From Acidobacteriota bacterium (GTDB taxonomy: Bacteria > Acidobacteriota > Terriglobia > UBA7540): a DNA stretch of 43,940 bases. The notes under the pieces were generated by a model, which saw nothing but the letters and a program-made list of their open reading frames with translations, made no database searches and had not been told where the DNA came from. Position numbers and translations under genes: made by a program. The stretch spans positions 1 to 43,940 of the forward strand of contig QHZO01000217.1 of NCBI GenBank assembly GCA_003224695.1, written 5' to 3'. Below, piece by piece: positions 1 through 43,940 of this stretch (positions within the stretch are counted from its first letter, which is position 1; the number at the start of each line of letters is the position of its first letter).

Positions 1-382
1 CCATTCCAATGCTAATGCGACCGGCTTCGAAAACGCACGCCTCCGCCCTCGCTATCGCTTCGCGCTCGGTTTTGGGGGCGGTTAGCTTCCCCTTGGTGAG
101 AACGTACGCATACGGGCTAAGATCGTTCCCAATCGAGTGGCGTCTGGCTAAGAGAGCCTCGTAAGGCACGACTCCGGAGCCGCAGAACGGATCAAGAACT
201 ATGTCTCCTTCTTGGCTGAACTCTTCGATTAACACCCTAGCCATGCCGGACTTAAGTTTCCCCACGTACGGAGCCAACTGATGAATGGAGCTCTCTCTGC
301 CATTGAAGCACCCCTCCCAAAGGGAGCTGTTGATCCCTGCTTGGCTTGACTTCGGCAGCGACAATAGGAGTTGACTAGGCAT
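1..382 (-). CDS. DNA methyltransferase, N-terminal part (gene runs off the left edge of the window)
   Basis: Absent from the ORF track because it is truncated. My minus-strand translation from the ATG at 382 reads MPSQLLLSLPKSS...SSIHQLAPYVGKLKSGMARVLIEEFSQEGDIVLDPFCGSGVVPYEALLARRHSIGNDLSPYAYVL. DPFCGSG matches SAM-binding motif I (FxGxG). The ATG overlaps the stop of the upstream ORF by 8 nt (ATGCCTAG). Confidence 0.7.
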   Translation of the reverse strand, partial: MPSQLLLSLPKSSQAGINSSLWEGCFNGRESSIHQLAPYVGKLKSGMARVLIEEFSQEGDIVLDPFCGSGVVPYEALLARRHSIGNDLSPYAYVLTKGKLTAPKTEREAIARAEACVFEAGRISIGM

Positions 383-1241
383 TGGTATCGCATTCCTCCA
401 TGACAACGCCCTTATGCAGAATGCGCGTCCGCCTCTGGTATACTTCTTTCGTCTTTTTCTTGACTAAAATGAGCTGGATTTCCACGACCCAGACGTGATT
501 CCTGCGCTCTTCCGCTTTCACCCCGAAGCTATTCAAAATCATCGAGGGCAAATAAAGCGAGTCTAGGGTATGAGTTTTAGGTGAGGGCTGCTGAGGAGTT
601 GGTTGTTCCCGAGGCATCAGAAACACATCGGGCGCAATCTGATCGTTCCCGACCACGCGCTCGTACTTAGGGCACCTGCGTAGCGGCGTTCCGCATAGCT
701 GATCTTTAAACAAAACAGCGTCAACTATTTTACCGCGCTTAAACAAATTATTAGCCATCCGATTGACGATGATTGAGCGAACGCCCTCAGATGGCTGCTT
801 GGAAATTGATCCGTCCAAGTGACGCCACACGATAAATTCTTGCGCCCAAGCTGGACGCTCAGTAACAGTCACACTGATCCCTTCACCCCCTTTCACTTCC
901 AGCGCTGCGCATACGCGTGGTCTGTCGGAAAGTATGACCGTAAAATCATGGCGAACACCCTTCCCAGTCTTTTCAAATGAAGCGATTATGCCTTCCTTCG
1001 GCAGCTTTTCCAAGACAGTCTCGATCATCGAGTGGCGTTTGACGATTGATGAGGCAATGAAGCTACCCCGAATCACTTCCACTGCGGACCTAAATATCCC
1101 CTTGGGGTGGTAGTCCTCGGGGTGTATGCCCTCAGCACGCAACACGTCAGGGTGTCGCTGATCCATCGTCTGCAAGAGATTGATCGCAGGTAAGATTTGC
1201 GCTATAGCCTCTGGGTCGTTACAGCAAGGTAGAATCGGCAT
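375..1241 (-). CDS. Putative type II restriction endonuclease (PD-(D/E)XK-like), coupled to the downstream methyltransferase
   Basis: 288-aa ORF. RHDFTVILSDRPRVCAALEVKGGEG gives a D-X17-E-V-K pattern. The ORF overlaps the methyltransferase start. G+C is lower than in the flanks (a sample line gives about 52%). I do not recognise a named family by eye. Confidence 0.5.
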   Translation of the reverse strand: MPILPCCNDPEAIAQILPAINLLQTMDQRHPDVLRAEGIHPEDYHPKGIFRSAVEVIRGSFIASSIVKRHSMIETVLEKLPKEGIIASFEKTGKGVRHDFTVILSDRPRVCAALEVKGGEGISVTVTERPAWAQEFIVWRHLDGSISKQPSEGVRSIIVNRMANNLFKRGKIVDAVLFKDQLCGTPLRRCPKYERVVGNDQIAPDVFLMPREQPTPQQPSPKTHTLDSLYLPSMILNSFGVKAEERRNHVWVVEIQLILVKKKTKEVYQRRTRILHKGVVMEECDTNA

Positions 1242-1309
1242 CTGTCAAATTTCTCTCGCGCCCTCTTGGCCTATCTACCGCGATAACAGCAATATCCGTG
1301 GCGTCTCCG

Positions 1310-2314
1310 TTATTTTCTCGAGGTCACGCCCTGTCCCGTCGCCTGTCCGGATTCAGCCGCAGGGCCGATGAAATGAAACGATTTGATAATCTTATTGAAA
1401 ACCGCTTCTTCGAACTGGTAATTCTCCGCCGAGGTCATCCCGATGATGCCAAACACCGCGTTCCCTTGCGCGATGTGCGCGGAGACGCCGTGCCACTCGA
1501 CGCCGTCAACAAGGCCCGTGAAGGATCGCCGGATCGCCGGCTGGCCGTCCGCCTCGACCGCCGCTTCCGAAATCTTGGCGTAATTCTCGACCATGCCTTT
1601 GATCTTCGCGTCCACCACGTCGTTCTTCAGGTCCGGCGCTCCGCTCCAAACCGTGCGGTCCACAATCAGCAGCGTGCGGTCGTTCTCATCCGACATGGCG
1701 ACGATGGCCGAAATTTTTTCGCGCGAGATTTCTTCGTAGAGTTTCCAGTCCAGCGGCTTAAACATGACGAAATGAAATGTATCGGAATAGTAGCTGGTGC
1801 CCTGGACATGCTCAGCCAGGCCGGAAGGAAGAGGCTCGTCGAGCGGATGGCTGGGCTCGGGCGGTGGGACGACAGCCTTTGGTGGCGGCGCGGGAGGAGG
1901 AGCAACCTTTGCGGCCACCGGCGGCGCAGTCGCGGGCGGCGTTGCCGGTTCGACGGGTTTTTCGGGAGCGACAATCGGTGCCGGTTGCTCTTGTAGGGGC
2001 GCAAGGTCCCGCTTCACGGGATCCCGAAAATCGGGGCGTTCGGCCCCTACCGCCTTCGTCGCGGGTTTCGCCGGCGCCGCCTTCTCCCCGCCGCTTGTGA
2101 TGTTAATGGTTTCGACCTTGTCCTTTCGAACCAGCGCATAGCCGAATTCGGTTTCGACCCGGAACATACCGTTTTCAAAACCCACGATCGTGCCGACGAT
2201 TTTCTTGCCGCCCTTGAGAACGACTTCATCCGAGACGGCCGGCGTGGCCATGAACACGCCCACAAGAAAGGCCACCGCGCCTGCCGCTCTCCGAAGGCTT
2301 GCGCGTCTCATCAT
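1310..2314 (-). CDS. Exported proline-rich protein of unknown function, immediately downstream of lexA
   Basis: The N-terminus MMRRASLRRAAGAVAFLVGVFMATPAVS looks like a signal peptide. It is followed by a small beta-rich domain, a long P/A-rich linker and a roughly 190-aa C-terminal domain. The ORF track starts at a TTG at 2329. I prefer the ATG at 2314. Confidence 0.8.
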   Translation of the reverse strand: MMRRASLRRAAGAVAFLVGVFMATPAVSDEVVLKGGKKIVGTIVGFENGMFRVETEFGYALVRKDKVETINITSGGEKAAPAKPATKAVGAERPDFRDPVKRDLAPLQEQPAPIVAPEKPVEPATPPATAPPVAAKVAPPPAPPPKAVVPPPEPSHPLDEPLPSGLAEHVQGTSYYSDTFHFVMFKPLDWKLYEEISREKISAIVAMSDENDRTLLIVDRTVWSGAPDLKNDVVDAKIKGMVENYAKISEAAVEADGQPAIRRSFTGLVDGVEWHGVSAHIAQGNAVFGIIGMTSAENYQFEEAVFNKIIKSFHFIGPAAESGQATGQGVTSRK

Positions 2315-2329
2315 GCCATGCCTCGTCAA

Positions 2330-3049
2330 TCAGTATTTTCTCAAGACACCAATCACGCGGCCCTGAATCTTCACGTCGCGGGCCAGAAGGATGAGGGCTT
2401 CCATCTCGGAGTTGGCGGGCTGCAAGCGGATGCGGCCGTTCGGCTCGCGGTAAAATCGCTTCAGCGTGGCGTCGGTCCCGCCCGTCAGCGCCACGACGAT
2501 GTCCCCGTTTTCAGCGGTCTCGGCTCCTTCCACCAATATGTAGTCGCCGTCGCAGATGTGGTCCTCCACCATCGAGTCGCCCTTCACCTTGAGCACGTAG
2601 ACGCTTGAGCTGCCGTTGGCGAAGTCGGCCAAAGAAATAGTCTCGGGGTTCGAGATGGCTTCCACGGGCCGGCCGGCGGCAATCCGGCCGAGCAGCGGGA
2701 ACTCGAGCCTTCCGAGCGCGACCGCAGGCTCCGGCCCCGACGCCCGTCCGCTCGCGGATTCGAGCGCCCCCGCGCCCTTCCCCGTCAACCGCCTGCCAAA
2801 CGGCCGCACCGCGGTCTTGGCGAATGGGACGGAGCCGGGCACGGCAACGATTTCGAGCGAGCGGCTCTGATTGTAGCCGCGCCGGACGAACCCTTTCTTC
2901 GAGAGCGTCTGAAGGTGCTTGTGGACGGTGGCGAGTGAGGAAAGCTTCAAGCCTTTGCCAATCTCTTCGAAGCTCGGCGAATAACCGTGTTTGTTGATGA
3001 AGCCCATCAAGAAATCCAGGACCTGTTTTTGCCGGCGCGTCAAAGCCAT
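2330..3049 (-). CDS. lexA: LexA repressor (SOS regulator, S24 self-cleaving peptidase)
   Basis: N-terminal winged helix MALTRRQKQVLDFL...GYSPSFEEIG. Cleavage region LLGRIAAGRPVEA. Catalytic Ser in VKGDSM and Lys in ATLKRF. GGAGGA RBS 8 nt upstream of the ATG. Confidence 0.93.
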   Translation of the reverse strand: MALTRRQKQVLDFLMGFINKHGYSPSFEEIGKGLKLSSLATVHKHLQTLSKKGFVRRGYNQSRSLEIVAVPGSVPFAKTAVRPFGRRLTGKGAGALESASGRASGPEPAVALGRLEFPLLGRIAAGRPVEAISNPETISLADFANGSSSVYVLKVKGDSMVEDHICDGDYILVEGAETAENGDIVVALTGGTDATLKRFYREPNGRIRLQPANSEMEALILLARDVKIQGRVIGVLRKY

Positions 3050-3143
3050 GTCGAGCCATCCTCCGTTCGCGGGTTCGAGGGGCAGGGCGTCCGTCAGCCA
3101 ACGGATGCCCCTGCTCCTTCAATTTATACCACGCATTGTAGGC

Positions 3144-3158
3144 GAATGAAAGGCGAAC
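3144..3158 (-). promoter_or_regulatory. Candidate LexA box, GTTC-N7-ATTC direct repeat read on the lexA strand
   Basis: The plus strand reads GAATgaaaggcGAAC, about 95-110 nt upstream of the lexA ATG and next to a TATAAA hexamer (3123-3128, minus strand). It has one mismatch to the GTTC-N7-GTTC box known for Alphaproteobacteria-type LexA. Confidence 0.3.
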
Positions 3159-3671
3159 TGGCAAGCGCGTTTTTTTGCCTCGGGGATTACGGATCACCAA
3201 CCCTCAATACGTCAACTCTTATCGAGTCAAGATGCCGGCGGACTGGAACGCGCGCGCCGCAGGTGGCGGGAAGACGCGACGAAAAAGGAGTGCGGATTTC
3301 ACGCGGGAAATCTTCGGACGAAATAAAGGCGCCTTGCCTACCGTTCGACTGGCTCATCCCTCGACTTCGCTCGGGACCCTGAGCTTGTGGAAAGGCCGAT
3401 GAATCGTAGAGCCGGAGGCCAGCCGCACACCGAAGCACGGTCAGGCGAAAAGTGTTTGACCCACCGGACGCTAGACGACAATTTAGACGAAACCTTTGTC
3501 ATAGGGAATCATAGGGTGTGCTCTGGGGTCTCTTCCCTATTGCGTGCCGTGTGTAACGGCTTAAGGATGATACCTAACCGCGAATCGCATCGGAGGGTGG
3601 GCGGCGCGGGACCGAGCATTTCTGCGTGTGCTCTGGCCCGCTGTCTGCTCGCACTCGAAAGGGGACCTCCG

Positions 3672-5294
3672 ATGACAAAACTCATTCAGCTTCGCCGGTT
3701 AAGTGTGCCCGTTATTCTGCTGCTGGTTTTCTCCACTCTTGCCATAATTATCCTCGCGACCGGCAATCGAACTCACCCATTTTCGAGGCTGTCCAAGCCT
3801 TCAGGACCGAAGGGGGCGAATAGCCAGCAACTGGTCGAGAACTACGGCAAGCTGCCTTTGAGCTTCGAGGCGAATCAGGGCCAAGCCGGCCCGGGCGTGG
3901 CGTTTCTCTCCCGCGGGAGCGGCTACACGCTGTTCCTGACCGGCGATGAGGCGGTGCTTGCTTTACGAAGTCAAGAGGCGAAAGTCAAAAGTCAGAAGAG
4001 ACAGTGGCGAGTGACGAGTGACAAGTGGCGAGCAACCTGGAACTCCGAACTCGGAACTCTGAACCTCCTTCATTCACCATTCAGAATTCATAATTCAGGA
4101 TTGTCCCCAGCACCTAGCCCCCAGTCCCTAACCCCTGAAGTCCTGCGCATGAAACTGGTGGGGGCGAACCGAACGGCGAAGGTGACCGGCCTCGACGAGC
4201 TTCCGGGCAAGGCGAACTACTTTATCGGCAACGATCCGAAGAAGTGGCGCACCGACGTGCCGACATATGCCAAGGTTCAGTACCGCGACGTCTATCCCGG
4301 CATTGACTTGGTGTATTACGGCAACCAGGGAAAATTGGAGTATGACTTTGTGGTTGCGCCCGGCGCCGACCCAAATGCCATCGCGCTGGCCGTAGGGGCG
4401 GGCCTTGTGCCTGCCCCGGTACCGGCTGGTACGGGGCCTGCCCACGGGCGACCACAAGGGTCGCCCCTACGCATTGATGCCAACGGCGATCTGGTGATTG
4501 CGACGGACGGTGGTGAGGTACGCTTTCACAAACCGACCGTTTATCAACCGCAGGCCTCGAAAACCGCCTCAGGCAATTCAGAATTCATAATTCATAATTC
4601 AGAATTAGAAGGAAATTACGTCCTAACGGCGAACAACCGCGTTCGCTTCGAAATCCCCAACTACGACAAGACCAAGCCGCTGGTCATTGACCCGGTACTG
4701 GTTTACTCCACGTATGTCGGAGGAGGGTCGGGGGTGGATGGTTTTGCCGGGAGTTCCGCGAGCGCGATCGCCCTGGACTCCGCCGGGAACGCATATGTCA
4801 CGAGCAACACTTGCGCCACCGACTTTCCGACAACTTCGGGTGCCTTTCAGCCCAGCAGCCCCGATACAAACTGCAACGTATTCGTGACGAAGCTGAATCC
4901 CAGCGCCAGCGCGCTGGCCTACTCGACCTACTTGGGTGGCGCGACAGGGGGCGGCCGCGGCAACGGCGTCGCTGTGGATTCGGCCGGCAACGCGTATATC
5001 ACAGGCCTGACCACATCCACGGACTTTCCCCTCATGAATGCCTTTCAGCCAACCTATGCAGGGGGCACGTGCCCCGACGATTGCGGAGACGCGTTCGTAA
5101 CCAAAATCAACGCGGCCGGCGACGGTCTTGTTTACTCGACATATCTGGCTGGTAGCGTTCAAAACGAGGGTTTTGGCATCGTCGTAGATTCAGCCGGGAG
5201 CGCTTACGTGACCGGGTCCACTTACTCGGCGGACTTCCCCACGACGGCAGGTGCATTCCAGGCGACATATCCAGGAGGGGGGGGTCTTTTGTAA
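3672..5294 (+). CDS. SBBP (beta-propeller repeat) giant exported protein, fragment 1 of 4 of a disrupted gene
   Basis: The ATG at 3672 gives MTKLIQLRRLSVPVILLLVFSTLAIIILA, a signal anchor. Next come YGKLPLSFEANQGQ...NYFIGNDPKKWRTDVPTY...LEYDFVVAPGADP, then repeated xAYVTGxTxSxDFPTTxGAFQ...FVTKLNxxGSxLxYSTYLGG units. The frame ends in a G8 run. Confidence 0.85.
   Translation: MTKLIQLRRLSVPVILLLVFSTLAIIILATGNRTHPFSRLSKPSGPKGANSQQLVENYGKLPLSFEANQGQAGPGVAFLSRGSGYTLFLTGDEAVLALRSQEAKVKSQKRQWRVTSDKWRATWNSELGTLNLLHSPFRIHNSGLSPAPSPQSLTPEVLRMKLVGANRTAKVTGLDELPGKANYFIGNDPKKWRTDVPTYAKVQYRDVYPGIDLVYYGNQGKLEYDFVVAPGADPNAIALAVGAGLVPAPVPAGTGPAHGRPQGSPLRIDANGDLVIATDGGEVRFHKPTVYQPQASKTASGNSEFIIHNSELEGNYVLTANNRVRFEIPNYDKTKPLVIDPVLVYSTYVGGGSGVDGFAGSSASAIALDSAGNAYVTSNTCATDFPTTSGAFQPSSPDTNCNVFVTKLNPSASALAYSTYLGGATGGGRGNGVAVDSAGNAYITGLTTSTDFPLMNAFQPTYAGGTCPDDCGDAFVTKINAAGDGLVYSTYLAGSVQNEGFGIVVDSAGSAYVTGSTYSADFPTTAGAFQATYPGGGGLL
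3967..4133. repeat. Five consecutive 28-nt blocks, each of four degenerate heptads, lying in frame inside the SBBP ORF
   Basis: Blocks: 3967-3994 (..AAAGTCA AAAGTCA); 4004-4031 GTGGCGA GTGACGA GTGACAA GTGGCGA; 4040-4067 GAACTCC GAACTCG GAACTCT GAACCTC; 4071-4098 CATTCAC CATTCAG AATTCAT AATTCAG; 4106-4133 CCCAGCA CCTAGCC CCCAGTC CCTAACC. Confidence 0.9.
4392..4470. repeat. REP-like GTAGGGGC...GCCCCTAC palindrome doublet inside the SBBP ORF
   Basis: GTAGGGGCGGGCCTTGTGCCTGCCCCGGTACCGGCTGGTACGGGGCCTGCCCACGGGCGACCACAAGGGTCGCCCCTAC. It closely resembles the intergenic copy at 21775-21826. It is translated as VGAGLVPAPVPAGTGPAHGRPQGSPL. Confidence 0.85.
4574..4608. repeat. Array of five heptads (NAATTCA) inside the SBBP ORF
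   Basis: CAATTCA GAATTCA TAATTCA TAATTCA GAATTAG, translated as NSEFIIHNSEL. Confidence 0.9.
5277..5284 (+). other. G8 homopolymer at the junction between SBBP fragments 1 and 2 (frameshift site)
   Basis: ccaggaGGGGGGGGtcttttgtaa. With nine G residues the reading would continue as PGGGGSFVTKFNPGGSTLAYSTYLG, which is the expected repeat continuation. Confidence 0.85.
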
Positions 5295-5968
5295 CGAAGT
5301 TCAATCCCGGAGGCAGCACTCTGGCTTACTCCACCTACCTCGGCACGGGGAACGGAACAGGTACAGATGCAGCAGCGATAGCGGTTGACACGACGGGAAG
5401 CGCTTATGTCGCCGGAACTACGAATTCCACCAACTTCCCAACGACGCCGGGAGCCTTTCAGACTGCTTGCGGAAATTGCCCCACTTCGGTCAGCGGGACC
5501 TACGATGACGGATTCGTAGTGAAGCTCAAGCCTGATGGAAGCGGGCTGGCATATTCCACCTACCTTGGCGGTAGCAACGACGACGGAGTTCGGGGGATCG
5601 CAGTCGACTTGACGGGCAGCGCCTATGTTACCGGAAACACAAATTCCAGCGACTTCCCCACACTGAATCCCTTCCACGATAACGGCGGCGTCTTTGTTAC
5701 GAAGTTTGCGCCCAACGGAGGTTCTTTGATCTACTCCACGTACTTCGGCGGCGGCGGTGAATCGGCGAACGCAATCGCGGTGGACTCGGCCCAAAACGCA
5801 TATATTGCCGGCCAGGCGGGGGCGGAGGCGAGCGACGAACGACTTCCCGCGGCCAATCCAATTCAGCAGTGCTCCGGTTACTCGTCTTTCGTGGCCGTCT
5901 TTGGGTCAAACGGAAGTACCTTGACCTATTCCACGTGCCTCGGTGGAGGCAATTTTGACTCGGCATAG
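5288..5968 (+). CDS. SBBP protein, fragment 2 of 4 (ends at an in-frame TAG)
   Basis: My translation from 5288 reads FVTKFNPGGSTLAYSTYLGTGNGTGTDAAAIAVDTTGSAYVAGTTNSTNFPTTPGAFQ... and continues into track ORF 5519..5968. It carries the same SBBP repeat units. Confidence 0.8.
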   Translation, partial: FVTKFNPGGSTLAYSTYLGTGNGTGTDAAAIAVDTTGSAYVAGTTNSTNFPTTPGAFQTACGNCPTSVSGTYDDGFVVKLKPDGSGLAYSTYLGGSNDDGVRGIAVDLTGSAYVTGNTNSSDFPTLNPFHDNGGVFVTKFAPNGGSLIYSTYFGGGGESANAIAVDSAQNAYIAGQAGAEASDERLPAANPIQQCSGYSSFVAVFGSNGSTLTYSTCLGGGNFDSA

Positions 5969-6331
5969 GGCATTGCCGCGGATTCCATGAGCAACGCCTA
6001 TATTTCGGGGATCACAAGCTCTTCTGATTTCCCCACCTTGAACGCTTTCCAGTCGGTGGCTTCAGGCCAATCTAACGGCTTTGTCGCCAAAATTAGCGCT
6101 GCGGACGCCGCAGCCGTCAGTCTTCACCCTGCCGTCGTCAACTTCGGAACTGCGCTCGTTGGCTCAACGAGCGCCTCCGAGACTATCACGCTTTCGGACA
6201 TGGGCACGGCGCCTTTAACCGTCAGTCAAATCGCTATCACAGGGACCAACGGCGGAGACTTTTCTCAAGCCAACAATTGCGGGAATTCGCTCCGACCGCC
6301 ACGGGAACCCGGACGGCAACGATCACCGTAA
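5969..6331 (+). CDS. SBBP protein, fragment 3 of 4 (same frame as fragment 2, directly after the TAG)
   Basis: GIAADSMSNAYISGITSSSDFPTLNAFQ... is followed by the first Ig-like unit LHPAVVNFGTALVGSTSASETITLSDMGTAPLTV..NNCGNS. The sequence stops making sense after about 6290. Confidence 0.75.
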   Translation, partial: GIAADSMSNAYISGITSSSDFPTLNAFQSVASGQSNGFVAKISAADAAAVSLHPAVVNFGTALVGSTSASETITLSDMGTAPLTVSQIAITGTNGGDFSQANNCGNSLRPPREPGRQRSP

Positions 6332-8361
6332 CCGACAGCGCCCCGGGAAGCCCGCACATGGCCAGCTTGAGCGGAACGGGGGCGATAGAGCCGGTTGCGA
6401 GCATGAGCCCGGCCAACCTGGACTTCGAGAATCAGGAAGCGACAGCCACCAGCGCCGCCCAGACTGTGACCCTTCAAAATACCGGGAACGCCGCGATGTC
6501 CATTTCTAGCATCGTCGCGAGCACAAACTTTGGCCAAACCAATAATTGCGGGACCTCGCTGGCTGTGGGCGCAGCGTGCAAGATCAGTGTGACTTTCACC
6601 CCCCCGAGCGCGGATGTGTTTTTTGGAACTTTGACGATTACGAACAATGCAACGAATAGCCCTCAAACCGTCAACTTGAGAGGAAGCTCGAATTCCGGCC
6701 CCGCCGCACTCTCGCCAAGTTCGCTGACTTTTGGAAACCAGTTGGTCGGAACGACCAGCGCGCCCCAAACTGTGATTCTCACCAATAACGGCACCGCGCC
6801 GATGACCATTCAAGCCTTTACCATTCAGAATGGTTATTACACTTCCACGGACTTTGCCGAGACAAACAACTGTCTAGGCCCAAGCGCGACGCTCGCTGTG
6901 AATGCCAGTTGTACCATCAATGTCAGCTTCACGCCTACCGCCGGCGGAACCCGTATAGCCGCTCTAGGGGTTTTTGACAGCGCCTCGAACAACGGGCAAT
7001 GGACCAGTCTGACCGGCACGGGGACATCCCCCGGCGGGGGAACCATCGCCATCGTCACTAGGGCTTCCGTGGCGTTCCACAGCAGCATGAATACGGCGAG
7101 CACCATCAAAAGCAACGCTTTCTTGGTGCCTGCGGGCGACCTCGTGGTGGCCTATTGCGGCGCCTCGACCAGCGCTTCCCAAACTCCAGCCATCTCGGAT
7201 ACGGCGGCCAACTCTTTCGTTCAGATCGGCCCGACCGCGGCCGGCTCGGGCGGCGACGCGCTGGCGATGTTTTACGCCGCAAATGCTAAGGGGACTACAT
7301 CGGACTGGGTAACCTGTAGTTGGCCTTCGGCCCATCATAATCTGGCTGTGATAGCGGTCGTTTACAAGGGGGTAGCGGCCACCTCTCCGCTCGACCAGAG
7401 CGCGAGCGGCACGGCGCGGGGCGGCTCGAGCATCACAACAAGCCCGGTATTTTCGACGACCTCCCCAAACGAGATCGCCGTGGCGGGGATGATGTCGGGC
7501 TCAGGCTGCATCGCGCCGCCAACCCCCGGGAGCGGCTACACCATGGAGCTAGACCCGGTACCGACCGGCTGCTCGGGCCCGGTGGCTGCGGTGGAAGACG
7601 AGATTTTCCCGACCGCCCAAACCGCCACGGCGTCCATCGGCTTCGCCACAGCAACCTGGGCCGACATGATCGCTGCAACCTTCAGGGCCGCTCCCGCGCC
7701 CGGAACCATTTCCATCGCCAGTAAGAGCTACGGGGCGTTCCACGACAGCGTGGCGACGGCGAGCAATATTTCCAGCAACGCCTTCGTCCTCCCCGCCGGC
7801 GGCCTTCTCGTCGCCTACTGCGGCGCCTCGACCAGCACTTCCCAAACTCCCATCATCTCGGACGCGGCCGGCAACACCTTTATTCAGATTGCCACTTCAA
7901 GCATCTCAGGCGGCGACTCGCTGGCAATGTTTTACGCCGCGAAAGCCAAGGGAAGTACATCGGAGACGGTGACGTGCAATTGGCCTTCTGCCCATCATAG
8001 CGTGGCTGTGATGGCGCTCGCTTACTCGGGGGCGGACCCCAACGCTCCGCTGGATGTGGTCACGAGCGGGGCCGTCGCAGGCGGCACTAGCGTTCCCATC
8101 AACTCTGGAGGGGGTCGGACGAATTTCGCGAATGAGGTCGCCGTCGCCGGGTTTATGGCCTCGGGTTGCAGCCCCGCACCGACTGCGGGCAGCGGCTACG
8201 CCTGGGAGTTGGAAGCGGGCGCAAGCGGCTGCGTCGGCCCGCTGGCCGGGGCGGAAGACGAGCCAGTCCCGGTTCAGGGTATGTGGGTCCAGCCATCTAT
8301 CTCCTTCGTTTCGGAGGCTTACGCGGATATTATCGTGGCAACCTTCAAGCCCGCCCCGTAG
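6277..8361 (+). CDS. SBBP protein, fragment 4 of 4: Ig-like beta-sandwich units followed by two tandem domains of about 220 aa
   Basis: The sensible sequence starts at FAPTATGTRTATITVTD. Two further units of about 100 aa carry NNC...SC.I.V.F.P motifs. Two tandem domains follow (7039-7701 and 7702-8358). Both contain AFxxPAGxLxVAYCGASTSxSQTP..SD and CxWPSAHH. Confidence 0.85.
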   Translation: MREFAPTATGTRTATITVTDSAPGSPHMASLSGTGAIEPVASMSPANLDFENQEATATSAAQTVTLQNTGNAAMSISSIVASTNFGQTNNCGTSLAVGAACKISVTFTPPSADVFFGTLTITNNATNSPQTVNLRGSSNSGPAALSPSSLTFGNQLVGTTSAPQTVILTNNGTAPMTIQAFTIQNGYYTSTDFAETNNCLGPSATLAVNASCTINVSFTPTAGGTRIAALGVFDSASNNGQWTSLTGTGTSPGGGTIAIVTRASVAFHSSMNTASTIKSNAFLVPAGDLVVAYCGASTSASQTPAISDTAANSFVQIGPTAAGSGGDALAMFYAANAKGTTSDWVTCSWPSAHHNLAVIAVVYKGVAATSPLDQSASGTARGGSSITTSPVFSTTSPNEIAVAGMMSGSGCIAPPTPGSGYTMELDPVPTGCSGPVAAVEDEIFPTAQTATASIGFATATWADMIAATFRAAPAPGTISIASKSYGAFHDSVATASNISSNAFVLPAGGLLVAYCGASTSTSQTPIISDAAGNTFIQIATSSISGGDSLAMFYAAKAKGSTSETVTCNWPSAHHSVAVMALAYSGADPNAPLDVVTSGAVAGGTSVPINSGGGRTNFANEVAVAGFMASGCSPAPTAGSGYAWELEAGASGCVGPLAGAEDEPVPVQGMWVQPSISFVSEAYADIIVATFKPAP

Positions 8362-8574
8362 CTGCACAGGAGATTCGAGGGCTTTGTACATAAGTCTGGT
8401 CAATCTGCCGAAGGCGTGCGGCAATCGCGCATTGCGGCGGCGCGGATAGCCCGGTTCTTGAAAGCATCCAGGGCGCGGTAGGCGTCGCAAAGGCGAAAGA
8501 CCTTGACTTGAAGTTCGAATAGGAATTTAGGCCGCAGCGCGCTGGCGGTCGGCGCCAGCAGCTCGAACGCGCGC

Positions 8575-8682
8575 ATGGCGATGCAATTCGCCGTCGTATC
8601 GTCTGTTCAGAGCAACGCGACGACCTCGATGACCTATAACAAAGGGAACTGGAGCGGCAACATCTTTGCGGCGTTCAAGTGA
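8575..8682 (+). pseudogene. Possible remnant of a third copy of the C-terminal domain
   Basis: A 35-codon ORF, MAMQFAVVSSVQSNATTSMTYNKGNWSGNIFAAFK*. Its end weakly resembles the domain ends TWADMIAATFR and AYADIIVATFK. The similarity is short. Confidence 0.25.
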
Positions 8683-8814
8683 AGGGGTAACTTCGAAAAC
8701 CAAATCGCGGGCACGCGCCCAGCGGCGTAGCGCCCTTAAGTGACGCCTTTAATGTGTTTAGATTATTGACCACGGGCGTGAATAACGTTATTCCAGTAAT
8801 GTTGAAGGTTTAAA

Positions 8815-9120
8815 ATGGCGAGGCCTCGAAATTCGTCGGCTCTGGACTTCCGTGAATACCTCACCACGATTACGGAAGAGTTGAAGGCTCGAATCGAACA
8901 GCAGCGGCTGGCCACGCTGGCACTGCTCAATGAGCGTGGGGGAGAGAGTCCTTCGATCGCCTATTGCCCACTGGTGGATTGCCGCCCGAACCAGCGGCTG
9001 CGTGAGGCGATTCGCCAGGCTGTCGAGGTGCTCGATGACACGCGCCGATCTTTTAAGTCGCGCCAACTGGAAGAGCTTCGGCGGAGGCTCGAAGCGGCGC
9101 TTGTCGAGCACGGGGAATAA
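8815..9120 (+). CDS. Small soluble hypothetical protein (101 aa)
   Basis: The ORF lies in an AT-richer stretch and is followed by a strong intrinsic terminator. It is helical and charged (KSRQLEELRRRLEAALVEHGE). I recognise no family. Confidence 0.6.
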   Translation: MARPRNSSALDFREYLTTITEELKARIEQQRLATLALLNERGGESPSIAYCPLVDCRPNQRLREAIRQAVEVLDDTRRSFKSRQLEELRRRLEAALVEHGE

Positions 9121-9171
9121 GTAAAACAACGCGGGACGTCTGACGGCCTCGATTTGAGATCGGGGAAGTGC

Positions 9172-9230
9172 GGGCGTAACAGGAGCTCCGATTCCCGATC
9201 GGAGTTGCCGGTTACGCCCTTTTTCTTTTT
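9172..9230 (+). terminator. Rho-independent terminator after the 101-aa ORF
   Basis: GGGCGTAAC(AGGAGCTCCGAT tccc ATCGGAGTTGCC)GGTTACGCCC followed by TTTTTCTTTTT. Confidence 0.75.
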
Positions 9231-9323
9231 GAGCCGCCCGGGCTTCGGAAGGGGAGAGCGCTTGGCTTCCCGGGGAAAAAGGCAAACCCCGAAGGCCTCT
9301 GCGGCTCAATCGAGGAGGGCAAA

Positions 9324-11474
9324 ATGGAAGAAACCAGTCGCGGTCCCTTGCCGATCCGGCATAGTTTTCTCCATGAAAAAGGGATTTTTCACATCAGCTG
9401 GATGACCGGCGCGCTGATCTTCCTGGTATTGTCCGGCCTTGCCATCTGGCTCTTTCAGTTCAGCGTGACAACTCAGGTTTCGGTGCTGCTGCACACCGCG
9501 CTGGGAATCGCCCTCTTTATTCCGTTCACGCTTTGGCAACTGAGCCATTGGTGGGCGTCGCGAAAAGCGCCTCGGTCTTTCCGCAAGTTCTCGGCTTACG
9601 CGGGCGCCTGGACGATGATCGTCGCGACGGCCTCGGGCTTTGTGCTGACCTGGCAGGCGTTTTTTGGTTTCTTCATCAGCCACTTCTGGGATCGTGTTCA
9701 CTTGTGGAGCGGCATCGCGGCGATTCCTTTCCTTGCCTATCACCTCTATCCGAAGGCGAGAAAGGCCGTGGCGGAGGGCGCCTCGGAAAATGGCGGCAAA
9801 AAACCGGCCAACGGCCAAGCTGGACTTCCGTTGCCGGATTTTCGGCCAGGCCGCAGGCACCTGTGGGCGATGGCAAGCGCAACCGCGGGCTTGCTGATCG
9901 TTGCCACCGGCGTCTTAGCGGGAATTTACAGCGCCTATGCCCCCGACTTCAGTCATTACAAATTGCCGGATGATTACAAGATGCCGTATGGGCCGAACCC
10001 GTTCGCTCCCAGCATGGCAATGACCGCGAGAGGCGGCCCGGTGGCGCCCGAACTGCTCGCCGGCTCGAAGTCATGCGGCAAGGCGGGCTGCCACTCCGCG
10101 ATCTATCAGGAGTGGTTGGCGAACAGTCACCGCTGGTCCTCGGAAGACGTGTTCTTCCAGGGAGTTCAGGCAGCGATGATCCAGCAGGAAGGCGCGCCTT
10201 CAACCCGCTACTGCGCCGGCTGCCACGACCCGGTTTCTCTGCTCTCCGGCTACAAAAACGCCAGCACTTCCATTGAGGCGCCGGGCTTTAAGGAAGGGAG
10301 CTCGTGCCTGGTCTGCCATGCGATGCGCCGCGTGGACGTGCAGGGGAACGGCAATTACGTTTGGGCTCCGCCGAAGCCCTACCTGTTCGAATACCGGGAG
10401 TCGGGCTATGCAACCGCGATCACTCGCTTTCTCATTCGAGCCTACCCCCAGCAGCACGATCTGGATTACGACTTGGCGCTATCCAAAGATCCCGCCTCCT
10501 GCGGCGCCTGCCATAAGCAGTTTATAGATAAAGAAATCAACCACGTGGGTTGGGTGCAACTGCAAAACCAATACGACGACTGGAAGCACGGGAAATGGAA
10601 TACTGATCCGAACCCGGCGCACCGGCTGCGCTGCCAGCAATGCCACATGTATTACCGCGCGGTGGCTGCAGTCGGCGACGCCGACCCGTACGATATGAAA
10701 GCCGGCTTGGGCCTCCAGCACCGCAACCACTGGTTTGCCGCCGCCAATCAGGTTATGCCGGAAATGATTCATTCTCCCGATGCCGCCGGCCAAACGGAGC
10801 GCGTCAACCGATGGCTGCAAGGGAAAGAGCACATTCCGGAGATTGCCAGCGTCTGGCCCCAAGGGCCGGTGCTTCCCGTCAAGGTTGTGGCGCCGCCCTC
10901 TATGGCACCAGGCCAGCTAGCCGCTTTCCGCGCGGTCGTTTCCAACAACAAGGCCGGGCACAGTTTCCCCACGGGGCCGCTCGATTTGATTCGCGCTTGG
11001 GTCGAAGTCCGCGTCGAAGACCGAACGGGCCAGGTCGTTTTCCACTCGGGCGAACTCTCTCCGGACGGCTATGACGAGCCCGGGACGTTTGTCCTAAAGG
11101 CCGTGGGTATCAATCCCGAGGGCGAGGAAATCGTCCGTCACGATTTGTGGCACTACGTGGGCGCCAAATGGAAGCGGGCGATCTTCCCGGGATATTCCGA
11201 CATGTACGAGTACAAGTTTGCCGTGCCTCGGAAAGTTCAGGGGCCGCTGGTGATCACGGCGCGGCTTCGGTACCGGAAAGCGAACCAGTACTTCATGGAC
11301 TTCGCGTTTCCCGGAAAGCACCTTCAGACGCCCATCACGGACATCCCTTCCGATCAGGTTGAGGTGCCGGTCTCCGTTGCCGCGCGCGGCCCCAAAGGGG
11401 AGACGGCGTCTTCCACGAAGACCGCCTCCGGAAGCCGCCGAATAGGCTCACAACCACGCGGGGCGGGACAATGA
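9324..11474 (+). CDS. Membrane-anchored multiheme c-type cytochrome
   Basis: The N-terminus has about four TM helices. There are four canonical CxxCH motifs (CAGCH, CLVCH, CGACH, CQQCH) and one CGKAGCH (CX4CH-like). A GHSFPTGP motif follows. The stop overlaps the next start (ATGA). Confidence 0.9.
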   Translation: MEETSRGPLPIRHSFLHEKGIFHISWMTGALIFLVLSGLAIWLFQFSVTTQVSVLLHTALGIALFIPFTLWQLSHWWASRKAPRSFRKFSAYAGAWTMIVATASGFVLTWQAFFGFFISHFWDRVHLWSGIAAIPFLAYHLYPKARKAVAEGASENGGKKPANGQAGLPLPDFRPGRRHLWAMASATAGLLIVATGVLAGIYSAYAPDFSHYKLPDDYKMPYGPNPFAPSMAMTARGGPVAPELLAGSKSCGKAGCHSAIYQEWLANSHRWSSEDVFFQGVQAAMIQQEGAPSTRYCAGCHDPVSLLSGYKNASTSIEAPGFKEGSSCLVCHAMRRVDVQGNGNYVWAPPKPYLFEYRESGYATAITRFLIRAYPQQHDLDYDLALSKDPASCGACHKQFIDKEINHVGWVQLQNQYDDWKHGKWNTDPNPAHRLRCQQCHMYYRAVAAVGDADPYDMKAGLGLQHRNHWFAAANQVMPEMIHSPDAAGQTERVNRWLQGKEHIPEIASVWPQGPVLPVKVVAPPSMAPGQLAAFRAVVSNNKAGHSFPTGPLDLIRAWVEVRVEDRTGQVVFHSGELSPDGYDEPGTFVLKAVGINPEGEEIVRHDLWHYVGAKWKRAIFPGYSDMYEYKFAVPRKVQGPLVITARLRYRKANQYFMDFAFPGKHLQTPITDIPSDQVEVPVSVAARGPKGETASSTKTASGSRRIGSQPRGAGQ

Positions 11475-13191
11475 CGCGCCGTGCGGCTCTGCGCGCCGGC
11501 ATCGGAGCGCTCGCCGGGTTCGCTGCAGGATGCAAGCGGTCCACTCCAGAGCGAGACTCGGCGGTAGTTGACAGCGCGTTCCGTGACCTGCCAGGCGACC
11601 ACCCGCACATCGTCTTCACCGACGTGACTCGCGAGGCCGGAATTGATTTCGTTCATTCCTCCGGCGCGCGGACGCACCAGCTTCCCGAAGACATGGGCCC
11701 GGGCGTGGCCTGGGGCGATTACGACAACGACGGCTGGCCGGATTTGTATCTGGTCAATCAGCCGGGTCCGTGGGGCGAGCGGGCGGGCCCTGACTCACCT
11801 TTCAGCCATCTCTACCACAACAACCACGACGGGACGTTCACGGATGTGACGCTCCAGGCCGGGGTCGGGAATCGCGGCGGCTACGGAATGGGCGCCGCGT
11901 GGGGCGATTATGACAACGACGGCTTTTGGGACCTCTACGTCACGAACATCGGCCGGTCGGTGCTGTATCACAACAACGGCAACGGCACTTTCACGGATGT
12001 CACCGACCGCGCCGGCGTCGCGAACCGCCTTTGGGGCATGACGCCGGTCTGGTGCGATTACGACCACGACGGCTGGCTCGACCTCTATGTAACCAACTAT
12101 GTGGATTACAACCTCCAGGGCGTTCCTTCCGGCGCCAGTTCCGAGGAGTACGGCGTCAATGTCCCCTTCACGCTCAATCCGGCTTCGTTCGAGCCCGTCC
12201 CGAACCGCCTTTTCCACAACAACCGCGACGGCACGTTCACCGACGTCGCGCCGCGCCTGGGCGTGGCCGATCCCAGCGGGCGCTCGCTCTCCGCGGCGTT
12301 TGCCGATTTCAGTTTGAACGGTTGGTCGGATCTATATATCGGCAACGACATCTCCTCGAACCGGATGTTTCAAAACCTCGGCCACGGAAAGTTTAAGGAC
12401 ATCAGCGCCGCCTCCTGGACCGAGGAGAACCGCGGAACCATGGGCATCGCGGTCGGTGATTTCGATGGCGACGGCGACCAGGACATGTTCCTCACCCACT
12501 GGATCGGCCAGGGCTATGCGCTCTACCAGAACCTGTGGCTCGAGGAAAAGCCAAGCGGCAAGCTGCACTTTTCCGATGTCGCCGACGAGTTCGGTTGCGG
12601 CGAGATTGCCATGGGCGACGCGGGCTGGGGAACGTTCTTCTTCGACTTCGATAACGACGGCAAGTTGGACCTGTTCGCCGTGAACGGCTCAACGCTCGAA
12701 GACAAGGGCGACAACACGCGGCTCATCTCCGAGCGCCCCTTCCTTTTCTGGTCGAAAGGCCCGGACGGTTATTTCGACCTGGCGCGTTCGGGAACGGCCG
12801 GCCCGGCCCTGGCGGCTCCCATTGTCGCGCGCGGCGCCGCCTGCGCGGATTTCGACCGCCATGGCGACCTGGATGTGATCGTCACCACCAATCACGGGCG
12901 GCCGATGCTGTTGCGAAATGACGGCGGCAACAAGAACCGTTGGCTCGCCATCCACCTCACGGGTGCGCGCAGCAACCGCTCGGGGATTGGCGCGAACCTC
13001 TTTCTCTCCGCAGGCGGCAAACAGCAGCTCCACGAGTACGGCGTTGCCGGGTCGTACCTTTCGCAGTCGGCGCCGGAAGCCTGGTTCGGTCTGGGGCAAG
13101 CCGACCATGCGGATACCCCGCCGGCAAGGTGCTCTATTTCACGGAAGGTCGCCCGGATTGGCAGGACCGCCCATCTTCCCCGTCGGCTTGA
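11471..13191 (+). CDS. CRTAC1-family FG-GAP/VCBS repeat plus ASPIC/UnbV lipoprotein (apparent frameshift near 13110)
   Basis: MTRRAALRAGIGALAGFAAGC has a twin-Arg-like signal and a lipobox. WGDYDNDGWPDLY-type repeats recur. GSYLSQS marks the UnbV/ASPIC region. After ..GLGQADHAD the expected ending YPAGKVLYFTEGRPDWQDRPSSPSA* lies in the -1 frame (stop at 13191). The 872-aa track ORF is a read-through artefact. Confidence 0.85.
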
Positions 13192-13337
13192 CTCGCCTCG
13201 CAACTTACGGCACTCAACCCTTTATCGGAGGGGCACGCCGGCTCGGTTGACACCCGCTGACCGGCTTGTTAGCCTTTCGTTGTGGCTCGGGTGCGTGATG
13301 CAGTCATTCCCCCGCACGCGGGAATCCAGCGGCCCGG

Positions 13338-14570
13338 GTGCTGTTCTCCATGAAGAAGCTCCTCCGGTGGCTTGCCTCGGCTCTGTATGGGCTGGTGATG
13401 ATCGAAGTCCTGATCATGATCAGCCCCTTCGCCTTTTACTGGTATTCGCTCTACGCGCCGACGCTTCAGGGCTTGCACCGCTGGCGCGCCACGGCCTGGA
13501 TGGAGGCTTTCTTCCTTCCGCATTCCGTGATCACCACCAGCCCGCTGCTCGAATTTGTCCGCTGGCAAGTCGGCACCTACGCTTTCAGCATCGGTGTTTT
13601 GGCGTTCATCCTGCTCGGCCTTCAGGTATATTTTACGAAATACATTCGCAAGAAAGTAGCCCAGTCCTGGGTCTATTCGCGCGTCCGGCATCCTTTCTAC
13701 TTGAGCTTGGCCGTCGCGGCCTTTGGCCTGCTCACGATGTGGCCGCGCATCATCATCCTGATCCTTTTTCTCGGCATGATGTTCATTTACTACTTTCTGG
13801 CGCGCGTCGAAGAGAAACAGATGGAAGCGAAATTCCCCGATTACGCCGCCTACCGCGCCCGCACGGCGATGTTCATTCCCGGAAGCCCGGGCGGCAAACT
13901 GTTCCGCTTGTTTTTCGGCTGGATCCCGAACCGCAGAGTGGGGCTGGCCGTCTCTGCGCTCGTCGTGACCGTGCTGGTGATCGGCGGCGGGCTCGTCTTG
14001 AGGCAAGTGACCATCGGCCACTCCGCCACAGAATTACTGCCGGAAGACCGCGTTATGGCCATTGCCATTTGGCCGATGCCGGCGGATAAGATCGAACAAA
14101 TCGTCTCCCTGGCTTTCAAGAATCCGCAGGTTCAGGCCGAGCTCGCGAAGGAATCGGGCGCGGTGTTCACGGCTCATCTTCTTCCCGAAAACTACGGCAT
14201 GATCAGCATGTTCGCGGATGTCGGGACCGACCATCGGATGTTCCAGCACATCTCGCCCGGCCGCTTCGAGTACCTCTTAACCTTCGTTCTTCCTTTCACG
14301 CGCCGGGGCATGAAGCATCGCATCATGGGAACGCCCGAGGACGGTTATTCCGTGGTCTTTTCCCGTGTGGACGAACCTGGCCGGCCGGCGATGACGCTCG
14401 ACCAGGTGACCGACCTCGCGGCGAAGATGACGCCCGTGGTCATTGCCGAAGTCCGCGGCGGCGATTCGAGCTTGCCCCGATCTGATCGGGGCGCGGACCC
14501 GAAGATCGAAAGTGTCACCATTCCGCCCCGGCGCAGCTTCTGGGGCGACATCACCATGCCGATGTTTTAG
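13338..14570 (+). CDS. ICMT/PEMT-like membrane methyltransferase with a C-terminal extension of about 200 aa
   Basis: Multiple TM helices. YSRVRHPFYLSLAVAAFG ... ARVEEKQMEAKFPDYAAYRARTAMFIPG matches the isoprenylcysteine carboxyl / phospholipid methyltransferase signature. The start may be MKKLLRW at 13350. Confidence 0.85.
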   Translation: MLFSMKKLLRWLASALYGLVMIEVLIMISPFAFYWYSLYAPTLQGLHRWRATAWMEAFFLPHSVITTSPLLEFVRWQVGTYAFSIGVLAFILLGLQVYFTKYIRKKVAQSWVYSRVRHPFYLSLAVAAFGLLTMWPRIIILILFLGMMFIYYFLARVEEKQMEAKFPDYAAYRARTAMFIPGSPGGKLFRLFFGWIPNRRVGLAVSALVVTVLVIGGGLVLRQVTIGHSATELLPEDRVMAIAIWPMPADKIEQIVSLAFKNPQVQAELAKESGAVFTAHLLPENYGMISMFADVGTDHRMFQHISPGRFEYLLTFVLPFTRRGMKHRIMGTPEDGYSVVFSRVDEPGRPAMTLDQVTDLAAKMTPVVIAEVRGGDSSLPRSDRGADPKIESVTIPPRRSFWGDITMPMF

Positions 14571-14902
14571 GGCCGAGCTTCGGCCGTAACGCTTGCCACC
14601 CAAACCCGCTTCTTAGGTCCACGCCGTTTCAGCCCTGTAGATACAAGAACGCCCTCCCCCCGCCGAGCATAGCCCACCCGCCGAAGATCCAATTCTTGCT
14701 TCGAGGCCTGTCTTGACCAGCTTGTGACAGTTTTGAAACCGTCCCACGGTCCATATCGCGACCGTCTCTCACCGGTTAATCTCCCGCGTGAGGGACAAGA
14801 TCCATGTTGAATGACACGCCAGCCGCGAGGGAATCGAAGGACCGTGGGCCAACCCCGATGCGAGCGTGCGCCACGACACCCAAGCGAGAAGGGGAACAGA
14901 AA

Positions 14903-15678
14903 ATGTCCAAGTCAATCAAGAGGCTTTCTTATGCGGCGGTCTCGGCCACGTTCGCCGTGATTCTCCTCGCGCAGCAGTCATACGCGGGCGCAGGCTCTCC
15001 GCCCCCCGGAGAGGGTTCCAATCAACACCCTCCAAGCACGGTTTGGCATGTCCGATACATGGGCGGCCCGCAAATGCTGAAAAGGGGAACACACGTCGAG
15101 CTGGAAATCACAACCAGACCATCAGCTACCGTGCCGCGGGCGCCGCTCCGGGGAAGGATTTTCCGATCTCGGTCCAGGCCGTCAGCGGCGTTTCCGACGG
15201 AGTCATTCAAGGTGATCGCGCGGATAAGATGTTTGGCACTGACGACCCTGACTTCGTCAGCCCTTGTGAACACGTATGGGAGGATCTTGCCGCCCCTTGC
15301 GTCGTCGGCGGCATTGCGCTCACGACCCCCTTCGCAATCGTCAAGGATATTCTTTCAGTGGTCTTCCAGGTCCGCGGTAAGGACTTCGACGCTCTGCGGG
15401 AAGACCTGGAGAGCGTCGCGGACACGGGGCGCGAGGCCGCCTCCGCGGATCCTATAAACAAACTCAACCTTGACGAAGCCCCAGTGACAAAGGTCGAGGC
15501 GTTCAGCCGGAAGCTCGCCGACCCGCGGTTTGACCGATGGCTGGACGACGAGTGCCAGGCTGAGTCAGGTCTGAAGCACTTGCTGCTGGATAACTCGCGC
15601 AGTCTCGCCTCGCTCGGCGCATGCACGCCAGCCGAGCGTCAGATAGCGGATGCGCGAGCCCGGCTGCGCGCTCAATAA
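14903..15678 (+). CDS. Exported hypothetical protein (apparent 1-nt frameshift near 15105)
   Basis: MSKSIKRLSYAAVSATFAVILLAQQSYAG is a signal peptide, preceded by an AAGGGGAA RBS. ..HVELEIT continues in the -1 frame as NQTISYRAAGAAPGKDFPISVQAVSGVSDG... up to the stop at 15678. Restoring one A in acaAAccag joins the two parts. Confidence 0.6.
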
Positions 15679-15703
15679 TATAGAGGGAACCGGAGAGCCG
15701 GAT

Positions 15704-15732
15704 GTAGGGGCGGGTATAAAACCTGTCCCTAC
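15704..15732. repeat. REP-like palindrome GTAGGGGCGGGTataaaACCTGTCCCTAC
   Basis: It sits between convergent gene ends (15678 and 15756). Confidence 0.8.
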
Positions 15733-15755
15733 GGATGGGAAACCTTGCGCTCCGC

Positions 15756-16445
15756 TCACGGCAATACGGGTTTCTTCACCGCAATCGGCTCTCCGGCGAA
15801 AAGCGTGGGCGCGCAGGCCTCGAACGCCGCCTTGTTGTACGCGGCGATATCGCTCTGGATAAGTTCGTTGTATTTCTTCAGATAATCGTTGAGCTGCTTC
15901 TCAAGCTCGCCGATCCTCTCCGTTTCAAGCGCTGTAGGCGCCTCGCCGTAGGCGAAGCCGAGCCTGCGCGCCATGCCCGAGAATTGGTCGTGAAAATCCG
16001 CGAGCTCGTGGATGTCGTCCTCGGCCACGTCGTGCTGGACCTTCGAGCCGTACACCGCATCCTTCAGATTTTTCAACTTTTCTTCGAGCGGTTTGCCCTG
16101 GCTGAGGATTGAGGCGTAATTGCTCTTTTCATCTCCGCTTTCGGAGGTGGCTGTGCGCCGGAAGGCGGCCAGTTGTTTCTGCATGCCGTCCAGGCGGTTG
16201 AGCATTTCGTTCAAAGCATTGACTTCATTCTGCATCGCCAGCGCCTCGCGCGTCTGCGCTTCAAACTCCGAATCGGGAATTTTCAGGTTCGGATCGTAGC
16301 GGGCTTCCGCCGTCGTCTCTTGGGTTTGGCCCTTGACGGTGACGGCAATGTGGTAAGTCCCTGCGAGCACGCGCGGCCCCATGCCGCCACCGAAGAATTC
16401 CAGCAATTCGCTCTCCGGAGGTTTTTCGAAGTCGAGGCGGGTTGG
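15756..16445 (-). CDS. C-terminal part of the BNR/sortilin-like protein (separated from the rest by the inverted duplication)
   Basis: ..NPTRLDFEKPPESELLEFFGGGMGPRVLAGTYHIAVTVKGQTQETTAEARYDPNLKIPDSEFEAQTREALAMQNEVNALNEMLNRLDGMQKQL...AVKKPVLP*. The track ORF 15756..16733 extends upstream through non-native sequence. Confidence 0.75.
   Translation of the reverse strand, partial: PTRLDFEKPPESELLEFFGGGMGPRVLAGTYHIAVTVKGQTQETTAEARYDPNLKIPDSEFEAQTREALAMQNEVNALNEMLNRLDGMQKQLAAFRRTATSESGDEKSNYASILSQGKPLEEKLKNLKDAVYGSKVQHDVAEDDIHELADFHDQFSGMARRLGFAYGEAPTALETERIGELEKQLNDYLKKYNELIQSDIAAYNKAAFEACAPTLFAGEPIAVKKPVLP
16155..16266. repeat. Left copy of a perfect 112-bp inverted repeat (native coding copy, minus-strand sense)
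   Basis: I compared the copies base by base. 16155-16266 is the exact reverse complement of 16446-16557. Confidence 0.95.
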
Positions 16446-18900
16446 GTTTGAAGCGCAGACGCGCGAGGCGCTGGCGATGCAGAATGAAGTCAATGCTTTG
16501 AACGAAATGCTCAACCGCCTGGACGGCATGCAGAAACAACTGGCCGCCTTCCGGCGCGTTCGGCGCGGAATACTCGGCGCCACCTCCGCCGCCAAAGCCG
16601 CCCCAATGATGGAACTCCGTTCCCGGGCCGGCGTTGAACAGGTGGAAATCGCTCGACGGGATCTTGGCGTCCATTTCTTCGAGCGGCCGGATGTTGTCAA
16701 GCACAAACAAGCCTCGGCCATGCGTGGCGACAATCAGGTCGTGTTCTTTCTTCGCGAAATTTAGATCGTAGACGGGGACCGTGGGGAAATTGGCCTTGAG
16801 CTCCTGCCAGTGGCCGCCGGCGTCGCTCGAATAATAAAGGCCGCGGTCGGTACCGAGAACCAGCAACCCTTGTTTGTTCGGGTCTTCGCGCACGACGCGG
16901 GCGGAAAAATCCGCCGGCAAGCCTTCCGTGATGCGCGTCCAAGACTTGCCGTAATCCGAGGTCTTATAAACGTACGGGCGGCGGTCGTCGAGCTCGTGGG
17001 CGTCGTAGGCGAGGTAGGCGGTGCCCGCGTCGAATGGCGAAACGCCGATTTGATAGACGCGCGCCCACTCCGGCGCTCCCGTAATGTGCGCGGTCACGTT
17101 CGTCCAATTCTCTCCTCCGTCCCGAGTCACGTGCACCAAGCCGTCGTCCGATCCCACCCAGATCACCTTCGGGTCACTCGGCGCGAGCGTGATGCACATG
17201 ATGGTGTCGTAGTCTTCGGCGCTCGAGATGTCGTGCTGCACCGGCCCGCCGGCAATTTCCTGCTTCGTCTTGTCGTCGCGCGTAAGGTCGGGGCTGATGA
17301 CCGTCCACGACTTTCCGCCGTCCGTGGTCTTAAAGAGCACATTTGCGCCCAAATACACTTCGTTCGCGTCGGTCGCCGAGACGGCGAGGGGCGCGGTCCA
17401 ATTGAACCGGTATTTCAGATCGGCGGGCTTCATCTCTTCCGGCGAGCCGAGGTACGGCCGGATGTAGTGGGAAACGTGCGTCTTCGTATCCAAACGCACG
17501 AGGGAGCCGTCCTGCGAATCCGAGTAGATAATGTCGGGGTCGCTTGGGGCGGGCACCGAGTACTCGCCGTCGCCGCCCACCACGGTGTGCCAGTTGCGAC
17601 CTGTGACGCTGCGGGCCGCCAGGTCCGACGACGGCCCGCACCAGGCGCTGTTGTCCTGCAAACCGCCGCAGAGGTTGTAGGGCTCCTTGCTGTCGGCGGC
17701 GAGCTGATAGAACTGCCCGATGGGCAGCGTGTTCAGGAAGCGCCAGTGCTTGGCGCCGTCAGCGCTGAGAAACACGCCGCCGTCGTTGCCTTGAATCATG
17801 CGGTCGGGATTTTTCGGGTCAATCCAGAGCGTGTGATGGTCGGAATGAACGCCGCGGTCGGCGGGGTGGACCGTCTTGCCGCCGTCGTCGGATTCGAGCA
17901 TATTGAATGAAAGAAAATAGACCTTCATGTCCGTCGCGGGAGAGACGACCATCCGCGAAAAATAAAACGGCCGCACGTCGAGCGCGTGGCTCGAATTCAC
18001 TTCCGTCCAATGGTCGCCGAGGTCGAGCGATTGCCACAGCATCCCGGTCTTCGCGGCGATGAGGGCGTAGATGTGCTGAGGATTCGTGGGGGCAATGGCC
18101 ACGGCGATGCGCCCGAGTGGCCCCTTCGGCAAACCTTCGGTCAGTTTCTTCCAGGTGTCGCCGCCGTCGGTGGAACGATAGATCCCGCTCGACTCACCGC
18201 CGTCTTCGAGCGTCCATGGAAACCGGCGGGCGTGCCACATGCCGGCGAAGATCACCTTGGAATTGTTGAGCGGCATCGCCATATCTGAGACGCCGGTCTG
18301 GTCGTCCACGAAAAGAACTTTGGTCCAAGTCTTGCCGCCGTCCCTCGTGCGATAAACGCCGCGGCCGGCGTTCGGCGCCCAGGCGTGGCCGAGCGCACCG
18401 ACGAAAACCGTGTCTGGGTCTGTGGGATCAACCAGGATTCCGGCAATTTGTCCCACGTCGGCGAGGCCCATGAGCTTCCACGACAGGCCGCCGTCGGGCG
18501 AGAAATAGACACCGCGGCCGTCTATCACATCGTTGCGGATTTTCGACTCGCCCGTGCCCACCCAGATCCAATCCGGGTTCTCGGGCGCGAGCGCGATGGC
18601 GCCGATCGAAGAAGTGCTCTCGTGCTCGAAGATGGGCTTCCAACTGAGCCCGCCGTCAATGGTCTTGAAAACTCCGCCGCCCGCCGCGCCGGCGTAATAA
18701 ATGTTCGGGTTCCCAGGTATGCCTACGACGGCGGCCACGCGGCCGCCCGCCACGGCGGGACCGACATTCCGGAACTTGAGGTTCTTAAGAATGTCGGTAT
18801 TATCCGAGCCGGTTGAAGGGCTTTCCTCTTCCTGCGCCGCCGCCGGTGCGAGCGAAAAAACAGCGATCAAGACCGCGAGAATGACGCACGACTTTTTCAT
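16261..18900 (-). CDS. BNR/Asp-box (sortilin/VPS10-like, glycosyl-hydrolase-like) exported protein, N-terminal main part
   Basis: Signal peptide MKKSCVILAVLIAVFSLAPAAA. About ten Asp-box motifs (TIDGGLSWK, SPDGGLSWK, TRDGGKTWT, STDGGDTWK, TTDGGKSWT, TRDGGENWT and others). Native sequence ends near ..YSAPNAPEG at about 16558. The last roughly 100 codons of the ORF are an antisense or out-of-frame reading of the inverted duplication. Confidence 0.88.
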   Translation of the reverse strand: MKKSCVILAVLIAVFSLAPAAAQEEESPSTGSDNTDILKNLKFRNVGPAVAGGRVAAVVGIPGNPNIYYAGAAGGGVFKTIDGGLSWKPIFEHESTSSIGAIALAPENPDWIWVGTGESKIRNDVIDGRGVYFSPDGGLSWKLMGLADVGQIAGILVDPTDPDTVFVGALGHAWAPNAGRGVYRTRDGGKTWTKVLFVDDQTGVSDMAMPLNNSKVIFAGMWHARRFPWTLEDGGESSGIYRSTDGGDTWKKLTEGLPKGPLGRIAVAIAPTNPQHIYALIAAKTGMLWQSLDLGDHWTEVNSSHALDVRPFYFSRMVVSPATDMKVYFLSFNMLESDDGGKTVHPADRGVHSDHHTLWIDPKNPDRMIQGNDGGVFLSADGAKHWRFLNTLPIGQFYQLAADSKEPYNLCGGLQDNSAWCGPSSDLAARSVTGRNWHTVVGGDGEYSVPAPSDPDIIYSDSQDGSLVRLDTKTHVSHYIRPYLGSPEEMKPADLKYRFNWTAPLAVSATDANEVYLGANVLFKTTDGGKSWTVISPDLTRDDKTKQEIAGGPVQHDISSAEDYDTIMCITLAPSDPKVIWVGSDDGLVHVTRDGGENWTNVTAHITGAPEWARVYQIGVSPFDAGTAYLAYDAHELDDRRPYVYKTSDYGKSWTRITEGLPADFSARVVREDPNKQGLLVLGTDRGLYYSSDAGGHWQELKANFPTVPVYDLNFAKKEHDLIVATHGRGLFVLDNIRPLEEMDAKIPSSDFHLFNAGPGTEFHHWGGFGGGGGAEYSAPNAPEGGQLFLHAVQAVEHFVQSIDFILHRQRLARLRFKPNPPRLRKTSGERIAGILRWRHGAARARRDLPHCRHRQGPNPRDDGGSPLRSEPENSRFGV
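16446..16557. repeat. Right copy of the perfect 112-bp inverted repeat (ectopic, inverted copy)
   Basis: The plus strand here encodes FEAQTREALAMQNEVNALNEMLNRLDGMQKQLAAFRR, the same peptide that is encoded on the minus strand at 16155-16266. Confidence 0.95.
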
Positions 18901-18921
18901 CGCCGCGCTCCTTTATGAGCC

Positions 18922-18949
18922 GTAGGGGCGACCCTCGTGGTCGCCCTAC
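18922..18949. repeat. REP-like palindrome GTAGGGGCGACCctcgtGGTCGCCCTAC
   Basis: It lies between the BNR gene start and the end of the 310-aa gene. It contains that gene's TAG stop (18946-18948). Confidence 0.85.
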
Positions 18950-19878
18950 GAAATTTCCGGGATTCCCAAATCTTTCGACCCGAGTGGCGACATTTTGGAT
19001 TCGGGCGCGTACTCCTCGAGCAAATCCAAGGCGATGCGCGCGCGATGGATGCGCTCGCGCCCCATGCGCACGGCCGTCTCCTCCAGATGCAGCCCGCAAG
19101 GATAAATATCCGGCGCGTTCCGCAATCCGAACTTGAAATAAATCGGCGCCGCCGCCCGGATGAGCTTCGGCATCTCGTAGTAGCGCACAAAGCCGCCAAA
19201 GTTGTCGGGCACTTCGATGTACATATCAATCGGAATGTCCACGGCCTGCCGAATGGCGCCAATTTGCGCGGGGGCGAGGTCGGTCGGGATGTTGAGCGTC
19301 GAAACTCCGGCGCGCTCGAAGACTTTCGCGGTGGCGGGATTGGCGGCCGGAAGCGTGACGTAACTCTTGAGGACCAGGTTCTTGGGCAGCTCGCCTTTTT
19401 GCTTCATCTCGTGGAGCACCCAGATCAAGCCCAGGTCGGCGGGCAGGACGCTGCGAATGCCGAGGTCCGAGGCGCGGCGAACATCTTCAATAGCATAAAC
19501 GAGCTGGTCGGCGCCCCGGTGCTGCCAGCCGATCACTTTGCCGCCGACGCTCAGCGCCTGCGCGCCCGTCTCAAACGGCGCGCGCGGGCCGACGAACAGG
19601 CACACTTCGATCCGGTGCTCGGCGCCGAGGCGCGCCATTTCGGAAATCTCCGACCGCTGAAGCAGCATGATCCCGCTGCCCTGGCTGACGCGATGAATCG
19701 GGACTTTTAGTTCCTTCGCCGCCGCCAGCACTTCCCGGAACACGCGCGGGCCTTCCACGCTCGGAATCTCGATCCGGTACTCGCCGCCGTCGGGAAATGT
19801 CTTCTTGCTGGGCTCCAGGTTGTCTTCGGTCGGGAGTTTCAGTTTGGAAAGGAATTGATGTGTCTTTTTCATATCCAC
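18946..19878 (-). CDS. Conserved-looking protein of unknown function (310 aa)
   Basis: A long ORF with normal composition, co-oriented with the aldehyde dehydrogenase upstream. I recognise no motif. Confidence 0.8.
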   Translation of the reverse strand: MDMKKTHQFLSKLKLPTEDNLEPSKKTFPDGGEYRIEIPSVEGPRVFREVLAAAKELKVPIHRVSQGSGIMLLQRSEISEMARLGAEHRIEVCLFVGPRAPFETGAQALSVGGKVIGWQHRGADQLVYAIEDVRRASDLGIRSVLPADLGLIWVLHEMKQKGELPKNLVLKSYVTLPAANPATAKVFERAGVSTLNIPTDLAPAQIGAIRQAVDIPIDMYIEVPDNFGGFVRYYEMPKLIRAAAPIYFKFGLRNAPDIYPCGLHLEETAVRMGRERIHRARIALDLLEEYAPESKMSPLGSKDLGIPEIS

Positions 19879-20024
19879 CGGCGCGGGGCGAGCGGGTAGC
19901 GCGATCCGATATTATCGGACCGCGGCTCGTTCAAGATTTGACAATCAACAACCGCAGGCCTCGACAACGGAGGTCTGCGCTACCCGACACGGCAACGGGC
20001 TACTGACAACGGACCGCGGACGTC

Positions 20025-21479
20025 CTACGCGTATTTCAGGTACACGGTTCGCGTTTCAGTGTAGAAGTCGAGGGCCTGCGGCCCTTGCTCGCGCATGCCG
20101 AAACTGGATTCTTTGGTGCCGCCGAAAGGCAGTTGATACTCGACGCCGGCGGTCGGCAGGTTCACCGTAATCAGCCCGGCTTCAATCCGATTGATGAATT
20201 CGTGGACGCGCGTCAAATCGTTCGAGACGATGGAAGCCGAGAGGCCGAATCGGATGCTGTTCGCCAGGCGCATCGCGTCCTCAAAATCGTTCGCCCGCAT
20301 CAAGGCCAGCACAGGGCCGAAGATTTCCTCTTGCGCGATGCGCATTTCCGCCGTCACGTCGCCGAAAATCGTGGGCTCAATAAAGAAGCCGTGGTCGTAG
20401 CTTCCTCCGTGCAAACGGGTTCCCCCACAAAGCAACCGAGCGCCTTGCTCGAGTCCAATGTCTATGTATTTCAAGTCCGTGTGGAGTTGCTCGGCATCCA
20501 CCGCCGGGCCGATGTTCACACCGGCCTCCATGCCGTTTCCCACTCTGAGTCTTTTCGTTTTCGCCACCAGCTTCTCGACCAGGGGCTCGTAAATCGTTTT
20601 CTCAATAATGGCGCGGCTGCAAGCCGTGCACTTCTGACCCGTCGAAAAGAACGCTCCATTCACCAGAATGTCGGCGGCGTCGCCGAGATCGGCGTCGCGC
20701 AAGACCACCGTCGGGTTCTTGCCGCCCATCTCAAATTGCAGACGAATCTTGCGCCCGCCAAGTTTCTCGTGCAGGCGATTTCCGACGTCGCAGGAGCCGG
20801 TGAACGAAAGCGCGCGCACGTGCCGGTTTTCGACGAGCGCGTTTCCCGCCGTGCCGCCAGGTCCCGTAACGTAGTTGAGCGCGCCGGCCGATATTCCCGC
20901 TTCGTGCAAAGCCTCGACCAGGCGATAGGCGCTGAGCGGCGCGAGCGAGGCGGGCTTGATGACCACGGCGTTGCCGGCGACCAGCGCCGGCGCCATTTTC
21001 CAGGCGGGAATGGCGCTGGGAAAATTCCACGGCGTGATGAGCGCCACCACGCCCAGCGGCTTACGCAGCGTGTAGCAAAAAACATTTTCGCGCTCGGAGG
21101 GAATCTGGTAGCTGAACGCCCGCGCGCCTTCGCCGCCAAAGTAGCGGAAGATGTTGATGGCGCGTTTGACCTCGCCTTTGGCCTCGGCGAGCGTCTTTCC
21201 TTCTTCGCGCGTCATCTCCTCGCCCAAGTTCGCGAGCCGGCTCTCGAGAATTTCCGCCGCCCTGAAGAGGAATTCCCCCCGGCGCGGCGCGGGCAGCGCC
21301 GCCCACGCGGGCTGCGCTTGGGCGGCCGCCTCACACGCGGCCTCAACGTCTTCCGCGCCCGACACCTGAAAATGACCTACGACTTCGCCGGTGTTCGCGG
21401 GATTGACGTTCGGAAAAGTCTTTTCCGACCGGGCGGCGACCCACTGGCCACCGATGTAATTCTTGAAGACCTCGGCCAT
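20025..21479 (-). CDS. NAD(P)-dependent aldehyde dehydrogenase
   Basis: The start [14 protein letters not shown] is at 21479. Motifs: [27 protein letters not shown] and the catalytic Cys in GQKCTACSR. The 107 upstream codons of the track ORF run over repeats and are not credible. Confidence 0.93.
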
Positions 21480-21572
21480 ACGCTCCCCACCGATCTCGCT
21501 GGCGCTTATCGGACCTGCCTGAGGCAGGAGGCCGCCATTATGAGAACTTGCTGCGGGAGCTGTCAAGCGATG

Positions 21573-21649
21573 CTGTAGCGGCGAGCTGTGTCTCGCCGCG
21601 TTCAGGAGCGGGACATTGAATGGCGGCGAGACACAGCTCGCCGCTACAG
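21573..21649. repeat. Perfect 27-bp inverted repeat CTGTAGCGGCGAGCTGTGTCTCGCCGC with a 23-nt spacer
   Basis: 21573-21599 is the exact reverse complement of 21623-21649. Each arm is itself a hairpin (GCGGCGAG/CTCGCCGC). Confidence 0.9.
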
Positions 21650-21774
21650 CCCGCGAACACGCTCCGTCCGCTCGCCGGGCGAAGACATCAGCGCCACGGC
21701 TGCGCCCATCGTGAAGAGCGCGTAGCCCGGATGCGCGGCAATGGCCATGATTGAGGAGGGCATGGCAGTTAACC

Positions 21775-21826
21775 GTAGGGGCGGGCCTTGTGCCCGCCAC
21801 GGGGCGACCACGAGGGTCGCCCCTAC
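21775..21826. repeat. REP-like doublet GTAGGGGCGGGCCTTGTGCCCGCCACGGGGCGACCACGAGGGTCGCCCCTAC
   Basis: It contains two sub-hairpins. The terminal CTA (21823-21825) is the TAG stop of the CocE/NonD gene. Confidence 0.85.
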
Positions 21827-23592
21827 CGCGGAATCACCGGCAGCACGAGCGCCGTTGGGTGCTCGCGGTCGTGATAAATCGTGTTCGTCGCCTTGACGAA
21901 ATGTTTGCCCGATTCGGGCTCTTCGCCGGTATTCAAATTTCGGTCGAAGCGCGGAAAGTTCGAGCTCGAGACTTCCAGGCGCAGCCGATGGCCGGCCCGG
22001 AAGACGTTGCTGGTGGCCCAAAGGTCGAGCGTCAGTTTGTATATCCCGCCGGGGTTCATAAATTCCGCCTTCTCCTGGGAGTTTCTGTAGCGGGCGCGCA
22101 GAATGCCTTCGGTCAAATTCTGGGCGAAGCCGTTGGGCCAAACGTCCACGAGCTTCCCCGTGAAGTCCGTGTCCACGGAGGAAGAACCGGCGTAGAGATC
22201 GAGGCTGACGGGGCCGGTGACTTCGAAATCTTTTTCGAACGGCGGCGTGGTGTAAACGAGGACGTCGTCGCGCGCTTCGACGGGCCGCTGGTCGCGCGGG
22301 CCGGGCGCCAGGTGCGCGGCGTCGCAGCAGAGCGGGCCGCCGATGGTCGGCACCGGGTCGGCAGGATCGACCGTATAGCGGTCGGGCTTCTCGTCGCCCG
22401 GCGTGGCCGTATCGAGCGTGCCGTTTCCGCGAAGCGAATTCGCGTTGCCATCCGAGTGGATGTAATAGCGCGTCGAGACGGCGCGCGCGGGCGGCCAGGC
22501 GTCTTCTTCCCGCCAAACGTTTTCGCCCATGACGAAAATCTTGACGGGCTTTTGTTGTTCGACGCCGTGGGCCTTGCCCTTGAGCAAAGTCTCGTACCAA
22601 TCGAGCATCAGGGCATCGGAATCGAGCTCGGCGGAGGGCCCGAAGTCCAGCGCGCCGATTTTCCGCCCGCTTCCCGCGTGGCCGCCGATCATCATCAGCA
22701 AACGCCCGCCCGTTCGCGCGGCTTCCGTGCCGCCGTGCGCCTTGATGCCCAGGTAATTGCGAAGCGTTCCGCCGAGAAAAATGTCGTACCAGGCGCCCAC
22801 GCTGTACACGGGCACTCGGATATTCGCAAAATGCTCCTCGATGGACCAGCGCTTCCAATAGTCGTCGTAGGCGGGGTGCGCGAGCCAATCGAGGAAGTAA
22901 GGAGCGAGCTGGCCAAGACGCGCGTGGCCGCCAAGCCGCAGCAAGGGATAATCCGCGAGTGGCAATATCTCAGCCCAATGCATCGCGTTCGTTCCGTGGG
23001 CTACGCGGCGGTTGAGCGTGTCCTGGGCAAGCCCGGAGGTCCAGGACTCGTTGAACCATTGCTCGAACGCCCCGCTCTGGTACGTCCAGCCGTCATGATA
23101 GTTCGACGCAGTGTCGAAGGGGAAAATTCCGGCAAGGTGCGGCGGGGAAGCGATGGCGGTGAGCATTTGCGTGGCGCCGACGTAGGAGCCGCCCCACATG
23201 CCGACCTTGCCGTCCGAATACGCGAGCGCCGCGGCCCATTCGACCGTGTCGTAGCCGTCATTCGATTCGTTCTTGAAGGGGTACCAGTCGCCCTCGGAAG
23301 TGTAGCGGCCGCGCACGTCCTGGATAATCGCCACGAAGCCGCGCGCCGCGGCGCGCAGGCAGAAGTCGCACACGGCCTTGTTGTACGGTGTGCGCTGGAG
23401 AAGCACCGGAAAGCGCCCGTCTGAGTTGGGCCTATAGATATCCGCGCGCAGCATAACTCCGTCGCGCATCTTGACGCCGACGCCGCGCTCGATTTCGACG
23501 TCGTAGTGCTCCGCCGCCATGAGGTTCGTAGCCAGGAGGAACGCGAACGCAATCACCAGCCGCAAGAATCTGTTATTCATGAGAGAGTTCAC
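21823..23592 (-). CDS. CocE/NonD family hydrolase (S15 X-Pro dipeptidyl-peptidase-like)
   Basis: Signal peptide. MRDGVMLRADIYRP...FPVLLQRTPYNK...IQDVRGRYTSEGDW...GYDTVEWAA...VGMWGGSYVGATQ contains the GxSxG nucleophile. Confidence 0.92.
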   Translation of the reverse strand: MNSLMNNRFLRLVIAFAFLLATNLMAAEHYDVEIERGVGVKMRDGVMLRADIYRPNSDGRFPVLLQRTPYNKAVCDFCLRAAARGFVAIIQDVRGRYTSEGDWYPFKNESNDGYDTVEWAAALAYSDGKVGMWGGSYVGATQMLTAIASPPHLAGIFPFDTASNYHDGWTYQSGAFEQWFNESWTSGLAQDTLNRRVAHGTNAMHWAEILPLADYPLLRLGGHARLGQLAPYFLDWLAHPAYDDYWKRWSIEEHFANIRVPVYSVGAWYDIFLGGTLRNYLGIKAHGGTEAARTGGRLLMMIGGHAGSGRKIGALDFGPSAELDSDALMLDWYETLLKGKAHGVEQQKPVKIFVMGENVWREEDAWPPARAVSTRYYIHSDGNANSLRGNGTLDTATPGDEKPDRYTVDPADPVPTIGGPLCCDAAHLAPGPRDQRPVEARDDVLVYTTPPFEKDFEVTGPVSLDLYAGSSSVDTDFTGKLVDVWPNGFAQNLTEGILRARYRNSQEKAEFMNPGGIYKLTLDLWATSNVFRAGHRLRLEVSSSNFPRFDRNLNTGEEPESGKHFVKATNTIYHDREHPTALVLPVIPR

Positions 23593-23597
23593 CAGAT

Positions 23598-23711
23598 GTC
23601 ATTCTGAGCGAAGCCCGCCACGGCGGGCGAAGCGAAGAATCCCGGCATTTGTCGAATTAAGCAAATGCCGAGATCCTTCGTCGGTCGCCTAGGCGACCTC
23701 CTCAGGATGAC
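23598..23711. repeat. Nested palindromic element of the GTCATTCTGAGCGAAGC...GAAGAATC type
   Basis: The left arm is GTCATTCTGAGCGAAGCCCGCCACGGCGGGCGAAGCGAAGAATCCCGGCATTTG. The right arm (reverse complement) is GTCATCCTGAGGAGGTCGCCTAGGCGACCGACGAAGGATCTCGGCATTTG. The two internal palindromes differ. Confidence 0.8.
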
Positions 23712-23892
23712 GCTTTCAGAAGTCTTTCAGCATCACACTTAAGGCTCCGCTTTCGTGATGCGGGCGGCAGCTTATCAAGAATGGCCGCGGCTTTCCAGGT
23801 TGGGAAATGAGAACCTTGTAGGGAGCTTTCCTTGACCGCCTCCGGCGCGTCCGATAGACTCGAATGGAGGCAGGCGCGGCGCGCCTTTGCTC

Positions 23893-24771
23893 ATGAGGAA
23901 AGAGACGGTGATCACGGCGGCGGTTTTTCTGGCCGTAGGATTTCTCGCCGGGTACATTTACGATTCGGAGCGCAACTGGAGCCGCCAGGAATTGCCTGCC
24001 TCGCCGTCAGGCAGGCCTGCTTCGCTCTCGGCGCAACCGGGGCAGGCCTCGGGCGGGGCCGCGGCGGCGGAAGAAACTCCCGGCGCCGGCGAAGCCGCCC
24101 CGCCAGCGAGCGGCCCCGCGGCCCAGGGGAACGGCGTCGAGGAGACGGGCGCCGCCGGCCAAGCATTGCCGCCAGGCCATCCGACGCTCGCGGTCGCCGG
24201 CCAGATGAAGGACCTTGAGGATCAGGCGTCGCGAAATCCCGAAGACCCTGGCCCGCCGCTCAAACTCGCGAACCTTTTCTTCGACCAGCGCATGTTCGAG
24301 CAGGCAGTCACGTGGTATGAGCACGCTCTCAAGCTCGATCCGAAAAACGTCAACGCCCACACGGACCTCGGGACCGCCTACTTCAACCTGGGCCGCTCCG
24401 CCGAGGCGCTCGCGGAATATAAGAAGTCGCTGGAAATTGATTCCACACACGAGCCGACGATGTACAACATGATCATCGTAAACCTGGAGGGCCTGCATGA
24501 TCCCAAGGCCGCGCGCGCCGCCTGGGAAAAACTTTACCGGCGTAATCCGAATTATGCAGGCCTCGCGGCCTTGAAGGACCGGCTGGGGCCGGGCGTGGAG
24601 AGAGGCGTTCACGGGCATCTTCCGCGCCCGTGCGCTCGTCATAAGGGTATGGACAAGTGGAAACTATCGGACGTGCTCGCAATACTCCTCTGCGTCCTCG
24701 TGCTCGTGATCCAGTTGCTCGTTGGTGGTAGTCGGTGGGGATCGGGGCCTCCGGGACTTCCAGGCGATTAA
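23893..24771 (+). CDS. TPR-repeat protein with an N-terminal membrane anchor
   Basis: MRKETVITAAVFLAVGFLAGYIY forms a TM helix. A low-complexity A/G/P linker follows. The TPR units are LANLFFDQRMFEQAVTWYEHALKLDPKNVNAHTDLGTAYFNLGRSAEALAEYKKSLEID. Confidence 0.85.
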   Translation: MRKETVITAAVFLAVGFLAGYIYDSERNWSRQELPASPSGRPASLSAQPGQASGGAAAAEETPGAGEAAPPASGPAAQGNGVEETGAAGQALPPGHPTLAVAGQMKDLEDQASRNPEDPGPPLKLANLFFDQRMFEQAVTWYEHALKLDPKNVNAHTDLGTAYFNLGRSAEALAEYKKSLEIDSTHEPTMYNMIIVNLEGLHDPKAARAAWEKLYRRNPNYAGLAALKDRLGPGVERGVHGHLPRPCARHKGMDKWKLSDVLAILLCVLVLVIQLLVGGSRWGSGPPGLPGD

Positions 24772-24804
24772 GGACTCTCCTTGCTCCAACGCCGTCATTA
24801 AAAT

Positions 24805-25107
24805 ATGTTGCGCTTATTCGCGATCCTCTTCGAATTCTTCCTGGTCGTCGTGGTGGGACGCCTGCTGGGGCGCTTGGTCCAGGGCCTCGCGGGTGGCAAG
24901 CGCACGCGAGTGGACTCCCAGGCTGCGAATTCCTCCGCCCGCTCGCCGCGCCGGACCGTCGAAGGGCAGATGGCGCGCGACCCGATTTGCGGCACGTTTG
25001 TCTCGACAAAGCTTTCGCACCGGTTGGAACTGCCCGCGGGGACTCTCCACTTCTGCTCGCGCGGATGCCGGGACCGCTACGAAAAGGCGAATGTCGCGGC
25101 CATCTAA
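24805..25107 (+). CDS. YHS/TRASH-domain small membrane protein
   Basis: An N-terminal TM helix is followed by DPICGTFVSTKLSHRLELPAGTLHFCSRGCRDRY, a Cys-rich YHS/TRASH-type metal-binding pattern. Confidence 0.8.
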   Translation: MLRLFAILFEFFLVVVVGRLLGRLVQGLAGGKRTRVDSQAANSSARSPRRTVEGQMARDPICGTFVSTKLSHRLELPAGTLHFCSRGCRDRYEKANVAAI

Positions 25108-25144
25108 ATTTTTCTCAAAATCGGAAAATATCGGTTGCCGCCCG

Positions 25145-26182
25145 ATGCGACACGGGGTGCGCGAGTCGAGCCCCGTCCGGGTCTGCCGGGGGCTTGTCCG
25201 CCGGCGTGTATTGGCGCTTGTCTCGGCTTTCTTGCAACTTTCGCCGGCAGTCCCGCTCCTCGCGTGGGGCGGAAAAATCAGAATTCGCAGGAAATTTTCA
25301 CCTGGAGCATCCATCGTCTATGTCGCACACACCCAGACCGAATCGCGGCTTGAAACAGAACCGAAGGGCCTGGAAGCTTTCTTGCCTCCGATTCCGACGA
25401 ACCTTGTGAGCGATCAGGAAAACGCGATGACCGTTCTAAGCGTCCAACCAGAGAGCGGCGCGGAAGTGGAGAGCCGTTTCCAGCGGTTTGATATCCAATC
25501 CCAAATGCCGGAGAACATGACCGAGGCTAATCGAAAGGCGTTTCTCGAAAGCGAAGAAGAATTCGCTCAGAGCCTCCGCGGGCGGTCATTAACTTTGCGT
25601 TACGACAGGGCAGGACGGCTTGAGGGCTTGCAGGGCGCGGACGACCTGCTGGAGCAATTCCCGGCGCCTTTTCGAGAGCCGCTCTCCGAGGCATTCAAGT
25701 ATTTGCTCGGACAAGTCACCGGGGAAGGGCTCTACCCTGACCACGACGTTTCGCGCGGCGAGGAATGGCAGCGCAAGCTCGCGCCACCGCTCTCTCGCGA
25801 CCTGCCCTTCGACGAGCAGGGGACAAGCACCATGCGATTCACCGGCAAAACGAAGGCCGGGGGCGTCCAAGCGGCTGCGATTGAATATTCTTTCAACGAT
25901 ACGCTGACGCCCCGGCTCGACCAATTGCCGTCCTTCCCTCCCCTCGTTGCCCTCGCGGCCCAGGGGCTGAAGCTTGATATTCAGATCGAAGGGAAGGGCG
26001 AAGGGCGAGCCCTGGTGGCTCTTGAGGACGGCCGCATACTCGAAAACCGCGCGACGCTCGAGCAGGTTCTCACGGCGCACTTGAAACCTGAACATCCCAC
26101 CGCACGGCCCGTCGACCCCATCACCCTTAAGCTCACAACGGACACGGCGGTTGAAGTCAAGGGGAAGGACCGGAAACCTTGA
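25145..26182 (+). CDS. Exported hypothetical protein
   Basis: The ATG at 25145 gives MRHGVRE...RRRVLALVSAFLQLSPAVPLLAWG, which is signal-like. The track ORF 24722.. overlaps the YHS gene in another frame, so I prefer the internal start. Confidence 0.7.
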   Translation: MRHGVRESSPVRVCRGLVRRRVLALVSAFLQLSPAVPLLAWGGKIRIRRKFSPGASIVYVAHTQTESRLETEPKGLEAFLPPIPTNLVSDQENAMTVLSVQPESGAEVESRFQRFDIQSQMPENMTEANRKAFLESEEEFAQSLRGRSLTLRYDRAGRLEGLQGADDLLEQFPAPFREPLSEAFKYLLGQVTGEGLYPDHDVSRGEEWQRKLAPPLSRDLPFDEQGTSTMRFTGKTKAGGVQAAAIEYSFNDTLTPRLDQLPSFPPLVALAAQGLKLDIQIEGKGEGRALVALEDGRILENRATLEQVLTAHLKPEHPTARPVDPITLKLTTDTAVEVKGKDRKP

Positions 26183-26235
26183 TGGGTTCCGAGAAATCCT
26201 GACGAGGAGAAACAGCGCCCACCCGAAAACTCCAG

Positions 26236-26263
26236 TTGACAATCCAGGAGGGGTTTCTATAAT
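26236..26263 (+). promoter_or_regulatory. Consensus sigma-70 promoter upstream of thiD
   Basis: TTGACA (26236-26241), a 16-nt spacer, then TATAAT (26258-26263), 43 nt upstream of the thiD ATG. Confidence 0.6.
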
Positions 26264-26305
26264 CGCCCCCAGATTGACTGGGTGGCGGGGCGGGCTGCTC
26301 CATCC

Positions 26306-27166
26306 ATGAACCACCATTCCAATCCGCCGGCAACTGTGGTGCTTACGATTGCTGGATTCGATCCCTCGGGCGGCGCGGGCATACTGGCCGATTTGAAAAC
26401 TTTCGCCGCCCACAACTGTTACGGCGTGGCCGCCATCACCGCGTTGACGGTCCAAAACACGCAGTCGGTTTCCTCCGTCCACGCGACGAACGCGAAAGTC
26501 TTGAAGGAAACCATCCTTTCGCTTGTCGCCGACGGACATCTGAGAGCGGTCAAGATCGGGATGCTCGCGAACCGCGAAAACGCGGAGGTGGTGCGGGAAA
26601 TCCTGCAAGCGAATCCCTCGCTTCCCGCCGTCCTCGACCCCGTGTGGCGCTCGGCCACGGGCGCCGACCTTTTGAACAAGGCCGGCCTCGAGTATCTGCG
26701 CGATCATTTGCTTCGTCACGCCACACTGATCACTCCGAACCTGGCCGAGGCGTCCGCACTGACCGACCTCAAGGTGGAGAATCAGGAAAGCATGAAGGCG
26801 GCTGCCCAAAAGTTGGCAGAGATGGGCGCGCGCGCCGTGGTGGTGACTGGCGGCCACCTGGAGAAGGCCGTGGACGTTTTTTACGACGGAAAGGCGATGG
26901 AAGTGTTCGTGGGTGACCATATCAAGCCCGATAATACGCACGGAACGGGGTGGACGTTTTCCGCGGCCGTGGCTTCAAACCTGGCTCTCGGCCGCCAGCT
27001 CCGCGACTCCATCGTGCTCGCCAAAGCTTATGTCACGGAAGCCATTCGCAAGGCGTATGCGGTTGGCCCGGGCCGTGTGCCGCTCAACCACTTCTACCGC
27101 GTCCAGCAGAATCCTCGCCCGGCGGATCTCTCCCCGCCCGTTCAGGAACCTGAAGCGGTCCATTGA
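26306..27166 (+). CDS. thiD: Hydroxymethylpyrimidine/phosphomethylpyrimidine kinase
   Basis: VLTIAGFDPSGGAGILADLKTFAA...ALTVQNT...VKIGML...ITPNLAEA...VVVTGGH...NTHGTGWTFSAAVAS. Confidence 0.92.
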   Translation: MNHHSNPPATVVLTIAGFDPSGGAGILADLKTFAAHNCYGVAAITALTVQNTQSVSSVHATNAKVLKETILSLVADGHLRAVKIGMLANRENAEVVREILQANPSLPAVLDPVWRSATGADLLNKAGLEYLRDHLLRHATLITPNLAEASALTDLKVENQESMKAAAQKLAEMGARAVVVTGGHLEKAVDVFYDGKAMEVFVGDHIKPDNTHGTGWTFSAAVASNLALGRQLRDSIVLAKAYVTEAIRKAYAVGPGRVPLNHFYRVQQNPRPADLSPPVQEPEAVH

Positions 27167-27199
27167 TCCGTGCCCATCACCGGCCGGCGGGAGTATCCG

Positions 27200-28384
27200 T
27201 CAAATAATTTTTAGTTTTTTGCCGGCCGCCTCGAGGATTTCGAGAGCGAGGGCCAGTTCTTCGCGCGTGTGAGTGGCGGTGACGATGGTGCGGATGCGGG
27301 CCTTGCCTTTGGGGACGGTGGGAAATCCGATGCCCTGGGCGAACACGCCGGCTTCAAACAGCTCGCGCGAAAACTGATGGGCTAACGCCGCATCGCCGAC
27401 GATCACCGGCGTGATGGGCGTTTCGCTCATGCCGGTATTGAACCCCAGCCTCTTCAGCCCTTCCTTGAAGAACTTCGTGTTGTCCCAGAGACTTTGGATC
27501 AGTTGCGGCTCCTCATCCAGCACTTCGAAGGCCGCAAGACACGACGCGGCCACGGAGGGCGGATGCGAGGTTGAAAACAGAAAAGGCCGCGCGCGATGGT
27601 AGAGAAATTCAATCGCGTCGCGCGTCGAGCACACGTAGCCGCCCAGCGCTCCGACGGCTTTGGAAAGCGTTCCGACCTGAATGTCCACCCGCCCGTGGAG
27701 ATTGAAGTGGTCCACGGTGCCGCGGCCGTTCTTGCCGAGCACGCCCGAGGAATGCGCGTCGTCAATCATCATGATCGCGCCGTAGCGCTCGGCGAGCGCG
27801 ACCAGGCCCGGCAGGGGCGCGATGTCGCCCTCCATCGAAAAGACTCCGTCGGTGATGAGCAGTTTGTGCCCCGGCCGCGCCGCAATTTCCTTCAGCACCT
27901 TTTCGCAGGCGTCGAGGTCTTTGTGTGGGAACACCTTGATTTCCGCGCGGGACAGCCGGCAGCCGTCAATGATCGAGGCGTGGTTGAGCTCGTCGGAAAT
28001 GATGATGTCGTCCTTGCCGAGGATCGCCTGCACGGTGCCGGCGTTGGCCGTGAAGCCGGATTGAAAGACCACCGCCGCTTCGACATTCTTGAACCGGGCG
28101 ATTTTCTCTTCGAGCGCCATGTGGATGGTCATCGTGCCGGCAATCGTCCGCACGGCGCCCGAGCCGACGCCGAAGCGCTCGGTGGCTTCGATGGCCCGCT
28201 GACGAAGCTTGGGGTGGGTCGTGAGCCCAAGGTAGTTGTTCGAGGAGAGGTTGATGACCTTGTGGCCGTCAAACTTCGCGACCGGCAACTGCTCGGTCTC
28301 CAAGATTCTGAGGCGCTGGTAAAGCTTCTCGTGGCGGAGATGGTTGAGCTCGTCGGTGAGGTATTGGAGCTGCGCTTTGGGCAT
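27200..28384 (-). CDS. kbl: 2-amino-3-ketobutyrate CoA ligase (glycine C-acetyltransferase)
   Basis: [35 protein letters not shown] and the PLP lysine in GTLSKAVG. Confidence 0.95.
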
Positions 28385-28393
28385 CTTGAAATC

Positions 28394-28474
28394 AGTGGCA
28401 AGTGGTTAGTGGCAAGTGGCAAGCAGACGGATCAGTCGTTCGAACTTGTCACTTGCCACTAACCACTAGCCACT
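28394..28474. repeat. Heptad-array hairpin in the tdh-kbl intercistronic spacer
   Basis: The left arm is AGTGGCA AGTGGTT AGTGGCA AGTGGCA AG (28394-28423), followed by a 21-nt loop. The right arm (28445-28474) is its reverse complement with 2 mismatches in 30. The right arm contains the tdh TAG stop. Confidence 0.9.
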
Positions 28475-29521
28475 CTCCTTCGGGGGTTTGCCGTTCGGGA
28501 ACATCAAAACCTTGGACGCGTTGCCGGAGAGTAGCAACTCCATGCCGTGTTCGAAATCCGCCATGCCGATGCGGTCCGTGATGAGCGGGGCAAGGTCCAG
28601 CCGGCCGGACTTGAGCAGCGCTTGCATCTGATACCAGGTCTCGAAAACTCGCCGGCCGTTGATGCCCTGCACGACGGCGCCTTTAAAGATCACGTCGTTG
28701 GCCAAGTCCAGCTCCAGCGGCTTCGATGGAATTCCGAGCAGGGAGATGCGCCCGCCGCGGCGCAGCATTTGGAACGCCTGGCGGACCGCGCGCGGATTGC
28801 CTGACATTTCGAGCACCACGTCGGCGCCGACGCCGTTGGTCGCGGCCAGGACCTCGGCCACGGCATCGGTCGTTTCGGGGTCCACCACCATGCTGGCGCC
28901 CACTTTTTCTGCCAGCTTTTGCCGGAAGGGGTGGGGTTCGGTGGCGATAATCGCTCCAGCCCCCGAGGCTCGCGCGACGGCAATGGCGAACAGGCCGATC
29001 GGCCCGCATCCCGTCACTGCCACGCTCAGTCCTGCAATTTCCCCTGCCAGCACCGTATGCACAGCGTTCCCGAGCGGGTCGAGCACCGCCGCGTATTCCA
29101 CGGCGATCGCCGGATCGATTTTCCAAATGTTCGTCTCGGGGATTTTGACGAATTCCGCAAAGCAGCCATCGGTGTCCACGCCGATGATGCGAACATTCTG
29201 GCAGATGTGCCGCTGGCCTGTCCGGCACTGAAAACAACGGCCGCAGGCCAGGTGCATCTCGGCCGACACAAAATCCCCCTCGCGCACGATTTCAACTTCC
29301 GCTCCCACCCGAACCACCGTCCCGCAGAATTCGTGGCCGAAAACTAGTGGCGGCCGAATCCGTTTCGCGGACCAATGGTCCCATTTATAAATGTGCAGGT
29401 CCGTGCCGCAGATAGACGCCGCGCGCACTTCGACCAGAACGTCGCCTGGGCCAAGGTCTGGGATGCGCACTTCCTCGAGGCGGGCGCCGGGCTTGGGCTC
29501 CGGCTTGACAATCGCCTGCAT
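28466..29521 (-). CDS. tdh: L-threonine 3-dehydrogenase (Zn-dependent)
   Basis: MQAIVKPEPKPG...ICGTDLHIYKWD...GHEFCGTVV...CGRCFQCRTGQRHIC...GCGPIGL. Alternative upstream starts exist up to 29560. Confidence 0.93.
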   Translation of the reverse strand: MQAIVKPEPKPGARLEEVRIPDLGPGDVLVEVRAASICGTDLHIYKWDHWSAKRIRPPLVFGHEFCGTVVRVGAEVEIVREGDFVSAEMHLACGRCFQCRTGQRHICQNVRIIGVDTDGCFAEFVKIPETNIWKIDPAIAVEYAAVLDPLGNAVHTVLAGEIAGLSVAVTGCGPIGLFAIAVARASGAGAIIATEPHPFRQKLAEKVGASMVVDPETTDAVAEVLAATNGVGADVVLEMSGNPRAVRQAFQMLRRGGRISLLGIPSKPLELDLANDVIFKGAVVQGINGRRVFETWYQMQALLKSGRLDLAPLITDRIGMADFEHGMELLLSGNASKVLMFPNGKPPKESG

Positions 29522-29585
29522 GGTGGCAGAGGGCATGGGAATTCTGGAAGCGTCCAGCATACAAGCTTAAGCCCGAAGTATAAAG

Positions 29586-29707
29586 GATGAAGTGTGAAGT
29601 CTGAAGTATGAAGCCTGAGAAATAATAGGGGCTAGTGGTATGTGGCTAGTGGCAAGCAGACCGTCGGGTTGCTGGGGCTTGCCACCAGCCACTTGCCACT
29701 AACCACC
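29586..29707. repeat. One-armed heptad array plus a heptad-array hairpin in the divergent tdh/araB spacer
   Basis: The one-armed array is GATGAAG TGTGAAG TCTGAAG TATGAAG CCTGAGA (29586-29620). Then GCTAGTGGTATGTGGCTAGTGGCAAGC (29631-29657) pairs imperfectly with GCTTGCCACCAGCCACTTGCCACTAACCACC (29677-29707). Confidence 0.85.
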
Positions 29708-29818
29708 GGGTGCCCTGCTCGATCCGGCGGATGGCTTGACAGGCGCCGAGCAGTCCATTACGGTGAGCGCATCCCGGCCCGGGTGATGCGTCGTCGCCCG
29801 CCGAAAGCGGGGATCAGC

Positions 29819-31519
29819 ATGGGCAAGGACAAAGTCGCGTTGGGTATTGATTACGGCACGGAGTCCGGTCGTGTGGTCGTGGTGCGGGTGCGGGACGGCG
29901 AGCAAATCGCCTCCGCCATTGTGCCTTATGCGGACGGCGTGATTGACGAACGGCTGCCGAAGGGCCCCAGGCTCGAGCCCGACTGGGCGCTCCAGAATCC
30001 GCGTGACTACCTCCTGGTGGTCGAAAAAGGCGTCCCCAAGGCGCTCAAGGCGGCGCGCGTCAAAGGCGAAAACGTCATTGGCATAGGCACGGATTTCACG
30101 GCCTCAAGCCCCATGCCCACGAAGCGCGACGGCACGCCGCTTTGCTACCTCCCACAATACCGCAAGCACCCGCACGCCTGGGTCAAGTTATGGAAGCACC
30201 ACGCCGCGCAGGCTGAGGCCAACCGCATCAACGAAATCGGCCGCGCGCGGAATGAGGAATTCATTCGCATTTACGGCGGCAAGTATTCCTCCGAGTGGTT
30301 TTTCTCAAAGCTTCTCCAGGTCCTCGACGAAGCGCCGGAGATTTACGAGGCCATGGACCGTTTCATCGAGGCGGCCGACTGGATCGTCTGGCAACTGACC
30401 GGAGTCGAGAAGCGCAACACCTGCACGGCGGGCTACAAAGCCATGTGGGTGAAAAGCCGCGGATTCCCCACGCGCGAGTTCTTCCGGGCGCTTCATCCGC
30501 GCATGGAAAACGTCGTCGAGGAAAAGCTGACGGAAGATTATTTCCCGCTCGGCGGGCGCGCCGGCGGCCTCGCTCCTGCCTGGGCGCGAAAGACCAGCTT
30601 GCCCGAGGGCACTCCCGTCTCGATTGGCAACGTGGACGCGCACGTCGCCGTGCCGGCCTGCGGCGTCACCGAAGCCGGGTCGCTCGTGATGATCATGGGC
30701 ACCTCCATCTGCCACATGCTGCTCGGGACCAACCGGCAGATGGTCGAGGGCATGTGCGGCACGGTCGAAGACGGCATCGTGCCCGGGTTGTGGGGATACG
30801 AGGCGGGCCAATCGGCGGTGGGTGACATCTTCGCCTGGTTTTTCGAGCACGGCGTCCCGGAATACATCTGGAAGGGGGCGCGTCCGTCAGCCGGCGGGCG
30901 CGATGTCACCGCGGAACTCGAAAAACACGCGGCGGCGCTTCGGCCGGGAGAGTCGGGCCTGGTGGCGCTCGACTGGTGGAACGGCAACCGCTCGGTTCTG
31001 GTGGACGTGGACTTGACGGGCGTGATCCTCGGCATGACGCTCGCGACGCGCGCCGAGGAAATTTACCGCGCGCTCATCGAAGCTACGGCCTTTGGCACGC
31101 GCACCATCGTCGAAGCCTTCGAATCGAAAGGCATCCCGGTGAAAAACCTTGTTGCCTGCGGCGGCTTGCCGGAAAAGAATCGTCTGCTCATGCAGATTTT
31201 CGCCGACGTCACGGGGCGCGAAATTCGGCTGGCCAAGAATCTTCAAACGTGCTCGGCGCTCGGCGCCGCCATGCACGGGGCGGTGGCGGCGGGGCGAGCC
31301 GCGGGCGGCTACGACACGATTTTCGAAGCGACTGAGAAAATGGCGCACACCCAGAAATTGGTTTACAAGCCGCGGCAGGGGCATCGCGAAATCTACGATC
31401 GCTTGTTCAAGGAATACCAAACACTCCACGATTACTTCGGGCGTGGAGCAAATGATGTGATGAAGCGGTTGAAAGAGCTGAAGAAAAGCTGTCAGTCGTC
31501 AGTTGTCAGTCGTCAGTAG
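29819..31519 (+). CDS. araB: Ribulokinase (FGGY family)
   Basis: The start MGKDKVALGIDYGTESGRVVVV is at 29819. GKYSSEWFFSKLLQVLDEAPEIY is typical of ribulokinases. The last 10 codons (SCQSSVVSRQ) and the TAG stop are encoded by a heptad array. Confidence 0.92.
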   Translation: MGKDKVALGIDYGTESGRVVVVRVRDGEQIASAIVPYADGVIDERLPKGPRLEPDWALQNPRDYLLVVEKGVPKALKAARVKGENVIGIGTDFTASSPMPTKRDGTPLCYLPQYRKHPHAWVKLWKHHAAQAEANRINEIGRARNEEFIRIYGGKYSSEWFFSKLLQVLDEAPEIYEAMDRFIEAADWIVWQLTGVEKRNTCTAGYKAMWVKSRGFPTREFFRALHPRMENVVEEKLTEDYFPLGGRAGGLAPAWARKTSLPEGTPVSIGNVDAHVAVPACGVTEAGSLVMIMGTSICHMLLGTNRQMVEGMCGTVEDGIVPGLWGYEAGQSAVGDIFAWFFEHGVPEYIWKGARPSAGGRDVTAELEKHAAALRPGESGLVALDWWNGNRSVLVDVDLTGVILGMTLATRAEEIYRALIEATAFGTRTIVEAFESKGIPVKNLVACGGLPEKNRLLMQIFADVTGREIRLAKNLQTCSALGAAMHGAVAAGRAAGGYDTIFEATEKMAHTQKLVYKPRQGHREIYDRLFKEYQTLHDYFGRGANDVMKRLKELKKSCQSSVVSRQ

Positions 31520-31620
31520 AGGAACAAAGGCCGGGCATCCGTTTGCCCGGGGCTCTTGCCGCGTAGCGAATACTGAGGACCGATGACCGAAAGCTGAAAG
31601 CTGACGGCTGACAACTGAAA
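31488..31620. repeat. Heptad-array hairpin at the 3' end of araB
   Basis: The left arm is GCTGTCA GTCGTCA GTTGTCA GTCGTCA (31488-31515). The right arm is ACTGAGG ACCGATG ACCGAAA GCTGAAA GCTGACG GCTGACA ACTGAAA (31572-31620). The spacer holds a GC hairpin CCGGGCAtccgttTGCCCGG. Confidence 0.85.
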
Positions 31621-31630
31621 GCTTGCTACC

Positions 31631-32284
31631 ATGCCAACGCTCGAGCACCTCCGCCGGGAAGTTTGGAAGGCCAACCGCGAGATCTTTCGCTCGGGCCTCG
31701 TGACCGTGCACGCGGGGAACGCGAGCGGCATTGACCGCAAGCGCGGCCTCGTGCTGATCAAGCCGAGCGGCGTGGACTACGACTCGCTCCGCCCGGCGGA
31801 CCTTGTGGTGACCGACCTCGACGGCCGCAAAGTCAAAGGGCGTTACAAACCTTCCGTGGATTTGCCGCACCACCTTTATCTTTACCGCCATTGTCCCGAG
31901 GTCGGCGGCGTCATCCACACGCACTCGAATTACGCCACGGCGTTTGCGCTGCTCGGACGGGCGATACCGGCTTATCTCACCGCCATCGCCGACGAGTTCG
32001 GCGACGGAATCCCCTGCGCGCCCTACGTGGATAATCAGGGTGACCACATCGGCGAAGCGATTCTTAAGCACAAAACCCGGGCGCCGGCAGTGTTGCTGGC
32101 GCACCACGGCGCGTTCACGTTTGGCGAGACTCCGCGCGACGCTCTGAAGGCCGCCGTCATGCTCGAAGACGTCGCCAAAACGTGCTTCCTGGCGCTGCTC
32201 CTCGGCAAACCCGAACCGCTGGCCGCCGAAGAGGCGCGCAAGTGGTACGACCGGTATCATTCGACCTACGGCCAGGAGAAATAA
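31631..32284 (+). CDS. araD: L-ribulose-5-phosphate 4-epimerase (class II aldolase fold)
   Basis: LRREVWKANREIFRSGLVTVHAGNASGIDRKRGLVLIKPSGVDYDSL...DLPHHLYLYRHCPEVGGVIHTHS. Confidence 0.92.
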   Translation: MPTLEHLRREVWKANREIFRSGLVTVHAGNASGIDRKRGLVLIKPSGVDYDSLRPADLVVTDLDGRKVKGRYKPSVDLPHHLYLYRHCPEVGGVIHTHSNYATAFALLGRAIPAYLTAIADEFGDGIPCAPYVDNQGDHIGEAILKHKTRAPAVLLAHHGAFTFGETPRDALKAAVMLEDVAKTCFLALLLGKPEPLAAEEARKWYDRYHSTYGQEK

Positions 32285-32431
32285 TGTGGGTACCGGCTCA
32301 ATTTGTGCCGGAGGCTTCCACTATCTGTGGGCGCTCCAAGGCTAGTCGGGAATGCCCACGTCGCCTCTGAGTACCCCTTCCGCTTCGCGTGATACAATCG
32401 CTTGCGTGTTCAGCGACGCCGCCCGCGCCCT

Positions 32432-33541
32432 ATGACTTACGAATCAGTTGACCATCTCCAGAAGGTTTTAGCTGAGAAGGTCTTCCATTATACGAAGGAT
32501 GCGAAAAAGGCGGCCGGAAGGGCGCTCGGGACGCTCGTGGAAATCATCACGTTCTATGTCCTTAAGTCCTGGGGATTTGAACATTCAGTGGCTATAGAGA
32601 CGGCCTTGCCCGAGTACGGCAATCCCGAAATCACTCACAACGTCGAGTACTCGCTTCACGCAAAACTTCGAAAGCAAAGGATAAAATTGGTAGGCGCGTC
32701 ACCCATTTCATCAAAGAGGATTCTGGACGAAGTCGACGAGCGTGGCATCTCGGTGGCGGGCTTCGATAGGTCTGGCAATGTTCTGCTCACCTCGAACGCG
32801 GTCCTCAGAAATTCGTGTGTGGTAGCGAGCGGCCCCCGATCCAACCTTGTCGCCACCTTGGATTCGCTAGTGCGAGCGAAGCGGTACGCAATCTTTGAGT
32901 GTAAACGAGTTGGCGTCGAAGAGGGGATGAAGAAGGGTCCACAGACGATCGAAAAGGCCAAACAAGGGGCTTACGTGGCCAAGTCCGTCTCGTCCCTCCA
33001 GAAGGTACGTACCCCATCCGGCGAGCTTCACGGCCTCATCTACAAATCCACCGGGCTTATGTACTCGAAGGCTTACTTGGAGCTGCTTACGGAGGTTATT
33101 GCATCTGACGACAGGGAACTTCTGCGGGACTTCATCCTTACGGTCGGAGTAGTTAGCAATCACGGGAACTGGTTCACTTCGGATGACCATAACAAGGAAC
33201 TCAAAGTGCTCGCGCAATCGTACGATTGGCTAATTTTCCTAACTGACCAGGGACTGGCCCAGTTCATAACACAACTCCTACTCCGGCCCGAACCGATGCT
33301 GATTCCGGCGAGGGAAGCCTTCCTTGCAAGCTATTCGGCCGACAAGAAGAAGAATAAATTCACAAAAGTTCAGATGGGGTACGAGGCGGATCAAGTTTTG
33401 CAGACTTACTTCAGGAAAAACCGGACCGTGATAGAAGGATGGTTCAACGTTATTGCGCCCGACCGCGGTACGATGCCAGAATTGAGGTCGCAGCTCTCGC
33501 GATTGCGCGGTAAAGGCTGGCGGGCTGTCCACGAACTATGA
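32432..33541 (+). CDS. Putative restriction endonuclease (PD-(D/E)XK-like), coupled to the downstream Dam-type methyltransferase
   Basis: ATG at 32432 (MTYESVDHL). LDSLVRAKRYAIFECKRVG gives a D-X11-E-C-K pattern. The stop overlaps the methyltransferase start (ATGA at 33538-33541). A sample line gives about 48% G+C. I do not recognise the family with confidence. Confidence 0.5.
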   Translation: MTYESVDHLQKVLAEKVFHYTKDAKKAAGRALGTLVEIITFYVLKSWGFEHSVAIETALPEYGNPEITHNVEYSLHAKLRKQRIKLVGASPISSKRILDEVDERGISVAGFDRSGNVLLTSNAVLRNSCVVASGPRSNLVATLDSLVRAKRYAIFECKRVGVEEGMKKGPQTIEKAKQGAYVAKSVSSLQKVRTPSGELHGLIYKSTGLMYSKAYLELLTEVIASDDRELLRDFILTVGVVSNHGNWFTSDDHNKELKVLAQSYDWLIFLTDQGLAQFITQLLLRPEPMLIPAREAFLASYSADKKKNKFTKVQMGYEADQVLQTYFRKNRTVIEGWFNVIAPDRGTMPELRSQLSRLRGKGWRAVHEL

Positions 33542-34137
33542 CAGCAGGGAGAAAGGTCGTTGGGCACAGCAGGGACTGGGGTACTCCGAAAAAGTACGTT
33601 GAAGCGGTAAGGGAAGTTTTCGGAGGCACAGTCGACCTTGACCCATGCTCCAAACGCTTTTCGGTGGTGAAGGCGCGGGTGGAATACTTACTGCCGGAAC
33701 ATGATGGGCTGAGGGAGTCCTGGAATTTCCCGACAATCTATGTCAATCCACCCTATGGTGCTGACCAAGAGCACGGAACGACCATAAAGAATTGGCTAAG
33801 GAAGTGTGATGAGGCGCACAGGCTCCACGGGTCTGAGGTGCTAGCGTTAGTTCCGGTTGCCACCAATACCGACCATTGGAAGAGATATGTATTCGGGAAG
33901 GCAGCAGCTATCTGTTTCTTGTACGATACCCGGCTACGTTTCTTAGTAGGAGGCCAGGACGGAGGAAAGGGGGCGCCCATGTCCTGCGCAATGGTCTACT
34001 GGGGAGCTAACTTCGAGCGCTTTTTCGAGGTTTTCATGCGTTATGGCGCTGTCGTCGATATCGGCAAGCTGAAGGGCCTGCAGATAGGCCGAGAAACCGA
34101 TGGCAACGGCCAGCGGGAGTTCGCAGACTTCATTTGA
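33538..34137 (+). CDS. Phage-type DNA N6-adenine methyltransferase (Dam family, NPPY)
   Basis: DWGTPKKYVEAVREVFGGTVDLDPCS...HDGLRESWNFPTIYVNPPYG...ALVPVATNTDHW...FLYDTRLRF matches the layout of the small phage Dam-like (PF05869-type) methylases. The family assignment is from memory. Confidence 0.85.
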   Translation: MTAGRKVVGHSRDWGTPKKYVEAVREVFGGTVDLDPCSKRFSVVKARVEYLLPEHDGLRESWNFPTIYVNPPYGADQEHGTTIKNWLRKCDEAHRLHGSEVLALVPVATNTDHWKRYVFGKAAAICFLYDTRLRFLVGGQDGGKGAPMSCAMVYWGANFERFFEVFMRYGAVVDIGKLKGLQIGRETDGNGQREFADFI

Positions 34138-34244
34138 GGACCGGCCCAGCGGGGCCGCGCCAATTGCGTCCCATGAAATGTCGAAACGAGTCAAGCATCA
34201 AGGTCTTGACAGTTTCCGGGGGCCGCCGTCATGATGAATGGCCT

Positions 34245-34333
34245 TGTAGCGGCGGCGTCACTTCGGCTTCGCTCAGTGCAGGCCCCGCCGTCGCGAGCTC
34301 GAACAATTCGGCGATGAGGACATCGCCGCTACA
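34245..34333. repeat. Imperfect inverted repeat TGTAGCGGCGGCGTC / GACATCGCCGCTACA at the right edge of the low-GC cassette
   Basis: The arms are 15 nt with 2 mismatches and a 59-nt spacer. The GTAGCGGCG word is the same as in the repeat at 21573-21649. Confidence 0.6.
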
Positions 34334-34348
34334 GCTTACGAACCCTCG

Positions 34349-36064
34349 ATGAATCCTTCGATCCTTGCGCCCGCGATGCTCGCTGAGTCCGGCGGGATGG
34401 TTTCTCTCCACCCCGTGGACCTCGCCATTGTGACCGTTTATTTCGTGATGGTCCTCGGCATCGGTTTTTACCTGAAAAAATACACGAAGAGCGGCGAGGA
34501 CTTTTTTCTCGCCGGGCGCGAGATGACCGCGTGGGTCGCCGGACTCGCCTTTATTTCCGCCAACCTCGGATCGTTGGAACTCATGGGCTGGGCCGCCAAC
34601 GCTTACCAATACGGCATTCTGGCCGCGCATTGGTATTGGGTGGGCGCCATTCCGGCGATGCTCTTCCTCGGCATCGTGATGATACCGTTTTATTACATCT
34701 CGAAAACCCACTCGGTTCCCGGCTATCTCGAGCTGCGCTACGGCCACGCCACGAGCGGCCTGAGCGCCATCACCTTCGCCGTGATGACGATCCTGATGTC
34801 CGGTGTCAACATGTATGCGATGGCGGTGGTGATGCAGGTCATCCTGGGGTGGAACATTCACTTCAGCATCTGGGTTTCATCGCTGACGGTGGGCGTCTAC
34901 GTCGCGCTCGGAGGGCTTTATTCGGCCATCTTCAACGAGGTGGTCCAATTCTTCCTGATCTGGCTGGGGGCGCTGCTGGTTCCGATCCTGGGGCTGGTGG
35001 AGGCCGGGGGCTGGTCGGGAATGGTCGCGCGCATCAAGGAGAATTTTCCAGGAGAAGATTTCACCCACATGTGGGGGCCGATGCTTCACCCTTCACAGAA
35101 CCCCATGGGCGTGCAGTGGGTGGCCATCGTTTTCGGCCTCGGCGCCGTGCTTTCGATGGGGTACTGGACGACGGACTTTCTGGTGGTGCAGCGCGTCCTC
35201 GCGGCCAAGGATATTCGCGCGGCAAAAACGGCGCCCATCATCGGCGCGTTCTTCAAGATGGCCGTGCCGTTCATCGTGATTCTGCCCGGCTTGCTGGGCT
35301 TGGCGGTGCTTCCTTTCCATCTTTATCCTGCCAACGTGGCGACAGCCGGGCAGCACGACTATAACCAAGTGCTGCCGCTGATGATGGCGCGGTATCTGGG
35401 CCCCGGCTTGCTGGGCCTGGGCATCACAGCGCTCATCGCGGGATTCATGTCGGGCATGGCCGGCAACGTCAGCGCCTTCGCCACCGTGTGGACGTACGAC
35501 CTCTACCGACCTTTCATGAAGAAGAACGCCACTGACGCGCACTATCTCGTCATGGGCCGCTGGTGCACGATCATCGGTGTTATCGTCAGCATCAGCGCGG
35601 CGTACATCGTGAACCGTTTCGGAAGCCTGATGGATTACGTCCAGGCGCTCTTCAGCTTTTTCATCGCTCCGCTGTTCGGCACCGTCATCATCGGAATGCT
35701 CTGGAAGCGCGCCACCAAAGCGGCGGGCTTCTGGGGGCTGCTGGCGGGCATTTCGACCGCCATCGGCATCTTCGTGATCATCCGCGAACATCCGAGCAGC
35801 GTGGCATGGTTCTGCTTCTATGCCGGGGCCAAGCCCCTCGCGCAACAGATGTGGCAGGCGCTCTGGGCATTCGTCATGGTCGTGGCCGTTTCCGTGATCG
35901 TCACGGCGGCAACAGAACCGCGGCCGGAGGGCGAGTTGCGCGGCCTCGTCATGGGCCTGACAGAAGTTCCGAGCGAAGGCCATCTGCCGCTCGTCCAGCG
36001 GCCGATCTTTTGGGCCGGCATTTGCTTCGGTATATTTCTAGTCCTCCAGTGGATTTTCCGATGA
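34349..36064 (+). CDS. Sodium:solute symporter family (SSS/SGLT-like) transporter
   Basis: About 13-14 TM helices. DFFLAGREMTAWVAGLAFISANLGSLELMG...GYLELRYG is a typical SSS N-terminal signature. Confidence 0.92.
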   Translation: MNPSILAPAMLAESGGMVSLHPVDLAIVTVYFVMVLGIGFYLKKYTKSGEDFFLAGREMTAWVAGLAFISANLGSLELMGWAANAYQYGILAAHWYWVGAIPAMLFLGIVMIPFYYISKTHSVPGYLELRYGHATSGLSAITFAVMTILMSGVNMYAMAVVMQVILGWNIHFSIWVSSLTVGVYVALGGLYSAIFNEVVQFFLIWLGALLVPILGLVEAGGWSGMVARIKENFPGEDFTHMWGPMLHPSQNPMGVQWVAIVFGLGAVLSMGYWTTDFLVVQRVLAAKDIRAAKTAPIIGAFFKMAVPFIVILPGLLGLAVLPFHLYPANVATAGQHDYNQVLPLMMARYLGPGLLGLGITALIAGFMSGMAGNVSAFATVWTYDLYRPFMKKNATDAHYLVMGRWCTIIGVIVSISAAYIVNRFGSLMDYVQALFSFFIAPLFGTVIIGMLWKRATKAAGFWGLLAGISTAIGIFVIIREHPSSVAWFCFYAGAKPLAQQMWQALWAFVMVVAVSVIVTAATEPRPEGELRGLVMGLTEVPSEGHLPLVQRPIFWAGICFGIFLVLQWIFR

Positions 36065-36066
36065 AA

Positions 36067-36162
36067 GAGTCGAAGGTCGAGAGTCGAAAGCCGGTGGTTA
36101 AGACCTTGGACTCTCGACCTTAGACCATCGACACTGAGGCCTGATAGCTGAGGGCTGACAAC
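36067..36162. repeat. Heptad-array hairpin plus a one-armed array at the 3' end of the symporter gene
   Basis: GAGTCGA AGGTCGA GAGTCGA (36067-36087) pairs with TGGACTC TCGACCT TAGACCA TCGACAC (36107-36134). It is followed by TGAGGCC TGATAGC TGAGGGC TGACAAC (36135-36162). Confidence 0.85.
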
Positions 36163-36164
36163 TT

Positions 36165-36449
36165 ATGGAAACCGAACCGCGAGGGGATCGAAACCGAGGA
36201 GGTGGGCGCCAAGTCGTCGCGGACGTCGAGGAACCGGCGCACCGCGAGCACCACATTATTCCCGTGTGGTTTTTTATCGGCGTCCAACTGCTCATCTATG
36301 GGATCTTGATTTTCTTTAGCGGCCTCTCTGAATTTTCCCATCCGCCGGATACTGTCCTCTCGAACCTCCATGCCCCCATTTGGTGGGGCGCGCTGCTGGT
36401 CGCCATCGGCGGAATCTACGTTTATCTTTTCCGTCCTGGAAGGAAGTGA
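36165..36449 (+). CDS. Small two-TM membrane protein (start uncertain)
   Basis: HHIIPVWFFIGVQLLIYGILIFFSGL...APIWWGALLVAIGGIYVYLF forms two hydrophobic helices. The N-terminal roughly 25 codons are Arg/Gly-rich and may not be translated. Confidence 0.5.
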   Translation: METEPRGDRNRGGGRQVVADVEEPAHREHHIIPVWFFIGVQLLIYGILIFFSGLSEFSHPPDTVLSNLHAPIWWGALLVAIGGIYVYLFRPGRK

Positions 36450-36516
36450 ACGGGACCGCTCTGGTCCAATGGCACGACCCTAAACATTCAGATCCCTGGT
36501 TAGGTTGCTGAAATTT

Positions 36517-36635
36517 GTAGGGGCGCGCGGCGCGCGCCCCTAGACGCGGACGGCAAGGGGGCGGACGCTGTGCGCCGCCAGAGGGGGGCGAACGCCGTTC
36601 GCGGACAGACTGGGGCGAACGCCGTTCGCCCCTAC
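36517..36635. repeat. Cluster of REP-like palindromes between convergent genes
   Basis: GTAGGGGCGCGCggCGCGCGCCCCTA, then GGGGGCGGACGCTGTGCGCCGCC, then two direct copies of GGGGCGAACGCCGTTCGC, the last ending CCCCTAC. The final CTA (36632-36634) is the TAG stop of the minus-strand membrane-protein gene. Confidence 0.85.
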
Positions 36636-38145
36636 TGATGCGGGCACGGAAGGTTCGTAAGCATCGGCTGGTTTTCGCGAACGATTCTTCGCGCCTCGGA
36701 GCGCGAGGCGTTCCAGGATCGCCAGTCAGCCGATTCCGAGCCTGCCTGCGCAGGCAGGCCGGACCAACGCGCGAGCAGCCGCTCGCGTATGAGGCAGCGG
36801 TCGCCTGCCGCAAGATCGGGCAGAGCGGCCACGAGCGGCGGGACGGCATCCGCGCCGAGCGACGCCGCGTAGCGCGCGTCAAAGCGCTGGCCTGTGCGCG
36901 CCCGAGCGGTGTTGATGTTGGCGATCAGTGCATTCGGGTTGATGAGGTGCAACACCACAACGAGCACGTAGCCTGCAACCAGTGCCCCACCCGCAAAGCG
37001 CTGGCGCCGACCACTTAGGACCGTCAGAGCAAACCAAATCAGAACCGCCGCGAGCCATGCCATAAAAGCCGTCGTGTAAAGGCGCAGCTCGGTCATTCCG
37101 TATTCGAATTGATAAAGCCGCATCCGCTCGAGCGCCGAGAGCATTACGACAAAGACAAGGGCGAGCAATACTCCCGCAAGTATGCGGAAAAGCCGCCCAT
37201 GGCGCGAAGAGTTCTTGGCGGACAACCAGTGGCAGCCGAGCAACAGCGGCAGCACCAGCGCCGAAGCGGTGACGAGCTCGAAGAACCCGCGCCGCGCGTA
37301 TTCGGCGAACGTCAGGCCCGTCGTCGCCTGGACGAGCCCGGCTCCGCCGAAGAAGTAACGAAATTGGACGATCACGAAGGCGAGAAAAGTCAGGTTGACG
37401 GCTCCCAGCATCATGCCCAGTTCGACGGCGCCGAGCGTTATTTGCGGCGGTTGGATCTTCGCAGTCCAAGAGAGCTCATTTCCAATCAGCAGGCCTCTGA
37501 GGAGTCCGGCTGACGTCCAGGCGAAAAAACCGAGAAGGAAGACATGCGAGAGAAGTGTAAGGAGGTTGAAGCGGAAGATATTCCGGAGGAACGCCGCAAA
37601 CACCGCGTCGGCGCTCGCTAAGAGCAGGGCGAAGACGATCACCGGCGGAACGGCCAAAAGCAACCCTCGCGCGGCGGCCGGCGCCCTCCCTCGCCACCGA
37701 CCGGGCAACATGCCTTCCCAACGCCCAGGAAAGCATTGAAAGTCGCGATGACGGCGCCCAAGGCGAAGTGGATTAAGCCGCCGGCGAAGATTTGCCCCCC
37801 TTGAGCCCTGAAGACGGCGAGCGACGCTGTCACCCACAGCGCGAACAGGTCGAGCATGGCGAGCGGCTGCGAGTCCCGCCAGATGAAATCCGCGGCGAAT
37901 AGCAGGCTTGGCAGGAGCAGCCAAAATCCGCCTTTTGTCCAAAGCTCCGCCTTGCCGCATCCCATCCAGACGACGAAGACGACGAGTGCCGAAACCCATA
38001 ATGATACGTTCAGTCCCCAAGGCAGCGCTCGCAGCAAGGCATCGGCCAATATGCCCAGAATGACCGGCGCGGCCAGCAACCCCCATTTGTCCCGAGCTCC
38101 ATCTACCACGGTAGTCGCTCCTCTGCAAATTGGCTGTAGGGGCAC
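36632..38145 (-). CDS. Polytopic membrane protein (DUF4153/DUF4173-like by memory), apparent 1-nt frameshift near 37720
   Basis: The N-terminal part is in track ORF 37639..38145 (..GGLIHFALGAVIATFNAFLG). The continuation WEGMLPGRW...LLLAVPPVIVFALLLASADAVF...IVQFRYFFGG... is in track ORF 36632..38128. The two frames differ by one missing base. Confidence 0.75.
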
Positions 38146-38192
38146 CCCTTGTGGGTGCCCCTGGAAAGGGCGGGGATAAACCCCGCCCCTAC
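38136..38192. repeat. REP-like doublet GTAGGGGCACCCcttgtGGGTGCCCCTGG + GGGCGGGGataaaCCCCGCCCCTAC
   Basis: The terminal CTA (38189-38191) is the TAG stop of the 75-aa gene. Confidence 0.85.
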
Positions 38193-38416
38193 GATGCTTT
38201 GAACGAAGTCTTCGATGCTATCCAATTGAGGATTCCGAAGGCTGGAACCCAGTATGGAAAAATGCCGTAGAGCGTGTCCGAAACGGAGTGTGAATGACGG
38301 TCTACGGCCAGAAATACGTTCACCGCGAAGGCGAGCGTCAGCGCCACGGCGATCCAGCCGGGCAAAGCCGCCGGGCGGTAAATCCAGCCCCATACTCGAA
38401 ACCATTCGTTCTTCAT
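38189..38416 (-). CDS. Small membrane protein (75 aa)
   Basis: A strong RBS (CCAGGAGGAAATTAG) precedes the ATG. There are two hydrophobic segments (PGWIAVALTLAFAVNVFLAV, FPYWVPAFGILNWIA). Confidence 0.7.
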   Translation of the reverse strand: MKNEWFRVWGWIYRPAALPGWIAVALTLAFAVNVFLAVDRHSHSVSDTLYGIFPYWVPAFGILNWIASKTSFKAS

Positions 38417-38429
38417 CTAATTTCCTCCT

Positions 38430-38508
38430 GGATTCCCGCTTTCGCGGGAATGACGACATCATGGGAATTGAAACCACTAATAAGTCATTCCCGCGAAAGC
38501 GGGAATCC
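38430..38508. repeat. Perfect 25-bp inverted repeat GGATTCCCGCTTTCGCGGGAATGAC (GTCATTCCCGCGAAAGCGGGAATCC type)
   Basis: 38430-38454 is the exact reverse complement of 38484-38508, with a 29-nt spacer. Each arm contains its own hairpin (CCCGC tttc GCGGG). Confidence 0.9.
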
Positions 38509-38530
38509 ATCGGTCAGACCACATTGAAGG

Positions 38531-39265
38531 TCAAGTGGCCGCCAATTCCGGAATTCGGCCGAAGCGGCGCTCGCGCCGGCGGAAATCGTCGAGCGCCAGG
38601 GCGAGGTCGGAGGCGTCAAAGTCCGGCCACATCCGGTCTGTAAAGTAAAGTTCCGCGTGGGCCGCTTCCCAAAGCGGGAGGTCGCTCAGGCGGCGCTCTC
38701 CGCCCGTCCGAATCAAGAGGTCAATATTAACCGACGCTGCCGGCGCGTGGCTCGCGCCAGCAAGAAGGCGTGAGAACTCTTCCGCGGTGACCGGCGAGCC
38801 ATCGCCAACGCGCTCGGCCGCTCGCAGGATGGCCTGCCGGCCCGAATAGTCAATCGCGAGCCGCAGGTCCATCGCCCGGCCTGCCGCGGTCAATTCTTCG
38901 ACGTGCTCGATTGCTTCAACAAGCGAATGCGGCAAGCGGTCTCGCCGGCCAATCACGCTCAACCGGATGGCTGCAGCGCGAAGCCAATCGGTTTCTTCCC
39001 GGAGAAAATCCTCGAAAAGTTCAAGCAGTGTCGCGACTTCGCCAGGCGCGCGTTGCCAATTGTCTTCCGAGAAAGCGAACAACGTCAGCACGCCGACGCC
39101 CAAACTCCGGGCCGCCGCGATCGAGCGATGGACCGCCAGCGCTCCGGCGCGGTGGCCCTCCAGGCGGGCCAGGCCCTGCCGCCTCGCCCAGCGGCCGTTG
39201 CCGTCCATGATGATGCCGACGTGGAGGTCCTGGAGATCTGGATTCCGCGAAGAGCTTTGTTCCAT
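38531..39265 (-). CDS. uppS: Isoprenyl transferase (undecaprenyl diphosphate synthase family)
   Basis: HVGIIMDGNGRWARRQG, FAFSEDNWQR, IDYSGR, LLIRTGGERRLSDLPLWEAAHAELYF and RRERRFG. Confidence 0.93.
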   Translation of the reverse strand: MEQSSSRNPDLQDLHVGIIMDGNGRWARRQGLARLEGHRAGALAVHRSIAAARSLGVGVLTLFAFSEDNWQRAPGEVATLLELFEDFLREETDWLRAAAIRLSVIGRRDRLPHSLVEAIEHVEELTAAGRAMDLRLAIDYSGRQAILRAAERVGDGSPVTAEEFSRLLAGASHAPAASVNIDLLIRTGGERRLSDLPLWEAAHAELYFTDRMWPDFDASDLALALDDFRRRERRFGRIPELAAT

Positions 39266-39296
39266 AAAGCACCTGAAGAAAAAATTTTGGCGCGGA

Positions 39297-39692
39297 CTAC
39301 CTTTCCCTCGTCACCCGGATGAGCGCTTCCATTTGATCCAGATATCGCTCGAGCGCCCGCCGGCCGGCGCCCGCGAGGCGAAATTCCGTCTTGGGCAGGC
39401 GCCCGTCGAAATATTTCACGCAAGTGATGTACTGGGCGTCCTCGAGCTTGCGCGCGTGAACGCTCAGGTTGCCATCCGTGGTGCGCAACAGGTTTTTCAA
39501 CTCGTTGAACGTTAGCGAATCGTTGACCGCGAGAGCGCTGAGGATGCCCAGGCGCATCCGCTCGTGAATCAGGCGGTCAAACTCCAAGGGTTTCCGTTCG
39601 AGCCACCGGGAAAGCACGCTGCGTACTCCTTTCGCGTCGCCTTTGTATCCGCTCTCGGGCGCTCGAACCGTCACTCGTTGCTTAGCCACCAT
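39297..39692 (-). CDS. Winged-helix transcriptional regulator
   Basis: [77 protein letters not shown]. The preferred start MVAKQ at 39692 overlaps the upstream gene's stop by 11 nt. Confidence 0.85.
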
Positions 39693-40332
39693 ACCTCTTC
39701 GCAATGACCCCTCCGAAGACGATGTGCAGGCCGCCGAAGCCGGCTCCCAAGAACCCATTCTGCCAGCCGGCGGGCGAGAAAAGCGCTGCCGCGCCAAGCA
39801 GCATGAAGCAGAGGCCCATCACCGGCACGATCCGCACCGAAAAAGCGCCGCCCGCGACCACTCCGGCACCGTAAAGCAGCAGCCACATGCCGGGCAGGAA
39901 GCTTTCGAGGCCCGCCTGGTAGAGGACCAACGTCAAGAGCGCGCCGGCCACGAGCGGAGGCGAAAGACTCAGCGCAAACTTGCGCGATGGGCCGGAGAAT
40001 AGCCTCAGGTTTGCGGCTCGCGACTTCCGCGCCACGGCCAGACTCCCAATGACAATGGCGGCGGCTGCTTCCACCAGCCAAACGGCGAGCCACCCGCGCG
40101 GGGCCGATTCCCGTGCCGCCAAGACAGATGCCGCCACCGCCGTCAGACCAATCAGCACGCCGCCCCAGCCGGGGACAGCGGTAAACGCCGAGGAGCGCTC
40201 CATGGTCTCGCGGATAAAGCGCAGGTTCTCCATGGCGTGGGGGTCCACGGCGGGAGATAGAATCGCGCGCGGGGAGTGAGGCGATCGCGTATCCATACTT
40301 GCCAATCTACCGTTTTCTTCAAGCCCTGTCAA
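39682..40332 (-). CDS. Membrane protein co-transcribed with the winged-helix regulator (start uncertain)
   Basis: About 5 TM helices follow [30 protein letters not shown]. It overlaps the downstream regulator gene. Confidence 0.75.
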
Positions 40333-40576
40333 GTACTTTATGTGATAAAGTTATGCGCCCGCGATCTTTCTCGCCCCGTCGTTGTGAATCCGGCTCCGAG
40401 CCCGGCGGGCCGCAGGGACGCCCTCGGGGCCCGGTGTTGTCCTAATTCTGTGTTCCTGGGGGCTGCTCTTGAAAGTCCCTGATTTGCTCGCCAGTTAACG
40501 GCACCTCCGTGGTGGCACTCCCGTAGCATTGCTGATTGCACGGCTTGGGAATACGATTCATACAGAGGATCGGAAA

Positions 40577-40729
40577 ATGATGCCCTTCCCTGACGCCTAT
40601 AGTATCGAGCTGCTCGGCACCATCGTCGTGGTATTTGTGCTGGTGGACCTCTTATGGGCCCTTGGTCGGAGAGGTCGGAATCGGCACCGAAAGAGGGAAC
40701 GGCCCACGTCGCGCGGCGGCAGGATGTGA
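40577..40729 (+). CDS. Possible small single-TM protein with a basic tail (weak call)
   Basis: An AGAGGA RBS precedes an ATGATG start. MMPFPDAYSIELLGTIVVVFVLVDLLWALGRRGRNRHRKRERP. There is no other support. Confidence 0.3.
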   Translation: MMPFPDAYSIELLGTIVVVFVLVDLLWALGRRGRNRHRKRERPTSRGGRM

Positions 40730-40956
40730 CGCGCCGTTTTTGCCCCTAGAAAATCGAATTAGGACACTGCCCGGGGCCCGCTTCGATTGAAGCGCTGTCA
40801 AAGCTTGTGTTAGGATGCGGGTTTCATTCGCGTCTGAAATTCTCCGCAGGGAGAGCACCTCTCGCGCAATCCGGCCGGGCGAATCCGAACGGGGCGTCGG
40901 ACGGCGGAGCGATGTCACCCGTCAGCCGACGGGCAGGTCCTTCGAAGGAGCTTTGG

Positions 40957-43059
40957 GTGAAAATTTACGACGGCACCAACCTTCGCAACGTCGCACTTGT
41001 CGGCCACGGCCACACGGGCAAGACGCAATTAGTTTCGGCGCTGCTCTTCACGGCCGGCATGGTCAACCGGCTCGGGAAAGTGGACGAGGGGACCTCCGTA
41101 ACCGATTACGACGAGGAAGAGATTCAGCGCAAGGTCTCGATCAGCGTGGCGCTCGCCCACGCCGAGTGGGGCAAATCCAAAATCAATTTCATTGATACGC
41201 CCGGGTACAACATCTTCTTTCACGAGACGGAAGGCGCGGTGGTGGCGGCCGACGCCGCCCTGCTTTTGATCCACGGCGTGGCGGGAATGGAAGTGCAAAC
41301 GGAAAAGGCCTGGAAACTCGCGGATAAGCACGGCCTGCCGTGCGCGTTGGTGATCAATCAGTTGGACCGCGACCGGGCAAGCTTCGAGCGCTCGCTCGAA
41401 GCCGCCAAGTCGGCCTTCGGACGCGGCGTCGTCCCTGTCGTCTTGCCCTTGGGAGAGGAAAGGAACTTCAAGGGTGTCGTGGACCTGGTCAGGATGAAAG
41501 CCTGCCTTTACGACGCCCATGGTTCCGGCAAGGCCAAGGAAGCCGAGATTCCGGCGGAGCTTCGCGCCGCGGCCGATGAGGCGCACGAAGCGCTGGTCGA
41601 AATGGTGGCGGAAGGCAACGACAAGTTGCTGGAGGAATTCTTCGAGAAGGGCACCATCCCGCTCGACGACCTGGTGCCGGGCCTCCGGCAGGCGGTCCTC
41701 GATCGGCGCGTATTTCCGGTGCTGGCCACCTCGGGCCTCTCGAACATAGGGAGCGAGAACCTGCTGAACTTTATAGCGGATGCTTTGCCGTCGCCGGCAG
41801 ACCGCTCGGAGGCGGAGGGATTCGCGAGCGAAGGCGGAGAGCCCGTGAAGCGCCGGATCGCCGACGACCAAGCTCTCTCCGTGTTCGTCTTCAAGACCGT
41901 CGCGGACCCCTTCGCCGGACGCGTCAGCTATTTCCGCGTCATGTCGGGCGTGGTGAAGAATGAGGCGAATTTGGTGAATTTTACGCGAGGCGGCGGGGAG
42001 CGGCTTTCGCACATCGCGGTCGTTCAGGGGAAGACGCAGGTGCCCGTGGCGGAATTGCGCGCCGGGGACCTGGGCGCGGTGGCGAAGCTGAAAGATACGC
42101 TTACCGGCGACACGCTGGGGGACAAAGGCGCTCCCATCATCTATCCCAAGCTCCAACTCGCTGAGCCCGCCATCTCCTTCGCCATCGAGCCGAGGTCGCG
42201 CGGCGACGAGGACAAACTTTCTTCGGCCATTCATCGCATGCTCGAGGAAGACTCGCTGCTGCGCTTCTCGCGCGACGGGCAGACGAAAGAGTTTCTCATC
42301 GCCGGGTCCGGCCAGCAGCACGTCGAGGTCGCGGTCGCCAAGCTCAAGAAGCGCTTCAACGTGGAAGTGACGCTCAAAGCGCCCAAAGTCCCCTACCGCG
42401 AAACCATCCGCGCCAAGGCTGACGCGCAGGGCAAACACAAGAAGCAGACCGGCGGCCACGGGCAGTATGGCGAATGCAAAATCAAGCTGGAGCCGCTCGC
42501 GCGCGGCGCCGGCTTCGAGTTCGTCAACGATATTTTCGGCGGCGCCATTCCCAAGAATTTCATCCCCGCGGTCGAAAAGGGCATTGTCGAGGCCGCGGCC
42601 AGAGGGTATCTCGCGGGCTATCCGGTGGTGGACTTCCGCGTCATTCTCTACGACGGTTCCTACCACGATGTTGATTCCTCGGAGATCGCCTTTAAGCTCG
42701 CCGGCTCGAAAGGTTTCAAGGCGTGCATGGAGCAGGCGAAGCCGTGTTTGCTCGAGCCGATTATGAACGTGGAGATCACGGTGCCGGAGACAAACTCCGG
42801 CGACATCATGGGGAACCTCAACGGCCGCCGCGGGCGCATCCAGGGCATGGACAATAAGAGTGGCTCTGCGATTGTCAAAGCCCAGGTGCCGCTCTCCGAG
42901 ATGCTGACGTACGCCTCCGACCTGACCTCCATGACCCAGGGTCGGGGAACGTACTCGATGGAGTTTTCCCACTACGACATCGTGCCGCAACACATCGCAG
43001 ACAAGATTGTCGGCGCCTCGAAGGCCGCCGGGGTGGGCAAGGAAGAAGAAGAGGAATAG
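40957..43059 (+). CDS. fusA: Elongation factor G family GTPase (EF-G paralog type)
   Basis: A GTG start at 40957 lies 6 nt after GAAGGAG. G motifs: NVALVGHGHTGKT, DTPGY, NQLD. EF-G domains II-V are recognisable (..GDLGAVAKL.., ..KKQTGGHGQYG.., ..YHDVDSSE..). Confidence 0.93.
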   Translation: MKIYDGTNLRNVALVGHGHTGKTQLVSALLFTAGMVNRLGKVDEGTSVTDYDEEEIQRKVSISVALAHAEWGKSKINFIDTPGYNIFFHETEGAVVAADAALLLIHGVAGMEVQTEKAWKLADKHGLPCALVINQLDRDRASFERSLEAAKSAFGRGVVPVVLPLGEERNFKGVVDLVRMKACLYDAHGSGKAKEAEIPAELRAAADEAHEALVEMVAEGNDKLLEEFFEKGTIPLDDLVPGLRQAVLDRRVFPVLATSGLSNIGSENLLNFIADALPSPADRSEAEGFASEGGEPVKRRIADDQALSVFVFKTVADPFAGRVSYFRVMSGVVKNEANLVNFTRGGGERLSHIAVVQGKTQVPVAELRAGDLGAVAKLKDTLTGDTLGDKGAPIIYPKLQLAEPAISFAIEPRSRGDEDKLSSAIHRMLEEDSLLRFSRDGQTKEFLIAGSGQQHVEVAVAKLKKRFNVEVTLKAPKVPYRETIRAKADAQGKHKKQTGGHGQYGECKIKLEPLARGAGFEFVNDIFGGAIPKNFIPAVEKGIVEAAARGYLAGYPVVDFRVILYDGSYHDVDSSEIAFKLAGSKGFKACMEQAKPCLLEPIMNVEITVPETNSGDIMGNLNGRRGRIQGMDNKSGSAIVKAQVPLSEMLTYASDLTSMTQGRGTYSMEFSHYDIVPQHIADKIVGASKAAGVGKEEEEE

Positions 43060-43066
43060 GCGGGCT

Positions 43067-43093
43067 GTAGGGGCGAACGGCGTTCGCCCCTAC
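43067..43093. repeat. REP-like palindrome GTAGGGGCGAACggCGTTCGCCCCTAC
   Basis: It lies 8 nt after the EF-G stop. It is the same unit as at 36612-36635, in the opposite orientation (loop GG instead of CC). Confidence 0.85.
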
Positions 43094-43139
43094 CTCCCGC
43101 CAAGTCGGCGGACGATTCCAGGCGCACCACGGAGGTTCC

Positions 43140-43508
43140 GTGCCGGACATCAAACTTGGAAAAATCCACGCCGTCATGCTTGGGGTGAAGGACTTGGCCC
43201 GCTCGGTCGAGTTCTATCGCGACAAACTGGGGATGAGCGTCAAGGACCAATCGGCCAACTTCGTGTTTCTCGACGGCGGTGGCGTCACCCTCATGTTAAG
43301 CCTGCCGCTGCTTCGAGCGAGCCAGCCGGCGGCGGGTGCGACGGAAGTGGTCTTTTCGGTGGAAGGAGTTCGGCCAGCCTGCGAGGCATTGCGCCAGCGC
43401 GGCGTGGAGTTCTTTGTTGAGCCGCGCAACGTCGCCGGCCCTTTCTGGGCAGCTAACTTCCGCGATCCCGACGGGCATAACTTGTCAATCTTTGGCCCTG
43501 AAAAATAG
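43140..43508 (+). CDS. VOC family (glyoxalase/bleomycin-resistance fold) protein
   Basis: IHAVMLGVKDLARSVEFYRDKLGM...VVFSVEGV...FRDPDGHNLSIF. Confidence 0.88.
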   Translation: MPDIKLGKIHAVMLGVKDLARSVEFYRDKLGMSVKDQSANFVFLDGGGVTLMLSLPLLRASQPAAGATEVVFSVEGVRPACEALRQRGVEFFVEPRNVAGPFWAANFRDPDGHNLSIFGPEK

Positions 43509-43683
43509 CCGGTACCCGCCCGCATCCACGCCATTCGCCCTTCGAATTGGCGCTGGGCCACCATTCTCAATGGAACCATTCAAAAGCCCTTTGCTTTGCC
43601 CGTCCCGACCCGCTAGACTGTGCCTCGCTCCTTAGGCAAATGCGACGAGCCACAAGAGGAACCTCGCGCCACATCAGGTCACG

Positions 43684-43940
43684 ATGATCCCTTTCCACTG
43701 GTTGCTTCCCACATCTCTTCTTGCGGGGTTTGTAGGCGCCATGACCGGCATGGGCGGGGGGGTTATCCTCATCCCCGCCCTGACACTCCTGGGGATGGAC
43801 ATCAAGCACGCCATCGCTCTCAGCATTCTTTCCATCATCGCTACCTCCAGCGGCTCGGCTTCGGCTTATGTTCGGGATCACATCACGAATCTGAAGGTGG
43901 GAATGTTCCTGGAGATGTTCACGATCGTGGGCGCGCTGGC
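43684..43940 (+). CDS. TauE/SafE family sulfite-exporter-like permease, N-terminal part (runs off the right edge)
   Basis: My translation from the ATG at 43684 reads MIPFHWLLPTSLLAGFVGAMTGMGGGVILIPALTLLGMDIKHAIALSILSIIATSSGSASAYVRDHITNLKVGMF. Confidence 0.8.
   Translation, partial: MIPFHWLLPTSLLAGFVGAMTGMGGGVILIPALTLLGMDIKHAIALSILSIIATSSGSASAYVRDHITNLKVGMFLEMFTIVGAL

Follow-up and report, generated by a model that had tools for sequence, protein, structure and literature searches.

The window, the complete stretch of 43,940 nucleotides that was analysed, derives from a soil acidobacterium of the Terriglobia (Acidobacteriota) and contains degenerate tandem arrays of 7-nt words, some of which are paired with an inverted array to form long hairpins. 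In our preferred reading, which we hold with about even confidence, these elements are small, self-propagating DNA palindromes of tandem 7-nt words, distributed class-wide (Terriglobia). Both their origin and their turnover would take place in DNA, in the manner of rapidly replaced insertions, and compensatory changes preserving an RNA structure would not be what maintains them. The heptad arrays and hairpins of the window are real, and heptad hairpins are common in the class Terriglobia.

At lag 7, 90 positions of the window show at least 16 of 21 self-matches, as compared to 0-7 positions at the other lags between 3 and 15, apart from lag 14, the second harmonic of 7, with 26 positions. Merging resulted in seven strong arrays, the mean in 60 first-order Markov simulations being 0.05 (maximum 1). 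Taken singly, hairpins 1 and 3 have arms with binomial p values between 2e-8 and 7e-7, as does the array at 29586-29620; in hairpins 2 and 4 the arms (about 1e-3 for the latter), like the array at 36135-36162, are weak (p ~1e-3 to 1e-4) and credible in context only. All sequences quoted in a first-pass annotation of this DNA were found where it had placed them, and its proposal of complementary heptad-array arms at four loci was confirmed, with arms or cores of 18-30 nt that are 86-94% complementary and fold strongly (Table 1). Regarding its two one-armed arrays, 29586-29620 is well supported (p 7e-7) and 36135-36162 is a borderline member that escaped detection under stringent settings. The elements are, as had been stated there, neither CRISPR nor plain microsatellites nor GTAG-type REPs, a real family of the latter being also present in the window. 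The division of the heptad into '5 fixed + 2 variable' positions is largely apparent: arrays with four deviations have 4.17 invariant columns, as compared to 3.73 expected under random substitution, a column concentration little above random.

Table 1. Heptad arrays and hairpins of the window; z-scores refer to dinucleotide shuffles.
Feature	Positions	Strand	Composition	Pairing and periodicity	Fold	Placement
Hairpin 1	28394-28474	.	four AGTGGNN heptads per arm (28394-28423, 28445-28474), 21-nt loop	30-nt arms, 93% complementary; lag-7 self-match 19/23 in both arms	-55/-60 kcal/mol; z -9.9/-9.6 (about -9.7)	occupies entire tdh-kbl operon spacer; one arm contains tdh stop codon (28466-28468, minus strand), kbl start (28384) 9 nt past other arm
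One-armed array	29576-29619	.	TGAAGNN (CTTCANN on tdh strand), ~6 units	lag-7 self-match 20/28, p 7e-7		16 nt upstream of tdh start
Hairpin 2	29630-29704	.	AGTGGNN word family, 19-nt loop	28-nt arms, 86% complementary	z -4.0/-5.8	divergent tdh/araB spacer
Hairpin 3	31486-31624	.	left arm GTCAGNN x4, right arm CTGANNN x5, loop 77-84 nt	18-nt core, 94%, extendable to 31 nt; 14-nt higher-order repeat, 100%	-64.8 kcal/mol; z -4.6	left arm encodes final 10 araB codons and stop (31517-31519); right arm ends 6 nt ahead of araD start (31631)
Hairpin 4	36067-36134	.	GTCGANN arms, core 36069-36088/36106-36125, 17-nt loop	20-nt core, 90% complementary	-41.8 kcal/mol; z -3.0	begins 3 nt past SSS symporter stop codon (36062-36064)
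Weak one-armed array	36135-36162	.	TGANNNC x4	13/21, p 6e-4		ends 2 nt short of start (36165) of 94-aa ORF
Five abutting arrays	3968-4135	+	~four heptads each: AAGTCAA, AGTGRCG, GAACTCN, ATTCANA, CCCYAGC	p 4e-5 to 2e-8	no fold (z +0.95)	in frame, DUF7948/SBBP gene 3387-5294; encode 56-aa hypervariable loop
AATTCAK array	4573-4610	+	AATTCAK x5, peptide NSEFIIHNSELE	24/29, p 3e-10		in frame, DUF7948/SBBP gene 3387-5294; second hypervariable site

An identical tdh occurs in ten contigs, assembled from separate samples in ENA, JGI and Logan, and neither hairpins 1 and 2 nor the one-armed array preceding tdh differ among them wherever covered. Hairpin 1 is complete in nine and hairpin 2 in eight of the ten, the remaining contigs ending within a hairpin. 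Identical hairpins in ten independent assemblies exclude an assembly artefact. The first-pass annotation had also suggested scanning for arrays with a reverse-complement partner. In 1.67 Mb of loci related to the window we detected 92 heptad arrays, as compared to 12 arrays each of periods 5 and 8, one of period 10 and none of periods 11 and 13. Such a partner accompanied 50 of the 92, as compared to one in the reverse-sequence control; a partner test gave 47, with 1-2 in the controls. About half of the arrays fall in 34 hairpins with arms of 16-42 nt and loops no shorter than 10 nt. Dozens of other genomes exhibit the same architecture.

Comparison of orthologous spacers, likewise proposed in that annotation, showed that the tdh-kbl spacer varies in word, in occupant and in presence or absence. 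The AGTGG hairpin of the window has an orthologue in the related locus L096, where the right arm comprises three heptads instead of four; L092 and L001 contain an ATTCA/TGAAT hairpin, L093 a one-armed TTCATNA array, L095 a REP-like element and L094 none. Most Terriglobia loci carry a long hairpin of some kind in this spacer. An element end proved to be sharp in L090, where the downstream gene differs starting precisely at the last heptad. In the tdh/araB spacer the one-armed array overlaps a sigma-70-like match (TTCAGA-N17-TATACT), and L093 and L002 (79-81% aa) likewise possess a heptad-like CTTNANN stretch upstream of tdh. The loop of hairpin 2 matches that of L096 at 15 of 21 positions, and the loops of hairpins 1 and 2 and of L096 are homologous, with the loop orientation being flipped between the window and its orthologue. 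Thus, the four loci share an architecture, as first described, whereas the accompanying statement that they share no sequence does not hold for hairpins 1 and 2 and L096, which have both the AGTGGNN word and the loop in common. Hairpin 3 contains in its loop a nested GC-rich hairpin at 31531-31550.

That all copies sit exactly at gene boundaries is contradicted by six further arrays within the ORF at 3387-5294. At the site of the five abutting arrays SBBP homologues have 0-65 residues, flanked by invariant motifs. MnmG of relatives also carries in-frame heptad insertions, its length reaching 698-908 aa, and at one fixed site orthologues with 84-90% identity contain GTTTCRA, GTCAGTT or AGTGGAT hairpins. 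L174 carries a chimera of two non-complementary arrays, and L173 retains just the outer units of the L172 hairpin, a 54-nt central deletion.

The arms of the hairpins are inverted copies, unit by unit. With units compared in order, matches summed to 634; random unit order gave 581.5 ± 8.9 and the best of three 616 ± 7.8 (p = 0.009). Arms may differ by whole units, L171 and L172 having four and five units on the left and six and four on the right, respectively. Word sharing between sites is more frequent within a locus (27%) than between loci (7%), with an odds ratio of 4.9 (p = 1e-5); sites of one genome have words in common about 5 times as often as sites of different genomes. Copies with conserved arms have unrelated loops, hairpin 1, hairpin 2 and L096 excepted. 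AACGACC occurs in seven arrays, and GGACCTC, AAGTGGC and ACTGANN likewise recur across distant genomes; AGT/ACT is present within half of all words, as compared to 13% of background 7-mers. The ten near-identical assemblies revealed no unit-number polymorphism, indicating that strains do not diverge rapidly by slippage. The first-pass annotation had left a choice between covariation preserving the stem and a mechanism copying the complement; inverted-copy arms, turnover of words and occupants, in-frame arrays and the lack of one-strand G-U tolerance (mismatches without a consistent G-U polarity, p = 0.93) argue for the latter, acting on DNA, and against the former.

We infer that slippage, template switching, gene conversion and tip breakage are the responsible processes. 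Slipped-strand duplication would amplify a 7-nt word to ~3-5 units, and intrastrand (fold-back) template switching would lay an inverted copy of the array nearby, giving a second arm that matches unit by unit. Copies with the same word may then exchange sequence via ectopic gene conversion or microhomology-primed template switching, whereby words would spread to new genomic sites, loops be swapped or flipped and arms replaced. The hairpin tips would be the unstable part, subject to loop replacement, nested insertions and central deletions, while palindrome toxicity would limit arms to ~30 nt and hold loops at 10 nt or more. Elements would survive only at tolerated sites, namely short operon spacers, gene ends and in-frame spots in permissive protein loops. 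For gene conversion and tip breakage we draw on quasipalindrome template-switch mutagenesis and on the action of SbcCD on palindromes in E. coli. In the former, a known route for arm-to-arm copying, one arm serves as the template for the other within an imperfect inverted repeat; palindrome processing by SbcCD accounts for the intolerance of long loop-less palindromes. Quasipalindrome mutagenesis is a mechanism of point mutations and small indels at pre-existing quasipalindromes, and is not known to make periodic arrays or to carry words between loci. Against our preferred reading stand whole hairpins in the middle of conserved genes, where nothing longer than 3-5 nt of microhomology is evident as a local seed. 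Recurrence of the same few words across distant genomes and their AGT/ACT bias would not be expected from undirected slippage and hint at a sequence-specific activity or constraint. The cap at ~four units and the preference for period 7 are not accounted for by slippage and inverted copying.

Alternatively, the elements could be MITE- or REP-like non-autonomous mobile elements, whole hairpins or arrays being excised and inserted by a trans-acting enzyme, e.g. an HUH/Y1 transposase with single-stranded hairpins as its substrate or some other AGT/ACT-recognising activity, which we consider rather unlikely. Rickettsia palindromic elements (RPEs) are in-frame insertions in conserved protein genes that add surface peptide segments and preserve the gene. 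Our in-frame palindromes resemble them without an implied sequence relationship, RPEs being 100-150-bp sequence families without tandem-heptad arms. Mobility would fit these insertions in conserved genes, for which intragenic REPs are a further parallel (PMC3733652), as well as the sharp end in L090, the varied or absent occupants at orthologous sites, the AGT/ACT-anchored words and the within-genome families with common arms and, in the case of hairpins 1 and 2 and L096, a common loop. However, no target-site duplication is visible at any boundary compared, same-word copies within a genome mostly have unrelated loops, and arms differ by whole units or are chimeric. REPs and REPINs (PMC3116915, PMC3733652) are likewise imperfect palindromes, small and present in many copies, that lie between co-directional or convergent genes and can supply stop codons or sit within genes, and one occupies the same spacer interchangeably in L095, but the heptad elements lack a GTAG/CGTC tag and have periodic, longer arms (~30 nt) and long, variable loops. 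Terriglobales do encode RAYT-like Y1 transposases; the window, however, contains no transposase gene, and the two RAYT-like gene lineages of Terriglobales that we examined are flanked by a different palindrome, 43-45-nt TIRs (TGGCCCAGGTTCGCGCC...) devoid of heptad structure.

Selection for cis-acting RNA or DNA signals with a functional heptad design, i.e. operon-internal mRNA stabilisers or processing sites, U-less terminators, translational-coupling devices or protein-binding arrays, appears quite improbable. The binder might be IHF/HU, the candidate put forward for the Geobacter sites, or a single-strand binder of the Csp/S1 type, suggested in the case of TAACTGA repeats. Such a role would be consistent with very stable stems that separate a stop codon from the following start and lie 2-9 nt ahead of it, with the presence of some long hairpin in the tdh-kbl spacer of most Terriglobia loci, with the array upstream of tdh that overlaps a promoter-like match and has a heptad-like counterpart in two relatives (~80% aa), and with heptamer repeats near start codons in Beggiatoaceae and Nostoc (PMC4679880; bioRxiv 10.1101/2022.06.06.494920). 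Yet the word varies by locus, so that a single sequence-specific binder cannot serve all, the occupant of a spacer can be replaced by a REP-like element or nothing, and protein loops contain in-frame arrays as well, those with one arm showing no fold. Furthermore, none of the four hairpins has a U-tract or terminator call, G-U polarity is lacking and Rfam gave no match; the hairpins are not classical terminators. If the elements are DNA-level palindromes, as we prefer, RNA effects would be a by-product: filling the tdh-kbl, tdh/araB, araB-araD and SSS-orf94 spacers, they must give mRNA stem-loops of high stability, directly adjoining the start codon downstream and either overlapping or following the stop codon upstream, and coupling of downstream to upstream translation or changed mRNA stability is a likely side effect. 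Finally, chance similarity or an assembly artefact, which might be invoked for the singly weak arms of hairpins 2 and 4, the array at 36135-36162 and the several short contigs terminating within hairpins, has virtually no probability, being refuted by the ten-assembly identity, the partner test and the Markov simulations; the recurrence of the architecture in other genomes also speaks against it.

Cyanobacterial STRRs have the heptamer word GGGGAYT. Heptamer repeats have long been known from cyanobacteria, Xanthomonas (GGGAATC) and Beggiatoaceae/Bacteroidetes (TAACTGA) (PMC4692102, PMC4679880). As in these heptameric SSRs, the 7-nt unit is one over-represented in prokaryotic SSRs, the location is mainly intergenic and often beside start codons, inverted pairs occur occasionally, length and sequence vary strongly among close relatives, and several words contain (C)AGT/ACT(G). 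Those repeats, however, are usually near-perfect, with one or few words per genome and up to 43 copies, whereas the Terriglobia elements are degenerate, have 3-5 units and many words, and about half of them form hairpins.

The closest counterpart, which shows that the initial remark of knowing no described class with this organisation was wrong, is found in Geobacter metallireducens. There, 'class 3' sites consist of five tandem degenerate MTYCTGA units paired on opposite strands (Aklujkar et al. 2009, PMC2700814), and 'H4' elements of four GGACCGG units, in 49 copies between and inside genes; both were read as IHF/HU or regulatory-RNA sites, without tests (PMC2700814). Common to both systems are 4-5 degenerate heptads, opposite-strand pairs ~80-110 nt apart that correspond to hairpins with ~30-nt arms and variable spacers, a location in operon spacers (e.g. 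between proB and proA), lone four-heptad elements between and within genes, sometimes several per gene, and multiple word classes per genome. The phylum and the words differ, with loose resemblances between ATTCTGA and AATTCAG/AATCTGN and between GGACCGG and GGACCTC. The Geobacter study contained no evolutionary analysis (PMC2700814), and element turnover, in-frame MnmG hairpins and word replacement, as seen here, were unreported there.

All array sequences listed in the first-pass annotation were found at their quoted positions, and Tandem Repeats Finder detected period-7 arrays at each locus of the window, together with six arrays missing from that annotation, which lie within the gene for a DUF7948/SBBP protein. 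Counting positions with at least 16 of 21 self-matches, we obtained 90 for a lag of 7 and 0-7 for the other lags between 3 and 15, except for lag 14 (26 positions), the second harmonic of 7. Seven strong arrays remained after merging, compared with a mean of 0.05 in Markov-1 simulations. In hairpins 1 and 3 the arms have lag-7 p values of 1e-7 to 3e-10, as do most in-ORF arrays; those of hairpins 2 and 4, like the weak one-armed array, reach only ~1e-3 to 1e-4 when taken singly. As in tandem heptanucleotide-repeat elements, at least three tandem 7-nt units thus occur beyond chance, and with eight heptad sites, two of them within an ORF, the elements are multicopy and both inter- and intragenic. 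The inverted pairing is likewise as first described (arm complementarity 86-94%), and the four hairpins have predicted folds of -42 to -65 kcal/mol with z scores of -3 to -10.

Heptad elements, genes and other repeats of the window
Feature	Coordinates	Strand or location	Arms (nt)	Arm complementarity	Loop or spacer (nt)
Hairpin 1	28394-28474		30	93%	21
Hairpin 2	29630-29704	tdh/araB spacer	28	86%	19
Hairpin 3	31486-31624		18-31	94% (18-nt core)	77-84
Nested GC hairpin	31531-31550	loop of hairpin 3
Hairpin 4	36067-36134		20	90%	17
One-armed CTTCANA array	29576-29619	upstream of tdh
Weak one-armed array	36135-36162	adjoining hairpin 4
In-ORF arrays	3968-4135; about 4573-4610	within SBBP gene
DUF7948/SBBP gene	3387-5294
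kbl	27200-28384	-
tdh	28466-29560	-
araB	29786-31519	+
araD	31631-32284	+
1.7-kb insert	32402-34137	between araD and SSS symporter
SSS symporter	34349-36064	+
94-aa ORF	from 36165	+
GTAG-tagged REP-like palindromes	1993-2050; 4391-4471; 21775-21826; 36517-36635; 43054-43106
Perfect inverted repeat	16155-16266 / 16446-16557		112	perfect	179
ORF	15756-16733	-
ORF (BNR/sortilin-like protein)	16261-18900	-
Short palindrome	21572-21650		28	perfect	23
Short palindrome	38429-38509		26	perfect	29

An identical tdh recurs on ten contigs, which stem from different ENA, JGI and Logan samples, and wherever they reach hairpin 1, hairpin 2 or the one-armed array these elements show zero differences. As the same elements recur across independent contigs, the feature is real and not a product of assembly, and the observation as a whole is confirmed. 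No strain-level polymorphism was seen among the ten assemblies, several of which stop, or switch partner, exactly at a hairpin. In one of them (L090, Logan SRR5438046) tdh and an identical hairpin 1 are followed by a gene for a MacB/FtsX-like permease instead of kbl, the switch falling exactly at the last heptad. This points to a genuine rearrangement at the hairpin or to an additional copy of the element in the genome (through recombination or a chimera).

The stems in the window lie right next to start codons and either overlap the upstream stop codons or come shortly after them. The tdh stop codon lies inside one arm of hairpin 1, which leaves 9 nt to the kbl ATG. In hairpin 3 the left arm comprises the last ten araB codons and the stop codon, and the right arm ends 6 nt before araD. 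Hairpin 4 begins 3 nt past the stop codon of the symporter gene (paired core from 36069), with the weak array next to it ending 2 nt before the next ATG. It follows that ribosomes terminating on the upstream gene would need to melt these stems, making translational coupling or altered mRNA stability a plausible consequence. The insert between araD and the symporter gene holds at least one ORF without a Pfam match besides the gene for a Dam-like N6-adenine methyltransferase (PF05869), and gives the impression of a small island, of restriction-modification type or derived from a phage, within the sugar-utilisation cluster.

We then asked how general the design is, using a tdh-anchored scan with one genome per species, which assigns the window to Terriglobia (Acidobacteriota; best matches 80-81% amino-acid identity) and gave a sample of 160 related loci plus the window (1.67 Mb). 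Requiring four units and at least 76% lag matches, we counted 92 arrays of period 7, 12 each of periods 5 and 8, one of period 10 and none of periods 11 and 13. A reverse-complement partner within 220 nt accompanies 50 of the 92 heptad arrays, compared with one in the reversed-sequence control. The paired arrays make up 34 hairpins, in which the arms measure 16-42 nt with a mode of 24-32 nt, corresponding to about four heptads, and the loops 10-81 nt, never less than 10. The order of units matches between the arms: a summed-score permutation test gave 634 versus 581.5 +/- 8.9 for random order, and the observed order beats the best of three random orders with p = 0.009. The arms are true inverted copies. 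This test replaced a comparison of in-register with +/-7-shifted arm identity (86% vs 76.5%), which is confounded by the choice of the best register, and a Fisher combination of per-hairpin permutation ranks, which fell short of significance (p = 0.30). AT content is higher in the words than in the genome, and AGT/ACT is present in 49% of them versus 13% of background 7-mers. The arrays are enriched outside long ORFs (52% vs 16% below 600 nt), in a qualitative sense only, the longest-open-frame classification being crude and unreliable at 60% GC. A pattern of five fixed and two hypervariable positions was rejected as mechanistic signature, being only marginally above a random-substitution null among four units. 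In many Terriglobia (loci L008, L011, L013, L016, L022, L031, L062, L064, L068, L072 and L079) the tdh-kbl spacer contains long hairpins of -45 to -94 kcal/mol; these have arms consisting of ~10-nt quasi-repeats (GCAGATnnnn, CACGGATnnn) and look like a sister family of repeat-armed hairpins with a different period.

Comparison of the tdh-kbl spacer across relatives revealed extensive turnover. The related locus L096 (91% aa identity) has the same AGTGG hairpin as the window, with one arm one heptad shorter, different variable bases and a reversed loop orientation; relatives at 80% identity carry an ATTCA/TGAAT hairpin and a relative at 79% a one-armed TTCATNA array, and the spacer contains a REP-like palindrome in one further relative (L095) and is empty in another. 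The hairpins were initially thought to share an architecture without sharing sequence, which does not hold for hairpin 1, hairpin 2 and the L096 hairpin: these form one sequence family including the loop (15/21 and 12/21 identities). Two different sites have a word in common in 27% of cases when they belong to one locus and in 7% when they come from different loci (odds ratio 4.9, p = 1e-5).

Arrays are also read in frame inside genes. In the SBBP protein of the window five abutting four-heptad arrays and one further array encode loops, and at these positions, located between invariant motifs, homologues have 0-65 residues. Among the tdh-anchored loci mnmG is present in L073 (Acidobacteriaceae) only, and orthologues were collected by protein search and contig look-ups. 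The L073 gene carries three elements, two complete GTTTCRA hairpins and a one-armed array, translated as VSSFEFQVSS...LETRNSKLET. MnmG (GidA) proteins of Acidobacteriaceae have 698-908 aa versus about 625, with cores that are 84-90% identical (L073 5966-8236 (-), contigs L171-L174, proteins P0121-P0240), and the length differences among orthologues correspond to the occupants of three fixed sites. At the DNA level, one and the same site is occupied in different genomes by GTTTCRA, GTCAGTT or AGTGGAT hairpins. In orthologous hairpins the outer units are conserved while inner units and loops differ; L173 retains only the outer units of the L172 hairpin, outgroup comparison indicating a 54-nt central deletion. 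In L173, site 1 has shrunk to 48 nt; site 2 is empty in L174, which also contains a chimera whose left arm is a CCAGTNA array, a word found at another site of that gene, and whose right arm is homologous to the L172 arm. Both SBBP and MnmG thus behave like carriers of RPEs, with an in-frame repeat in a conserved gene at sites that are empty in homologues, a likeness of behaviour and not of sequence family; intragenic REPs and RPEs are a precedent for in-frame palindromic insertions (PMC3733652). The extra length of MnmG consists of small insertions stacked at the three sites, REP-like palindromes as well as heptad hairpins, and in L073 a 42-nt palindrome is flanked by a 21-nt direct duplication (7760-7840).

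A serious rival is a transposase-driven origin, in the manner of MITEs or REPs. RAYT-like Y1 transposases do exist in Terriglobales, but on their flanks are ordinary palindromic TIRs of 43-45 nt, which contain no heptads, and the window encodes no transposase, including no Y1 transposase. A tblastn search with an approximate E. coli RAYT query had yielded one truncated homologue; full-length Terriglobales RAYT homologues were then fetched and their flanks inspected, and in the two lineages sampled (P0283, P0267) the flanks are non-heptadic; a REPtron, with heptad palindromes flanking a RAYT gene, was not found. REPs and REPINs carry a GTAG (or CGTC) tag, which is missing in the heptad hairpins, starting with AGT and ending with ACT. 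MITEs combine TIRs and target-site duplications with a conserved interior; here, the loops of same-word copies are unrelated, with the exception of hairpin 1, hairpin 2 and L096, and no target-site duplications were detected at the boundaries compared across orthologues. On the Terriglobales contigs L175-L182 the TIRs (TGGCCCAGGTTCGCGCC..GGCGCTAACCTGGG), each a small hairpin, bracket RAYT-like (PF01797) Y1_Tnp genes, with one copy ~45-90 nt upstream of the gene and the other overlapping its 3' end, a layout that matches the 'TIRYT/TIRtron' arrangement described for Acidobacteria (PMC3733652).

A selected cis-regulatory role might apply to individual copies. The one-armed array upstream of tdh, in the divergent spacer that also holds hairpin 2, overlaps a sigma-70-like match (TTCAGA-N17-TATACT) and, unlike the hairpins, has a heptad-like CTTNANN / CCTTNAN counterpart at the same place in two relatives (L093 and L002, 79-81% aa identity), so this copy may be regulatory. 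Such a role does not fit the heptad-array family as a whole. As for selection at the RNA level, G-U polarity among arm mismatches gave no consistent signal, an overall excess of G-T over A-C being an artefact of the scoring; Rfam searches returned zero matches at gathering thresholds over the whole window and zero at E <= 1 over 28000-36500, and the window contains no tRNA or tmRNA genes. Three hairpins sit between co-directional genes in spacers of 81-111 nt, yet intrinsic terminators, with a GC-rich stem and a U-tract, can be rejected, as the four hairpins all lack a downstream T-run and went uncalled in a terminator scan. The arrays are not CRISPRs, which alternate direct repeats of 23-50 nt with unique spacers of similar length, since their 7-nt units are contiguous and lack spacers.

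The elements had been taken for an undescribed class, which proved wrong, as Geobacter metallireducens has this design: eight 'class 3' pairs of five tandem MTYCTGA heptads each lie on opposite strands 71-114 nt apart, one pair between proB and proA, alongside 21 pairs of sites with three 8-9-nt repeats, and were read, without tests, as global-regulator or RNA elements (PMC2700814). The elements are absent from G. sulfurreducens. The window arrays share the layout of the A(-)/B(+) pairs in supplement S9 of that study, with partners on opposite strands and spacers of variable length. The four hairpins are built from words (AGTGGNN, GTCAGNN/CTGANNN, GTCGANN) other than those of described families (MTYCTGA, GGACCGG, TAACTGA, GGGAATC, CCCCAGT), and only loose resemblances occur elsewhere, namely the AATTCAK array (4573-4610), a single CCCCAGT unit (4119-4125) and, in the related locus L055, units resembling TAACTGA. 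Prokaryotes have an excess of heptameric repeats. Studies of these in Xanthomonas and Nostoc noted occasional inverted pairs, and TAACTGA is known from Beggiatoaceae, cyanobacteria and Bacteroidetes, where it usually lies directly before a start codon; polymerase slippage is hypothesised to underlie the 7-nt preference (PMC4692102, PMC4679880). Regulatory effects are reported in a Nostoc preprint. Full-text literature searches retrieved no description of heptad-repeat elements in Acidobacteria. The Terriglobia elements are an unusually rich new instance of an already known, unexplained kind of repeat.

Taken as DNA-level insertions rather than conserved RNA structures, to which the evidence points because of spacer turnover, in-frame arrays, genome-preferential words and the lack of G-U polarity, the elements agree with the part of the first-pass interpretation that invoked a copy mechanism. 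Arms change by whole 7-nt units and match unit by unit, higher-order 14-nt repeats are present, loops are replaced, flipped or carry nested inserts, central deletions occur, and words spread within genomes. Slippage could let arrays grow, intrastrand template switching could make and maintain the second arm, ectopic conversion primed by short homology would allow copies to interact, and breakage-prone hairpin tips might cap arm length and enforce a loop. This account is the best-supported yet incomplete: it leaves unexplained the period of 7, the AGT/ACT anchoring, the size of about four units and the small vocabulary recurring in distant genomes. It is conceivable, if rather improbable, that the arrays are written by a dedicated AGT/ACT-anchored enzymatic activity on single-stranded DNA (nicking/priming or templated synthesis) that produces some four heptads together with their inverted copy and would also be responsible for the heptamers of Geobacter, cyanobacteria (STRR), Beggiatoaceae and Terriglobia. 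If so, these repeats would be one cross-phylum class of 'synthesised' mobile repeats and not slippage products.

Among the longer simple-sequence repeats, heptamers are the only class for which an excess across bacteria has been noted. The Terriglobia elements, with their numerous words and a uniform layout of about 4+4 units, are unusually informative: the word changes between orthologous sites, and entire hairpins are translated in frame in housekeeping genes such as mnmG. Word replacement, the mnmG hairpins and loop turnover make the long-standing puzzle of heptamer repeats tractable, as slippage versus a dedicated activity, gene conversion and hairpin-tip instability can be tested by comparative and population genomics. 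As practical consequences, metagenome assemblies break at the elements, protein lengths are inflated by low-complexity loops such as VSSFEFQVSS/LETRNSKLET, and stems of -40 to -65 kcal/mol lie right before start codons in operons, which expression models for Acidobacteria should include.

The window contains further repeats. GTAG-tagged REP-like palindromes (GTAGGGGCG...CGCCCCTAC), often doublets, constitute a second, conventional family distinct from the heptad hairpins; at 36557-36630 it takes the form of a 27-nt x2.7 tandem, and it also fills the L095 tdh-kbl spacer, downstream of tdh. The perfect 112-nt inverted repeat overlaps two ORFs, lies outside the coverage of the independent contig L081 and may be either a genuine large palindrome or an assembly artefact of the fold-back type. 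The two perfect short palindromes (GCTGTAGCGGCGAGCTGTGTCTCGCCGC; TGGATTCCCGCTTTCGCGGGAATGAC) are unrelated in sequence and not heptadic. Finally, one GTAG-tagged REP-like copy is read in frame in the SBBP gene, giving the peptide GAGLVPAPVPAGTGPAHGRPQGSP, and related peptides occur at the same site in homologues.
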